From a virus, in IMG/VR virus record IMGVR_UViG_3300045988_083108, positions 1 through 46,317 of that record: DNA of 46,317 nucleotides; one strand, given 5' to 3'. Every line of letters begins with the position of its first letter. Position 1 is the stretch's first letter. Both the position numbers and the translations under genes were made by a program. Positions 1-46,317 of the stretch are shown here, one piece after another. The notes beneath the pieces are model-generated. The model ran no database searches and was not told where the DNA came from. It saw nothing but the letters and a program-made list of their open reading frames with translations.

Positions 1-55
1 CATCGCGGCACAAGCGCAGCGCATTAACCAGCTTGAACTTGCCCAGCAAATGTGC
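1..55. repeat. Terminal overlap: bases 1-55 are identical to 46263-46317 (circular closure of the sequence)
   Basis: Direct comparison of both window ends; the same 55-mer catcgcggcacaagcgcagcgcattaaccagcttgaacttgcccagcaaatgtgc occurs at each. Confidence 0.97.
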
Positions 56-142
56 GGCGTAGTGCGTTATCCCATGACCTACGCTTATAGCGCCGGTGCA
101 TCTCCGTTCTGCGGTGGCCCTTGCGCTGGCAACGCCATCTAA
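2..142 (+). CDS. 3' end of the junction-spanning gene that starts at 45751 (tail ...QQMCGVVRYPMTYAYSAGASPFCGGPCAGNAI)
   Basis: Reading frame is continuous through the 55-bp overlap; TAA at 140-142. Absent from the ORF track because there is no start codon at this end. Confidence 0.7.
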   Translation: MAAQAQRINQLELAQQMCGVVRYPMTYAYSAGASPFCGGPCAGNAI

Positions 143-234
143 ACTAACTCTGATTTAAACGCCCTGTAGGCGAGGTTTATTGGCGGGGCAGGTATACTTG
201 CTCCGCCTTTTATTTTGTGAAAGGATGAAGAATT

Positions 235-663
235 ATGTCTAAAGCAATTGGCTATTATACATACACTGGCGCAACCGCTCTGGCTGTTGGCGGTGCTTTG
301 CCGCTGACAAACACTGTCAGACAATACGGCAACGCTATTCGCCTTGGCAACAATGGCGTTATCATCGGCTCTGCTGGCTGTCCTTGCGTTTGCAATGATG
401 CGGCTGGATACTATTCTGTCTCGGTCAATACAACGCTTGTAGCGTCTGCCGCTGGCCCTGTGACGGTAACTCTGTATCAGGACGGTCAAGCCGTATCTGG
501 TGCAACACAAACTGTGACTGCCGCCGCAGCTGATTCCGTTGGTATTGCTTTCACCGCTCCTGTTCGCGTGTATCGCGGTCAGGTTTCCAGCCGTTTGCAA
601 GTAATCGTGACTGGTCAGGCTGTTACAACTTCCAACGTGGCAGTTGAAGTCGTTAAGGAGTGA
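235..663 (+). CDS. Stand-alone BclA C-terminal domain-like (C1q/TNF-like jelly-roll) protein, 142 aa, no collagen-like region
   Basis: ORF with RBS aaagga upstream. Its pattern (GALPLTNTV..GNAI, GYYSVSVNTT, VTVTLYQDGQAVSG, RLQVIVTG, VEVVKE) lines up with my recollection of the Bacillus BclA C-terminal domain (PFNTV..GTAI, GFYKITV, LTIQVNGVPV, LVEVIVTG, IIEKV). Confidence 0.6.
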   Translation: MSKAIGYYTYTGATALAVGGALPLTNTVRQYGNAIRLGNNGVIIGSAGCPCVCNDAAGYYSVSVNTTLVASAAGPVTVTLYQDGQAVSGATQTVTAAAADSVGIAFTAPVRVYRGQVSSRLQVIVTGQAVTTSNVAVEVVKE

Positions 664-668
664 TTGCG

Positions 669-1211
669 ATGACGGTCGAGGAAGTCTTTGCCAAAATAAA
701 AGCGCACCAAATCGAGGGAACGATGTTCCACGACCAAATGCGCCAATACTTTGACTTCTTGAACTTAAAAGGCTTCAAGCGTATGCACGAACACCACTAC
801 AAAGAGGAATCTTACAGTCTAGTAAAAACTGATTCGTTCTACATGAGACGCGCAAACTCGTTTATCCCGGAATACTCTGTATCAACTCAAAGTTACATTC
901 CGCAGAACTGGCGCAGTTATCGCAGACAAGATGTAGATGCCACCACAAAGCGCAGAGCCGTAAAGGACGCAATGGCGAAGTGGGTGGAATGGGAACGTCA
1001 GACTAAAGACCTCTACTCCACAAGTTATAAGGAACTTTTAAACGATAACGCGATAGATTTTGCAGAATTCGTCAAAGAGAATCTTGTGCTTGATGTGTCG
1101 GAAGAACTTGCATTTGCAGAGAGCCTGTACATGGAACTGGAAAACTGCGATTACGACATGGTTTATCTTGCAGAGATTCAGCCAGATTACAGCAAAAAAT
1201 TCAAGAAGTAA
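669..1211 (+). CDS. Hypothetical helical protein with a ferritin/Dps-like helix pattern (tentative)
   Basis: ATG 669 lies 9 nt after aaggag, whereas the track's GTG 660 has no spacer. HQIEGTMFHDQMRQYFDF..LKGFKRMHEHHYKEES resembles ferritin helices A/B, but the metal ligands are only partly conserved. Confidence 0.45.
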   Translation: MTVEEVFAKIKAHQIEGTMFHDQMRQYFDFLNLKGFKRMHEHHYKEESYSLVKTDSFYMRRANSFIPEYSVSTQSYIPQNWRSYRRQDVDATTKRRAVKDAMAKWVEWERQTKDLYSTSYKELLNDNAIDFAEFVKENLVLDVSEELAFAESLYMELENCDYDMVYLAEIQPDYSKKFKK

Positions 1212-1214
1212 CTC

Positions 1215-1445
1215 CTACTTAGCCGCATTGCTTTTACGCTTTGCGGCTTTTTTTGCGCTTATGCGATGCCATTTGTTCCATTCTTTAATTGTGGTTTCAT
1301 CGCCTTTTTCAACGGAAAACTCTACTGTAAAGAACTCATATCCGCAGTCTTTGCAGATTCGCTTTCTATAATTTGTGTTTTCTGGCGGTGCAAACACATT
1401 ATCTTTGACATACACATTCTGGCTGCCGCATTTTTCACACAGCAT
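1215..1445 (-). CDS. NrdR-type zinc-ribbon protein without an ATP-cone (76 aa)
   Basis: Start moved to ATG 1445 (RBS aggagag). MLCEKCGSQNVYVKDN...YRKRICKDCGYEFFTVE matches the NrdR N-terminal pattern MxCPxCx..V.DSR..IRRRRxCxxCxxRFTTxE. Confidence 0.6.
   Translation of the reverse strand: MLCEKCGSQNVYVKDNVFAPPENTNYRKRICKDCGYEFFTVEFSVEKGDETTIKEWNKWHRISAKKAAKRKSNAAK
1221..1254 (+). terminator. Possible rho-independent terminator closing the plus-strand late/accessory block
   Basis: agccgc (1221-1226) pairs with gcggct (1243-1248), followed by a T-run; it overlaps the 3' end of the convergent gene. Confidence 0.45.
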
Positions 1446-1824
1446 TATTGTCTCTCCTATCCTGTACGGCGATGCCGTCAATAGCCATGCACAGCTTATC
1501 AGCATTGTCAAGCGTTCTTTCACGTCTGTAATTTTCATTTGCCGTTGCCGTGCGCTTCACGGTGTCAGCGAAAGCCTTGATTGTGGAATCAAGCTGTTCC
1601 TCACGAAGCCGGTCTTGCTCATAACGCCGAGTTATCTGTGCCTTAGTCTTGCCAGCTTCTTCCTTTGAGATTCCACCTACCTCATAGAGCTTGTAGAGGT
1701 ATCGAAGCGCTAGGTAGGCACTTTGTTCAGACCCGCGCAAAAGCGTCTTAAAATCGCTCCTAGCCCCCTTGTAGGCCATTTGAGCGAGTTCCTCGATGGT
1801 GTAGTCCTTTTTTAATGTTTTCAT
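1435..1824 (-). CDS. Hypothetical helical protein, 129 aa
   Basis: ORF; ATGA overlap with the upstream mini-ORF and 11-nt overlap with the downstream gene. Confidence 0.7.
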   Translation of the reverse strand: MKTLKKDYTIEELAQMAYKGARSDFKTLLRGSEQSAYLALRYLYKLYEVGGISKEEAGKTKAQITRRYEQDRLREEQLDSTIKAFADTVKRTATANENYRRERTLDNADKLCMAIDGIAVQDRRDNNAV

Positions 1825-1922
1825 TTTCCGAACACCTCAACAGCACCAAAAATCATTGCAATCGCAAAAATCCAAGTGGGAACTTTCAACGCCCATGCAA
1901 AAATAATAATTAAGCCCAACAT
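1821..1922 (-). CDS. Mini membrane peptide, 33 aa (MLGLIIIFAWALKVPTWIFAIAMIFGAVEVFGK)
   Basis: Hand-translated (below the track's cutoff). Start overlaps the upstream stop (TAATG) and its stop overlaps the downstream start (ATGA). Confidence 0.4.
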   Translation of the reverse strand: MLGLIIIFAWALKVPTWIFAIAMIFGAVEVFGK

Positions 1923-2158
1923 TAGTCATCATCTCCCGCAGCTAAAATTACGTTAATCGCCCATGCTCCGAACAAAAGCGCCCAAAATGTCTCAGAATTT
2001 GCTCTAAACACAATAGTCATTGCGACAACCACAATAAGCGCAATAAGAGCAGAAATTGCAGTACATGCTTTAATCATATCGTTGCGTGTGATTTTCTGAA
2101 TGACCCTAATTACGATTAAGGTAAGCGTGCAAGTTATCAAGATTGCTTTAAACTCCAT
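1922..2158 (-). CDS. Small membrane protein, 78 aa
   Basis: Start moved to ATG 2158 (RBS gaggtg); at least two hydrophobic helices. Confidence 0.6.
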   Translation of the reverse strand: MEFKAILITCTLTLIVIRVIQKITRNDMIKACTAISALIALIVVVAMTIVFRANSETFWALLFGAWAINVILAAGDDD

Positions 2159-2168
2159 CTTATTCACC

Positions 2169-2357
2169 TCACAGATGTGCGCCGACTGCAACCGCAAAGA
2201 ACAATGCAAACAGCGCGAACAAGCCAATCGTTCCGAGAACGTAACCGACAATAGTATCAAAACTCTCGTCTTTCAAGATACCGAACACGATTTCAAGAAA
2301 TACAGCAAATATAAACAATGCACTAACCGCTGTAAAACAACCCATAACGAACGTCAT
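2169..2357 (-). CDS. Small membrane protein, 62 aa
   Basis: ORF, RBS ggtgaa, ATGA overlap with the upstream gene; two hydrophobic helices. Confidence 0.6.
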   Translation of the reverse strand: MTFVMGCFTAVSALFIFAVFLEIVFGILKDESFDTIVGYVLGTIGLFALFALFFAVAVGAHL

Positions 2358-2608
2358 TTTTTATTCACCGGCTTTCCGTATTTGTACTCCATCTGTTTTT
2401 TAAAGGTAATGTACTCGTCAACCATGCTGTAAAACAGTGGTTCCATCAAATCTTCGTTTTCATCGCGCCATGCAACCATGTCCGTAAACTCTCCGTCAGC
2501 CGAATGGTAAATACGGCCAACCCAAAGTTTATCTTCATCATCGTAATAGTAGTAAGCGCTGTAACCTTTGTATTCTGGCAACTTGTGGATTGTGTTTCGT
2601 TTACCCAT
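2354..2608 (-). CDS. HicB-like antitoxin-fold protein (no HicA partner seen)
   Basis: RBS aggtga. YKGYSAYYYYDDEDKLWVGRIYHSADG..F...ENEDLMEPLFYSMVDEYITF resembles the HicB_lk_antitox pattern (F.GY.g.v.y..ED..f.G.v.gi.d.i.f.g.t..EL...F...vDdYl). Confidence 0.45.
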   Translation of the reverse strand: MGKRNTIHKLPEYKGYSAYYYYDDEDKLWVGRIYHSADGEFTDMVAWRDENEDLMEPLFYSMVDEYITFKKQMEYKYGKPVNKK

Positions 2609-2726
2609 GTTTTCACCTACTTTGATAAATTTTTAACAGGTCGGAACTTTTATTACTGCGCTTCGCTTCCTTTCCCTTGCTTGCGCAAGTTAAGCTAATA
2701 AGGCGAAGCGTTTCACGGCAAAGCCG

Positions 2727-3212
2727 TTACCATTCCAGCTTTTTGGCGTTATCCCCTTTAAGCATTTTATTATTTTTCTTTAAGCATTTATTATACTTAT
2801 TCTTTAAGCATTTGTCTCCCGGTTTTGCCACCCGTGGAGAAACCCACCCTGTGGATTTTTGATGGGGTGGATTCTGCGCAGAAAGCTCACTCACTTTTTG
2901 CGATGAAACGACATATTTCAGCTTTATGTAGTGACCAGTTACCTTGCCTTTGTCGTCTTTTGCCACTACATCCTCAATCAAGCCTAAGTCAATCAATTTT
3001 TGCTTGTATTTACGGACTTTTGCCACATTCCATCCTATGCCTTTTGCAACATAATCTGTTGTGCATTTTGGCTGGTTCGTCTTTTGCCACTTTGCTGTGT
3101 AATAATAAAAGGAATACAAGCCGATTAGTTCTGCGTAGCAATCTGTATTTAAGAATGCGTCAATCGTGCTTTTCGTCATGATTACGAGACTATCTTCGAT
3201 AAAATCCTGCAT
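2727..3212 (-). CDS. Winged-helix DNA-binding protein, first gene of the leftward operon
   Basis: Start moved to ATG 3212 (RBS gaggtg, 5-nt spacer). The TTDYVAKGIGWNVAKVRKYKQKLIDLGLIEDV segment is wHTH-like. Confidence 0.55.
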   Translation of the reverse strand: MQDFIEDSLVIMTKSTIDAFLNTDCYAELIGLYSFYYYTAKWQKTNQPKCTTDYVAKGIGWNVAKVRKYKQKLIDLGLIEDVVAKDDKGKVTGHYIKLKYVVSSQKVSELSAQNPPHQKSTGWVSPRVAKPGDKCLKNKYNKCLKKNNKMLKGDNAKKLEW

Positions 3213-3349
3213 GTACGCACCTCTCAATAAAAAGAAAAGCCTACGCTGATTGCTGTGACGGTAGCAACCAGAGTAAGCTCGAAGTCTTATTTAGATGTAC
3301 GGCCCTGTTTGGCCCGTCACTTCCAAACAAGACTTCTGATAACATCCTT

Positions 3350-3378
3350 ATTATAGCACATCAGAATTACGCTTGCAA
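3350..3378 (-). promoter_or_regulatory. Leftward promoter TTGCAA-17-TATAAT with an extended TG
   Basis: Minus strand reads ttgcaa gcgtaattctgatgtgc tataat. Confidence 0.7.
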
Positions 3379-3412
3379 GCATTATTTCCAAAAAATATTT
3401 CTGCGAAAGATA

Positions 3413-3441
3413 TTGACATCTATCCGAAAGAAGCGTATAAT
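3413..3441 (+). promoter_or_regulatory. Rightward early promoter, perfect consensus TTGACA-17-TATAAT
   Basis: ttgaca 3413-3418 and tataat 3436-3441 with a 17-nt spacer, 50 nt upstream of the first plus-strand gene. Confidence 0.8.
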
Positions 3442-3491
3442 AAAGGCATCGGAAACGAAAGAATCCGAGAAAAACCGAAAGGAGAATTGAA

Positions 3492-3776
3492 ATGAAACGA
3501 CTGATTTATGCTGAGGATGCAATGCAGAATGTGCTGGATGAAATCAGGTACAAGGATAGCTTGTACACATCAACTGCCTGGCACATAGCCAAAAAGGCGA
3601 TTGATGCGGCGCCAACGATTGAGCCAAAACGTATAAAAGCGGAGTGGGTATACGCCGGAGAGGATGTCTGCAACACTTATTACGAATGCCCTGTGTGCGA
3701 ATCTGTTTTTGCATCTTGTAATCATTTTAAGTATTGCCCGGAATGCGGCACAAGGATGGTGAGCGCAAATGAGTGA
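3492..3776 (+). CDS. Hypothetical zinc-ribbon protein (CPVC...CPEC)
   Basis: ORF, RBS aaaggaga. Confidence 0.7.
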   Translation: MKRLIYAEDAMQNVLDEIRYKDSLYTSTAWHIAKKAIDAAPTIEPKRIKAEWVYAGEDVCNTYYECPVCESVFASCNHFKYCPECGTRMVSANE

Positions 3777-4014
3777 ATGGATAAGTGTTAAAGACAGACT
3801 GCCTGACCCGTATGAAAAGGTTCTTGTGCGTTTAGACCACTGGTCTGGTGTGGACATCTATTTGGCATTTTACGACCCGAAACGCGGTTGGTGCGATTGC
3901 GGTGGTTATTTTGAAGATGGAACGAATAATGACGGGGAACCTCTCACATACGAAACCGTAGGCGCAAATGTTACTCACTGGATACCACTCCCCGAACCGC
4001 CAAAGGAGAGTTAA
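3769..4014 (+). CDS. DUF551-like protein
   Basis: WISVKDRLPD...VLV...THWIPLPEPP is the pattern I associate with DUF551. Confidence 0.65.
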   Translation: MSEWISVKDRLPDPYEKVLVRLDHWSGVDIYLAFYDPKRGWCDCGGYFEDGTNNDGEPLTYETVGANVTHWIPLPEPPKES

Positions 4015-4016
4015 TT

Positions 4017-4328
4017 ATGAGTAAGTATGGTAGAGCGGCTGACTGGGGAGGTTCTCCGCTTGAGGAACTTGGCGTTTGGGCGATGCTTCAACCCGGAGCG
4101 CACCACAAGCCTAACATAAAGGCGCTTAAACAGGCAGTTAATGATTTGTGCCACCTGACGATGCAGAAAACAGCAGGACAGAAAAAGTACGCAAAAGCTG
4201 GGGATTTATCTTTTGATGACCTTGACGGCATCAAGTGGACAATTCTTATTGAAGCGGTGATTCTTGTTCTGTCCGGCAAGTTGGACGGCATGGAAGATGA
4301 AAGCGAGGATGAATATGGACGCAGTTGA
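4017..4328 (+). CDS. Hypothetical protein
   Basis: ORF, RBS aaaggagag. Confidence 0.65.
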   Translation: MSKYGRAADWGGSPLEELGVWAMLQPGAHHKPNIKALKQAVNDLCHLTMQKTAGQKKYAKAGDLSFDDLDGIKWTILIEAVILVLSGKLDGMEDESEDEYGRS

Positions 4329-4665
4329 ATATGTAAAAGCTCTACGCAGACTGTGCAGAAGTAAAATAAAGTGTTCTGAATGCCAATTATTAAACAAAGA
4401 AGAGCACTGCTGTATGGCTGATATAGGCGAATGTGCAGAAAAGACTGTGCAGATTGTTGAGCAATGGGCAAAAGACCACCCAGTCAGGACCCGCCAGAGC
4501 GAGTTTCTGAGGATGTTCCCAAAGGCGGAAATGAAGGACGATTACCTCTGGATGTGCCCTAAATACATTAACTATGATTACAACCCGGAAGAAAATTGCC
4601 ACGAAATCAGTTGCAGCGATTGCAAACGCAAATTCTGGCTCACGGAGGTGACCGACAATGACTAA
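4315..4665 (+). CDS. Hypothetical Cys-rich protein
   Basis: Start moved to ATG 4315 (RBS gagga, 5-nt spacer). Confidence 0.6.
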   Translation: MDAVEYVKALRRLCRSKIKCSECQLLNKEEHCCMADIGECAEKTVQIVEQWAKDHPVRTRQSEFLRMFPKAEMKDDYLWMCPKYINYDYNPEENCHEISCSDCKRKFWLTEVTDND

Positions 4666-4768
4666 CATTACAACCCTGCGCCCCGGCGAACACTTTATGT
4701 TCAAGAATTTTGAGTGGGTCTGCCTTGACCCGAATCGCTCAATCTGCGCCAGAGCATGGCATATGTAG
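4658..4768 (+). CDS. Mini-ORF, 36 aa (MTNITTLRPGEHFMFKNFEWVCLDPNRSICARAWHM)
   Basis: Hand-translated; RBS ggaggtg with a 7-nt spacer; ATGA-type overlap with the upstream stop. Confidence 0.45.
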   Translation: MTNITTLRPGEHFMFKNFEWVCLDPNRSICARAWHM

Positions 4769-4781
4769 AGGAGGTATCAGA

Positions 4782-5063
4782 ATGAGCACAGTAATAGACG
4801 AGGATTTCGGAACAATTTGCGTTTGTGCTGTTCGTTACTGCTTCGGCAGACAGACATATATGCCAAGTCTTGTACAGGATTTCGTTTGCAGGAACTTTAA
4901 GTATCTCAATGACAACGAACTTAAAGTTATGGTTGATGACATCAACTTTGCGGAGCGAATCAATCAGCTTGGCGATGAACGAATTGACAAGCCGGATTGG
5001 CTAAAGTTTAGAGAAAGAATTAACTCTGAATTAGAGAAAAGAAAGGCTGAACAAAATGCGTGA
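4782..5063 (+). CDS. Conserved phage hypothetical protein (AVRYCFGRQTYMP motif)
   Basis: Start moved to ATG 4782 (RBS gaggaggt). Confidence 0.65.
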   Translation: MSTVIDEDFGTICVCAVRYCFGRQTYMPSLVQDFVCRNFKYLNDNELKVMVDDINFAERINQLGDERIDKPDWLKFRERINSELEKRKAEQNA

Positions 5064-5289
5064 ATCAACAAGAAGCACAATTTCTATGCTTTCCGATATG
5101 TGGAAAAGAAACTCGCCTATGGCAGATTTTGACGCATTTGCGCTTGTATGCGAGATTGCTGACGCTTACCATAATGACACGGTTTCCGCGGAGTCTTGCA
5201 TGGATGAGATTCTTGCGCTTGTAATTGCGAAGGATATTAGCACAAAGGAACGCTTTGACAATATGCAAAAGGTGATTTCAAGTGAGTAA
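5056..5289 (+). CDS. Hypothetical protein
   Basis: ORF overlapping both neighbours by a few nt. Confidence 0.55.
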   Translation: MRESTRSTISMLSDMWKRNSPMADFDAFALVCEIADAYHNDTVSAESCMDEILALVIAKDISTKERFDNMQKVISSE

Positions 5290-5920
5290 AAAGACAAGCA
5301 GAGTTCAGTTTGATGAAACAACTCACACTTACACGCTAGATGGCGTAGAGCTACCGAGCGTGACGCACATCATCCGTTACCTCGCAGTTGACAAGGCAAA
5401 TAGCGCTGACCCTAACATGGCACTGATAGCGCGAGAGCGCGGCTCTGCGGTGCATGAAGCTACAGTAATGTATGATTACTCCGGCGAGATTCCAGACGAT
5501 TTTCCGGCTGAATATGCGCCGTATCTGGAAGCCTATGTGCAGTTCTGCCGCGACTATCACCACAAGTGGGAGTTAATTGAACACCAAATGGGCAATGCGA
5601 CTTTAGGATTTGCTGGCACTCTTGACAGGTTTGGGGTCATTGACGACAAGTGGTGCATACTTGATATTAAGACCAGTTACAAGGTTGACATTCCGAGCTT
5701 GTCTGCGCAGCTTGCAGCTTATCATGACCTGCTGTTAAACGAGCAGTTTGAAAAGTTGGAAAACGCAAATATTCGGCATCTCGGACTTCAACTTATGCGC
5801 ACTGGAAAATATCGTTTGTATGAAACGGACTACGAAAAAGGCTGTGACTTGTTTTATAGCTGTCGTAGGATTTACAAGACAACGAAGCAGATGAAAGGAG
5901 TTCGGTATGCAGTCAAGTGA
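5282..5920 (+). CDS. PD-(D/E)XK (RecB/exonuclease-like) nuclease
   Basis: GTG start with RBS aaaggtg. HTYTLDGVELPSVTHII, RGSAVHEA, GTLDRFG and ILDIKTS form a D..(D/E)xK layout. Confidence 0.6.
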   Translation: MSKKTSRVQFDETTHTYTLDGVELPSVTHIIRYLAVDKANSADPNMALIARERGSAVHEATVMYDYSGEIPDDFPAEYAPYLEAYVQFCRDYHHKWELIEHQMGNATLGFAGTLDRFGVIDDKWCILDIKTSYKVDIPSLSAQLAAYHDLLLNEQFEKLENANIRHLGLQLMRTGKYRLYETDYEKGCDLFYSCRRIYKTTKQMKGVRYAVK

Positions 5921-6626
5921 TATTAAAGTCTTGGTTGCTTGTGAGGAATCCCAAGCGGTCTGCAAGGCGTTCCGAGAACGAGGGTTTGAAGCGTATTCTT
6001 GCGATATTCAAGAGTGTTCTGGTGGTCATCCAGAGTGGCACATTTGCGGCGATGCGCTAAAGGCAATGATGGGTGGGCAAATCGTAACGCAAGACGGAAA
6101 GGAACACTTTGTTGATAAGTGGGACTTAATGATTGCGCACCCGCCTTGCACATATCTGTCAAATGTTTCTACTAAACATTTTTCTTTGCGTTGCACATCA
6201 GCAGAAAAAGTTGTTGACAGGTGGAAGAACAGAGCGGAAGCAGCAGTGTTTTTCATGTATTTCGTACTTGCTCCGATTGAGCATATTGCAGTTGAAAATC
6301 CGGTTGGGTTTATGAACGTGGCATACAGAAAAGCAGACCAAATCATTGACCCGTATATGTTTGCTGAAAGCGTTAATGATGAGAAGAATTATGTCACAAA
6401 GCGAACTTGTTTATGGTTAAAAAAGCTTCCGTCCTTGAAGCGGACAAACAACTTGCAAAAGCCAAATAATGCAGAATTATATGGTAGGTTCCCGAGCGGA
6501 AAAGCTAAAACATGGGAAGACCAGACACATGGCGGGAAGGCAAGAAGCAAGACATTCCCAGGAATTGCCGCCGCAATGGCAGAGCAGTGGGGAGATTATT
6601 TACTAAGTACAAGCAAAGGAGACTAA
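5907..6626 (+). CDS. C5-cytosine-methyltransferase-like protein lacking the Gly-rich SAM loop
   Basis: AHPPCTYLS matches motif IV (PPC..S) and VENPVG matches motif VI (ENV.G). The N-terminal segment KVLVACEESQAV occupies the place of FxGxGG. Confidence 0.45.
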   Translation: MQSSDIKVLVACEESQAVCKAFRERGFEAYSCDIQECSGGHPEWHICGDALKAMMGGQIVTQDGKEHFVDKWDLMIAHPPCTYLSNVSTKHFSLRCTSAEKVVDRWKNRAEAAVFFMYFVLAPIEHIAVENPVGFMNVAYRKADQIIDPYMFAESVNDEKNYVTKRTCLWLKKLPSLKRTNNLQKPNNAELYGRFPSGKAKTWEDQTHGGKARSKTFPGIAAAMAEQWGDYLLSTSKGD

Positions 6627-6629
6627 AAT

Positions 6630-7352
6630 ATGAGTGAAGCACTTACTAACTATGAGCCGGTTGCGGCCATCGTTCGCACTGACCACGAAAACTACAAGCT
6701 GACAATCGGTAACAAGCAAATTCTTTTGAAGCGAGATACAGACTTCGGAAAGTATGGGAAAGCAAACAAACCTAGCTTGCTGAAATCTGGCGCAGAAAAA
6801 GTTTTGATGGCTTACGGCGTTGAATCTCGGTTCATTCTGGAACAGGCCGTTGAGAACTTTGGTGATGCAGATACACCGCCGCTGTTCTTCTATCGTTTCC
6901 GCTGTGAACTCTGGAAAGGCGAACAGCACATCACAGACGGTTATGGCGTTGCCAACTCTAACGAAAGCGCTTGTGGCCGTGCTCTTAAATGGGATTTAGC
7001 CAATCAGCGCATTAAAATTGCGAAAAAGCGCGCGATGGTCGATGCTTGCCTTATGATTGCACAGATTAGCGGAATGTTCACCGCCGATATGGAAGATTCT
7101 ACGCTCGAGGAACAGCGCTTTGAGGACGTTGCCCGCGCAGTTACTCGTCCTGATGACCTTATCAGTGCGAAGCAGGTCAAGCGTCTGTACACTCTCTGCT
7201 CCCGCAACAGCGTTGATTCCGACACTGCCGCAAAGGTCATCGCTGATGCCGGTTATAATTCCGCAAAAGAGATTAAGCAGAAAGACTACGATGCAATCTG
7301 CAACAAGATTGAATCTTTTTCTGAAACCGTTGAGGGCGAAATCATTAAGTAA
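6630..7352 (+). CDS. Hypothetical protein; possible ssDNA-annealing/recombination protein by context
   Basis: Lies between the nuclease and the SSB-like gene. The KPSLLKSGAEKVLMAYGV segment is reminiscent of phage recombinases; the family was not identified. Confidence 0.35.
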   Translation: MSEALTNYEPVAAIVRTDHENYKLTIGNKQILLKRDTDFGKYGKANKPSLLKSGAEKVLMAYGVESRFILEQAVENFGDADTPPLFFYRFRCELWKGEQHITDGYGVANSNESACGRALKWDLANQRIKIAKKRAMVDACLMIAQISGMFTADMEDSTLEEQRFEDVARAVTRPDDLISAKQVKRLYTLCSRNSVDSDTAAKVIADAGYNSAKEIKQKDYDAICNKIESFSETVEGEIIK

Positions 7353-7369
7353 AAGTTAGGAGTTGTCTT

Positions 7370-7696
7370 ATGCGCGTTAAAGTTAGAGAAACCACTTCAT
7401 GGTTTGGTAATGGGGACGAAATAATTGAAAGGTATCCATTTCTCAAAGACCCTCGTTTCAAACTTGAACGTGTCACAACCGGTATAAAGAGAGAATTTTT
7501 TGATTGCAAGTCAAGAAAATGGCGCTTTCGAGACGAAAGCACACTTTACGTCACGATTGATAAACTAGAAGATTTTCAATATTTCGTTGAGATGGTAAAG
7601 AAAACGAACGGACGCGACTATGATGGGCAGGCAATTATCATGGTTGATGATGGAAATAATTGGGAGTTGGAAATCTACGATGGCTACCGTGAATAA
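7370..7696 (+). CDS. Hypothetical protein
   Basis: ORF, RBS aggag. Confidence 0.65.
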   Translation: MRVKVRETTSWFGNGDEIIERYPFLKDPRFKLERVTTGIKREFFDCKSRKWRFRDESTLYVTIDKLEDFQYFVEMVKKTNGRDYDGQAIIMVDDGNNWELEIYDGYRE

Positions 7697-7718
7697 ATTT
7701 AAGTAAGGAGATATAACC

Positions 7719-8129
7719 ATGATTAAAGTTGGCAACACTTACCGGCTGTTCCGGGTTAAGCAGTATATGAGCAAGAAAGGCAATCCGTATGTCCGTGCAA
7801 GTTTGAGCGATTCAGTTCGTCAGCAAGACGGCACTTACAAGGATTTCGGCTGGTATCAAGTCACAATTTTCAACAATGTTGATGAAATCGTCAACGCTGG
7901 TAGAATCAAGATTACTGCGATTAACAGCATCGAACACGCTATCAACGATTACAACGGCAAGCGCTATGAGAATTACTCGCTTGTTATCGAGGGAACCGCC
8001 GCCGCGAACAGCAGGGGTTGCAAGCCTGACTATGAATCGGCCATGTACGACTACAAGCAGCCTACGCAGGGTGAGCGCAGTCTTGACCTTGATTCCGTTT
8101 CATCAGAAGTTCCAGACTTGCCTTTTTGA
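7719..8129 (+). CDS. ssb: Single-stranded DNA-binding protein-like (OB-fold, acidic tip)
   Basis: RBS aaggaga. The C-terminus ...SEVPDLPF resembles the SSB D-D-(I/L)-P-F tip. Confidence 0.55.
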   Translation: MIKVGNTYRLFRVKQYMSKKGNPYVRASLSDSVRQQDGTYKDFGWYQVTIFNNVDEIVNAGRIKITAINSIEHAINDYNGKRYENYSLVIEGTAAANSRGCKPDYESAMYDYKQPTQGERSLDLDSVSSEVPDLPF

Positions 8130-8148
8130 CGTAGCAACGTAATATTTG

Positions 8149-8185
8149 CAATGCAGGGTTGAGAAATCTTCTCTGCATTTTTATT
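8149..8185 (+). terminator. Rho-independent terminator
   Basis: aatgcag...gagaa atc ttctc tgcatt hairpin followed by tttttatttt. Confidence 0.6.
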
Positions 8186-8196
8186 TTACAAAACTA

Positions 8197-8225
8197 TTGA
8201 CAAACGCAGTAAACGGTGGTATAGT
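8197..8225 (+). promoter_or_regulatory. Promoter TTGACA-17-TATAGT with an extended TG
   Basis: ttgaca 8197-8202, tgg tatagt 8217-8225. Confidence 0.75.
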
Positions 8226-8252
8226 AGAAATATCGAAAGGAGCTGCGTTAAG

Positions 8253-8648
8253 ATGACAAACGAAGAAGCAATCAAGAAACTTGAAAAAATTCGCAGAGAC
8301 ATTGATGGAATTATCGCAGAGCTAAAAGACGGAAACGCGGAAGTCAAAGTTAAGGAATCAGAGGAAACGAAGGCTGCTAACGAACTGTTCGACAGGCTGT
8401 GGGCGCTTTATCCTCGAAAAGATGGGCGAAGCGCTGTAAGCCTGACGGCGAAGAAGCGGTTGCTCAAAGTTGGAGAGAGTGCTATGATTGAAGCAATCAA
8501 CGCTTACAAGGCGACAATCAGTGACCCGAAGTACACGCTCATGGGTTCGACTTTCTTCAATACTCGCTACAAAGATTATCTCGGAGTTAAGACGCAGAAG
8601 AAAGCACCAATCGTTTACAACGGCGATGTGGCAAGATTGGAGTGGTAA
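8253..8648 (+). CDS. Replication-associated hypothetical protein (LWALYPRKDGR motif)
   Basis: RBS aaaggag. The W..YP.K.G motif is common in phage replication modules; the family was not assigned. Confidence 0.5.
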   Translation: MTNEEAIKKLEKIRRDIDGIIAELKDGNAEVKVKESEETKAANELFDRLWALYPRKDGRSAVSLTAKKRLLKVGESAMIEAINAYKATISDPKYTLMGSTFFNTRYKDYLGVKTQKKAPIVYNGDVARLEW

Positions 8649-8650
8649 CT

Positions 8651-8929
8651 ATGTTGACAACTATTTATCATGGGTATATCGGCTTCACAATGACGTTGTT
8701 CACTGTTGTCGGAGCACTTTCCGTGTGCGTTATCGCTTGCATTATTCTTGCAATGCTTGCAAATACGCTTCAAGACCTTTTAATCGCGTTTAAAGATAAC
8801 TGGGACGAGTACAGGTTCTTTATATACTATCAAGCTAACTTTGAGTTGTGGCTCGATTCTAATGGCTACAAGATGGAGTGGGACGAAGAACATGACAGGG
8901 CTAGGTGGGTAAAAGATGACAAGAAATGA
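8651..8929 (+). CDS. Membrane protein
   Basis: Start moved to ATG 8651; N-terminal hydrophobic helices. Confidence 0.55.
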   Translation: MLTTIYHGYIGFTMTLFTVVGALSVCVIACIILAMLANTLQDLLIAFKDNWDEYRFFIYYQANFELWLDSNGYKMEWDEEHDRARWVKDDKK

Positions 8930-9194
8930 AGCTGAACAACTTGTAACTGCCAACCGCTTGCTTTACCCGCTAGACTTCTGCCGTTTCTCGGAAAACGACT
9001 TTGAGAGCCTTGCGATGCTGTATCATAAAGCGCTTGGAGTGTATGACTTTGAGAGCGTCAAAGCGGCGCTTATAGAGTGCTCTAAGACTTGCCAGCATTG
9101 TATTAAGGTAAGTGATTTGTACGCGAAATTGACCCCTTTGCGTGGGCGTGACGCGCTTGCAATGCAACCACTGAAAAGGAGCGATGAAAAATGA
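8916..9194 (+). CDS. G39P-like helicase loader (tentative)
   Basis: Size, the position shortly upstream of the DnaB-type helicase (one 67-aa ORF between them), and the LLYP..F...W/..D.ESVKAAL..CSK pattern resemble the SPP1 G39P family. Confidence 0.45.
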   Translation: MTRNEAEQLVTANRLLYPLDFCRFSENDFESLAMLYHKALGVYDFESVKAALIECSKTCQHCIKVSDLYAKLTPLRGRDALAMQPLKRSDEK

Positions 9195-9394
9195 AGTTTA
9201 ACGGTGTTCCTATTAAATGTGGCGATTTGCATTTTTGGACTATGGTTAATAAAAATGAAGTTGGAAAGCCGCATAAACTTGAGAACTTTATGAACGCATT
9301 CCCAACGGCAAATATTCTGCAAGTAACTCAATATGTGGCTGGTTCTTGCCTATACACGACAATTTGGTTCGTTGATGAAAAGGAGACAAAATGA
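9191..9394 (+). CDS. Hypothetical protein
   Basis: ORF, RBS aaaggag, overlapping starts and stops. Confidence 0.55.
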   Translation: MKFNGVPIKCGDLHFWTMVNKNEVGKPHKLENFMNAFPTANILQVTQYVAGSCLYTTIWFVDEKETK

Positions 9395-10638
9395 CACCAC
9401 TTGATTCCGAAACTGCGATGATTGGCTGTCTGCTGGTTCAGCCGTCAATCTGCTGCGATGACACTTTCTCCGAGTTAAGCGAAGTCATGTTCTCCGATGA
9501 GGGTTGCAGAGAAATTTTTAGAATCTGCAAAAATGCCTATCTGGATAAAAACGGCGCTTATGACATTGCAAGCATCGCTTCTAAGATGAACACAAATTGC
9601 AAGAAGCTGGCAATGAGATACGCGGAAACACTTCCGTCTGTTTCTAACTGGAAGTTATATATGCAGGGCGTGAAAGACGCTTATGTGACGCGGGAAGTAA
9701 TCGCAAAGGCAAACGACCTGTTGAATGCCACAGCTTTCGGAAACCCCACTGTTGACGAGTTACAGGTTCTCGCGGAGAACGTTATTAAACCGTTCAATGG
9801 AGTTAAGGAAGCGGAAAGCACAAACGCAAAGAGCGCAGTTGACATCTTTGAGCAGGAACAGAAACGCTCGCCGGAATACTTCAAGTTTGGCATTCCGACA
9901 CTTGATGATTCCTCTTTTGTGGAAGCTGGCGACTTGGTCGTCATTGGTGGCAGACCGTCAGCCGGTAAAACTGCCGTTAGCATCAACTTTATGATGTACA
10001 TGGCAAGAAAGCACAAGTGCGTATTCTTTAGCTTTGAGACACGCAAAGAGAAGATTATCGACAGAATGATTGCGGCTTACTGCGGGATTCCTCTCTCCAA
10101 TATCAAGCGCAGATGCCTGACAGATGAAGATAAAAAGCGGTGGCTGGAAGCAAAAGCGGAGTTTGCTAAATTGGACTTAGAGATTGTGGAAGCTGCCGGT
10201 CACACCGTAAGATGGGTGCGCAATGAAGCAGTAAAGCGCGGTGCAGAAGTCATCTTTGTTGACTACCTTACAATCGTCAAATCGCATGGCAATGGCCGCT
10301 ATGAAATGACGACAAATGCAATCAACGAACTGCACGTTATGGCGCAGAACGAGAAGATTGTCACAATCGTTCTCGCGCAGATTAACCGTCAAGCGGCAGC
10401 ACAAGCGCCGACAGTGGCAGACTTGAAGGAATCGGGCGGCATAGAAGAAGCAAGCGACATGATTATTCTGTTGCACAACGGCTATGAAGATGGCTACAAG
10501 ATGATTCTCGGCAAGAACAAAGAGGGTCACGTTGGTACAATCGACTGCGTGTTTGATTCCAAAAAGCAGACAATCAGAGAACTCGGAGTAGACGAAGATG
10601 ATTTTCAAGACTGCTCTGGTCAGCAATTACCGTTTTGA
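9391..10638 (+). CDS. dnaB: Replicative DNA helicase (DnaB/G40P-type)
   Basis: Walker A GGRPSAGKTA; DnaB N-terminal domain pattern; FVDYL and LAQINR motifs. Confidence 0.85.
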   Translation: MTPLDSETAMIGCLLVQPSICCDDTFSELSEVMFSDEGCREIFRICKNAYLDKNGAYDIASIASKMNTNCKKLAMRYAETLPSVSNWKLYMQGVKDAYVTREVIAKANDLLNATAFGNPTVDELQVLAENVIKPFNGVKEAESTNAKSAVDIFEQEQKRSPEYFKFGIPTLDDSSFVEAGDLVVIGGRPSAGKTAVSINFMMYMARKHKCVFFSFETRKEKIIDRMIAAYCGIPLSNIKRRCLTDEDKKRWLEAKAEFAKLDLEIVEAAGHTVRWVRNEAVKRGAEVIFVDYLTIVKSHGNGRYEMTTNAINELHVMAQNEKIVTIVLAQINRQAAAQAPTVADLKESGGIEEASDMIILLHNGYEDGYKMILGKNKEGHVGTIDCVFDSKKQTIRELGVDEDDFQDCSGQQLPF

Positions 10639-10649
10639 GGTGAATCGCT

Positions 10650-10841
10650 ATGAAGAAAGCACAGTACAAGAAAACGAAAAGCGGCAAATCGTGGGATTTT
10701 GAATGGCAGCTTGCAGAGTGCCGCTGGTATTGCCTTATCGCAAACTCTAAGCGCAAGAAGTGGATTAAAGATTCACTTACTCGCAGTTATCGAAGAAAGC
10801 AAAAACAGGGGAAACTTGATGCAGAACAGGAACAAGAATAA
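10650..10841 (+). CDS. Small basic hypothetical protein
   Basis: ORF, RBS gaggtg. Confidence 0.5.
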   Translation: MKKAQYKKTKSGKSWDFEWQLAECRWYCLIANSKRKKWIKDSLTRSYRRKQKQGKLDAEQEQE

Positions 10842-11196
10842 GACACGCTCACAGATAGGGCGCACAAGCCGTACAAAGGGTAAAGTCGGAGAGCGGGAAG
10901 TTGCTCACCTGTTCATTGACAACGGCTTTCCAGACGCTCACAGAAGCGCACAGTGCAGAGGTAACAGCAAAGACGGTGAAGCAGATGTTGCCGGAACTCC
11001 GGGCATACACGTTGAAGTCAAGCGTGTAGAGAAGTTGAACTTAGAGAACGCAATGCAGCAGTCAATCAGAGACAGTGAATTGCAGAAAGACGGAATCCCG
11101 GTTGTGATTCATCGCAAGAATGGCGCTGAATGGCTGGTAACAATGAGATTTTCGGATTGGGTTGAGTGGTACAAACATGAATATTCAGAACAATGA
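10819..11196 (+). CDS. PD-(D/E)XK Holliday-junction-resolvase-like endonuclease
   Basis: Start moved to ATG 10819 (RBS agggga). GEREVAH...GEADV...HVEVKR layout. Confidence 0.5.
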   Translation: MQNRNKNKTRSQIGRTSRTKGKVGEREVAHLFIDNGFPDAHRSAQCRGNSKDGEADVAGTPGIHVEVKRVEKLNLENAMQQSIRDSELQKDGIPVVIHRKNGAEWLVTMRFSDWVEWYKHEYSEQ

Positions 11197-11800
11197 GGAA
11201 CGAAAATGCGGTTACTGCGGAACTTCGTACAGTCATATTATCTCCCGGGGGAAAATCATTCAACCGGCGTGGTATCGTGACAATAATTATGGATGGCTGT
11301 GCCGAACTTGCGAAAACAGAAAAGCAAAAACCGGCTCTGTTATTCCGTTGAGATACAAAAAGATTTCTGCTAAGTCAAAGTTAATGCAGGAAGCGAATAT
11401 GGCTCTGTGCGGTACATGCTGGACTTGCAAGGATGTTGAAATTCACTTCAATCATTGCAGGAAGAAGGGCGAAGTTGAGCTAGACAATTACACGCTTGTA
11501 TGCAAAGAGTGTGGTCGCAAAGTCATCTGGCAGAAATCAATCAAAGAGTTTTTGACTGCAAACATGATTCCGTGTGACTGCGAAATCGCTAAGTTCGCTT
11601 GTGTAAACGAAAATCGCACGAATCATGCAAATTGTGTGGCAGGTCAGGCAACAATTCTAAAGGCAATCGCAGAGAATCCGAGTAAGAATTACTCTGAAAT
11701 TGCAAAAATGTGTGGCGTGTCTCGGCAGAGAGTTTCACAGGTTAGAGAGAGCGCAAGAGCATACTACGAGAAGAAGGTGATGAAAAATGGGCAGACCTAA
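11177..11800 (+). CDS. Cys-rich protein with a C-terminal sigma-70 region-4-like HTH
   Basis: Multiple CxxC pairs; NYSEIAKMCGVSRQRVSQVRESA HTH. Confidence 0.5.
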   Translation: MNIQNNEERKCGYCGTSYSHIISRGKIIQPAWYRDNNYGWLCRTCENRKAKTGSVIPLRYKKISAKSKLMQEANMALCGTCWTCKDVEIHFNHCRKKGEVELDNYTLVCKECGRKVIWQKSIKEFLTANMIPCDCEIAKFACVNENRTNHANCVAGQATILKAIAENPSKNYSEIAKMCGVSRQRVSQVRESARAYYEKKVMKNGQT

Positions 11801-12452
11801 GGGCAGTAAAAACAAAACTCCCGTTCGGACATACAGGGATGAAAACAATAACTTGGTGTTAGCGAGTGAGCCTTTCGTGCCGAGTGAGCGATTCAAGCAA
11901 GGTGAACCGCCGCCGCCGCCCTGTGAGGACAAAGGAAACATCAGAGCACTGTTGCAAGGACTGTCAATCACACTGAAAAGCCCGGATAAAGTAACGGCTC
12001 AAAAGGTTCTTGACTGGGAAATCAGCTATCTAAATTATATTTACGACAGCGATGTCTACCTGATTCCTGATTATCTCGGCTGGTGCAGTTTTGTTGGCAT
12101 AACTCGCAGACAGATGGATTACATCCAGTCTACGAAGATGCGCAAGGAATCAGTCATTGACGGAAATGGAGAGGAAATCTTTGCTTCTGCGTCTGAACTG
12201 GTTCAAAAGGCAAAAGATGACTTCATGGCTATTAAATCGCAGTTAGGATTGAGCGGGAAGATGCCGCCGCTTCTCTATGTCGGTATGATGAATAACGGCG
12301 GTGGCTGGTCTCCGAAGCAGGAAATTCAGATTTCCACAACGAATAATCCTGTCGCAACTGCAAGCAATGCCGAGCTTGACAAAATCCTCGCAGACTATGA
12401 GCCGGATAAAAAAAGCAAAACTATTGATGGAAATTTTCAAGAAATCACTTGA
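11787..12452 (+). CDS. terS: Terminase small subunit-like protein (Terminase_2/SPP1 G1P-like), located in the early block
   Basis: LIPDYLGWCSFVGITRRQMDYIQ (HTH) and LLYVGMMNNGGGWSPKQE resemble the TerS patterns P...G...yLGisr.T and iF.LKN.fGW.Dkqe. Confidence 0.5.
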   Translation: MGRPKGSKNKTPVRTYRDENNNLVLASEPFVPSERFKQGEPPPPPCEDKGNIRALLQGLSITLKSPDKVTAQKVLDWEISYLNYIYDSDVYLIPDYLGWCSFVGITRRQMDYIQSTKMRKESVIDGNGEEIFASASELVQKAKDDFMAIKSQLGLSGKMPPLLYVGMMNNGGGWSPKQEIQISTTNNPVATASNAELDKILADYEPDKKSKTIDGNFQEIT

Positions 12453-12477
12453 CAAGCTGAATGTAATGTGATATAGT
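12449..12477 (+). promoter_or_regulatory. Promoter TTGACA-17-TATAGT with an extended TG
   Basis: ttgaca 12449-12454 overlaps the terS-like stop codon; tga tatagt 12469-12477. Confidence 0.7.
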
Positions 12478-12555
12478 AAAGACACAGCAGGAAACAAGCA
12501 AATCGCTTGAAAGCCTAATCGCTGTGATGAATACATACATAAAGGAGAATGTATC

Positions 12556-13044
12556 ATGAACTTCAAAGAATTTGAAAGCAGTTTTTCCGAGTACCTCGAC
12601 AGCAAACGCGATTGCGAAAACCACGAGTGCATCGCATTTATTCGCGATGATGAAACAGGCAACGCTTTAATCGCAGCGCATTGTACTCAAGATGAAGCAA
12701 TGATGATGATTTTCGTCATCGCCCGCAAGCTCGGCATCACGCTCAAGCGGCTGGCGTATATGTGCATCGCGATTGACAACGACAAGGACGCAAGCAGGGC
12801 GCTTGATGGCATTGTCAAGGCAAGCAACAAACAGGAGCGGCTCAAGAAGGCAATCGCAAGCGTTGAAAAGGCAAAGGCCGCAACCGCAAGCGCTGGGAAA
12901 GCAGATATTGCGTCCGATAACGCTAAAAACAGCGATGAATCGCAGAAGTCGCCGAGAGATGGCGAAGGCGATTTTGACAAGGACGAAATCGCAGATGTAA
13001 TCAGCGCCGTCCTGATGGATGTGCTTAAATCGCTGGATGACTAA
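12556..13044 (+). CDS. Acidic hypothetical protein, 162 aa
   Basis: ORF, RBS aaaggaga; its 3' end already contains two AATCGCT boxes. Confidence 0.65.
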   Translation: MNFKEFESSFSEYLDSKRDCENHECIAFIRDDETGNALIAAHCTQDEAMMMIFVIARKLGITLKRLAYMCIAIDNDKDASRALDGIVKASNKQERLKKAIASVEKAKAATASAGKADIASDNAKNSDESQKSPRDGEGDFDKDEIADVISAVLMDVLKSLDD

Positions 13045-13107
13045 TCGCTAAATCGCAATTAAGCAATCGCTAATCGCTAATCGCTAAAAGTCAAATCGCT
13101 AATCGCT
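13028..13107 (+). repeat. Iteron array: 7 perfect AATCGCT heptamers plus 1 variant in 80 bp (three directly tandem)
   Basis: Copies at 13028, 13043, 13051 (aatcgca), 13065, 13072, 13079, 13094 and 13101; two more at 12501 and 12517. Confidence 0.9.
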
Positions 13108-13111
13108 ATAT

Positions 13112-13150
13112 AGCCCCACTGACCGGGAGACCGGCTGGCGGGGCTTTTTC
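13112..13150 (+). terminator. Imperfect GC-rich hairpin followed by a T-run (possible terminator)
   Basis: agcccc..accgg gaga ccgg..ggggct ttttt. Confidence 0.5.
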
Positions 13151-13162
13151 TGTCCGGTGGCG

Positions 13163-13176
13163 CTCCCCTGCCCTGC
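13163..13176 (-). repeat. Bipartite G-box copy GCAGGGCAGGGGAG (inverted partner of 16399-16412)
   Basis: Forward strand reads ctcccctgccctgc. Confidence 0.85.
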
Positions 13177-13356
13177 CGCGCTGCCGCCCAGTTGATTTTC
13201 CCGTCAAAAAATCATTGAATCAATCAAAAACGCAGTCAATCAATGCAAAACAAAGTATATATAATATATAATATATGCTACATCTAACAATATGCCGCCA
13301 CGCGGTAGGGGAGAGAATAGTGCATATTTGCGAGACAAATGTCCATAAAAAAGTTG

Positions 13357-13385
13357 TTGACAAAGTCTCCAAACGGCGATATACT
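13357..13385 (+). promoter_or_regulatory. Promoter TTGACA-17-TATACT
   Basis: ttgaca 13357-13362, tatact 13380-13385. Confidence 0.7.
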
Positions 13386-13444
13386 TAGGGTGTTCCAAGC
13401 GGAACGACACAACACACACAACACACACCAAAGGGAGAGCAACT

Positions 13445-14707
13445 ATGGAAAGCATTCTTTACAGAAACAAGAGAAACACCTATAGCGTTGACAACAGCGT
13501 TATCAAGGCGGCGGTCAATGAGGGCAAACCTGCGAGCGCTTATGTCGAGCGCATTATGTGCAGCCGTGACGGCAGACTTTTCGAGAAAGTCCCAAACGAA
13601 CCGCGCTATACTTGCAACGGCGAGGTCATTGAGCGCGGAGTTAAAGAGGACTTGCAGGTATGTATCAAGAATCTGAATGAGGCTATTGCAGAGTACGCCG
13701 ACGAACACGGCGCAGCGCGTAAAGAGCGCAACGAGGACGCGCACAAACCGCAACCAGCCGGAGTAATGCCCACAGCGCAAGCGGCAGACTTCACGGCAGC
13801 TGGTGCAGCGCTGGCGATGCTGGCGCAGATTAAAGAAGAACAGGTTTTTAACAAAGTCTGCGCCGACCTTGACGCTTTTATCTTTGAGAAATACGGCAAG
13901 CTGCCGCAAAAGGAAATTGTTGTGAAGCTGCCCGACGGTAGCAAAAAGAGCGCTGGCGGCATCCAGCACGAAAAATTCGAGACTGTCCTCAAATACTTGA
14001 CTGCCGATGTGCCGGTATTCATGAGCGGCGCAGCAGGAACAGGCAAGAGCAGCATTGCAAAAAATGCCGCTAAAGCGCTAGGACTTGACTTTTACTTCTC
14101 CGGTGCGGTAAATGATATTTACAAATTTACCGGATTCATCGACGCTAACGGAAACTACAGCAAAACGCAGTTCTATGATTTCTGCGTGAACGGCGGCGTT
14201 TTCTTTCTGGACGAGATGGACGCCAGCATTCCCGAGGTGCTTGTGGCGCTTAACGCGGCGATTGCAAACCGCTATTTTGACTTTCCTTGCGGCAAAGTCG
14301 AGTTAAACGAAAATTGCCGCTTTATCTGCGCAGGTAACACATACGGCAACGGTGCTGACGCGCAGTATACCGGACGTTACCAGCTAGACGCGGCAACGCT
14401 TGACCGCTTTGCAGTGGTGGAAATTGATTATAGCGACGAGATTTTCAACGCTGTAACGAACGGAAACAAAGACCTAATCAACTTTATCCGTAGTTTGCGG
14501 AAAGCAGCGCAGAACGTCGGTGCAAACTTGATTCTTAGTTACCGCGCGGCGCAGAACGTGACAGCGATGGAGAGCGTCGGGCTATCTACTGCCGATTGTG
14601 TCAAACAGTGCATTGCAAAGGGCTTGAGCCACGACACTGCACATATGATTGCGGAGCGTCTCAACGGTTCGGACAAGTACACAGCAGCGTGGAAGGAGAT
14701 TTTCTAA
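13445..14707 (+). CDS. AAA+ ATPase, MoxR/CobS-like (AAA_5 type)
   Basis: Walker A GAAGTGKS, Walker B FFLDEMD, LDAATLDRF sensor region; about 190-aa N-terminal extension. Confidence 0.75.
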   Translation: MESILYRNKRNTYSVDNSVIKAAVNEGKPASAYVERIMCSRDGRLFEKVPNEPRYTCNGEVIERGVKEDLQVCIKNLNEAIAEYADEHGAARKERNEDAHKPQPAGVMPTAQAADFTAAGAALAMLAQIKEEQVFNKVCADLDAFIFEKYGKLPQKEIVVKLPDGSKKSAGGIQHEKFETVLKYLTADVPVFMSGAAGTGKSSIAKNAAKALGLDFYFSGAVNDIYKFTGFIDANGNYSKTQFYDFCVNGGVFFLDEMDASIPEVLVALNAAIANRYFDFPCGKVELNENCRFICAGNTYGNGADAQYTGRYQLDAATLDRFAVVEIDYSDEIFNAVTNGNKDLINFIRSLRKAAQNVGANLILSYRAAQNVTAMESVGLSTADCVKQCIAKGLSHDTAHMIAERLNGSDKYTAAWKEIF

Positions 14708-14709
14708 CT

Positions 14710-15597
14710 ATGATTTACGCGCAGAAATTTGAGACGATGGACAGCTTTTTCAAGTTCATCACCACCGCGCAGAATAACAAAGTTTTTGCAGACTGCCACG
14801 ACAGCGACATGAAACCGGAATGTTTCGCGGGCACAAAAAACTTTGCTGAAGCTGCGGAGCTTTTCCGCAACGGTTGGGATGCAGGTCTTGAAAAAATCAA
14901 GGCAGGGAAGGGGGAAGACTTTGCAAGCCCAGCGCCTAGGGCGCTTGTGCGCAACTACTACGTCGGAGCGTGCCCTAATGTTCCCAGAGCATTGCAGGGC
15001 TTGCCTGATGCTATGAGACAGGTTTACCGCACGCCACAAAAGCAAAAGGTCATGATGGTCTTTATTGACACGTGCGTTTCCGGTACGCTGGACAAAGACA
15101 GGTATCAGAAAGTTGGCGGGTACATCTATCAGGCAATCAAGGCGATAGAGGAGCAAGGGACGCGGGTGGAGATTATCACGGGCTTTGTCGACAGCATCAG
15201 ACAGAACATCAGCCAGAACAGGAGCGCAGCAGAAGAATTGATTATCTGCCCAGAAATCACGCTGAAAAAAGCAAGCGAGACGCTTGACGCAGGGCGGTTG
15301 TCTTTTGCGCTCGTTCATGTAGGAATGTTCCGCCGCTTATGTTTCAAGTATATTGAGACTTGTCCCTGCGAGCTACTGAACGGCAGCAGGGCAGGGGACT
15401 ACAGCCCGAGCGGCTACGGTATTGTAGCAATGGCAAATGATAAGATTGCCGCGAAGTTTAACAAGTACATGAAGAAAACGCATGAAAACGCGGTTGTGCT
15501 TTGCATGAGCAAACTTGCACAAAATAAAGAAATCACCAGCGGCGAAAAGCTGTTAGAGCTTATTAAATCAGAGTTAAAGGGGAGCGCAGAGAAATGA
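14710..15597 (+). CDS. vWA-like (CobT-like) partner of the AAA+ ATPase
   Basis: Start moved to ATG 14710 (RBS ggaga). KVMMVFIDTCVSGTL resembles a MIDAS DxSxS strand. Confidence 0.5.
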   Translation: MIYAQKFETMDSFFKFITTAQNNKVFADCHDSDMKPECFAGTKNFAEAAELFRNGWDAGLEKIKAGKGEDFASPAPRALVRNYYVGACPNVPRALQGLPDAMRQVYRTPQKQKVMMVFIDTCVSGTLDKDRYQKVGGYIYQAIKAIEEQGTRVEIITGFVDSIRQNISQNRSAAEELIICPEITLKKASETLDAGRLSFALVHVGMFRRLCFKYIETCPCELLNGSRAGDYSPSGYGIVAMANDKIAAKFNKYMKKTHENAVVLCMSKLAQNKEITSGEKLLELIKSELKGSAEK

Positions 15598-15872
15598 CAG
15601 AGAAAGAAATCATCCGAGTGGCGACAGAGTACAAGAAGAATAAGCGCCAGATTGAAGCGCTTGAAAAAGCAAACGAGCGCATTAAGGCGCTGCTGGTGGA
15701 CGAACTCAAGGAGAGGGGAGGGGATGCCCCACTTGTGGCGGGGCAATATAAAATCAGCGAAAGCAGTGTAAAGCAGCAGAGGATTAACGCGGAGAGACTG
15801 CGGAAGGAGCTGCCCAGCGTGTGGGCGGGTTTTGTGGTAGTCTCCACATACAAGAGATTGAATATTAACTAG
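15594..15872 (+). CDS. Coiled-coil hypothetical protein
   Basis: ORF with an ATGA-type overlap. Confidence 0.6.
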   Translation: MTEKEIIRVATEYKKNKRQIEALEKANERIKALLVDELKERGGDAPLVAGQYKISESSVKQQRINAERLRKELPSVWAGFVVVSTYKRLNIN

Positions 15873-15884
15873 GGGGTGAGCAAC

Positions 15885-15983
15885 ATGGTTCTGTTTTTCA
15901 CCTTGCTAATTTTATTTGACAGATGGGCAGACCCACCAGCGGCACGGAGAGCAAGGCGCAGGCGGCGAGGGCGATATATGTAA
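15885..15983 (+). CDS. Mini-ORF, 32 aa (hydrophobic N-terminus, Arg-rich tail)
   Basis: Hand-translated MVLFFTLLILFDRWADPPAARRARRRRRGRYM; strong RBS gggggtga. Confidence 0.3.
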   Translation: MVLFFTLLILFDRWADPPAARRARRRRRGRYM

Positions 15984-16020
15984 ATTAAAACTTTTAAATC
16001 GGAGTAAAGGAGCAACAGCA

Positions 16021-22354: not shown

Positions 22355-23751
22355 CACTTATCACCGCCTAAGAAATCCGTCATGTGCTGAATTGCGTAGT
22401 TCACATTCTTGGCTTTGTCTTTGTCGTAACTCCAACTTAGCCACCTCTTAATGTTGTCCTTACCCTCAACAGTGTAAGTGCCGTCGTCATAGGATATGAA
22501 CCGAGTTCCGACACTCGCATCAAACGCAATTCTATTTGCTTTGCCGTCTTTCACGAAGTAAACCAGACCTGTTTCATCGCCAGAAATGATTGTAACATCA
22601 ATCTTGGTGATAAATCCGTCAATGTCAGGGAACATTTTCTTCCTGCCTTTGTAATCATACGCAAAGAAGTCAGCCTTGATTCCAGATATGTCTATTTCTT
22701 CATACTTACTGTCTCCGTAGTAATCTTCTCCGTGTTTTTCCGATTTTTTCTGTGGCGCTTTCTTTTTGCCGCTATTTCCCTCGACATAAGCCTTGTAGTC
22801 GTGAAATTCTTCAAGACAACTTATGCTCCAAAGAAATCCATTATACGTTGGATTGGAAAACGCCAATGTGTAAACGGTATCTTCGCCTTCGGAATAAATA
22901 CTTGTAATTTTACCAACTTCACCCGCCATACTAACCATACTGCTTGTTACTAAAGGCGATTTTATTTTTCGGCCATTCACAGTAGACCATATATACCCGC
23001 TTTTATCGCGCCTTTTCGCAATATCGCGCCTAACAGTTACAGTATCTCCGACCTTGAGAGGAAAAGACTGGGAAGATTCTGTCCCACTCTTTGCATTTGC
23101 TTCCTTTTTGTCTCTCCAAGCGTTAAATCCATCAAACATTGAAATATCCCATTGCCAACCATAATCTACGTCAGTAACAGCCAGATTGTAAACGTAACCG
23201 CCTACAATGCGCTCATCTGGTAAAGCCTCTGTAATAGTAGCAATACAGCCGCCAAATTTCTCCATTTGGTGCGCAACACCAGCACTTCCGAACTTCGTGC
23301 CGCAAATGCAAAATTTGTCAAAGCATTCTTTTAAATCTTTGCGGATTAAAACTTTTTGACCGACTTTCAGCGGTAATTCCCACTTAGCGCCATCGACTTC
23401 AGCAGAATTGTCGGAATTTTCTTCTTCCACTTTTTCAAGAAGCGCGTGTTTCCAAAACCATTCAGAATAGCTTCCATTGATTTTAAGTCTATACAGAGTG
23501 CTTAAAAGCAACGCTTCTGGTGGGCCTTGAATAATTTCTGTAACCTCTGCTATTTTACCAGCACACACAACCATGCCACCAGTAATTTTATAGCGTGAGT
23601 CCTCAGTTTGAATTTTGTTCGGGAATATCCTTGAGTACCTTCCAATATCTGTAGTCCTTAAAACAAACAGTCCTTTAATGTCTTGCCTTATTCTGACTTT
23701 ATCTCCCACCTTGAAAAGTTCGGTGTTGCAATTTTTAAGCAGTTCGTCCAT
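22354..23751 (-). CDS. 465-aa protein with three internal repeats of roughly 100 aa and a distinct C-terminal domain
   Basis: Repeats start at FKVGDKVRIRQDIK, LKVGQKVLIRKDLK and LKVGDTVTVRRDIA, each ending in Y.L......W....L/F.E/D.F/V; RBS aaaggaga. Confidence 0.7.
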   Translation of the reverse strand: MDELLKNCNTELFKVGDKVRIRQDIKGLFVLRTTDIGRYSRIFPNKIQTEDSRYKITGGMVVCAGKIAEVTEIIQGPPEALLLSTLYRLKINGSYSEWFWKHALLEKVEEENSDNSAEVDGAKWELPLKVGQKVLIRKDLKECFDKFCICGTKFGSAGVAHQMEKFGGCIATITEALPDERIVGGYVYNLAVTDVDYGWQWDISMFDGFNAWRDKKEANAKSGTESSQSFPLKVGDTVTVRRDIAKRRDKSGYIWSTVNGRKIKSPLVTSSMVSMAGEVGKITSIYSEGEDTVYTLAFSNPTYNGFLWSISCLEEFHDYKAYVEGNSGKKKAPQKKSEKHGEDYYGDSKYEEIDISGIKADFFAYDYKGRKKMFPDIDGFITKIDVTIISGDETGLVYFVKDGKANRIAFDASVGTRFISYDDGTYTVEGKDNIKRWLSWSYDKDKAKNVNYAIQHMTDFLGGDK

Positions 23752-23781
23752 GTCAAATCTCCTTTCTCTGGCTCTGGTATG

Positions 23782-23810
23782 ATTATACCGCGTCTCTCGC
23801 AGCGTGTGAA
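23782..23810 (-). promoter_or_regulatory. Promoter TTCACA-17-TATAAT
   Basis: Minus strand reads ttcaca cgctgcgagagacgcgg tataat. Confidence 0.55.
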
Positions 23811-23836
23811 TGGACAGATGTTGCAGGATTTATGGA

Positions 23837-24067
23837 TTATGAAAGCAAGCCGTACACGATTGCGCAATTTATAGCTGTAATAATAGCAAACGTGCCAATG
23901 ACAATCAGCAGCGTATCGCATTTTTTCATCAAGTCACAAAATTTCGTTCCGTACCCGCTGCTTTCACCAATCAAGTTCAAAGTAATGCACAGGAGCATGA
24001 GAATAAGACAATTTAAAAATATCATAAAACCAGCAATGGAAATTGCCTTAAAAATTTCAGCGCTCAT
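23837..24067 (-). CDS. Membrane protein, 76 aa
   Basis: ORF, ATGA overlap with the upstream gene; 2-3 hydrophobic helices. Confidence 0.6.
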   Translation of the reverse strand: MSAEIFKAISIAGFMIFLNCLILMLLCITLNLIGESSGYGTKFCDLMKKCDTLLIVIGTFAIITAINCAIVYGLLS

Positions 24068-25107
24068 TCAAAAATCTCCTTTGCCTTAGCTTCCCGGCGC
24101 TCACTTGGAGTGCCCGGATTCCAGTTGTTTGCATAACCTTTGATTACATTCTGCCACACATAGCCGTCACCGCCACGCACAGGCATCCAAAAACGGTCTG
24201 CGCAGTTATCGCAAATATTTTTCCACGCTTCAAGGAACTTGCTTAAATAGGCTTCTCTCGCGCTCTCACGGTATAGTGCATTGTCGAGCCAATAGTCAAA
24301 CGCCCCTTCCATTGTGAGAGTGGCAGTTCCGTGGTCTGTGCCACATTGCATCGAAAACGGAACTTCTTCTCTAATCGCCATGCCGTATGCCTTACCAAGA
24401 AGCGCTGCTATCAACAATTTGATGTCCTTATCATCCATATCTGTTAAATTTTTAACAAGCGGCTTTTTCTTTACAATGCCTGCGGCGCTATTTTCCTCGC
24501 TATCGCTCGTAGGCTGACAGGGAAAAGTAAATGGGTCATTCCCTGTTATTTCTCTGCTAATATCCCAAAGAGATTTTGTTTTTTTATTTCTCACCGATTC
24601 CGCAGGAATTGGTGCATCGCTTGCGTACGAATCGGTTTGTTGAGAAATATTAGCTCTAATCTTACTGTTTTCTAACTTACTATTTTTGGTTGCGTGTCGA
24701 GGGACAACCCCGTTGTTCTTCGAGGGACAACCCCCATCTGCTGTTTCAAGCAAAGAAAAATACTTCTTCGTCAGATGAATGTATGTGTAAGTTCCAAATT
24801 CGTCTTTCTCTACAAGCATTTTAACAAGTCCGAAGTGCTCAATTTTCTTAAATCTTGCGGCAACGGCTCTTTTGGTTGTGTTCAGAATCGGCAAATCTTC
24901 CACGATTTTCTTGTAGCTGATATATGCGTATTCTTCATCATTTACCTTTTTCTTGTTCATTCTGGGATAAAAGTGCAATAGCCATTGAAGAATAAGCGTG
25001 TCAGCCGCGTCAATTCTAACTTCGTGCGGCTTTTTGTCTTTGCCAATCATAACGTCAACCATGCACGCAAGTTCTTCTTGCGGAAAACCATTTACGAATT
25101 TCATCAT
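24064..25107 (-). CDS. Winged-helix N-terminal domain protein, 347 aa
   Basis: Start moved to ATG 25107 (RBS ggaga). The ISYKKIVEDLPILNTTKRAVAARFKKIEHFGLV segment is wHTH-like. Confidence 0.6.
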   Translation of the reverse strand: MMKFVNGFPQEELACMVDVMIGKDKKPHEVRIDAADTLILQWLLHFYPRMNKKKVNDEEYAYISYKKIVEDLPILNTTKRAVAARFKKIEHFGLVKMLVEKDEFGTYTYIHLTKKYFSLLETADGGCPSKNNGVVPRHATKNSKLENSKIRANISQQTDSYASDAPIPAESVRNKKTKSLWDISREITGNDPFTFPCQPTSDSEENSAAGIVKKKPLVKNLTDMDDKDIKLLIAALLGKAYGMAIREEVPFSMQCGTDHGTATLTMEGAFDYWLDNALYRESAREAYLSKFLEAWKNICDNCADRFWMPVRGGDGYVWQNVIKGYANNWNPGTPSERREAKAKEIFE

Positions 25108-25245
25108 GTTGATATATCTCCAAATAGTCAAAAAAGCCATTACTGGACGCAAATGCGGTACGCCCCGTAATGACTTCTTTGATAGATTCTATTCAGTTTT
25201 TGCGGCCTTGTTCAGACCGCATTTCCGAACAGAACCCATATCTGT

Positions 25246-25274
25246 ATTATAGCAGATGGAAACGGAAAAGTCAA
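25246..25274 (-). promoter_or_regulatory. Promoter TTGACT-17-TATAAT immediately after the terL stop
   Basis: Minus strand reads ttgact tttccgtttccatctgc tataat. Confidence 0.65.
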
Positions 25275-25279
25275 TAGGT

Positions 25280-26989
25280 TTAGAAAGGTCTTTTGAAAGC
25301 AGTAACCTTGCATCCAACTATTGTTTGTACGAAAATTGACAGCTGACTGCAACTGTCGCAGAAATCATCATGGTTATTCTTGGCAAGCTGTGAATATGAC
25401 CACATTTCGCGCATGGCAGCGCCGTATTCGCTTCCAGCTTCGTACATGCTCTCATGCTTGAAAAAGAAGTGTTTTTTGATATAGTCTGACTGCGTAAGGA
25501 TTTTTGTCTGCTTGTTTGCTGTCGTTAGTTTCGTTCTGATTGAAGTGTGCGCCCCAATTACTTGCAGTTCTTTTTCAATATGTTCCGCAATCATCAATCC
25601 TTGGTTGTTTGATTCCACCTGATTGATTGATATTTTGTGCTTTTTGCATTTCTGCGCAATCTCTGGGACAACCACAGTCGGCAAGGCAGAGTTATAAACG
25701 ACATCTTCGATGTAAACATCTTCTCCGTAGATATATCCTACCGGCATTGATGTAAAGTCACCGCCACCAAGAGCCGTATCTGTGACGGACAAAATTGCGT
25801 CCGGTTCAATGCCTTGCGGAAGCTCCATATAGTATTGAAGCGTGTCTTTTTGGAAGATAGCGCCACGGGTTTCGATGGGCTGCTGCTGAAATTCAGATGC
25901 CCACTGGCTTTCTAGTGTTAGTTTTCGCTCGTTTCTGTAATATTCAGTGCTGAAACCAAGACCGTATTTGTAACGGAAGTTTGATTCGTCTGTAACGGGG
26001 TCAAGCGCTGGCACTTCGACAATCTTCACACGCCAACCAAGCTGTTTGCCCATTTCTTGCAAATGACCGATAGGGTCATGAATAGAATACCGAGTTCCGA
26101 TAATGATAATCGGAACACCCTCTTTTCGTCTGCCAAGCACATCGCCGCGGATTTTGTTCCACAGCAAGTCAAGGCGAGCGTAGTTGTTCGCTTCCTCAAA
26201 GCCACTCACGGGGTCGTCAATCGAAAGAAAGTTACTTGCTTCCGTAGCGCCCGTCAGTTTGCCGTCAATGGAACGGCATGTTATTGTGGGGAAACGCTTT
26301 TTTGAGTTCAAGTCGATTGACTTTAACTCCGCGTTAGTGTTCGCAATGGTTGCTCCCGGGAAAACATCCCAATAATTATAAGTTGCCCTGTCTTGCATGA
26401 TTTCAAGGCAACCGTCATAGAACGATTTTACAAGCTGGTCGCCTTGTCCTGTCAATAGAATTGACTTGTCCGGGTACATTCCAGCACGCCAAATTGAGAA
26501 CAAAATCGAACCAAGTTGCGATTTTCCGCATCTTTTCGGCATGGAAACCGTCAAAAGGTCTAGCTTTCCGTCCGCTATGTCTTGATACCCGTCAACAATC
26601 TTTTTTAGCTGGTTCTTTCTTGGTGCGTAGAAACGCTTATCTGGTCTGCGGTCAAACTCCAAGTAAAGCAAGAAACTGTCAAAATATTTATGAGCCAAAA
26701 ACAGAAGCGAACTCTTAGTTAGGACAAGCCACTTTCGTTTGTCGTCAATGTCTCGCGCATTTGCCGCGTTGAACAGACAGGCGTTGTAAACTTCCATGCC
26801 TTTCTTAAAGGCATACTCCGCTTCTGCTGTTTTTGTTTCATAGCTGCCGTCATCTTTTGCGGTTGCGTTTGCACAGGCAGAAAGCAATGCTTCCGCAAGT
26901 CGAATGTCTTTCGGGTTCTCTTTCAGCAGCTTGGAAAACGAAGCGATTCGCTTATGGTCGTTAATCTGTTGTTGTCTTTGCATTTGCAA
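25280..26989 (-). CDS. terL: Terminase large subunit
   Basis: 569 aa; ATPase region MPKRCGKSQL (Walker A-like) and LSIDDP (Walker B-like); C-terminal nuclease-type domain; size and context. Confidence 0.8.
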   Translation of the reverse strand: MQMQRQQQINDHKRIASFSKLLKENPKDIRLAEALLSACANATAKDDGSYETKTAEAEYAFKKGMEVYNACLFNAANARDIDDKRKWLVLTKSSLLFLAHKYFDSFLLYLEFDRRPDKRFYAPRKNQLKKIVDGYQDIADGKLDLLTVSMPKRCGKSQLGSILFSIWRAGMYPDKSILLTGQGDQLVKSFYDGCLEIMQDRATYNYWDVFPGATIANTNAELKSIDLNSKKRFPTITCRSIDGKLTGATEASNFLSIDDPVSGFEEANNYARLDLLWNKIRGDVLGRRKEGVPIIIIGTRYSIHDPIGHLQEMGKQLGWRVKIVEVPALDPVTDESNFRYKYGLGFSTEYYRNERKLTLESQWASEFQQQPIETRGAIFQKDTLQYYMELPQGIEPDAILSVTDTALGGGDFTSMPVGYIYGEDVYIEDVVYNSALPTVVVPEIAQKCKKHKISINQVESNNQGLMIAEHIEKELQVIGAHTSIRTKLTTANKQTKILTQSDYIKKHFFFKHESMYEAGSEYGAAMREMWSYSQLAKNNHDDFCDSCSQLSIFVQTIVGCKVTAFKRPF

Positions 26990-27212
26990 CCACCTCTTTA
27001 GGAACTTGAATCAGTTTTCCGCAATGCGGACAAGCTATAAACAGCTTTTCGCCTCGGTAAAGAATCCATTGTTTTACTTCTTCCTCAATGAACCAGTAGT
27101 TACCTCTAACTCCATGCCTTGGCATACCCATTGCAACATACTTGCTAATTGTTGTGCTCGAACCGTAGCCCTTGAAAGTCAATTCCTTGGCCGTGAGTGG
27201 CTTAATTTCCAC
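26961..27212 (-). CDS. MerR/excisionase-type HTH plus zinc-ribbon protein upstream of terL (second TerS candidate)
   Basis: LTAKELTFKGYGSSTTISKYVAMGMP...YWFIEEEVKQW HTH_17-like pattern; CPHCG; GTG start; 29-nt overlap with terL. Confidence 0.5.
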   Translation of the reverse strand: MEIKPLTAKELTFKGYGSSTTISKYVAMGMPRHGVRGNYWFIEEEVKQWILYRGEKLFIACPHCGKLIQVPKEVVANAKTTTD

Positions 27213-27246
27213 TTTGTCAACCCCTTTCCATGATGTTTATGGCTTA

Positions 27247-27275
27247 ATTATAACTTATGACGGCAACTTTTTCAA
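27247..27275 (-). promoter_or_regulatory. Promoter TTGAAA-17-TATAAT for the leftward terminase block
   Basis: Minus strand reads ttgaaa aagttgccgtcataagt tataat. Confidence 0.65.
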
Positions 27276-27302
27276 GTGCGAGAGCAAACTATGGCAAGAT
27301 TG

Positions 27303-27331
27303 TTGCGCGTAGGCCGAAAATAAATTATTAT
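27303..27331 (+). promoter_or_regulatory. Weak candidate promoter TTGCGC-17-TATTAT ahead of the portal gene
   Basis: Read directly; poorer match than the others. Confidence 0.3.
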
Positions 27332-27357
27332 GTAAGCAAGCAAATGGGGGTGAACTA

Positions 27358-29040
27358 ATGCTTAATAAAGGCCGAAATAGAATCTATTCTTCTTATGAAC
27401 CGGATGAGATTGACGCTGTTGCAGTTGCCCGGATTCTGGCTGATGCGATTCCTGTTCACCTTAACAATGCTCAAGACATTGACTATTTGCATAATTATAC
27501 AAAGGGTATTCAGCCTGTACTTGACCGCACAAAAGAAGTGCGCCCGGAAATCAACAATAAAATTGTTGAGAACCATGCGTATGAGATTGTTGAGTTTAAG
27601 ACCGGCTATTGTTTTGGCTCTCCTGTAACCTATGTTGCAAGGGCTAAAAACGATGATAATGTTCAGACGGCAGATTATACTACCAACAAAAAAGAACCGT
27701 CAGAGCAGCCCTCTAAGCCGCGCAAACGCGGCAATGAGGACAAGGTGAACAAGCTGAATACGCTTTGCCTTAACGATGACAAGCCGAATACAGACAGAGA
27801 GCTTGCTGACTGGATTTTTGAGTGTGGCGTTGGCTATAAGGCTACTTTCCCGCTTTCCGCTTCCGCTATGCGCAGAAAGGAAAAGTCTGCACCGCCGTTC
27901 CATACATCCGTGCTTGACCCGCGAAACACTTTCTGCGTGTATAGCACAAACATGGAGCACTCAAAACTTCTAAGTTGCAGTTATCACAGGAAGCACGGCT
28001 CCGGTCAGATTGACACGGTTGAAATCGTTGCCTATACGGATGATAACGTGTACACGACATCGCTTCCGTATTCAATGCCCGTTGCTGATGACAGTGACCA
28101 GTCAACATCTTGGATGGACATTGTTGTCAGTGGGACAACCCAATTTGAAGTTGCGCCCAATCCTATGGGGATTAACCCGATTGTTGAGTATGACGCTAAC
28201 ACTTCACGATTGGGTTCTTTTGAGCCTGTTATCGAACTTCTTGACGCGCTGAACGAAACAGTTTCAAACCGCGTTGATGGTGTAGAGCAGTTTGTGCAGA
28301 GCTTCATCAAGTTCATTAACTGCGACATTGACGAAGATACCTTTAAGGCGATGAAAGAACTTGGCGCTATCAAGGTTCAGTCAAATGGTCAGTACACTGC
28401 GGATGTTGACATCATCACAAGCGAACTGAATCAAGACCAGACACAGACGCTTGTCGAGGATATGTACAACAAGGTTCTTGCCATTGCTGGTGTGCCTGAT
28501 AGACGCGCTTCCGCTGGCGGTAACACTGGTCAAGCACTTATTATCGGTCAAGGTTGGACAAATGCAGAGAGCCGCGCATTGAGCTTTGAGAAGATGTTCT
28601 TCAAGAGCGAGCGGGAAACCATTCTTGTGACCTTGAAGATTCTGCAAAGCTATCCGCAATTCAAAGTTACAGGTCTTGAAACAGCAGATATTGACATCAA
28701 GTTCACTCGGAACAGAACTGACAATCTGCTGAACAAGAGCCAAGTGCTTTTGAATCTGCTTCAAGCTGGCGTGCATCCGCTTGGCGCAATTTCTCTTAGT
28801 GACATCACCAGCGACCCGGAGAACCTTTATGCAATGAGCGAGGAATTTATTATTCCCAAGTGGAAAGTAGATAACACGCAGCAAGAGGAACGCACCGGAA
28901 CTGATGACATGACAAATAAAAAGCAGGACGCTGACAGCGCAAAGAACGCACAGCGCAATGCCAAAGCTAATGATACGACAACTTCTGGCGATAACAACGC
29001 ACAGAACGATGCAATCAACAAGGCTAAATCGGAGCAATAA
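27358..29040 (+). CDS. Portal protein (SPP1 Gp6-like)
   Basis: 560 aa. YLHNYTKGIQPVLDRTKEVRPEINNKIVENHAYEIVEFKTGY is the N-terminal pattern of SPP1-type portals. Confidence 0.8.
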   Translation: MLNKGRNRIYSSYEPDEIDAVAVARILADAIPVHLNNAQDIDYLHNYTKGIQPVLDRTKEVRPEINNKIVENHAYEIVEFKTGYCFGSPVTYVARAKNDDNVQTADYTTNKKEPSEQPSKPRKRGNEDKVNKLNTLCLNDDKPNTDRELADWIFECGVGYKATFPLSASAMRRKEKSAPPFHTSVLDPRNTFCVYSTNMEHSKLLSCSYHRKHGSGQIDTVEIVAYTDDNVYTTSLPYSMPVADDSDQSTSWMDIVVSGTTQFEVAPNPMGINPIVEYDANTSRLGSFEPVIELLDALNETVSNRVDGVEQFVQSFIKFINCDIDEDTFKAMKELGAIKVQSNGQYTADVDIITSELNQDQTQTLVEDMYNKVLAIAGVPDRRASAGGNTGQALIIGQGWTNAESRALSFEKMFFKSERETILVTLKILQSYPQFKVTGLETADIDIKFTRNRTDNLLNKSQVLLNLLQAGVHPLGAISLSDITSDPENLYAMSEEFIIPKWKVDNTQQEERTGTDDMTNKKQDADSAKNAQRNAKANDTTTSGDNNAQNDAINKAKSEQ

Positions 29041-29134
29041 CTCTGATTTAAGATATTTCGCCTATCTTGCTGGCGTTTAACTGCAAGAGACTGTGGATTC
29101 ACAACACGTTTAAACAGTGGAAAGGAAAACTCTT

Positions 29135-29716
29135 ATGGCATTTGACTTTACCGCAATCTTTGGCGACGCAGAGAGCATGACCAAAGAGCAACTTGAAACC
29201 GCGCTTCAACAAAAGGGCATTAAGCTGGCAGACCTCGGCACTGGCAAGTATGTTGACGCTGGCAAGTATCAGAACGCTGTATCTGAACTAGACCAACTGA
29301 AACAGAACAAAATGACCGATGCAGAGAAGCAAGCCGCTGACATTGCTGCTATCAAGGCACAAAACGCAGCGCTCATGAAAGACCGGCGCAAGAGTAAGAT
29401 TGAATCTGAACTTGCGAAGAACGGCATTAAAGCAGATGGGTATTCCAAGCTGATTGACAAGTTCTCCGACATGGAAGATGAAGATGCGATGGCTGGCGCT
29501 CAAACCATCATCGACACCTACAACGCTGAGAAGGAGAGTATCACAACTCAAATTCGGCAGGAACTCATGCAAGGCATGAAACAACCCTCTGGTGGCGGTT
29601 CTGGCGATGGTCAGAAAGAGTTCTCCAAGATGACCATGCAGGAACGGATGGAGCTTAAACAGAGAAACCCTGAACTGTACAAAGCCGAATCCGCGAAATT
29701 GGCGAAACACTTCTAA
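29135..29716 (+). CDS. Scaffolding protein
   Basis: Start moved to ATG 29135; helical and charged; lies between portal and capsid genes. Confidence 0.6.
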   Translation: MAFDFTAIFGDAESMTKEQLETALQQKGIKLADLGTGKYVDAGKYQNAVSELDQLKQNKMTDAEKQAADIAAIKAQNAALMKDRRKSKIESELAKNGIKADGYSKLIDKFSDMEDEDAMAGAQTIIDTYNAEKESITTQIRQELMQGMKQPSGGGSGDGQKEFSKMTMQERMELKQRNPELYKAESAKLAKHF

Positions 29717-29743
29717 ATCTAAGTTAAAGAGAGGAATCAGACA

Positions 29744-30766
29744 ATGGCTGTTACTGGTACTTTTGGTGGTTTCTACTTCGACCCCGATGTTTTCACTGAT
29801 TACATCCAAGAGGTAGACCCCGTACACACTTCAATCATCAATTCTGGCGTTCTGCGCGTGTCTCCTGACATTTCCGCAGTTCTGACCGATAAGAACAATG
29901 TTTTCACTGTTCCCAACTACGCGCCCCTGTCTGGCGATGCTAAGAACTATGACGGCGAGACAGACAACACTCCTGTTGAGGTTTCTTCTAACAAGCAGAC
30001 CGGCATGGCGTTCCGCCGCATGGCCGCTTGGAAAGACCAAGACTTCACTCGTGAGCTGACCGGCGCTGACCCTCTGGGCGATGTTGCTCGCAAGGTTGCT
30101 TACTACCAGCAGAAGAACAACCAGAAAGAGCTGCTGGCCGTTGTTGACGGTGTTCTGGGCGTTTCCGGCATGAACACTCACGTCAAGGACATTTCCGCAA
30201 GCAAGGGTAGCCAGACAACTGCCACTGCCACTGCCGAAAACCGCCTGTCCGGCGATACTTTCCTTGATGCTGCGCAGGAAGCTCTGGGTGACAACTTCGA
30301 TGACCTGACCATGGTTGCTATGCACTCTCGCGTGTACACCAACCTGCTGAAGCTGCAACTGGTCAACAACATTGCTACCACTCCCGGCGCTTATAGCCGT
30401 GGCGTTCAATTCGGTCTGCTGCTGAACAAGTATCTGGTTATGGTCGATGACAGTCTGACAACTGGCACTAAGGACGGCCTGACCACCTACAACACCTACC
30501 TGCTTGGTGAGGGCGCTATCGCTACTGCTCGGAATGTCCGCATTGACCGTCCGAACTATGTCGATTACGACCCCGAGAGCAATGGCGGCGTGAACAAGCT
30601 GTACAGCAAGTGGGGTATGGCTCTGCATCCGCTGGGAATGTCTATTGACACGACCCAGATTGCTAAGAACTCTCCCACCCGTACAGAGCTTGGCACTGCT
30701 GCTAACTGGACTAAGGTTTGGGACGCAAAGAACATCAAGCTGGCTAAGATTGTCTCTAACGGCTAA
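29744..30766 (+). CDS. Major capsid protein
   Basis: 340 aa; position after the scaffold gene; strongly biased codon usage and a long antisense shadow ORF. Confidence 0.7.
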   Translation: MAVTGTFGGFYFDPDVFTDYIQEVDPVHTSIINSGVLRVSPDISAVLTDKNNVFTVPNYAPLSGDAKNYDGETDNTPVEVSSNKQTGMAFRRMAAWKDQDFTRELTGADPLGDVARKVAYYQQKNNQKELLAVVDGVLGVSGMNTHVKDISASKGSQTTATATAENRLSGDTFLDAAQEALGDNFDDLTMVAMHSRVYTNLLKLQLVNNIATTPGAYSRGVQFGLLLNKYLVMVDDSLTTGTKDGLTTYNTYLLGEGAIATARNVRIDRPNYVDYDPESNGGVNKLYSKWGMALHPLGMSIDTTQIAKNSPTRTELGTAANWTKVWDAKNIKLAKIVSNG

Positions 30767-30799
30767 TCTAAGTCGGTATTAAGGAGTGAGAACAGAGTT

Positions 30800-31135
30800 A
30801 TGGAAGAAAAACTTCAGCAGTTGAAAATCATGCTCGGCATTGATGGCACAGACGAAGATGAACTCCTGACTCTGTTGCTCACTAAAGCTGGCGAGAAAAT
30901 CGTCGGTACGGTATATCCATATCAAGATACATCTAATATTGAAGTACCGTACAGATACGGTTTCCTGCAACTGGAAGTTGCGGAGCGTATGTACAACTTG
31001 AGAGGTGCGGAAGGCGAGAAAGAGCACATCGAGAACGGAGTTCATCGTACTTATGAAAGCATCGAGGACTTCATTAGAAACAACGTTGTGGCCTTTTGCG
31101 GCGTTCCTACGGTGAAAACAGATGCGCAGCCTTGA
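30800..31135 (+). CDS. Head-tail connector (gp6-like) protein
   Basis: LKIMLGIDGTDEDELLTLLLTKAGEKI is the typical N-terminus of this family. Confidence 0.6.
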   Translation: MEEKLQQLKIMLGIDGTDEDELLTLLLTKAGEKIVGTVYPYQDTSNIEVPYRYGFLQLEVAERMYNLRGAEGEKEHIENGVHRTYESIEDFIRNNVVAFCGVPTVKTDAQP

Positions 31136-31466
31136 AAAAAACAAGCGTAGCGTCTGGTTCTCAAATCCTGTTGTGTCTGGCGAAGATGAAACGGGCAACG
31201 ATGTATTAACATACAGCGACCCGATTCACGCCATGCTCAACATCTCCGCGCCAACGGGCTACGCATATGGAACAGAAAACGGCATGTGGCTTGGTTATGA
31301 TTATGTCATAACTGTGACTTGCAAAGAGTTTGGGTTACTGAACTTTGTAGAGGGGAAAACTCTTGTATGGCACAATAAGACACCGCAGGACGGCTCTGCC
31401 AACTTGATTGTTGACAGAGTTGCGGATAGCATAAATCAAGTCAGAATCGGTTTGAAGCATAGGTGA
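31122..31466 (+). CDS. Head-tail adaptor/head-closure candidate
   Basis: Size and position. Confidence 0.45.
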   Translation: MRSLEKNKRSVWFSNPVVSGEDETGNDVLTYSDPIHAMLNISAPTGYAYGTENGMWLGYDYVITVTCKEFGLLNFVEGKTLVWHNKTPQDGSANLIVDRVADSINQVRIGLKHR

Positions 31467-31471
31467 TTCCA

Positions 31472-32053
31472 ATGCCTAGTGTAAGGCGAGTATGGCTCGG
31501 AACAAAGGGAATAAAAGAGCTTGTGAAACAATATGACATCATGGCAAAGGATATTCAGAAATACACTGAATCCGCGCATGATTATGTTGTAGAACGCGCT
31601 AAAGCTGAATACTCCGACAGGCTTGCGGACGCGGATGGCGTGGACGTTGAGTGGCAGTCAACTGGCAAGAGTTACCGCGCACGAATTTACAATCACGACA
31701 TCAACGCAAAGTTTGTTGAGTATGGCACTGGTCTTAACGGTGTTGGTACATTCCCCGGTGGAAGCCCGAACCCAGAGGGCGGAACTTGGAATTATAATTC
31801 CGGCAAGCACTCCGGCAAGGACGAATATATTACAATGCAGAATGGAAAGATACTGCACGTTCCTTACGGACAGTGGATTCCACCCGGGGATATGCCATAC
31901 ACAGACCCAAAAACAGGTCAAAAGCACATTTTCACTTGCGGTCAAAAGGCTCAAGCGCCTATGTATCTGACCGTTCAAGAAGTCAAGAAAAATATGCCTA
32001 CATGGGTTCGCACATCTTTCGCGCAACATGGAATCCAGCTAAAGGAGAAGTAA
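31472..32053 (+). CDS. Neck/tail-joining protein candidate (HK97 gp10-like position)
   Basis: Start moved to ATG 31472 (RBS taggtg). Confidence 0.45.
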   Translation: MPSVRRVWLGTKGIKELVKQYDIMAKDIQKYTESAHDYVVERAKAEYSDRLADADGVDVEWQSTGKSYRARIYNHDINAKFVEYGTGLNGVGTFPGGSPNPEGGTWNYNSGKHSGKDEYITMQNGKILHVPYGQWIPPGDMPYTDPKTGQKHIFTCGQKAQAPMYLTVQEVKKNMPTWVRTSFAQHGIQLKEK

Positions 32054-32054
32054 G

Positions 32055-32462
32055 GTGGATATTAAAAATTATGAAATTGATATTCGTAAGTATCTTCTCT
32101 CGAAGCTGAAAGGCGAAGTTAGCGGCATTCGGGTTTATGCTGGTGCAAATACTGGCGACCCGCATTACCCAGCTGTTATTGTCACGCAGACAGACAGCAG
32201 TGCGCTAAGTTCCACTTATGATTCTGCCGGTTGGCATCATGTGCGTTATGCGTTTGATGTGAATGTATACACGCAAGGCGAGAATGACCGAGAAAATGCC
32301 GCTTCTATCGCAAATCTCGCGGCTAACGCAATGCAGGAATTGGGATTTCAAATGGATTCCCATGACCCAAATATTGGCGATAAGACGCAGAAATATCAAC
32401 GTGTAGTTATGCGTTTTACTGCCATCATTAACACTGAAACAGATACAACCTACAGGGGGTAA
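32055..32462 (+). CDS. Tail-completion candidate
   Basis: GTG start, RBS aaggaga; position. Confidence 0.45.
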   Translation: MDIKNYEIDIRKYLLSKLKGEVSGIRVYAGANTGDPHYPAVIVTQTDSSALSSTYDSAGWHHVRYAFDVNVYTQGENDRENAASIANLAANAMQELGFQMDSHDPNIGDKTQKYQRVVMRFTAIINTETDTTYRG

Positions 32463-32468
32463 AATTAA

Positions 32469-32888
32469 ATGGCTATTTCAAGCTATAACGTAGTTCTCAA
32501 AACCTCTGATACGGCTGCTGGCGCTTACACAGAACTGGTTGCCGTCAAGGACTTTCCTGACCTTGGCTCTGCCCCTGACACCATCGAAGTCACTACTCTG
32601 CGTGACAAGATGAAGCGGTACATTCAAGGTCTGCAAGATACTGGCAGTTTTGAGTTTACTTACAACTACACTAAGGCAGACTTCACAAAGGTAAAGGCTC
32701 TCGATGACAACGCACAGCATTTCTTTGAGCTGGATTTCGGCAATGACGGTGCTGGCGGTGAGGGTTCTTTCTACTTCTCCGGTCAGGTTTCTACTTATGT
32801 CTCTGGTGCTGGCACTGGCGCAGTTGTGGAAGCTAAGATTATCGTCACTTGCGATTCCGAGGTCAAGACCGAAAAGCCGTCTTCTTAA
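32469..32888 (+). CDS. Major tail protein
   Basis: YTELVAVKDFPDLGSAPDTIEVTTLRD pattern of TP901-1/phi13-type major tail proteins. Confidence 0.7.
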   Translation: MAISSYNVVLKTSDTAAGAYTELVAVKDFPDLGSAPDTIEVTTLRDKMKRYIQGLQDTGSFEFTYNYTKADFTKVKALDDNAQHFFELDFGNDGAGGEGSFYFSGQVSTYVSGAGTGAVVEAKIIVTCDSEVKTEKPSS

Positions 32889-33013
32889 CCAACAGCAAGG
32901 CGCTCTCCTGCGGAGTATGGGGAAATTCCCCTGCTCCGTGCCTTGCGCCCTTTGTTGGGCGAGGTGGGAGCGCCAAACTATAAAGCCTAACTCATAGTTA
33001 AAGGAGAGCAATT

Positions 33014-33334
33014 ATGAAAATTAACGGCAAAGACTTTTCCGTAATGGAAGTCACATTCAACCATGTTTGCGCACTTGAGGACATGGGCATCGACCTTGGC
33101 TCAAGTGGCAAAACTCTGTCTACGCTTCGCGCTTTCGTTGCGCTGGCTCTGGATGAGACTGTTGAGGAAGCTGGTGCTGACATTGAGAAGTACGTCGAGG
33201 AAGGGAACGACCTCAAGGAACTTGTCAGCGTTATGACTGAATCAATGGAGAAAAGCGGTTTTTTTCGCGCTCTCGCCAAGAAAGCAGACACGGGGAAAGC
33301 AACTGTGCAGAAAGTTCCCGAAAAGAAAGCGTAA
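33014..33334 (+). CDS. Tail assembly chaperone (gpG-like)
   Basis: Position between the major tail and tape-measure genes; acidic. Confidence 0.6.
   Translation: MKINGKDFSVMEVTFNHVCALEDMGIDLGSSGKTLSTLRAFVALALDETVEEAGADIEKYVEEGNDLKELVSVMTESMEKSGFFRALAKKADTGKATVQKVPEKKA
33259..33265 (+). promoter_or_regulatory. Candidate -1 programmed frameshift site T TTT TTT
   Basis: Seven T in the X XXY YYZ phase of the 33014 ORF; the -1 frame is open from 33241 into the 33346 ORF. Confidence 0.5.
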
Positions 33335-33345
33335 AATACAAAAAT

Positions 33346-33723
33346 ATGCGCGATGCCATCTATAAAGGGTGGCTACCGCAAGCATTGGCAATGGGGGTTG
33401 GGTATGACACATTCTGGTCGCTCAACCCCTTTTTGTTGCAACCTTTTTATGACGCTTTTAAGATAAAAACCGACCTGACGCTTGAAACGAACAATGTCTC
33501 CGCATGGCTTAACGGAGCGTATGTTCTTCGCGCTCTCGGTGCTTCTTTTGGCAAGACGGCATATCCAGACAAGCCCACAGAATTGAATTTGACTTCCAAG
33601 CCAGAGCAAGAAAAAACAGCTAGAATGAACGCGGATGCCGCTAAATTCTATGCTTGGTCTTTGGAGTGGAACAAGATGATTAAAGAAAAACATAAACGGG
33701 AGAGCGGTGAGATAAATGGCTGA
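33346..33723 (+). CDS. Tail assembly chaperone, frameshift-extension part (gpT-like)
   Basis: In the -1 frame relative to 33014-33334; no Shine-Dalgarno before ATG 33346. Confidence 0.55.
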   Translation: MRDAIYKGWLPQALAMGVGYDTFWSLNPFLLQPFYDAFKIKTDLTLETNNVSAWLNGAYVLRALGASFGKTAYPDKPTELNLTSKPEQEKTARMNADAAKFYAWSLEWNKMIKEKHKRESGEING

Positions 33724-36187
33724 TGACCTCGGTTTTGAAATTAACTCCGATGCTAGAGGTGCTATAAATGCTCTATCAGAACTTATGGATTCTCTTAGAG
33801 ATACAAGCAGAACACTACAAGACACGCTAAATGCAACTTCCCAAGGAAACATTGCGTCGTCAATCGCGGAGCAAGCAGAAGCCGCTCACGCAGCGTTAGA
33901 CGGTCTCGGACTTGATGAATTTGATTCTCAGGAAGCAAGACTTCAAAGCGCGGTTGCAAGCGCAAGCGCTGCATTTGAAAATCAAGCCGCAAAAATCAAC
34001 ATCCTCGCAGCAGAAATAGAACGCTTGGAATATCTGCAAGATGAAATTGATGATGACGATGATGCCGCTATGGATAGGAGCACTATTGCTTTAGCTAAAA
34101 AGCAGTTAGCGCTATCACAGGCACAGCAAAAGCTCGCTTCTTACGGCGTTCAACTTGAAGTTGCAAAACAGAAACTAGATGATTTTTACGATTCACAGGA
34201 AGAAGCAAATGATTCAGTTGAAGATATGGACGAGCCAGTAAAAAAGGCAACAAAAGAGAACAATACATTTCTTGCACAACTGGTTCGTTCTGTCAAAAAT
34301 ATCACATTCTATCGTATAGTTCGCGGCGTAATTAAGTCAATCACAAACGCTGCGAAAGAATCCGCAAACGCAATGGCCATTTGGTCGGAGCAATTTGACA
34401 CCGGTGCGACTGGTGCTATTGCCAGCTTCAATGACAACATTTCGTCCATTGCATCAAACTTGCTGTTTGCGCGTAATGCAATTATGGCGGCGGTAGAACC
34501 CATCATCTCCGCATTAACTCCCGCATTTAATATGCTTGCATCTGCTATCGCGAACGCATTTAATGTTCTTTCGCACTTCCTTTCCGCGCTAACTGGCCGT
34601 TCGTTCTATAACAAGGCAATTAAGAACAATGTCAACTACGCGAACTCTCTGAAATCTGGCAGCAAAGCTCAAAAAGCGTTTCTTGCTGGGTTTGACGAAC
34701 TCGAAGTTGTGCAAAGTTCGCAAGGCGGCGGCGCTGGCGGCACTCTTGGCGTTGACCCGTCTGCGATGTGGGAGCGTTCGGAAGTAGAAGATAGCATGAA
34801 GAGCCTGACAGAGCCGTTCCGTGCGGCACTAGATAGGATGCGTGCAATATGGGATGAACACTCCGAAGGTTTGAAGTCTGCCGCAGGTAATCTATGGCAA
34901 TCTATCGGAAATTTTGCAAAGACAGTCGATACATCGTTCTTTGAAAACTTCTTCGGAGAAGGCCGCATTGGTGCACTGCTGTTCAATGACGCATTGACGC
35001 ATCTTGAAGATACTATGAACGACCTATCAATCGTCATTAACAATATTATTGCTCCGTTCGCAAGCGGTTTTATTCAAGGATTCTCTGACGCTGCAACTGT
35101 GATTTACAAGTTTATAAGAGAAGCACTTGGCCCTGTTTATGACAAAATTCAAGATATTTTTGGCTTCATCGACGAGCACGGCGATACAATTTCTAAGATT
35201 TCGGAGAAAATTGGCTATGTTGCTGGCGTGATTGCAGCGGTTATTGCCGCAATTATGGCGGCTAAAGTTGCTATTTCTGCCGTTACGGTAGTTATCGGCG
35301 TGCTTACAAACCCTGTTGGTTTAGTTATCACCGCAATTGCTGCGCTTATTGCCATTTTCGTCAAGCTGTATGACGAAAACGAGGAATTTAGAAACTTCGT
35401 TGATGGCATCATTCAGTGGGCGAAAGAGATTATTCCTGGCATTATCCAAGGAATCCAAGACGCTTGGGCTGGATTTAAGCAGTGGTGGAAAGAAAAGTGG
35501 AATAGCGTCATTGACTGGTTTAAGGACATTTTCGGAATCCATTCTCCGTCCACTGTCTTTAAGGGCTTTGGCGAAAACATTGTCCAAGGTTTGACTAATG
35601 GCATTAACGGATTCATTGAAAAAGTCCGTAGCGCAATTAGAAAAGTCAAGGAAGCGCTCGACCTTTCCAAGATGAAAGAAACTGCCAAGGGCTGGGGTTC
35701 TGACTTTGTGCAGGGTTTGTCTGATGGTATCAGAAGGGCAAAGGAATTGGCAAAGAGCGCCGCTGACGCAGTTGCCCAAGGCATTGCATCTGTGCTTCAC
35801 TTCTCGCGTCCTGACGAGGGCGTTCTTCGCGATTACGAGAAGTGGATGCCGGATTTTATGCGCGGTCTTGCAAATGGTATTGACACTAACGCAGACTTGG
35901 TATATTCTAGTGTTAATAACCTTGCTTCTGGCATGAAGTCTGCAATGACAGTACCTATGCTCGGCGTAGGAAGCGTTTCTGGGCAGTTCGGCAACGACAT
36001 GGGTTCTTTCACGCAAGCACAAATGGACGCGAATGCAAGCCTTGCAGATGTGTTCTGGCAAGGGTGCATGGCTGTTGTTCAAGCAATCAATGACAATCAA
36101 CTCGAAGTTAGCATTGGCGATGATGTGATTGGCAAGGCGGCTTCCAGATACAATCGCAAACAAGCAGTAATCAATGGGGGTGCATAA
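33716..36187 (+). CDS. Tape measure protein
   Basis: 823 aa; helical, with hydrophobic central segments; position. Confidence 0.85.
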   Translation: MADDLGFEINSDARGAINALSELMDSLRDTSRTLQDTLNATSQGNIASSIAEQAEAAHAALDGLGLDEFDSQEARLQSAVASASAAFENQAAKINILAAEIERLEYLQDEIDDDDDAAMDRSTIALAKKQLALSQAQQKLASYGVQLEVAKQKLDDFYDSQEEANDSVEDMDEPVKKATKENNTFLAQLVRSVKNITFYRIVRGVIKSITNAAKESANAMAIWSEQFDTGATGAIASFNDNISSIASNLLFARNAIMAAVEPIISALTPAFNMLASAIANAFNVLSHFLSALTGRSFYNKAIKNNVNYANSLKSGSKAQKAFLAGFDELEVVQSSQGGGAGGTLGVDPSAMWERSEVEDSMKSLTEPFRAALDRMRAIWDEHSEGLKSAAGNLWQSIGNFAKTVDTSFFENFFGEGRIGALLFNDALTHLEDTMNDLSIVINNIIAPFASGFIQGFSDAATVIYKFIREALGPVYDKIQDIFGFIDEHGDTISKISEKIGYVAGVIAAVIAAIMAAKVAISAVTVVIGVLTNPVGLVITAIAALIAIFVKLYDENEEFRNFVDGIIQWAKEIIPGIIQGIQDAWAGFKQWWKEKWNSVIDWFKDIFGIHSPSTVFKGFGENIVQGLTNGINGFIEKVRSAIRKVKEALDLSKMKETAKGWGSDFVQGLSDGIRRAKELAKSAADAVAQGIASVLHFSRPDEGVLRDYEKWMPDFMRGLANGIDTNADLVYSSVNNLASGMKSAMTVPMLGVGSVSGQFGNDMGSFTQAQMDANASLADVFWQGCMAVVQAINDNQLEVSIGDDVIGKAASRYNRKQAVINGGA

Positions 36188-36189
36188 CA

Positions 36190-36588
36190 ATGGCAAGTCC
36201 GCTTGACAGACCGCTGTCAACGCAATTTTTCGTTGATGGAACGCCCCTGTATGAGCCTGATGCTGACGGCGGCATTCAGATGGAATGGAACTCCATTGCC
36301 GCAGAGGGGTCTGGTCGCACACAAGATGGAGTTATGCACATCGAGTGGGTCAAACGGAGAATCCCTAAAGCGAAGTTCTCTTACAAGGCTGTTACTAAAG
36401 AGCAGTTAGCTTACATGAATAACCTTGTTCAAGGCAAGACGTTCCAGTTTACTTGCCCGAAAGAGAACGGAACTTTGGAGACGTTTGAAGCATATTGCTC
36501 CACTTCAAGCGGTTCTTCTTACAGCACATATTTTTACAATGGGCTGTATAGGGATTTTAAGTTTGACATTATCGGCACAGGAGCGTAA
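36190..36588 (+). CDS. Distal tail protein-like (short)
   Basis: Position directly after the tape-measure gene. Confidence 0.45.
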   Translation: MASPLDRPLSTQFFVDGTPLYEPDADGGIQMEWNSIAAEGSGRTQDGVMHIEWVKRRIPKAKFSYKAVTKEQLAYMNNLVQGKTFQFTCPKENGTLETFEAYCSTSSGSSYSTYFYNGLYRDFKFDIIGTGA

Positions 36589-36619
36589 AATAAGAATAAC
36601 AAGAACGGTGGTGTTTTAG

Positions 36620-38449
36620 ATGTTTCAAGATAAGTTTGTTTTAGCGGACGGAACAGCGCTTCAAAGCAACATTGTTGGCGTTGACTGGACTACTTCATCA
36701 AACTCTGACAGTGACATCGCACCCGGTTCTGTGTGCGCGAGCGCTGTTGAGATTGAGTTTTGGGTCAATTCCGACAGCGCTCTTAGCGTAACGCAAGGAA
36801 CGGTATTGACATATTACAAGGTTTACAAGGCCGATAACGAACTTGACATAGAAACAAAAATTGGCGTTTTTACATGCGACAAGCCAGAAAAGACAGGTTC
36901 AAACAAGTATAAAGTGACGGCCTATGATAACGTCTCGCTGCTTGATGTTGATGTCACAGAATGGCTCAATGCGCTTACTTTTCCAATCACAATTAAAGAC
37001 TTCGCAACGGCGCTTGCCGCTAAGTGCGAGTTGGAGCTTGCGAACGAACCTCGTCTGAATAAAGACTACCAAATTCAGAAGTTCACTGGTTCTGGCGTTA
37101 ATGCTAGAGACTTGATGAAAATGGTGTGTTCTGCGTCCGGCTGCTTCTGCAATGCAGATGCTAATGGCAAACTTTTATTTGACTGGTACAAGAAAAACGA
37201 TAGAGTAATAATTTCTCCCAAAAAGAGCATTAACGAAAAGTCTTTCCATCTGTTTGATGTAGTTAATAGAAGTCTGCAAGACAATGTTCATCGCGTGCTT
37301 ATTTCTGCAAAATCAGGTAGCGACACGCCTGATGGAATCCCTTACTTTGCGAATCAGTTGACTTTCTCGGACTTCGTTGTAAAGGCTATTGATAAAGTAC
37401 AAGTTAGGCAATCTGATGATGATGTCGGCGTTATTTATCCGGCTGACGAGCAAGGCACTAACGCACTTGTCATTCAAGGTAATCAGCTTCTTTCAACAAC
37501 TTCCGATGCGGCACTACGTCCGTATGTCAAGAATCTGTACGATGGTCTGAATAACATTACCTATGTTCCCTGTTCAAATATTCAGACACCGGAGACACTT
37601 GAAATCAAGGTTGGCGATATTGTAACCGTAAGTGACGGGAAAAATGAGTTCGACACTTGGATTACAAGTGTAAAGCACAGTGGCGGTAAATGCACTTTTG
37701 AGAGCGTTGGTAATGCTAACCGCAACACGACTACTGCTGTGAATAACGTCAAATACAACTCGAAGCAAAGGATTCTTAAAATCTCTGCAACGGTTGATGG
37801 CCTTGCCGTAAAGGCTGAACAAACAGCGCAAGACATCAGTGGACTAAGTTCACAATACACGCAACTAAAACAAACTTTTGACAAGTTTGAAGTGACAGCC
37901 GTTACAGATGGAAATGTTCGCTCTAAGTTCGCACTTGATTCAAGTAATTGTACAATCACGAGCGGTATTATTACATTCAATTCAAACTCTCTTGTTGTAA
38001 ACAGTGATAACTTTAAATTAACGCAAAATGGAACTGTCACAGCAACTGGGTATTTCACATCAAAAACAGATTCAAACTCTGTTATTTTGGGAAACGGACA
38101 TGTTTCAATAGAAAGGAAACTGGGTGACGGAAGTTGGAGACGCGCTGCAACGCTAATCGGATACGGAAGCAATGACGCGCAAGCTCAACTCCAAATGTAT
38201 GCAAATAACAGCTTGCAAGTTTTAATGCAGTCATCTTTTACAGGTAGTGAACTGTATATGTATCATGCAAGTAATGTTGTGCATACAGAAATAAAATCCG
38301 TAAACGGCGCTGGTTCAATTTGGCTTCGCTATTCAGACGGAAGAAGTTTGTTTCATGTGTACAATGACCCAAATACGGGTCGTCCTCATGTTGTATTTGA
38401 CGGAGAGCTTGAGTGCAAGTCGATAAAAAGAAACGGTCAGCCTATTTAA
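36620..38449 (+). CDS. Tail-associated (Tal/baseplate hub-like) protein
   Basis: 609 aa; position. Confidence 0.55.
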   Translation: MFQDKFVLADGTALQSNIVGVDWTTSSNSDSDIAPGSVCASAVEIEFWVNSDSALSVTQGTVLTYYKVYKADNELDIETKIGVFTCDKPEKTGSNKYKVTAYDNVSLLDVDVTEWLNALTFPITIKDFATALAAKCELELANEPRLNKDYQIQKFTGSGVNARDLMKMVCSASGCFCNADANGKLLFDWYKKNDRVIISPKKSINEKSFHLFDVVNRSLQDNVHRVLISAKSGSDTPDGIPYFANQLTFSDFVVKAIDKVQVRQSDDDVGVIYPADEQGTNALVIQGNQLLSTTSDAALRPYVKNLYDGLNNITYVPCSNIQTPETLEIKVGDIVTVSDGKNEFDTWITSVKHSGGKCTFESVGNANRNTTTAVNNVKYNSKQRILKISATVDGLAVKAEQTAQDISGLSSQYTQLKQTFDKFEVTAVTDGNVRSKFALDSSNCTITSGIITFNSNSLVVNSDNFKLTQNGTVTATGYFTSKTDSNSVILGNGHVSIERKLGDGSWRRAATLIGYGSNDAQAQLQMYANNSLQVLMQSSFTGSELYMYHASNVVHTEIKSVNGAGSIWLRYSDGRSLFHVYNDPNTGRPHVVFDGELECKSIKRNGQPI

Positions 38450-38471
38450 ACTTAGACAAGGAGAGACTATT

Positions 38472-38723
38472 ATGTCTGATAACGAACTCATTATTCAGCT
38501 TCAAACCAATGTTCTGAACGCAATAAATTCTTCACAGATGCCGCTTATGGTAAAGTCCTTGGTTGTAGAAAATGCTCTTTTGAAACTTAACGCAGAGTTA
38601 AAGAATGAGCAAATCGCAAACCTGCAAGCTAACCAAGAAGTGAATTTGCACGTAGATACGTTGGAAATGAACACAGGCACGAAAGACAAACAAGCAGAAG
38701 CAGAAGAAGCAGAAAAGGAGTGA
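38472..38723 (+). CDS. Hypothetical protein
   Basis: ORF, RBS aaggagag. Confidence 0.6.
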   Translation: MSDNELIIQLQTNVLNAINSSQMPLMVKSLVVENALLKLNAELKNEQIANLQANQEVNLHVDTLEMNTGTKDKQAEAEEAEKE

Positions 38724-38728
38724 TTTTC

Positions 38729-39382
38729 ATGCTTTTTGACGGTAGAAATAGAATCCGTTTCCCGTACTCGCGTTATGGCTATACGCGAGGGAACGGCAAG
38801 GTCTGGCACGGTGGCGCTGATGTTGACGGCCTTGACGATTCAATTATTCACTTTCCGCGATATGCAGACAAGAGCATTTCCGGCACAGTAGTGACGGCAA
38901 GAATTGTCACAGACAAGCGAAACAGGACATGGGAATGGGGCTATTATGTCTGCGTTAAGCTGGACGCGAACCAAACGCCCGATGTTGTGAACTACCTTTA
39001 TTTTTGCCATTGCGAGAAACTCTTGGTTAAGGTCGGGCAGAAAGTTAAAAGTGGAGACCCGATTGCCGTTATGGGAAACACTGGAAATGCGGCACTTGCC
39101 AACCCGCCTTTCAAGCATTGCCACTTTGAGGTTCGCGCATCTGCCACTGGCAAAGGTCTTGACCCTACAAAATACATCGGCTTTGCGAATGCTGTCGGCG
39201 TATATGATTCGGAAGTAGAGGTAGAAAAGAACGACATCCCAGAAGTAAACGAGCCAAAGTACAAGTTACAGATGATTACCATTGGCCCTGTTTCACAAGG
39301 CGATGCAGATAAAATCTACGCCACAGCAAAAGAACTATGTTTAACAGAACAAGGGCTTTACAAATCTGAATGGGTAGAGTAA
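38729..39382 (+). CDS. M23 family metallopeptidase with the C-terminal 43-aa duplicated module
   Basis: WHGGADVD (HxxxD) and HCHFEV (HxH) motifs; start moved to ATG 38729; module at 39251-39382. Confidence 0.75.
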   Translation: MLFDGRNRIRFPYSRYGYTRGNGKVWHGGADVDGLDDSIIHFPRYADKSISGTVVTARIVTDKRNRTWEWGYYVCVKLDANQTPDVVNYLYFCHCEKLLVKVGQKVKSGDPIAVMGNTGNAALANPPFKHCHFEVRASATGKGLDPTKYIGFANAVGVYDSEVEVEKNDIPEVNEPKYKLQMITIGPVSQGDADKIYATAKELCLTEQGLYKSEWVE

Positions 39383-39457
39383 AATGAACGTAATAGCATT
39401 AAGCTGTTGCTTCGTTATTGGTGCAGCACTATTTATTATTAGGGGTGGTGAGACTGA

Positions 39458-39832
39458 ATGCCCGAAGGTTATCAATTAAAATATTCTGGTGAAAAGATTG
39501 ACACGCTTCTCGAAAAAATTGACGGTATCAAAGACCAGTTTAAGACAGTCACCGCTACATTTACCGTGGATGGCTGGACGGCGGAAAACGGCAAGTACAC
39601 GCAGAGTAAGACTGTCACAAACAGTAAGACATTTACGATTAAAAACGTTCTGCCACCTTTGACAACGCAGACGGGCAACGCCAACACAGATGCCACAAAG
39701 CGCCGCAATCTTGGAACGATTGCTAGGGGAACAACAGAGTTTACAGTGACGGCAAGCAACATCACGGTAAAAATCACCGCCGACACTAAGCCTGACTGCG
39801 ACTTGGACGTTACGTGGCACTTAGAGGTGTGA
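39458..39832 (+). CDS. Hypothetical beta-rich tail-accessory protein
   Basis: ORF, RBS aggggtggtga. Confidence 0.6.
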   Translation: MPEGYQLKYSGEKIDTLLEKIDGIKDQFKTVTATFTVDGWTAENGKYTQSKTVTNSKTFTIKNVLPPLTTQTGNANTDATKRRNLGTIARGTTEFTVTASNITVKITADTKPDCDLDVTWHLEV

Positions 39833-39834
39833 AC

Positions 39835-40254
39835 ATGAAAATTTACGATGCAACACTTGAGCACGAGTTGCAAAACCCCGACATGACGCTCGGCAAGTTA
39901 GAAACTGCGAAACGTGTCACGGTGCATCACGAAGCTGTACCCGCATCCGTGCGGTATGAAGTAATGACAAGAACGGTCACTGCCGATTTCCCAGATGGGC
40001 TTCGGCAGGAAATCACAACTCCAGCACAGGACGCATGGGACGAGTACGAAGAAGTGCATCGGTATGTGCCGTACACCGATGCGGAACTTGCGGATATTGC
40101 AGAAAAGGCACAAGCAGAAAAAGATGCCGCCGATGCTGCCGCCAAGGCTTCCGAGCAAGCCGCCAAAGAGGAAGAAGCGCGCCGCGATGCCGCCGAAAAA
40201 CTTAATGCGCAGGTAACATACACTGCAATGATGACAGGCACAATGATTCCCTAG
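39835..40254 (+). CDS. Hypothetical protein (XkdW-like position)
   Basis: Start moved to ATG 39835; lies directly before the XkdX-like gene. Confidence 0.5.
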   Translation: MKIYDATLEHELQNPDMTLGKLETAKRVTVHHEAVPASVRYEVMTRTVTADFPDGLRQEITTPAQDAWDEYEEVHRYVPYTDAELADIAEKAQAEKDAADAAAKASEQAAKEEEARRDAAEKLNAQVTYTAMMTGTMIP

Positions 40255-40264
40255 GAGAACTGAA

Positions 40265-40396
40265 ATGTACGAAAAAATTAAACTTTGGCATAAAAAAGGC
40301 TGGTGGACAGAATCTATGGTTGCTCAAGCCGTCAGGAAGGGGCTGATTACCAAAGAACAGTACAAAGCCATTGTGGAAGGGACAGAAAATGAGTAA
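40265..40396 (+). CDS. xkdX: XkdX family protein, 43 aa
   Basis: Hand-translated [43 protein letters not shown]; RBS aggaga; matches the XkdX pattern. Confidence 0.7.
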
Positions 40397-40820
40397 TTTT
40401 ATGGGAGTGGGGATGCAAGAACTCCCCATTGGGTATATTTTTGAATTTGACCCAACTGGAATCTCAGATGCACCAGATTTAAGCACGCCAGAAAAAGTGC
40501 ACAATTATTTTGGTTATGGCACGTGGGAACGGTACGGAACTGACAGGGTGACGGTTGGCGCTGGCGGAGAGTATAATGCGGGTAGTATTGGCGGTGAGAA
40601 GGAGCATACACTGAATATTGCAGAGATGCCGTCCCATCAGCATCAGCTCCACGGATGGGCAATCAGCTTGGCATCCAGCGCATCAACGCAATATGCACCA
40701 ACTCACCCCTACGACAAGTACGACAACACAAATCTTACGACCCGTCCAGTGGGTGGAGGTCAGCCTCACAATAATATGCAGCCATACATCGGCACTTACC
40801 GTTACCGCCGCATTGCGTGA
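40389..40820 (+). CDS. Phage tail-collar domain protein
   Basis: [18 protein letters not shown] and [12 protein letters not shown] motifs; start moved to ATG 40389. Confidence 0.7.
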
Positions 40821-40821
40821 A

Positions 40822-40980
40822 ATGAGAACCGCTAACAAAGAAGTTGATGAGCCTAAGTCCAAGTTACAGCTAATCTCTGTCGGGCCGGTTTCGCAGGGTG
40901 ACGCTGATAAAATTTATAGTCTCTGCAAGGAACTTGGCCTTGTGGAGAAAAATCTCTATAAATCCGAGTGGGTGGAATAA
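40822..40980 (+). CDS. 52-aa protein consisting of the duplicated module alone
   Basis: ATG lies 1 nt after the collar-gene TGA. Residues 10-52 share 32/43 identities with the M23 C-terminus by hand alignment. Confidence 0.5.
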   Translation: MRTANKEVDEPKSKLQLISVGPVSQGDADKIYSLCKELGLVEKNLYKSEWVE

Positions 40981-40981
40981 G

Positions 40982-43276
40982 ATGCACGTTATAAAACTGA
41001 ATGGTTACAATGCCACAACAGAGAATGGTGAAAAGCTGGAACTCGGCACATTTAACAGCTATGGAGAGGAACAACTTCAAATTGTTGAAGCGCCAGATTG
41101 GGTAAATTTAAGCGTAATAGCGACATTTAATCCCCCAAACAAAAAGCCTGTTCAAGTTGCTGTTGATTCCATTACCGGCGTTATCAAAGTTCCGAAGGAA
41201 GCTACGGCTGATTTGTACGGCGTTGGAACGATTGTGTTTGTAGGTCTTGCAAACGGCGTACAGCGCATCTCTGCCGATTGTGAATACATCGTAAGGAAAC
41301 ACTCAAATGCAAGCGGTACAGAGCCAGCAGAGCCTACACCCGACCTGCTACAACAGGTTTTAACTCTAAGTAAGGACGCACAGACCGCCGCCAAGAACGC
41401 AGAGCAAAGCGCAAAAAATGCCGCGAAGGATGCGGCGGACACTGTAAAGCCTTACAAGGAAGAAGCTGTACAGGCGGCAACAGCTGCGGCTTTGAGCGAA
41501 AAGAACGCGGCAGAAAGCAAAGCAGCTGCACAGGAAGCTGCCGAACGTGCCACACAAGCAGGCATTGCGGCAAGTAACGCCGCCGAAGAAGCAGAACGTT
41601 CAGCAGGTATCGCCACAGACGCGGCAGGTGGCAGCGCCCTGAACGCAGAAAATGCACATAAAAGCGCTTTGAACGCACAGCAGAGTGCAAATAATGCCGC
41701 AGAAAGCCAGAGTGCGGCAGAGGCAAGCGCCGAATCCGCAGAAAGAAATGCCGAGCAAACGGCAACCGATGCGAAAACCGCAACCGATGCTAAAGTTGCG
41801 GCAGCGGGCAGCGCCGATGCTGCGGCAGGTTCAGCTAATGCGGCGGGCAATTCTGCAAGCGCTGCGGCGAGAAGTGAACAGGCGGCAGGGGCATCGGAAG
41901 TAAAAGCTGCTGAAAGTGAAAAGGCCGCAAAGGCGAGTGAGCAAGCTGCGGCGGAATCTGCACAGGCCGCGCTGGAAAGCAAAACAGCAGCGGCAACCAG
42001 CGAGGTAAACGCTGCCGCAAGTGCAAAAAAGGCACAGGACGTTGCCGATAGCTTGCCCGAAGATTACACGACAGCAGTAAATGATATTGCTACGCTGAAA
42101 CAGCAGGTGGCAAACATCACGCCCGATGACAGCGCCATTGGCGGCAAGCCGTGGAGCAGCAAGCGCATCATTGATATGTTCTGCCCGCCTCTGGAAGAAA
42201 GCGGCAACCCTGTTGTGTGCTACCCTGTGGCGGGGTATCCACTGGGCGTGAAAGCAAAGTGGGAACCCATGCAGGAAGGCAGCGGAACACCCAGCCCCGA
42301 AAACATTCGTCCCATCAAGGGACGTGACAGCGTGATGGTGGAGCGGTGCGGGGAGAATCTCTTTAATAGAGATGGATTGGTAGTTGGCGCACCAGTTTAC
42401 GGTGAGAATGGAACTATATCATCATACGAAGATGTCGCTGTTTCTTACGTAAAAGTTGTTCCAGGCGCACAATACTCGATTCGTTTGAGGCAAACAGACG
42501 ACACAATTCTGTATACTCGCATTGCTTTTTTGACGAAAAGCAAGAAGTTTATCAAGCGTGCATATATGCTTAACACAAAACATGGTATGGAATCCGAGAA
42601 AACATTCACAGTCTCAACCGACTGTGAATGGATTCAATTTGGGCTGAATAACGGGATAACATTTAACTACAATTTTGATGTCGTTTTCGTTGCTGGAAGC
42701 GCCCCCACCGCCTACATTCCATACACGGGGCAAACCAACACCCTGACCCTGCCCGAAACCGTGTATGGCGGTGAGGTGGACGCGGTGACGGGTGATGGGC
42801 AGGAGACGTGGAAAATACTGACGTTAGACGGAACAGAGCGGTGGATGGACAACGGCTCCGTCCCGAGCACAAAACAGCAGCAATGGGCATTATATGGAAT
42901 ACTAGAACCTTATTCTGCGGTTTTGGGAATTTCAAGCCATTTTGATAACCAAAAAAAATTTAATGAATATCCGTTTAACTTTGTACGCATTTCTTCTACA
43001 TCCGTCGTACTTCACGTGGCCTCAGATGGACCTTTCGCAACAGTCAATGATTTGAAATCCTACCTTGCCGCCCAGTACGCCGCAGGAACACCCGTGCAAG
43101 TCTGCTACAAGCTGAAAGAGCCTGTGCCCTTCACCGCGACAGGCGCACAGCCGTTGCCAGCGCTTGTAGGAGTAAACACCGTGCTGACAGATGCCGACAG
43201 CGCGACTGTGACGGGACGCGCAGACCCCATTAAGCGAATCACCGATTTGGAAGATGCGGTGGCATCTCAAACATGA
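40982..43276 (+). CDS. Tail fibre with an Ala/Ser/Glu-rich repeat shaft and a C-terminal receptor-binding-type domain
   Basis: Start moved to ATG 40982; about 230 aa of SA..A/AE..A periodic repeats (41340-42040). Confidence 0.7.
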   Translation: MHVIKLNGYNATTENGEKLELGTFNSYGEEQLQIVEAPDWVNLSVIATFNPPNKKPVQVAVDSITGVIKVPKEATADLYGVGTIVFVGLANGVQRISADCEYIVRKHSNASGTEPAEPTPDLLQQVLTLSKDAQTAAKNAEQSAKNAAKDAADTVKPYKEEAVQAATAAALSEKNAAESKAAAQEAAERATQAGIAASNAAEEAERSAGIATDAAGGSALNAENAHKSALNAQQSANNAAESQSAAEASAESAERNAEQTATDAKTATDAKVAAAGSADAAAGSANAAGNSASAAARSEQAAGASEVKAAESEKAAKASEQAAAESAQAALESKTAAATSEVNAAASAKKAQDVADSLPEDYTTAVNDIATLKQQVANITPDDSAIGGKPWSSKRIIDMFCPPLEESGNPVVCYPVAGYPLGVKAKWEPMQEGSGTPSPENIRPIKGRDSVMVERCGENLFNRDGLVVGAPVYGENGTISSYEDVAVSYVKVVPGAQYSIRLRQTDDTILYTRIAFLTKSKKFIKRAYMLNTKHGMESEKTFTVSTDCEWIQFGLNNGITFNYNFDVVFVAGSAPTAYIPYTGQTNTLTLPETVYGGEVDAVTGDGQETWKILTLDGTERWMDNGSVPSTKQQQWALYGILEPYSAVLGISSHFDNQKKFNEYPFNFVRISSTSVVLHVASDGPFATVNDLKSYLAAQYAAGTPVQVCYKLKEPVPFTATGAQPLPALVGVNTVLTDADSATVTGRADPIKRITDLEDAVASQT

Positions 43277-43289
43277 AAGGAGTAATAAA

Positions 43290-43538
43290 ATGGTTATCAA
43301 GAGTAAAGCGCGGCACGATTTAACATTGCGCAGTATTAAGCGAGAGATTGCAGCAGGACGCGACGTTGCGTTTTGGCTCGATAAAGCGTACACGCACCTT
43401 GACAATGGCCTGCTGACCGAAGATGACATTGCAGAGGTGGAGACGCTTGCGCAGGAATACTACGATGCGCTGGACGCTGCATCTAACGCAACCTCGGAAA
43501 ATGCCGAAACGAATGAGCAGATTGAAAATGACGCTTGA
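43290..43538 (+). CDS. Hypothetical protein
   Basis: Start moved to ATG 43290 (RBS aaaggag). Confidence 0.55.
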   Translation: MVIKSKARHDLTLRSIKREIAAGRDVAFWLDKAYTHLDNGLLTEDDIAEVETLAQEYYDALDAASNATSENAETNEQIENDA

Positions 43539-43586
43539 CAACTTCGAGCTGGTATGCTACACTACAATAAAAAGAGGTGATACAAG

Positions 43587-43859
43587 GTGGATATTTTCAT
43601 GAATGTTGCTTCGATGGCATCTATTACCGCCATTGTTGAGCTTATCGCGTATGCGTACAAGACAAAGACCTCGGCAGACAATAAGTGGATTCCTGTCATC
43701 TGCATGATTGCTGGCGCAATTCTTAGCATTGCTGCTTGGGTTGTTTACCCGGCTATTTACCCTGCCACGGATGCGTTTACCGCGTGCGCAATGGGTATTG
43801 GCTCTGGTGCAACGGCAGTTGCACTGTATGAGGGCATTTTCAAGTCCTCTAGTAAATAA
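43587..43859 (+). CDS. Holin candidate (three hydrophobic segments)
   Basis: GTG start, RBS agaggtg; 90 aa; charged C-terminus. Confidence 0.6.
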   Translation: MDIFMNVASMASITAIVELIAYAYKTKTSADNKWIPVICMIAGAILSIAAWVVYPAIYPATDAFTACAMGIGSGATAVALYEGIFKSSSK

Positions 43860-43874
43860 TAGGGGTGTTTGAAG

Positions 43875-44102
43875 ATGCGCACTAAGAAAGCAGAAATTGC
43901 AAGTCAAAAGCAAATCGGTGATGCAGAGCCGATTGCTGTTTCTACTGACGTAGTTCCTGATGAAGTTATGCCGGTAGAAGATATTCCTCAAGCGAAAGAG
44001 TATCAAGTCTTTGTTCGATTCGCAAGCCGCGAAAATGCAGAGAACTTTAAGTTCAAGTTAAAGTCTCTTGGCTACGACAATGCAGAGTTGAGCGAGGTGT
44101 GA
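43875..44102 (+). CDS. Small protein with a possible SPOR-like half-domain
   Basis: YQVFVRFASRENAENFKFKLKSLGY loosely resembles SPOR (y.Vq.GaF....nA......L...G). Confidence 0.4.
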   Translation: MRTKKAEIASQKQIGDAEPIAVSTDVVPDEVMPVEDIPQAKEYQVFVRFASRENAENFKFKLKSLGYDNAELSEV

Positions 44103-44105
44103 CTT

Positions 44106-44315
44106 ATGCCGACAGAGATTGCCCAAAACGTTTACATGAACTACGGCGTTCTCGGCTGCGTTATTGTGTCGTTTTTCATCCTGATTTGGTGGGTCGTTAA
44201 GACTTCCAAGGAACGTGAGGATAAGCTATACGGCATAATTGAAACCCTTTCAAAGGAGCTTCCCGAAATTCGAAAAAACCTTGAAGAAATCAAGGACAAA
44301 CTGTTTGATGATTAA
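44106..44315 (+). CDS. bhlA: BhlA/UviB-family holin-like protein
   Basis: 69 aa; one N-terminal TM followed by the charged helix KEREDKLYGIIETLSKELPEIRKNLEEIKDKL. Confidence 0.6.
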   Translation: MPTEIAQNVYMNYGVLGCVIVSFFILIWWVVKTSKEREDKLYGIIETLSKELPEIRKNLEEIKDKLFDD

Positions 44316-44327
44316 GGTGTGAATCCA

Positions 44328-44633
44328 ATGGATGTTGATACAAAGCTGGACATGGTGAAAGACCCTACCAGCGGGACAGATAATTACATTTCACAGTTTG
44401 TGTTTGAATCTTGCGAAATGCGTCACGAGAAGCGCGAGAAGCGATATTTTTCGATTATCGTTCTGCTTATTGTCCTGCTTGTTGCAACAAATGTTGCGTG
44501 GCTGTTCTATGAAGCACAGTTCCAAGTGCAGACATCAGAAACAGTTACAACCACTACAACGCAAACAGTTGACGCAACACAAGAAACTGCTGATGGCGAT
44601 GCAAGCCTTGACGTTACGGCGGGTGGTGATTAA
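44328..44633 (+). CDS. Single-pass membrane protein with a Thr-rich ectodomain
   Basis: Start moved to ATG 44328. Confidence 0.5.
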   Translation: MDVDTKLDMVKDPTSGTDNYISQFVFESCEMRHEKREKRYFSIIVLLIVLLVATNVAWLFYEAQFQVQTSETVTTTTTQTVDATQETADGDASLDVTAGGD

Positions 44634-44635
44634 CA

Positions 44636-44743
44636 ATGGCAAAGCAGAAAGTACGCATTAAGACAGTTACCACAACAACACGGACTAAGACAAGAACCCG
44701 CGTTAGAAAGAATCAAAGCAATGGCAAAAAGAGTGGTAAGTGA
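44636..44743 (+). CDS. Mini-ORF, 35 aa, very basic (MAKQKVRIKTVTTTTRTKTRTRVRKNQSNGKKSGK)
   Basis: Hand-translated; RBS ggtggtga; overlaps the next gene by 23 nt. Confidence 0.35.
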   Translation: MAKQKVRIKTVTTTTRTKTRTRVRKNQSNGKKSGK

Positions 44744-44936
44744 GGATATTTCTAACAAAGAGTTATCCGAACTGATTGATTTGTGGGTAAGAGGCGAAAC
44801 GCCGAGAGCTGTTCTGAAACGCCGCCTGATTGACGAGCGGACATTTGACCAGCTTTCGGAAGAATTTGGCTACTCCGTCCAGCGAATCAAAGTTATCACC
44901 TATAAAGCCGAAGAACAACTGTTCAAACACATCTGA
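44721..44936 (+). CDS. Sigma-70 region-4-like HTH protein, 71 aa
   Basis: RTFDQLSEEFGYSVQRIKVITYKAEEQL. Confidence 0.55.
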   Translation: MAKRVVSEDISNKELSELIDLWVRGETPRAVLKRRLIDERTFDQLSEEFGYSVQRIKVITYKAEEQLFKHI

Positions 44937-44951
44937 ATAATAGACAAATAA

Positions 44952-44990
44952 AAGCCTTATCGGGACTTCTCGATAGGGCTTTTTCTTTTT
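44952..44990 (+). terminator. Strong rho-independent terminator
   Basis: 11-bp stem aagccttatcg/cgatagggctt, 8-nt loop, then a T-run. Confidence 0.85.
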
Positions 44991-45020
44991 ATAATTGAAT
45001 CAGAAATGAGGTGTTAGACA

Positions 45021-45503
45021 GTGCAGATGCCTATGTATGGCTCACCTATGGGCTACAATCAACCGTATGGCGGCTGGCAAGCCCCACAACAGCTTTATCA
45101 ACCGCAGACGAATAGTTTTATGCCTAAGGCACAGAACGCCCAAGACGGCCTAAATCAGGGCTATGGCTCAATGCCTTGGATTTTTGTTTCCAGTGAGGAA
45201 GATGCGAGAAATCGCATTGTTCAGCCAAATCAAACAGCTTGGTTCATGGATAACAACAATCCGTACTTCTATGTGAAGTCTTGCGATGTTTCCGGCGCTG
45301 TCACATTCAAGAAATTCAAGTTCTCCGAAATGTCTGGCGAACCGGCTACCGATTGTAGGCAGTTGGACGAGGGCAAAATCCGTCAAATTGTAGATGAACG
45401 GCTCAACGAATTATTGAATATTAAGGGAGATGTGAAGAATGAATCCTCTGACTTCTCTGTTCCAACAGGCGAACGCCGCGTCAACACCAAATCCGCAAAG
45501 TAA
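45021..45503 (+). CDS. Hypothetical protein with a Q/P/Y/G-rich N-terminus
   Basis: GTG start, RBS gaggtg with a 7-nt spacer. Confidence 0.6.
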   Translation: MQMPMYGSPMGYNQPYGGWQAPQQLYQPQTNSFMPKAQNAQDGLNQGYGSMPWIFVSSEEDARNRIVQPNQTAWFMDNNNPYFYVKSCDVSGAVTFKKFKFSEMSGEPATDCRQLDEGKIRQIVDERLNELLNIKGDVKNESSDFSVPTGERRVNTKSAK

Positions 45504-45675
45504 CCCAATGCAAATGATTCAGATGCTTGGCCAAGTGAAGCAGATGGTCGGTTCTCGGAATCCGAGTGCTGTGGTTGACGAACTTGTAAAGACAGGCAGA
45601 TTCAGCCAACAGCAAGTAGACCAAGCGAAAAAGATGGCTGAACAGATTTACCCGCAAGTAAAGAGTTTCCTTTAA
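45439..45675 (+). CDS. Small helical hypothetical protein, 78 aa
   Basis: RBS aagggaga; overlaps the preceding ORF by 65 nt in the +1 frame. Confidence 0.5.
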   Translation: MNPLTSLFQQANAASTPNPQSNPMQMIQMLGQVKQMVGSRNPSAVVDELVKTGRFSQQQVDQAKKMAEQIYPQVKSFL

Positions 45676-45750
45676 CTCGCAGTTAAGCAGTAGTGCGCAA
45701 TATTGCTTTTCTCAAATACAAAATTTTATGTATGAAAGGTGGAACTTCTC

Positions 45751-46317
45751 ATGGCAATGGAAGATTCTAGCATGATGTCCCCTGCCGACATTGCCGCTCT
45801 GACCCGTGGCAACACTGGTTTTGGTGGCGATGGCATTTCTTGGCTGGTGCTGATTCTGCTGTTCTTTGGCTTCATGGGCGGCGGCTGGGGTGGCCGTTAT
45901 GGCAACGGCGAACTCGGCCAGTACGCTACTGCGGCTTCCCAGCAGGACATTCTGTTCGGTCAGCACTTCGGTCAAATCAATGACCGCCTGACCAACATCG
46001 GCAACGGCGTTTGTAGCCTTGGCTACGATATGCAGGGCAACATCGGTCAGCTCGGCAAAGAGATTGCGCTCGGTCAGGCTAACTTGCAGTTGCAGGCCAG
46101 CAACAACACTTATGCGCTGTCTAATCAGCTGTCCAACTGCTGCTGCGAAAACCGTCTGGCTTCTGCCCAGCTTGGCGCACAGATTGACAAGCAGACTTGC
46201 GACATCAATGCCAACATTGATGCTAAGTTTGCCGAACTGCAAAAGGGCCAACTGGAACAGACCATCGCGGCACAAGCGCAGCGCATTAACCAGCTTGAAC
46301 TTGCCCAGCAAATGTGC
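45751..46317 (+). CDS. 5' part of the junction-spanning gene: Gly-rich TM segment, Q/N/L-rich coiled region, CCCENR motif (217 aa once joined to 56-142)
   Basis: ATG 45751, RBS gaaaggtgg; open to the window end in frame. The track shows only an antisense shadow ORF here. Confidence 0.7.
   Translation, partial: MAMEDSSMMSPADIAALTRGNTGFGGDGISWLVLILLFFGFMGGGWGGRYGNGELGQYATAASQQDILFGQHFGQINDRLTNIGNGVCSLGYDMQGNIGQLGKEIALGQANLQLQASNNTYALSNQLSNCCCENRLASAQLGAQIDKQTCDINANIDAKFAELQKGQLEQTIAAQAQRINQLELAQQMC
46263..46317. repeat. Second copy of the 55-bp terminal overlap
   Basis: Identical to bases 1-55. Confidence 0.97.

Follow-up and report, generated by a model that had tools for sequence, protein, structure and literature searches.

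A stalkless BclA C-terminal-like jelly-roll protein is encoded beside a Cys-rich, predicted membrane protein in a variable and portable module of gut Firmicutes phages

Heads of the BclA/TNF/C1q type are known to tip collagen-like fibres, both on spores and on viruses, and also occur as the stand-alone exosporium anchor BxpB/ExsF. In the exosporium nap of Bacillus anthracis, the C-terminal domain of BclA (BclA-CTD; PF18573; PDB 1wck, 2r6q, and 3twi) is a jelly-roll of 134 aa that belongs to a protein with an exosporium leader and a (GXY)n stalk, while BxpB/ExsFA/ExsF (8d02, 7r1m, and 9h3d) has the same fold as a stand-alone, stalkless protein. The BxpB/ExsF trimer captures BclA residues 20-38 and F-Anchor residues 14-35 at the trimer interface and works alongside Cys-rich proteins (PMC10470788, PMC12357932). 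In viruses, knobs of the TNF/C1q superfold form the distal, variable, trimeric heads of fibres (uncultured Caudovirales collagen-repeat proteins, Hokovirus, and Pam3 gp24; PMC9608196), where they are fused to collagen, helical, or beta-helical shafts and belong to the tail module. For stand-alone phage or prophage BclA-like proteins, no functional study was found in the literature, nor for the partner gene described here.

We analyzed IMG/VR virus record IMGVR_UViG_3300045988_083108 over its entire 46,317 nucleotides (hereafter, the window), a circular assembly with a 55-nt terminal repeat (bases 1-55 = 46263-46317). The protein of interest, D, is encoded by this phage outside any exosporium locus, within a five-gene module:

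44950..44983, + strand: terminator-like hairpin (15 bp) with T-tract, which divides the module from the holin/HTH genes preceding it
45021..45503, + strand: gene A, first gene of the module, 160 aa with a Q/P/Y/G-rich N-terminus and a small domain (phrog_21718, no assigned function)
45439..45675, + strand: gene B, 78-aa helical protein (phrog_22984, no assigned function)
45751..46317, + strand: gene C, 5' part, putative partner of D (217 aa in total, translated across the circular junction)
56..142, + strand: gene C, 3' part, with the conserved tail GVV[KR]YPxxYxYxAGxSPFCG... and the stop codon (terminal repeat, joined translation, conservation)
182..216, + strand: intrinsic-terminator-like hairpin (11 bp, 8 G-C) with T-tract in the 92-nt C-D spacer (scan)
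235..663, + strand: gene D, stand-alone BclA-C/TNF-C1q-like jelly-roll protein, 142 aa (ORF, AlphaFold2 model, Foldseek, hhalign)
669..1211, + strand: gene E, 180-aa helical protein starting 5 nt past the D stop, with GGAG 8 nt upstream (ORF)

Gene D was confirmed to be a genuine ORF. It begins at the first start codon past an in-frame stop, so that an N-terminal extension is impossible, and a Shine-Dalgarno-like AAAGGA is located about 9 nt 5' of its ATG. No (G-X-Y) runs of at least 3 were present in the protein, runs of at least 5 were absent from all frames of the window, and inspection of the D sequence revealed no leader, signal peptide, or hydrophobic segment. The upstream stop and the repeat scan confirm what had been proposed in a first-pass annotation made from the sequence alone, namely that D has neither a GXY stalk nor an N-terminal anchor; D comprises the head domain only and starts at its first beta strand. 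While its size is similar to that of BclA-CTD, D differs from BclA in being a separate gene without N-terminal leader and collagen GXY region, and it is, therefore, not a head on a (GXY)n stalk with an exosporium leader. In addition, the subfamily represented in the window contains an extra CPCVC loop (residues 46-57) that is absent from 76% of family members. The same annotation set D apart from known heads because these ride on GXY stalks. However, while the lack of a stalk was borne out, it is not exceptional, since (GXY) runs of at least 4 occur in 0 of the 204 D-family members in hand and BxpB/ExsF provides a solved precedent. By sequence, D belongs to a large family of phage proteins of 130-145 aa, with at least 900 clusters at 50% identity (representatives at E<=1e-3) and 171 of the 204 members in hand measuring 125-150 aa.

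The AlphaFold2 model of the D monomer (pLDDT 88, pTM 0.80) has ten beta strands and, together with Foldseek, identifies D as an all-beta TNF/C1q-type jelly-roll. The structural comparison to BclA-CTD and C1q heads that had been suggested in the first-pass annotation was run with this monomer model and returned BclA-CTD as the best match, with C1q matched as well. Overall, the best Foldseek matches in the PDB were BclA-CTD, F-BclA-CTD, and BxpB/ExsFA (E 3e-8 to 1e-6, TM 0.70-0.79), the top five all being BclA-CTD entries (E 3.4e-8 to 6e-8, TM 0.70-0.74), including 3twi and 1wck (E 3-4e-8, TM 0.71); identity to the BclA-CTD structures 1wck, 2r6q, and 3twi (E 3-5e-8, TM 0.70-0.74) was 20%. The highest TM-scores among these were obtained for BxpB/ExsFA (0.79 for 8d02 and 0.75-0.77 for 7r5i/7r1m), at 14-15% identity in the structural alignments, and D shares with BxpB the stand-alone BclA-CTD fold without a collagen region. 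In BxpB, the fold is preceded by a disordered, Cys-containing stretch of 19 residues at the N-terminus, and a Ca2+ site is present; D, in contrast, begins at strand 1. These matches were followed by 4-1BBL, C1q, and the C1q domain of Caprin-2. The phi812 spike, cyanophage A4 tail proteins, the BC2L-C N-domain, and the BxpB/ExsF entry 9h3d were also among the matches. For the eukaryotic proteins C1q, C1QL, cerebellin, Caprin-2, 4-1BBL, and TWEAK, which have a D-like topology (Foldseek E 1e-5 to 6e-5, TM 0.6-0.78, 10-14% identity), the likeness is at superfamily level only. The stand-alone gut-phage proteins A0A8S5PWG2, A0A8S5SGY1, and A0A8S5S925 (UniProt/BFVD) resemble D in length and fold (TM 0.81-0.87, 20-28% identity). 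These results support D being a BclA C-terminal (TNF/C1q-like) jelly-roll without a collagen stalk. The fold assignment itself is not new, as such relatives carry an automated label (A0A8S5SGY1 and A0A8S5S925 are named 'BclA protein' in UniProt); what is new is the context of D, i.e., its constant pairing with a membrane-protein gene in a variable cassette.

Searches with the single D sequence yielded no significant match in Pfam, PHROG, NCBIfam, PADLOC, or the PDB, and weak matches to Big_7, Ig_2, and Cna_B (E 0.007-0.17) were disregarded as nonspecific beta-sandwich background. The search of the Pfam BclA C-terminal family that had also been suggested did not succeed for the D of the window, which failed to match BclA_C (PF18573) even at E<=10; distant family members scored 16.6-22.7 bits (E 9e-5 to 7e-3), below the gathering threshold of 38 bits, with BclA-CTD itself reaching 87 bits as a control. 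The family was represented by an alignment of 119 sequences (A2), which hhalign aligned with the BclA-CTD sequence (checked to be identical to PDB 2r6q_A) over 122 columns with a probability of 96.2% (E 2.7e-9), compared to a probability of only 37% for a narrow profile of 41 sequences (A1). All five blocks that had been listed for BclA-CTD in the first-pass annotation were matched up in the 119-sequence alignment: PLTNTVRQYGNAI / PFNTVGSQFGTAI, GYYSVSV / GFYKITV, VTVTLYQDGQAVSG / LTIQVNGVPVPG, LQVIVTG / VEVIVTG, and VEVVKE / IIIEKV. Since the five blocks are opposed at this probability, the resemblance between D and BclA, as judged from the alignment, is far beyond chance at the family level. 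Moreover, BclA entries were the sole significant matches when the family profile was searched against the PDB with hmmsearch (E 1.6e-6 to 9.5e-6), accompanied by faint matches to cerebellin and TNFSF13 (E 0.04-0.3). With the family profile and Foldseek both giving significant matches, the assignment to C1q/TNF/BclA folds stands. BxpB/ExsF chains were absent among the PDB matches of the family profile at E<=1 and of the single D sequence at E<=10, and no membership of D in the BxpB/ExsF family was found at the sequence level. Likewise, D matched neither Pfam C1q (PF00386) nor TNF (PF00229) at E<=10, and its modelled resemblance to C1q/TNF is at the fold level only (E ~1e-5).

The adjacent Cys-rich membrane protein to which the first-pass annotation had pointed as a possible docking partner is real: joined across the circular junction, gene C encodes a protein of 217 aa with 8 Cys and a predicted hydrophobic helix at about residues 28-43. 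Following an acidic N-tail, the hydrophobic helix lies between Gly-rich stretches; a long predicted helix and a CCC motif come next, ahead of a tail rich in Cys. C is predicted to span the membrane once and to combine a long helical region with a conserved C-terminal tail in which Pro, Tyr, and Cys are frequent. C corresponds to phrog_16490 (no assigned function) and has more than 2578 homologues. The model of C is of low confidence (pLDDT 42), with helices at residues 28-43, 70-166, and 172-186. The periodicity of the long helix is 3.67 residues rather than heptad, none being present in the C of the L019 type, and this negative heptad test leaves C as a trimeric coiled-coil stalk unsupported. 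The tail of C matched nothing in NCBIfam, including the exosporium-leader model, at E<=1. Searches of the five module proteins gave no Pfam, NCBIfam, or PADLOC model match (PADLOC-DB v2 at E<=0.1), and PHROG matches were limited to A, B, and C, all to families of no assigned function.

The neighborhood of C and D is strictly conserved. In each of the 76 loci found via D, the gene immediately upstream, in the same orientation, is of the C type, and in each of the 80 loci found via C, a D-family ORF lies downstream of C. This pairing is kept where C is only 27-29% identical (L002 and L015) and even in the L019 lineage, in which C shares the architecture only. Cooperation of D with the adjacent Cys-rich membrane protein is strongly consistent with this gene order. 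Other elements recur as well. The hairpin-plus-T arrangement between C and D was also found in eight other lineages, with different stem sequences; a small helical protein is encoded downstream of D in all lineages examined, homology among these E proteins not being established; homologues of gene A are located upstream of C-D in four further loci (L002, L014, L079, and L086); and a counterpart of gene B, 34% identical, is present in the myovirus-type prophage L086. The complete order A-B-C-D-E is common to the window phage, to the myovirus-type prophages L086-L093, which carry sheath and baseplate-J genes, a GH25 lysin, and an integrase, and to one Bacilli metagenome-assembled genome (MAG). 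All of the approximately 165 loci examined couple D to this kind of membrane-protein gene and are phage or prophage in context, mostly from human-gut samples, and the C-D pair sits in a portable module common to siphovirus- and myovirus-type phages of gut Firmicutes. A sigma-70 region-4-like gene is located just upstream of the module.

The module region is the most variable stretch in otherwise near-identical genomes. In comparison to three such genomes (L006, L010, and L012), nucleotide identity drops to 52-68% from about position 46050 to about position 700, i.e., across the 3' half of C and all of D, while it is at least 94% on both sides. Within D, concentration of this variability in loops or on the distal face is a weak trend only. 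Among 70 unique C-D pairs, the identity of D correlates with that of the middle (r 0.79), the tail (r 0.72), and the N-terminal part (r 0.55) of C, a correlation that could be simple linkage. Furthermore, two genomes (L003 and L005) carry the D allele of the window (99-100%) beside a different C allele (51-62%), and such reassortment of D with the 3' half of C would argue against allele-specific co-evolution. The cassette is also dispensable, as is evident from natural in-frame deletions: one of 583 nt joins codon ~84 of C to codon ~33 of D, with loss of the first two strands of D, and its junction was seen in three independent samples, in addition to at least five other C-D fusion junctions. 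That the fusion created by the 583-nt deletion (P0005) represents an assembly artefact was rejected, since its junction recurs in these three samples, which come from two assembly sources.

Our best guess, in which confidence and doubt are evenly balanced, is that C and D form a membrane-tethered accessory complex that is not part of the virion. D would trimerise like BclA-CTD and BxpB, every close structural match of D being a trimer in the crystal, and C would hold it at the cytoplasmic face of the membrane, substituting for the collagen stalk. Since D lacks both a signal peptide and a hydrophobic segment, a C-D contact needs the helical part of C to be cytoplasmic, with which the acidic N-tail of C appears compatible. 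The likeliest contact would be capture of the conserved C tail by D, comparable to that of the BclA and F-Anchor leader peptides by the BxpB/ExsF trimer; indirect support comes from the constancy of the neighboring gene and from the conservation of its Pro/Tyr-rich tail. BxpB/ExsF is the closest functional analogy for a partner-docking head, the difference being that its partner is a collagen fibre with an N-terminal leader, whereas D would bind the C-terminal tail of a membrane protein. The C:D ratio or timing might be set by the conserved terminator that parts the two genes; however, this terminator and the tight coupling of D and E could also mean that E, rather than C, is the partner of D. 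Along with A, B, and E, the pair would constitute a portable late-strand accessory module acting on the host cell, whose possible roles are to modify the envelope, to exclude other phages, or to serve egress. The ORFs of the window that were scanned included no integrase, and a role linked to lysogeny is, therefore, not required in the window phage. A cassette that is portable, dispensable, and more variable than any other spot in these genomes bears the mark of involvement in conflict or host interaction. A bolder version, about which we are decidedly doubtful, would be a split fibre, in which C as membrane anchor and helical stalk presents D as a hypervariable trimeric knob on the envelope of infected or lysogenic gut Firmicutes, or on their spores, the five-gene cassette with its allele swapping and its spread across unrelated sipho- and myovirus-type phages then representing an undescribed accessory class, e.g., a system for superinfection exclusion or for cell- or spore-surface conversion. 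Solving the function of the cassette would explain what thousands of gut-phage genes now called 'hypothetical' do and could reveal a new way to build or anchor TNF-like knobs without collagen.

Among the alternatives to a membrane-tethered accessory complex, D could be a virion component, namely a minimal receptor-binding knob or decoration protein attached in trans to fibre or capsid, with E as its assembly chaperone. We consider this unlikely, even though TNF/C1q-like knobs are common at the fibre tips of phages and giant viruses (BFVD collagen-repeat and fibre proteins), the phi812 spike and cyanophage A4 tail proteins are among the fold matches of D, and Pam3 gp24 with its downstream chaperone gp25 sets a precedent for a phage fibre/chaperone pair (PMC9608196), which the translationally close D and E would resemble. 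D is also comparable in variability to the tail fibre gene (48-88% vs 65%), and in L002 the module immediately follows a tail-fibre-like gene. However, the module of the window is encoded away from the structural genes, past the holin, with the HTH gene and a terminator also intervening, and in L019 and L086 opposite-strand genes part it from the tail genes. Moreover, it moves unchanged among sipho- and myovirus-type phages with differing tail genes, the partner of D is constantly a membrane protein, and forms of D missing its first two strands are maintained in three samples. Whereas the fibre-tip knobs are fused to shafts and belong to the tail module, D is a separate protein encoded elsewhere, beside a membrane-protein gene, and the persisting deletions do not fit a knob needed for infection.

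It is distinctly unlikely that D acts independently of C, as a soluble lectin-like or host-factor-binding trimer whose adjacency to C merely reflects shared inheritance in a mobile module. The terminator between the two genes and the reassortment of their alleles would fit such independence, and TNF-like lectins do exist (BC2L-C N-domain). However, both proteins have diverged to 27-40% identity across lineages, and without a functional link their adjacency in all 76 and all 80 loci would hardly have lasted.

A spore-surface conversion module, with D resembling BxpB/ExsF or the BclA head and C resembling the Cys-rich basal-layer proteins, is in our view very unlikely. In a Clostridia or Bacilli host that sporulates, such a module would operate in the mother cell and alter the spore surface of infected or lysogenic cells. 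The top TM-scores to BxpB/ExsFA (0.75-0.79), the likewise missing signal peptides of exosporium proteins, the Cys-rich basal-layer proteins that BxpB adjoins (PMC10470788), the host labels, which are limited to Oscillospiraceae and Bacilli MAGs, and the sigma-70 region-4-like gene upstream of the module all agree with it. On the other hand, the family profile provided no sequence-level link to BxpB/ExsF in the PDB, the exosporium-leader model was not matched, C has a transmembrane helix, unlike ExsY/CotY, and the module is on the late strand of a phage without integrase among the ORFs scanned. Finally, while the single D sequence lacks Pfam, PHROG, and PDB matches and A, V, G, and T make up 54% of its residues, a chance reading frame or a merely compositional resemblance of an Ala/Val/Thr/Gly-rich beta protein to BclA is refuted by conserved homologues that number in the hundreds and match D in length, the confident AlphaFold2 model, and the full-length hhalign profile alignment and Foldseek match specific to BclA, and its probability is negligible.

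Two further candidates from related loci were discarded. The collagen protein of L088 was rejected as the missing stalk of D, as it has a C-terminal globular part of about 290 aa of its own, and a homing endonuclease in the 219-aa insert of L004 was unsupported, with a weak CapR match only. When the L086 counterparts of A, D, and E were searched with PADLOC, a marginal match to DrmMI was obtained for E only (E 0.013). Among the isolated phages in INPHARED, none carries D or C, the nearest isolate of the window phage being Clostridium phage Maintenon (40%), and a scan of genome contigs with profile A1 returned two MAG loci only. A true D-family member is, however, found in A0A8S5PI58 from Siphoviridae sp. 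ctsxw88, with 60% identity.

The two ends of the window share an identical 55-nt direct repeat (bases 1-55 equal bases 46263-46317), and the window is therefore a circularly closed assembly with a true length of 46,262 bp. Gene D (235..663, plus strand) opens with the first start codon that follows an in-frame stop, with an AAAGGA motif approximately 9 nt 5' of it, and encodes a 142-aa protein without a hydrophobic N-terminus. The first-pass annotation had described this protein as a stalkless head of the type that forms the C-terminal domain of the Bacillus anthracis exosporium fibre protein BclA (BclA-CTD). The lack of a collagen stalk was borne out, as no run of collagen-like GXY triplets was found in the protein and no collagen-like run of at least 5 triplets in any frame of the whole window.

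For the fold, a homologue search identified 60 close relatives of D, and a profile search with the D family reached 900 representative clusters at E≤1e-3, 386 of them at E≤1e-10. The single sequence gave nothing significant against PHROGs and PDB sequences. An AlphaFold2 model built from 41 relatives (pLDDT 88, pTM 0.80) comprises ten strands and, in agreement with the annotated head type, Foldseek placed BclA-CTD at the top of the PDB list.

Foldseek matches of the D model in the PDB
Rank 1: BclA-CTD (3twi, 3tyj, 1wck, 2r6q, 2z5w); E 3.4e-8 to 6e-8; TM 0.70-0.74
Rank 2: F-BclA-CTD (9h38); E 4e-7 and weaker; TM 0.68-0.78
Rank 3: stand-alone BxpB/ExsFA (8d02, 7r1m, 7r5i, 9h3d); E ~1e-6; TM ≤0.79
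Rank 4: 4-1BBL, Caprin-2 C1q, C1QL, C1q, TWEAK; E ~1e-5; TM lower overall

At the sequence level, hhalign comparison of the narrow family profile with BclA-CTD (a sequence identical to PDB 2r6q_A) gave a probability of only 37%, and a broad profile, an alignment of 119 diverse D-family sequences, gave 96.2% (E 2.7e-9, 122 columns), with all five previously proposed BclA motif blocks aligned opposite their counterparts. Searched against the PDB, the HMM of this alignment matched BclA as the sole significant sequence family (E 1.6e-6). Four distant D-family members matched the Pfam model BclA_C below threshold (E 9e-5 to 7e-3, 17-23 bits, cut-off 38), while D itself returned only weak Ig-like noise from Pfam. 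Given the Foldseek, hhalign, and HMM matches, D and the BclA head are homologous at the superfamily level; by the threshold of the BclA_C model itself, D lies outside that family. The CPCVC loop of D (residues 46-57, nt ~370-405) is subfamily-specific, being missing in 76% of the wider family, and is the lowest-confidence part of the model (pLDDT 74-79). A cysteine at position 3 is present in 52 of 171 D-family members, many without the CPCVC loop, and a CC or CxC motif occurs anywhere in the sequence in 125 of the 171.

The missing stalk is not unusual within the D family. In a length and repeat survey of 204 sequences, 171 were 125-150 aa long, 15 were fragments, and 18 were longer, 14 of the latter being deletion fusions; none of the 204 contained four or more successive GXY triplets. 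Likewise, the top structural matches of D in BFVD are stand-alone proteins of 130-145 aa from uncultured gut phages, and two of the best are already named "BclA protein". A solved precedent is the Bacillus exosporium basal-layer protein BxpB/ExsF, which like D is stand-alone and without a stalk; it forms a trimer of D's fold, the interface of which captures BclA residues 20-38 or F-Anchor residues 14-35 (PMC10470788, PMC12357932). Because of this precedent, the fold call alone is modestly novel. Thus, the original observation of a stand-alone BclA-like head is confirmed and its interpretation supported, for a family that is large and, as far as the literature was searched, unstudied, with some relatives carrying an automated label.

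D is the fourth gene of a five-gene module (A-E) that lies outside the structural block, in the following order:

40898..43276, tail-fibre-like gene, last of the structural block
between this gene and the holin-like gene, three small genes
44106..44315, BhlA-type holin-like gene (sub-threshold in Pfam; PHROG "bacteriocin production or immunity")
44319-44633, 104-aa TM protein, directly after the holin-like gene
44721..44936, 71-aa sigma-70 region-4-like HTH protein (below threshold both in Pfam, E 1.2e-4, and for NCBIfam sigma70-ECF, E 9e-5)
44950-44983, strong terminator-like hairpin between the HTH gene and A
45021..45503, A, with a Q/P/Y/G-rich N-terminus
45439..45675, B
45751..46317 then 56..142, C, partner gene across the assembly junction (217 aa, 8 Cys)
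235..663, plus strand, D (142 aa)
669..1211, E, starting 5 nt past the D stop

The Cys-rich membrane protein expected next to D thus exists as C. Convergent minus-strand genes follow E. None of the five module proteins matched a model in Pfam, NCBIfam, or PADLOC, and A, B, and C matched PHROG families of unknown function and nothing else. The HTH gene comes after the holin genes and ahead of the module, and a small HTH-containing ORF of another module locus (L019, 2244-2564) resembles its product by eye. No integrase was found among the window ORFs scanned and no canonical endolysin near the holin-like gene; the only peptidase-like ORF found (38720-39382) lies within the tail block. Elsewhere, the large terminase (25280-26989, minus strand) is divergent from the portal gene (27358-29040, plus strand), and genes for a thymidylate synthase (20178-20897, minus strand) and a DnaB-like helicase (9391-10638, plus strand) are present.

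The C-D gene pairing is obligate. Through D, 80 viral and 2 genomic loci were recovered, and in every one of the 76 whose upstream sequence was long enough, a C-type gene immediately precedes D on the same strand; the reverse search through C found a D-family ORF just downstream in 80 of 80 viral loci. The pair is kept in a Bacilli MAG (L002; C 27% and D 35% identical to the window) and in L015 (29% and 57%), and C of the L019 lineage has the architecture alone in common (N-terminal TM helix, CCC motif, and a tail ending in CGCNGNVNL). More than 2578 homologues of C were found, the conserved parts being an N-tail that reads S.ADIAA(L/V)T, the TM helix together with the Gly-rich stretches on either side of it, a segment of strong conservation (GQYATAASQQEILFGQQFGQINDRLTNIGNGIC.LGY), the CCC motif, and a tail that reads LEL..Q..GVV[KR]YP..Y.Y.AG.SPFCG.

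Furthermore, the A-B-C-D-E order recurs in myovirus-type prophages (L086-L093) that carry genes for a sheath initiator, baseplate J, and Mu gp48; there, the module is flanked by a GH25 lysin on one side and the integrase on the other (identity to the window proteins: A 30%, B 34%, C 66%, D 38%). As this order is found in phages with different virion genes, the module is portable between them. One of these prophages (L088, 4681-6462) encodes a collagen-repeat protein (PF01391) of 593 aa that has a C-terminal globular part of its own (~290 aa), between the lysis genes and the module; this gene is absent in the sister loci L086 and L087.

Within the 92-nt C-D spacer, an 11-bp G+C-rich hairpin is followed by TTTTATTTT (182-216). 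A hairpin and T-tract just 5' of the D ribosome-binding site were also found in L019 (~4915-4945), L086 (~8667-8700), L006, L014, L015, L017, L002, and L079, so that the position is kept over nine lineages with differing stem sequences. This arrangement suggests that, compared with A-C, D and E probably undergo transcriptional attenuation or are transcribed on a separate schedule. A small hairpin (CGCC..GGCG-AGG, ~160-172) is recurrent in several lineages.

The pair is also a site of allele swapping. Compared with L006, L010, and L012, the flanks are 94-100% identical at the nucleotide level, but the island from ~46050 to ~700 (3' half of C, spacer, and all of D) is only 52-68% identical, with sharp recombination edges. 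In L003 and L005, D is 99-100% identical to that of the window, against 51-62% for the 3' half of C; therefore, the two can reassort. Elsewhere among the relatives, the swap involves just D or just the 3' half of C. Over 70 unique C-D pairs, mean pairwise identity is 51% for D, 55% for the C middle (r with D identity 0.79), 70% for the C tail (r 0.72), and 74% for the C N-part (r 0.55), a gradient that could be explained by physical proximity alone. In several database "homologues" of 161-248 aa (P0003-P0013, P0048, P0051, and P0054), the N-terminus of C or A is fused in frame to the C-terminal part of D, with at least 6 different junctions at short shared peptides or microhomologies; P0010 is a double fusion. 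P0005 corresponds to a 583-nt deletion (window 46007..46262 plus 1..327, 7-nt overlap at the junction) that takes out the first two strands of D. Its junction occurs in L083, L084, and L085, from three independent samples and two assembly sources, and the cassette is therefore unnecessary for the persistence of these phages.

Since every structural neighbour of D trimerizes, D would be expected to do so as well. C would hold D against the membrane on the cytoplasmic side, with the conserved Pro/Tyr/Cys-rich tail of C as the most plausible contact, by analogy with leader-peptide capture by BxpB/ExsF; E might instead be the direct partner of D. The structure predicted for C is too poor to use (pLDDT 42). 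The long helix of C has a 3.67-residue rather than heptad periodicity and L019-type C has none, and a coiled-coil stalk is accordingly not claimed. The module would have the host cell as its target and would not form part of the virion; guesses at its role are exclusion, modification of the envelope or the spore, and egress. TNF-like knobs are common on fibre tips (Foldseek and BFVD matches; PMC9608196) and the L002 module follows a fibre-like gene, as would fit D being a virion knob with E as its chaperone; we nevertheless regard this as unlikely, considering the membrane partner C, the tolerated truncations of D, and the portability of the module over phages with different tail genes. That D works independently of C is quite improbable, being hard to square with adjacency in 156 of 156 cases. 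There is a slight chance of a spore-surface conversion module, in line with the resemblance of D to BxpB and the MAG labels Oscillospiraceae and Bacilli.

No published description of the C-D cassette was found in a non-exhaustive literature search, and the invariant pair, conserved internal terminator, allele swapping, and portable five-gene module make it worth follow-up. One further variant, L004, is otherwise 98-100% identical to the window and carries a 219-aa Cys-rich ORF (4265-4924) in the C-D spacer (window ~145-181); this ORF weakly matches a CapR domain and may represent a mobile insertion.

Follow-up and report, generated by a model that had tools for sequence, protein, structure and literature searches.

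The window analyzed here is the whole 46,317-nucleotide stretch of viral DNA, and its first and last 55 bases are identical. Its junction is thus a 55-bp assembly overlap, and the true circle measures 46,262 bp. Five co-oriented open reading frames on the forward strand (g1 to g5) cross this junction, with the same limits as in an earlier note on this DNA. That note had described a separate block bounded by terminators, preceded by the strongest hairpin of the genome at 44952-44990, and both points were borne out. The block starts after T1, an intrinsic-terminator-like hairpin on the forward strand at 44950-44983 (15-bp stem and T-run), which closes the tail/holin operon and, at -20.4 kcal/mol, ranks first among the terminator-like hairpins of the window. 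It ends at T3, a bidirectional terminator-like hairpin at 1221-1248 (-16.0 and -15.5 kcal/mol on its two strands) that serves g5 and the convergent reverse-strand frame at 1215-1538. The cassette is located 3′ of the tail-fiber and lysis genes, in late orientation, and in some loci homing endonucleases are inserted within the block. A BhlA-like gene is found at 44106-44315.

The first gene, g1 (45021-45503, forward strand), starts with GTG and codes for a 160-residue protein. In the alignment of its family (A6), a head rich in Q, P, Y, G, M and N, which make up 75% of residues 1-52, precedes a small conserved beta-type domain (approximately residues 53-104) and a C-terminal helix. The protein matched phrog_21718 (E = 2.8e-12); the family profile found no match in the PDB, and Pfam searches with 23 relatives returned nothing meaningful. 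In 68 of 78 loci, a member of the g1 family lies 5′ of g3 at a constant spacing. The second gene, g2 (45439-45675, forward strand), shares 65 nt with g1. Its 78-residue product is rich in Met, Gln, Asn, and Pro, and these four residues account for 36 to 52% of the sequence in seven members of its family. It matched phrog_22984 (E = 1.7e-8), and homologs hold the equivalent slot in myovirus prophages, in phage Ceridwen, and in Clostridium perfringens phages.

The third gene is interrupted by the window ends. Residues 1-189 of g3 are encoded at 45751-46317 on the forward strand, and the frame continues across the junction into 1-142 (forward strand), where bases 1-55 duplicate 46263-46317 and only 56-142 is new sequence, encoding the conserved tail GVVRYP..Y.Y.AG.SPFCG..C and the stop codon. 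With the duplicate removed, g3 codes for 217 residues; reading across the junction without this correction gives a false 197-residue product. The protein contains 30 Gly and 8 Cys, and these counts, like those for g1, agree with the compositions given in the earlier note (g1 Q/P/Y-rich; g3 Gly-rich and Cys-rich, with a transmembrane segment). An acidic N-tail with an S-x-x-D-I-A-A motif is followed by a single Gly-flanked hydrophobic helix (residues ~29-46) and a long helix. One Arg lies on each side of the hydrophobic helix, which makes the positive-inside rule ambiguous. A Cys triplet, CCC, at positions 130-132 is invariant, and the non-helical tail is conserved in its Pro, aromatic, and Cys residues, whichever type of protein comes next in slot 4, i.e., the position held here by g4. 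The protein matched phrog_16490 (E = 3e-19), and the family comprises 2,578 homologs in 1,178 clusters at 50% identity. Pfam searches with g3 and 52 diverse relatives returned no holin family and nothing meaningful. This family of more than 1,000 clusters has no Pfam model, name, or phenotype. Comparison of the g3 profile with the PDB gave a match to AhlC, a component of a pore-forming toxin, over 31 residues with a marginal E value of 0.028, which was treated as noise.

The fourth gene, g4 (235-663, forward strand), encodes 142 residues. AF2 confidently predicts a stand-alone TNF/C1q-type jelly-roll similar to BclA-CTD and ExsFA (pLDDT 87, pTM 0.79; residues 5-141), in which residues 49-53 form a variable CxCxC loop. 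Foldseek superposed the model on PDB entry 1wck (E = 1e-7, TM 0.77/0.81, 20% identity) and on 8d02 (TM 0.80), as well as on 7r5i and 9h38. The best structural matches were the exosporium proteins BclA-CTD, BxpB/ExsFA, and F-BclA, and a Foldseek search of BFVD was likewise in keeping with this fold. The modeling suggested in the earlier note therefore confirmed the BclA-CTD/C1q-like assignment of g4, whereas the model of g3, built from a 28-sequence alignment, reached a pLDDT of only 39.9 and is usable only for helix boundaries. At the sequence level, g4 had no Pfam match at E ≤ 1, and its alignment with ExsF and F-BclA-CTD using hhalign was not significant (ExsF probability 6%). A homolog 38% identical to g4 (L047:10718-11119) aligned over its full length with Pfam BclA_C (PF18573) at E = 1e-4, a match below threshold (22.6 bits against a gathering cutoff of 38). 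Neither an exosporium leader nor GXY collagen repeats precede the g4 domain.

Elsewhere, slot 4 codes for a BclA-like protein or for another Cys-rich beta protein. The alternatives are beta-rich, 110 to 140 residues long, and all carry CxC, CC, or CxxxCxxC motifs; the Cys-beta proteins have an N-terminal M-x-C-x-C or CxxxCxxC and more Cys near the C terminus. Comparison of this family with the g4 family by hhalign was negative, its profile had no match in the PDB, and Pfam searches with eight of its members gave nothing meaningful, including no DUF3992 or DUF4183.

The last gene, g5 (669-1211, forward strand), codes for a 180-residue ferritin-family protein with a predicted four-helix fold. 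Its ATG at 669 lies 10 nt after AAGGAG; an alternative GTG start at 660 would leave too little spacing from this element. The single sequence did not match Pfam Ferritin. The family profile (A4) matched prokaryotic ferritins of the PDB over query residues 3-139 with E values of 1e-6 to 1e-5, the best entries being 5ls9 (1e-6) and 1z4a/1vlg (3e-6 to 8e-6). By this profile, g5 is a true ferritin homolog with a predicted incomplete ferroxidase center, which upholds the ferritin-like label of the earlier note. In E. coli FtnA numbering, a complete center includes E17, Y24, E50, and H53, among others. At the aligned positions, g5 carries Q in place of E17, H in place of Y24, EE, and S in place of H53; as the ligands are incomplete, catalysis is doubtful. 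The g5 homolog of a C. perfringens phage retains E-D-x-x-H. Slot 5 is usually ferritin-like across cassettes. Elsewhere it may encode a half-ferritin of about 100 residues that matches Pfam Rubrerythrin and helices A-B of BfrB in the PDB, with a conserved D/E...Y...E-x-x-H pattern, although hhalign of the g5 family against the half-ferritin family was negative.

The five frames are real, but they do not make up a single block as the earlier note had it. A terminator-like hairpin that it had overlooked, T2 (182-207, forward strand; 11-bp stem with 8 G-C pairs and a T-run), lies in the g3-g4 spacer and is the second strongest of the genome at -19.7 kcal/mol. The block thus consists of two units, g1-g2-g3 and g4-g5. 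A GC-rich hairpin 3′ of g3 was present in 60 of 65 distinct spacers, compared with 36 of 130 coding controls. Just 5′ of T2, a small 4-bp hairpin, CGCC-N5-GGCG (160-172, forward strand), appears to recur in other cassettes with apparently compensatory variants such as CGCT...AGCG; Rfam found no match in the g3-g4 spacer region.

Upstream of g1, a perfect TATAAT hexamer was read from the sequence at 44990-44995 (forward strand), 25 nt 5′ of the start codon. It has no matching -35 element, and a promoter scan made no call there; it is possibly a factor-dependent promoter. The preceding gene, u71 (44721-44936, forward strand), codes for a 71-residue helix-turn-helix (HTH) protein of the sigma-70 region 4 type (Pfam Sigma70_r4, E = 1.2e-4, below the gathering score). 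Among 78 loci, 36 have a member of its family 5′ of g1. Sigma70_r4 or other small HTH families and lysis families are the commonest Pfam matches among the upstream neighbors, where tail-end genes also occur. We infer that u71 may be a regulator dedicated to the cassette and moving together with it.

Five slots in identical order and with identical spacing were found in the close relatives L001-L010, all 10 of which carry the cassette, in the myovirus-type prophages L047-L050, in Ceridwen, and in C. perfringens phages. The search for conserved gene order in other phages that the earlier note had called for thus gave a positive answer: as the order is kept in dozens of divergent loci, the five-gene block is beyond chance. 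The order and spacing of g1-g2-g3-slot 4 are preserved down to ~30% protein identity and across virion types. The conserved core is g1-g2-g3, and slots 4 and 5 are exchangeable. Carriers are siphovirus- and myovirus-type phages and prophages of Clostridia, among them Butyrivibrio and C. perfringens phages that have been cultured; contigs assigned to Bulleidia bins and to Proteobacteria bins carry the cassette as well. Only lytic growth is on record for the Butyrivibrio phage Ceridwen, whose host, Butyrivibrio fibrisolvens, is not known to form spores. All source samples are gut, rumen, or fecal. No near-identical phage turned up among 50,697 phage records when the first 25 kb served as a megablast query.

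The neighborhoods of the cassette vary. Holins or endolysins adjoin it in most contexts, an integrase does so in L048 and L049, and in L043 and cr116_1 it lies beside or among structural genes. Homologs of the L048 integrase and of the L047 GH25 lysin were not found in the window. Outside Firmicutes phages, only g3 is recognizable, with different neighbors, in Crassvirales, in a Bacteroides phage, and in viruses whose records give Methanomassiliicoccales as the host. An archaeal-virus record itself labels its g3 homolog phrog_16490, the crAss homologs were labeled "viral fiber/spike" by their depositors, and in the Bacteroides phage C3_41T2LP g3 adjoins recombination genes rather than lysis genes.

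Comparison of otherwise near-identical phages revealed that the C-terminal half of g3 and g4 are swapped as an island. From ~46080 to ~700, nucleotide identity drops to 49 to 67%, compared with 93 to 100% in the flanks. The g4 allele is shared by L008 and L009 without the C-terminal half of g3, and the two parts are therefore separable. L001 has the same g3 and g4 alleles as the window, with a fiber C terminus only 49% identical. On account of L001, receptor masking tied to the tail fiber was discarded. An invertible switch, considered on account of an inverted u71-g3 segment in Logan contig L084, was also rejected, as no inverted repeats flank the segment; the inversion breaks the conserved g3 tail and is present in one assembly only.

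Searches of Pfam and NCBIfam matched none of the five proteins to a characterized virion, lysis, replication, or defense family. The PADLOC-DB v2 defense HMMs gave no match at E ≤ 0.01 for g1-g5 or u71, and the PHROG families of g1, g2, and g3 are all of unknown function, in agreement with the statement that none has a recognizable virion, lysis, or replication function. Literature searches on BclA with prophages or the exosporium, BclA_C, DUF7841, Ceridwen, C. perfringens phages, and gut archaeal viruses found neither an account of the module nor any proteomics of virions. The label of an undescribed phage-borne system remains a fair one.

We compared the cassette with several known systems. 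The g4 model superposes on BclA-CTD and ExsFA/BxpB, which form TNF/C1q-like trimers in the Bacillus exosporium, and like ExsFA/BxpB, a jelly-roll protein of the basal layer to which leader peptides dock, it is a stand-alone domain of ~140 residues. It differs from BclA in having neither collagen repeats nor the exosporium leader peptide, and from both in being phage encoded and found in phages of non-sporulating hosts. The g5 family aligns with prokaryotic non-heme ferritin (Ftn) over ~135 residues, with the ferroxidase ligands of g5 itself partly replaced, but it belongs to an operon with a membrane/coiled-coil protein, unlike the context of iron storage. The ~100-residue slot 5 proteins of other cassettes match half-ferritins of the rubrerythrin/encapsulated-ferritin type. 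With BhlA/XhlA-type lysis proteins and i-spanins, g3 shares an N-terminal membrane helix, a coiled coil, and holin neighbors; Pfam detected no sequence relationship, and g3 is longer, with its invariant CCC and conserved non-helical tail. Cys residues are present in i-spanins as well, but the cassette contains no lipobox gene and hence no lipoprotein partner. The S-Ena and F-Ena endospore appendages are built of small beta-sandwich subunits that are Cys-cross-linked or hook-linked, with BclA-type tip fibrillae (bioRxiv 10.1101/2025.02.11.637640). The N-terminal Cys motifs of the slot 4 alternatives are reminiscent of the Ena N-terminal connectors, and BclA-type knobs occur in both; nevertheless, hhalign of slot 4 family A8 against Ena2A was negative, and DUF3992 and DUF4183 were absent.

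Morons are autonomous promoter-gene-terminator insertions in phage late regions, as described by Hendrix and colleagues. The g1-g3 unit is similar in its position at the end of the late region, its strong flanking terminators, the -10 element after T1, and the integrase nearby in some prophages. It differs in showing no presence/absence polymorphism among the 10 close relatives, in its conservation across distant phages, lytic isolates included, and in encoding several proteins. Superinfection exclusion (Sie) is conferred by membrane proteins such as lactococcal Sie2009, T4 Imm, and HK97 gp15. The cassette has in common with them a single-pass membrane protein, an accessory position, allelic diversity, and both temperate and lytic carriers, without homology. 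Known Sie proteins work alone or in pairs rather than with TNF-fold and ferritin-like partners.

We propose, with a probability of roughly 0.35, that g1-g5 form a conserved, self-contained accessory operon for a membrane-anchored, Cys/metal-linked stalk-and-knob complex with a role in recognition or conflict. Such an operon would move among tailed phages that infect strict anaerobes of the gut Firmicutes, 3′ of holin/lysis genes and a small sigma-70 region 4-type HTH gene. As the other four proteins lack hydrophobic segments and obvious export signals, g3 would be the scaffold, spanning the cytoplasmic membrane such that the short acidic N-tail faces outward and the helical, Cys-rich part lies inside. 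The g1 protein and the Met/Gln-rich g2 protein may be dedicated partners of g3, the slot 4 protein may bind distal g3 through thiol or metal links, and the ferritin-like protein may service this thiol/metal chemistry. More speculatively, the complex could be a specificity determinant that excludes or discriminates against related phages, or that controls a late envelope step, rather than a spore-surface conversion factor. Several observations argue against this proposal. The g3 tail is conserved for any slot 4 type, which speaks against allele-specific docking, and L008 and L009 separate the g4 allele from the C-terminal half of g3. Knobs with a TNF fold are usually found outside the cell or on virions, g3 is recognizable alone, with other neighbors, beyond Firmicutes phages, and conflict is just one of several readings of allelic diversity.

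The fold of g4 is also that found at the tips of collagen-like phage fibers and of the exosporium nap, and hypervariable islands are typical of receptor-binding genes. An accessory virion fiber or decoration, with g3 as the coiled-coil stalk, g4 as a distal ligand-binding knob, and the island setting specificity for host or environment (e.g., glycans), is therefore possible, if somewhat unlikely. The hydrophobic N-terminal segment of g3 might then, with the same reservation, be buried in the particle or solubilized by g2. The late orientation 3′ of tail-fiber and lysis genes, the structural neighbors in L043 and cr116_1, and the depositors' label of the crAss homologs fit a fiber. However, a conserved TM-like, Gly-flanked helix is unusual in such a protein, the unit is set apart by the two strongest terminators, a ferritin homolog and a Met/Gln-rich mini-protein have no fiber precedent, and, as L001 shows, the g3/g4 alleles do not track that of the tail fiber. 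We consider it improbable that the cassette is a late lysis or redox-control module, in which a membrane-tethered Cys/di-iron complex either tunes the triggering of holins or acts as a sensor of oxygen, iron, or redox state in strict anaerobes. Adjacent holins or endolysins, the resemblance of the g3 N-terminal hydrophobic helix and coiled coil to BhlA/XhlA-type proteins in the same loci, the ferritin or rubrerythrin type of slot 5, and the exclusively gut, rumen, or fecal sources are in line with it. Yet lysis regulators are not usually hypervariable or composed of five proteins, the ferroxidase ligands of g5 are incomplete, g3 of C3_41T2LP adjoins recombination genes, and g3 has no Pfam holin match and only the marginal AhlC match (E = 0.028).

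The earlier note pointed to a moron for lysogenic conversion, whose products would decorate the envelope of a spore-forming Firmicute or of its spores, on the view that the locus is a classic conversion slot and that the proteins resemble spore-surface or cell-envelope proteins more than phage proteins. Neither premise was supported. All detectable relatives are on phage or prophage contigs, and g1, g2, and g3 each belong to a PHROG family. The cassette is present in 10 of 10 close relatives rather than sporadically, in Ceridwen, lytic on B. fibrisolvens, and in the Bulleidia and Proteobacteria bins, and g3 extends to Crassvirales and to viruses with an archaeal host on record, so that no role confined to spores or lysogens can hold for all carriers. 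The absence of a collagen stalk and exosporium leader in g4 and of export signals in four of the five proteins weighs further against this reading, which we regard as very improbable even though g4 is structurally closest to exosporium proteins, the -10 element and flanking terminators are moron-like, and an integrase adjoins in L048 and L049. Exosporium and coat proteins are likewise Cys-rich and assembled in the cytoplasm, a point in its favor. Finally, there may be no system at all, only five small accessory genes, unrelated to one another, that are inherited together because the site is permissive: unrelated families fill slots 4 and 5 in different phages, T2 splits g1-g3 from g4-g5, homing endonucleases insert within the block, and g3 occurs alone beyond Firmicutes phages. 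This appears quite unlikely, given that the g1-g2-g3-slot 4 arrangement is kept to ~30% protein identity in phages of differing virion types and that slot 4 and 5 replacements are of like kind, small Cys-bearing beta proteins and ferritin-like helical proteins, respectively.

An operon that pairs a Cys-rich membrane/coiled-coil scaffold, an exosporium-type TNF-fold protein, and a ferritin-family protein, with a sharp allelic island, matches no described phage function. Understanding it may reveal a new class of device for phage-host or phage-phage interactions or, alternatively, the way in which thiol and iron chemistry is managed in particles or in infected cells of strict anaerobes. A bolder variant, which we rate as a long shot, would make g3 the hub of a gut-virome-wide module, common to phages of Firmicutes and Bacteroidota and to viruses with Methanomassiliicoccales as the recorded host. 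Its membrane Cys cluster (CCC plus the C-terminal CxC...C), probably metal-bound in an oligomeric coiled coil, would be coupled to a di-iron/ferritin-type protein as a redox, oxygen, or iron switch for a late step (lysis, exclusion, or particle stabilization), and the TNF-fold or Cys-beta subunit would give specificity. The question is directly testable because cultured carriers exist: g3 recurs not only in gut, rumen, and fecal viromes but also in cultured phages of Butyrivibrio, C. perfringens, and Bacteroides.

The five genes form a genuine operon, conserved and under regulation of its own, made up of an orphan core, g1 to g3, and of accessory slots whose occupants are exchanged like for like. 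All five ORFs described in the earlier note are present, all on the plus strand: g1 (45021-45503; 160 aa, with a GTG start 7 nt after GAGGTG), g2 (45439-45675; 78 aa, with a 65-nt overlap with g1), g3 (45751 to 142; 217 aa), g4 (235-663; 142 aa) and g5 (669-1211; 180 aa). Positions 1-55 are identical to 46263-46317, and this terminal direct repeat is the assembler overlap of a circular contig, leaving a genome of 46,262 bp. Any ORF read across the raw junction is wrong because of this duplication, including a 197-aa g3 product; once the duplicate is dropped, the ORF leaving the 3′ end stops at 140-142.

The genome is otherwise of the tailed-phage type, with an SPP1-type portal (27358), a large terminase (25280-26989, minus strand), a DnaB helicase and a thymidylate synthase. 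Upstream of the cassette lie a 792-aa tail-fibre-like gene (40898-43276), followed by small genes including a Hol44-type holin (43587-43859; Pfam, 4.6e-8), a weak BhlA-like holin (44106-44315), a membrane protein (44319-44633) and a 71-aa protein with a subthreshold sigma-70 region-4 match (u71, 44721-44936). No canonical endolysin was found in the window adjoining the holin genes (43587-44633). The only recognised peptidoglycan hydrolase is an M23 peptidase in the tail module (38720-39382), known from precomputed Pfam annotation of identical contigs, and a 465-aa minus-strand protein (22354-23751) has a weak SH3 match. Three clustered tRNA genes (18749-19397, minus strand; Rfam RF00005, 62.7, 62.2 and 44.2 bits) mark the boundary between the plus- and minus-strand gene blocks.

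The strong terminator reported ahead of the cassette (44950-44983; 15-bp stem, T-run, -20.4 kcal/mol) ranked first in a genome-wide hairpin scan. Second in that ranking, and missed by the earlier note, is a hairpin between g3 and g4 (182-207; -19.7 kcal/mol), which has a T-run and 8 G-C pairs in its 11-bp stem. The core genes are therefore bracketed by the two top-ranked terminators, and the proposed single block of five genes keeps its bounding terminators but not its unity, as g1-g2-g3 are separated from g4-g5. The latter unit is closed by a bidirectional hairpin (1221-1248) common to the convergent gene at 1215-1538 on the minus strand. A perfect TATAAT (44990-44995), 3′ of the first terminator, is a putative promoter element; it has no recognisable -35 box, and a promoter scan made no call. 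Among relatives, a GC-rich hairpin was found within 130 nt 3′ of the g3 stop codon in 60 of 65 distinct spacers, versus 36 of 130 coding controls under the same criteria, and 48 of the 60 have a T-rich tail. Often a few bases 5′ of this terminator is a 4-bp hairpin, CGCY-N5-RGCG (160-172 in the window), which recurs in L002, L013, L047, L062 and other loci with compensatory pairs (CGCC/GGCG as against CGCT/AGCG). Rfam gave no match for this small hairpin, which might bind a protein or act as an attenuator.

The g3 family comprises 2,578 homologues in a set of 5.8 billion proteins, none with a name or a Pfam domain. At E ≤ 1e-3 the family forms 1,178 clusters (50% identity), which consist solely of stand-alone proteins, approximately 80 to 270 aa long. 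We fetched 46 loci from IMG/VR and 28 from genome collections. Iterative HMMs run over 78 loci detected g3 in 76, g1 in 68, g4 in 42, the u71 HTH family in 36, g2 in 31 (probably under-called, as the protein is short) and g5 in 13. Spacing is fixed; relative to the g3 start, g1 falls between about -600 and -800, g2 between about -250 and -300, and slot 4 between about +650 and +770. The gene order is conserved in other phages. All five slots are found in prophages whose baseplate-J, sheath-initiator and Mu Gp48 genes mark them as myovirus-type, with the integrase on one side and a GH25 lysis module on the other; there, g1 to g4 share 30%, 34%, 66% and 38% protein identity with those of the window, and the fifth gene codes for a 112-aa helical protein. 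Butyrivibrio virus Ceridwen carries g1 (1e-19), g2 (7e-15), g3 (5e-21) and g4 (9e-15) 3′ of its endolysin gene, and Clostridium perfringens phage XP41-N3 carries g1, g2, g3, a Cys-rich beta protein and a g5 homologue. Homologues of g3 are also present in CPD1, vB_CpeS-17DYC, HMD-PC1, PMQ04 and CPQ4. Only lytic growth has been seen for Ceridwen, which its authors consider virulent, and their paper reports no virion proteomics (PMC7372960).

On contigs of 120 to 917 kb, the cassette occurs in Dysosmobacter, Bulleidia and other Firmicutes. A few cassette contigs were binned as Alphaproteobacteria, including L074, where genes for a lysozyme and for a lipoprotein bearing a membrane helix at its C terminus follow the cassette; we take this to suggest a diderm host. 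Phage-contig binning is, however, unreliable. The g3 gene is also found in many Crassvirales, under depositor labels such as "spike protein/glycoprotein" or "viral fiber", in Bacteroides phage C3_41T2LP (HMM, 5e-16) and in two viruses with Methanomassiliicoccales as recorded host (HMM, 5e-9; the record's own label is phrog_16490). Relatives of g1, g2 and the slot-4 and slot-5 genes were not detected in these genomes, where the neighbours differ, and the cross-phylum claim is therefore limited to g3. A tally of Pfam families over 112 immediate-upstream proteins (about 36 non-redundant loci) was headed by small HTH/Sigma70_r4 types and holins (Hol44, holin_1, Dp-1), along with peptidoglycan-binding or endolysin domains and baseplate and tail-end proteins.

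Slots 4 and 5 are exchangeable, like for like. Slot 4 is occupied by a BclA-like protein in 42 loci and in about 31 by a different beta-rich protein of 110 to 140 aa, which carries M-x-C-x-C or CxxxCxxC N-terminally and more Cys near the C terminus; Pfam, PDB and hhalign comparisons gave no match for that family. Every slot-4 variant has clustered or vicinal Cys, at differing positions. In 37 loci, slot 5 holds a protein of two helices, about 100 aa long, in which D, Y, E and H are invariant; Pfam Rubrerythrin was matched by 6 of 16 members scanned (best, 1.6e-6), and helices A and B of BfrB were also matched (9e-5). The slot is otherwise filled by the g5 ferritin type (11 loci) or DUF7841 (8 loci).

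Searches of Pfam, NCBIfam and PADLOC with g1 to g5 returned no match; structure and profile comparisons recognised two folds. The g4 model (pLDDT 87, pTM 0.79; 37-sequence alignment) is a ten-strand beta sandwich, whose top Foldseek match in the PDB is BclA-CTD (1wck; E = 1e-7, TM 0.77/0.81, 20% identity), followed by BxpB (8d02; TM 0.80), ExsFA and F-BclA-CTD, with 4-1BBL and C1q-like domains ranking lower. Its best viral-model matches are stand-alone gut-phage proteins of 130 to 150 aa (TM 0.85 to 0.90), two of them named "BclA protein," and then C-terminal knobs of collagen-repeat phage proteins. A homologue 38% identical to g4 matches Pfam BclA_C over its full length, below threshold (E = 1e-4). 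These matches bear out the BclA-CTD/C1q-like fold guessed initially; unlike BclA proteins, which are defined by a collagen stalk and a leader, g4 has neither. The ferritin-like assignment of g5 also held, as the profile of its five-sequence family matched solved prokaryotic ferritins across some 135 residues (E = 1e-6 to 1e-5). At the ferroxidase positions of this alignment, g5 has Q, H, E-E and S. By sequence, then, g5 is a ferritin homologue whose ferroxidase centre is incomplete.

The core proteins match only PHROGs of unknown function (g1, 21718, 2.8e-12; g2, 22984, 1.7e-8; g3, 16490, 3e-19). The N-tail of g3 is short and acidic and has S-x-x-D-I-A-A as a conserved motif; it leads to a single hydrophobic helix between Gly runs (residues 24-42 at the KD19 maximum, 1.83). 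Further on come an extended helical stretch with an invariant CCC and a conserved non-helical tail, GVV(R/K)YP..Y.Y.AG.SPFCG.. Its AF2 model is poor (pLDDT 40) and usable only for helix boundaries (11-19, 29-42, 66-163 and 168-188). In g1, Q, P, Y, G, M and N make up 75% of residues 1-52, ahead of a small conserved domain and a C-terminal helix. Met, Gln, Asn and Pro amount to 36 to 52% of g2 family members, a composition that we would liken to Met-rich domains binding hydrophobic helices.

From about 46080, in mid-g3, to about 700, at the end of g4, nucleotide identity to six relatives drops to 49 to 67%, versus 93 to 100% elsewhere and at least 96% again past 700. Protein identity is 91 to 100% for g1, g2 and g5, 69 to 79% for g3 and 65% for g4. 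The halves of this allelic island are separable, since L008 and L009 have g4 in common at 99% and differ in the C-terminal half of g3. The alleles do not track the tail fibre: L001 has the g3 and g4 alleles of the window and a fibre C terminus only 49% identical. Close relatives differ in the 792-aa fibre-like gene itself, which is a mosaic (49 to 92% identity by segment); its small partner gene is at 43254-43538, and in a myovirus prophage a collagen-repeat version with its small downstream partner (L048:6681-8700) follows the lysis genes directly 5′ of the cassette.

Apart from g3, no protein of the five has a hydrophobic segment or an obvious export signal, and the g3 N-tail is short and acidic; the simplest topology would therefore place the g3 helix, its Cys-rich tail and all partners at the cytoplasmic face of the membrane. 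Since Cys clusters recur and one partner is of the ferritin type, thiol or metal chemistry is suggested; the allelic island suggests a specificity determinant. On these grounds we favour, with a probability of roughly 0.35, a membrane-anchored stalk-and-knob complex with a role in recognition or conflict. The main rival, a virion fibre or decoration, would explain the fold of g4 and the island, but it sits poorly with the membrane-type helix of g3, the isolation by terminators and the ferritin partner, and we hold it to be rather unlikely. A lysis or redox-control module, in keeping with the gene neighbourhood and the restriction to anaerobes, seems to us improbable. The spore-surface or lysogenic-conversion cassette envisaged in the earlier note is contradicted by the distribution of the cassette, and we consider it very unlikely.

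The initial label of an undescribed phage-borne system still fits: no characterised family or defence system in Pfam, NCBIfam, PHROGs or PADLOC matches the core or the ensemble, nor did a literature search find a described phage module that does. The TNF/C1q and ferritin folds appear here in what we would call an unprecedented context. We class the operon as categorically new; its function may yet fall in a known class, e.g., exclusion or fibre.

Several loci carry variants or additional genes. In L084 (Logan contig ERR12641343_52816, corresponding to 44585..62), a single assembly, u71-g1-g2-g3 (residues 1-191) is inverted, antisense sequence replaces the conserved g3 tail, and the upstream membrane protein is truncated; as no flanking inverted repeats were found, a defective variant or a misassembly is the probable explanation. 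Four database proteins (P0130, P0123, P0172 and P0174) match part of g1 at about 97% identity and part of g4 at about 96 to 99%, which would imply deletion or fusion variants without g2-g3, or chimeric assemblies. Homing-endonuclease-like genes lie in or beside the cassette (L001:8752-9411, L080:6157-6951, L083:4270-4890). The sole difference between L001 and the window in the g3-g4 interval is a 219-aa protein, by eye an AP2/HNH-type endonuclease; Ceridwen has a similar 264-aa protein 3′ of g4, and C3_41T2LP an I-HmuI-like gene directly 5′ of g3. Small HExxH metallopeptidase-like proteins recur beside g3 homologues in Crassvirales, Bacteroides and some Firmicutes phage loci (L079:4441-4788, L079:7021-7416, L043:9995-10381, L083:7770-8234), one being annotated as a PolyVal metallopeptidase. 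In a Methanomassiliicoccales-labelled virus (Caudoviricetes sp. vir215, L082:3152-4186), a reverse transcriptase, probably part of a diversity-generating retroelement, lies between a tail protein and the g3 homologue.
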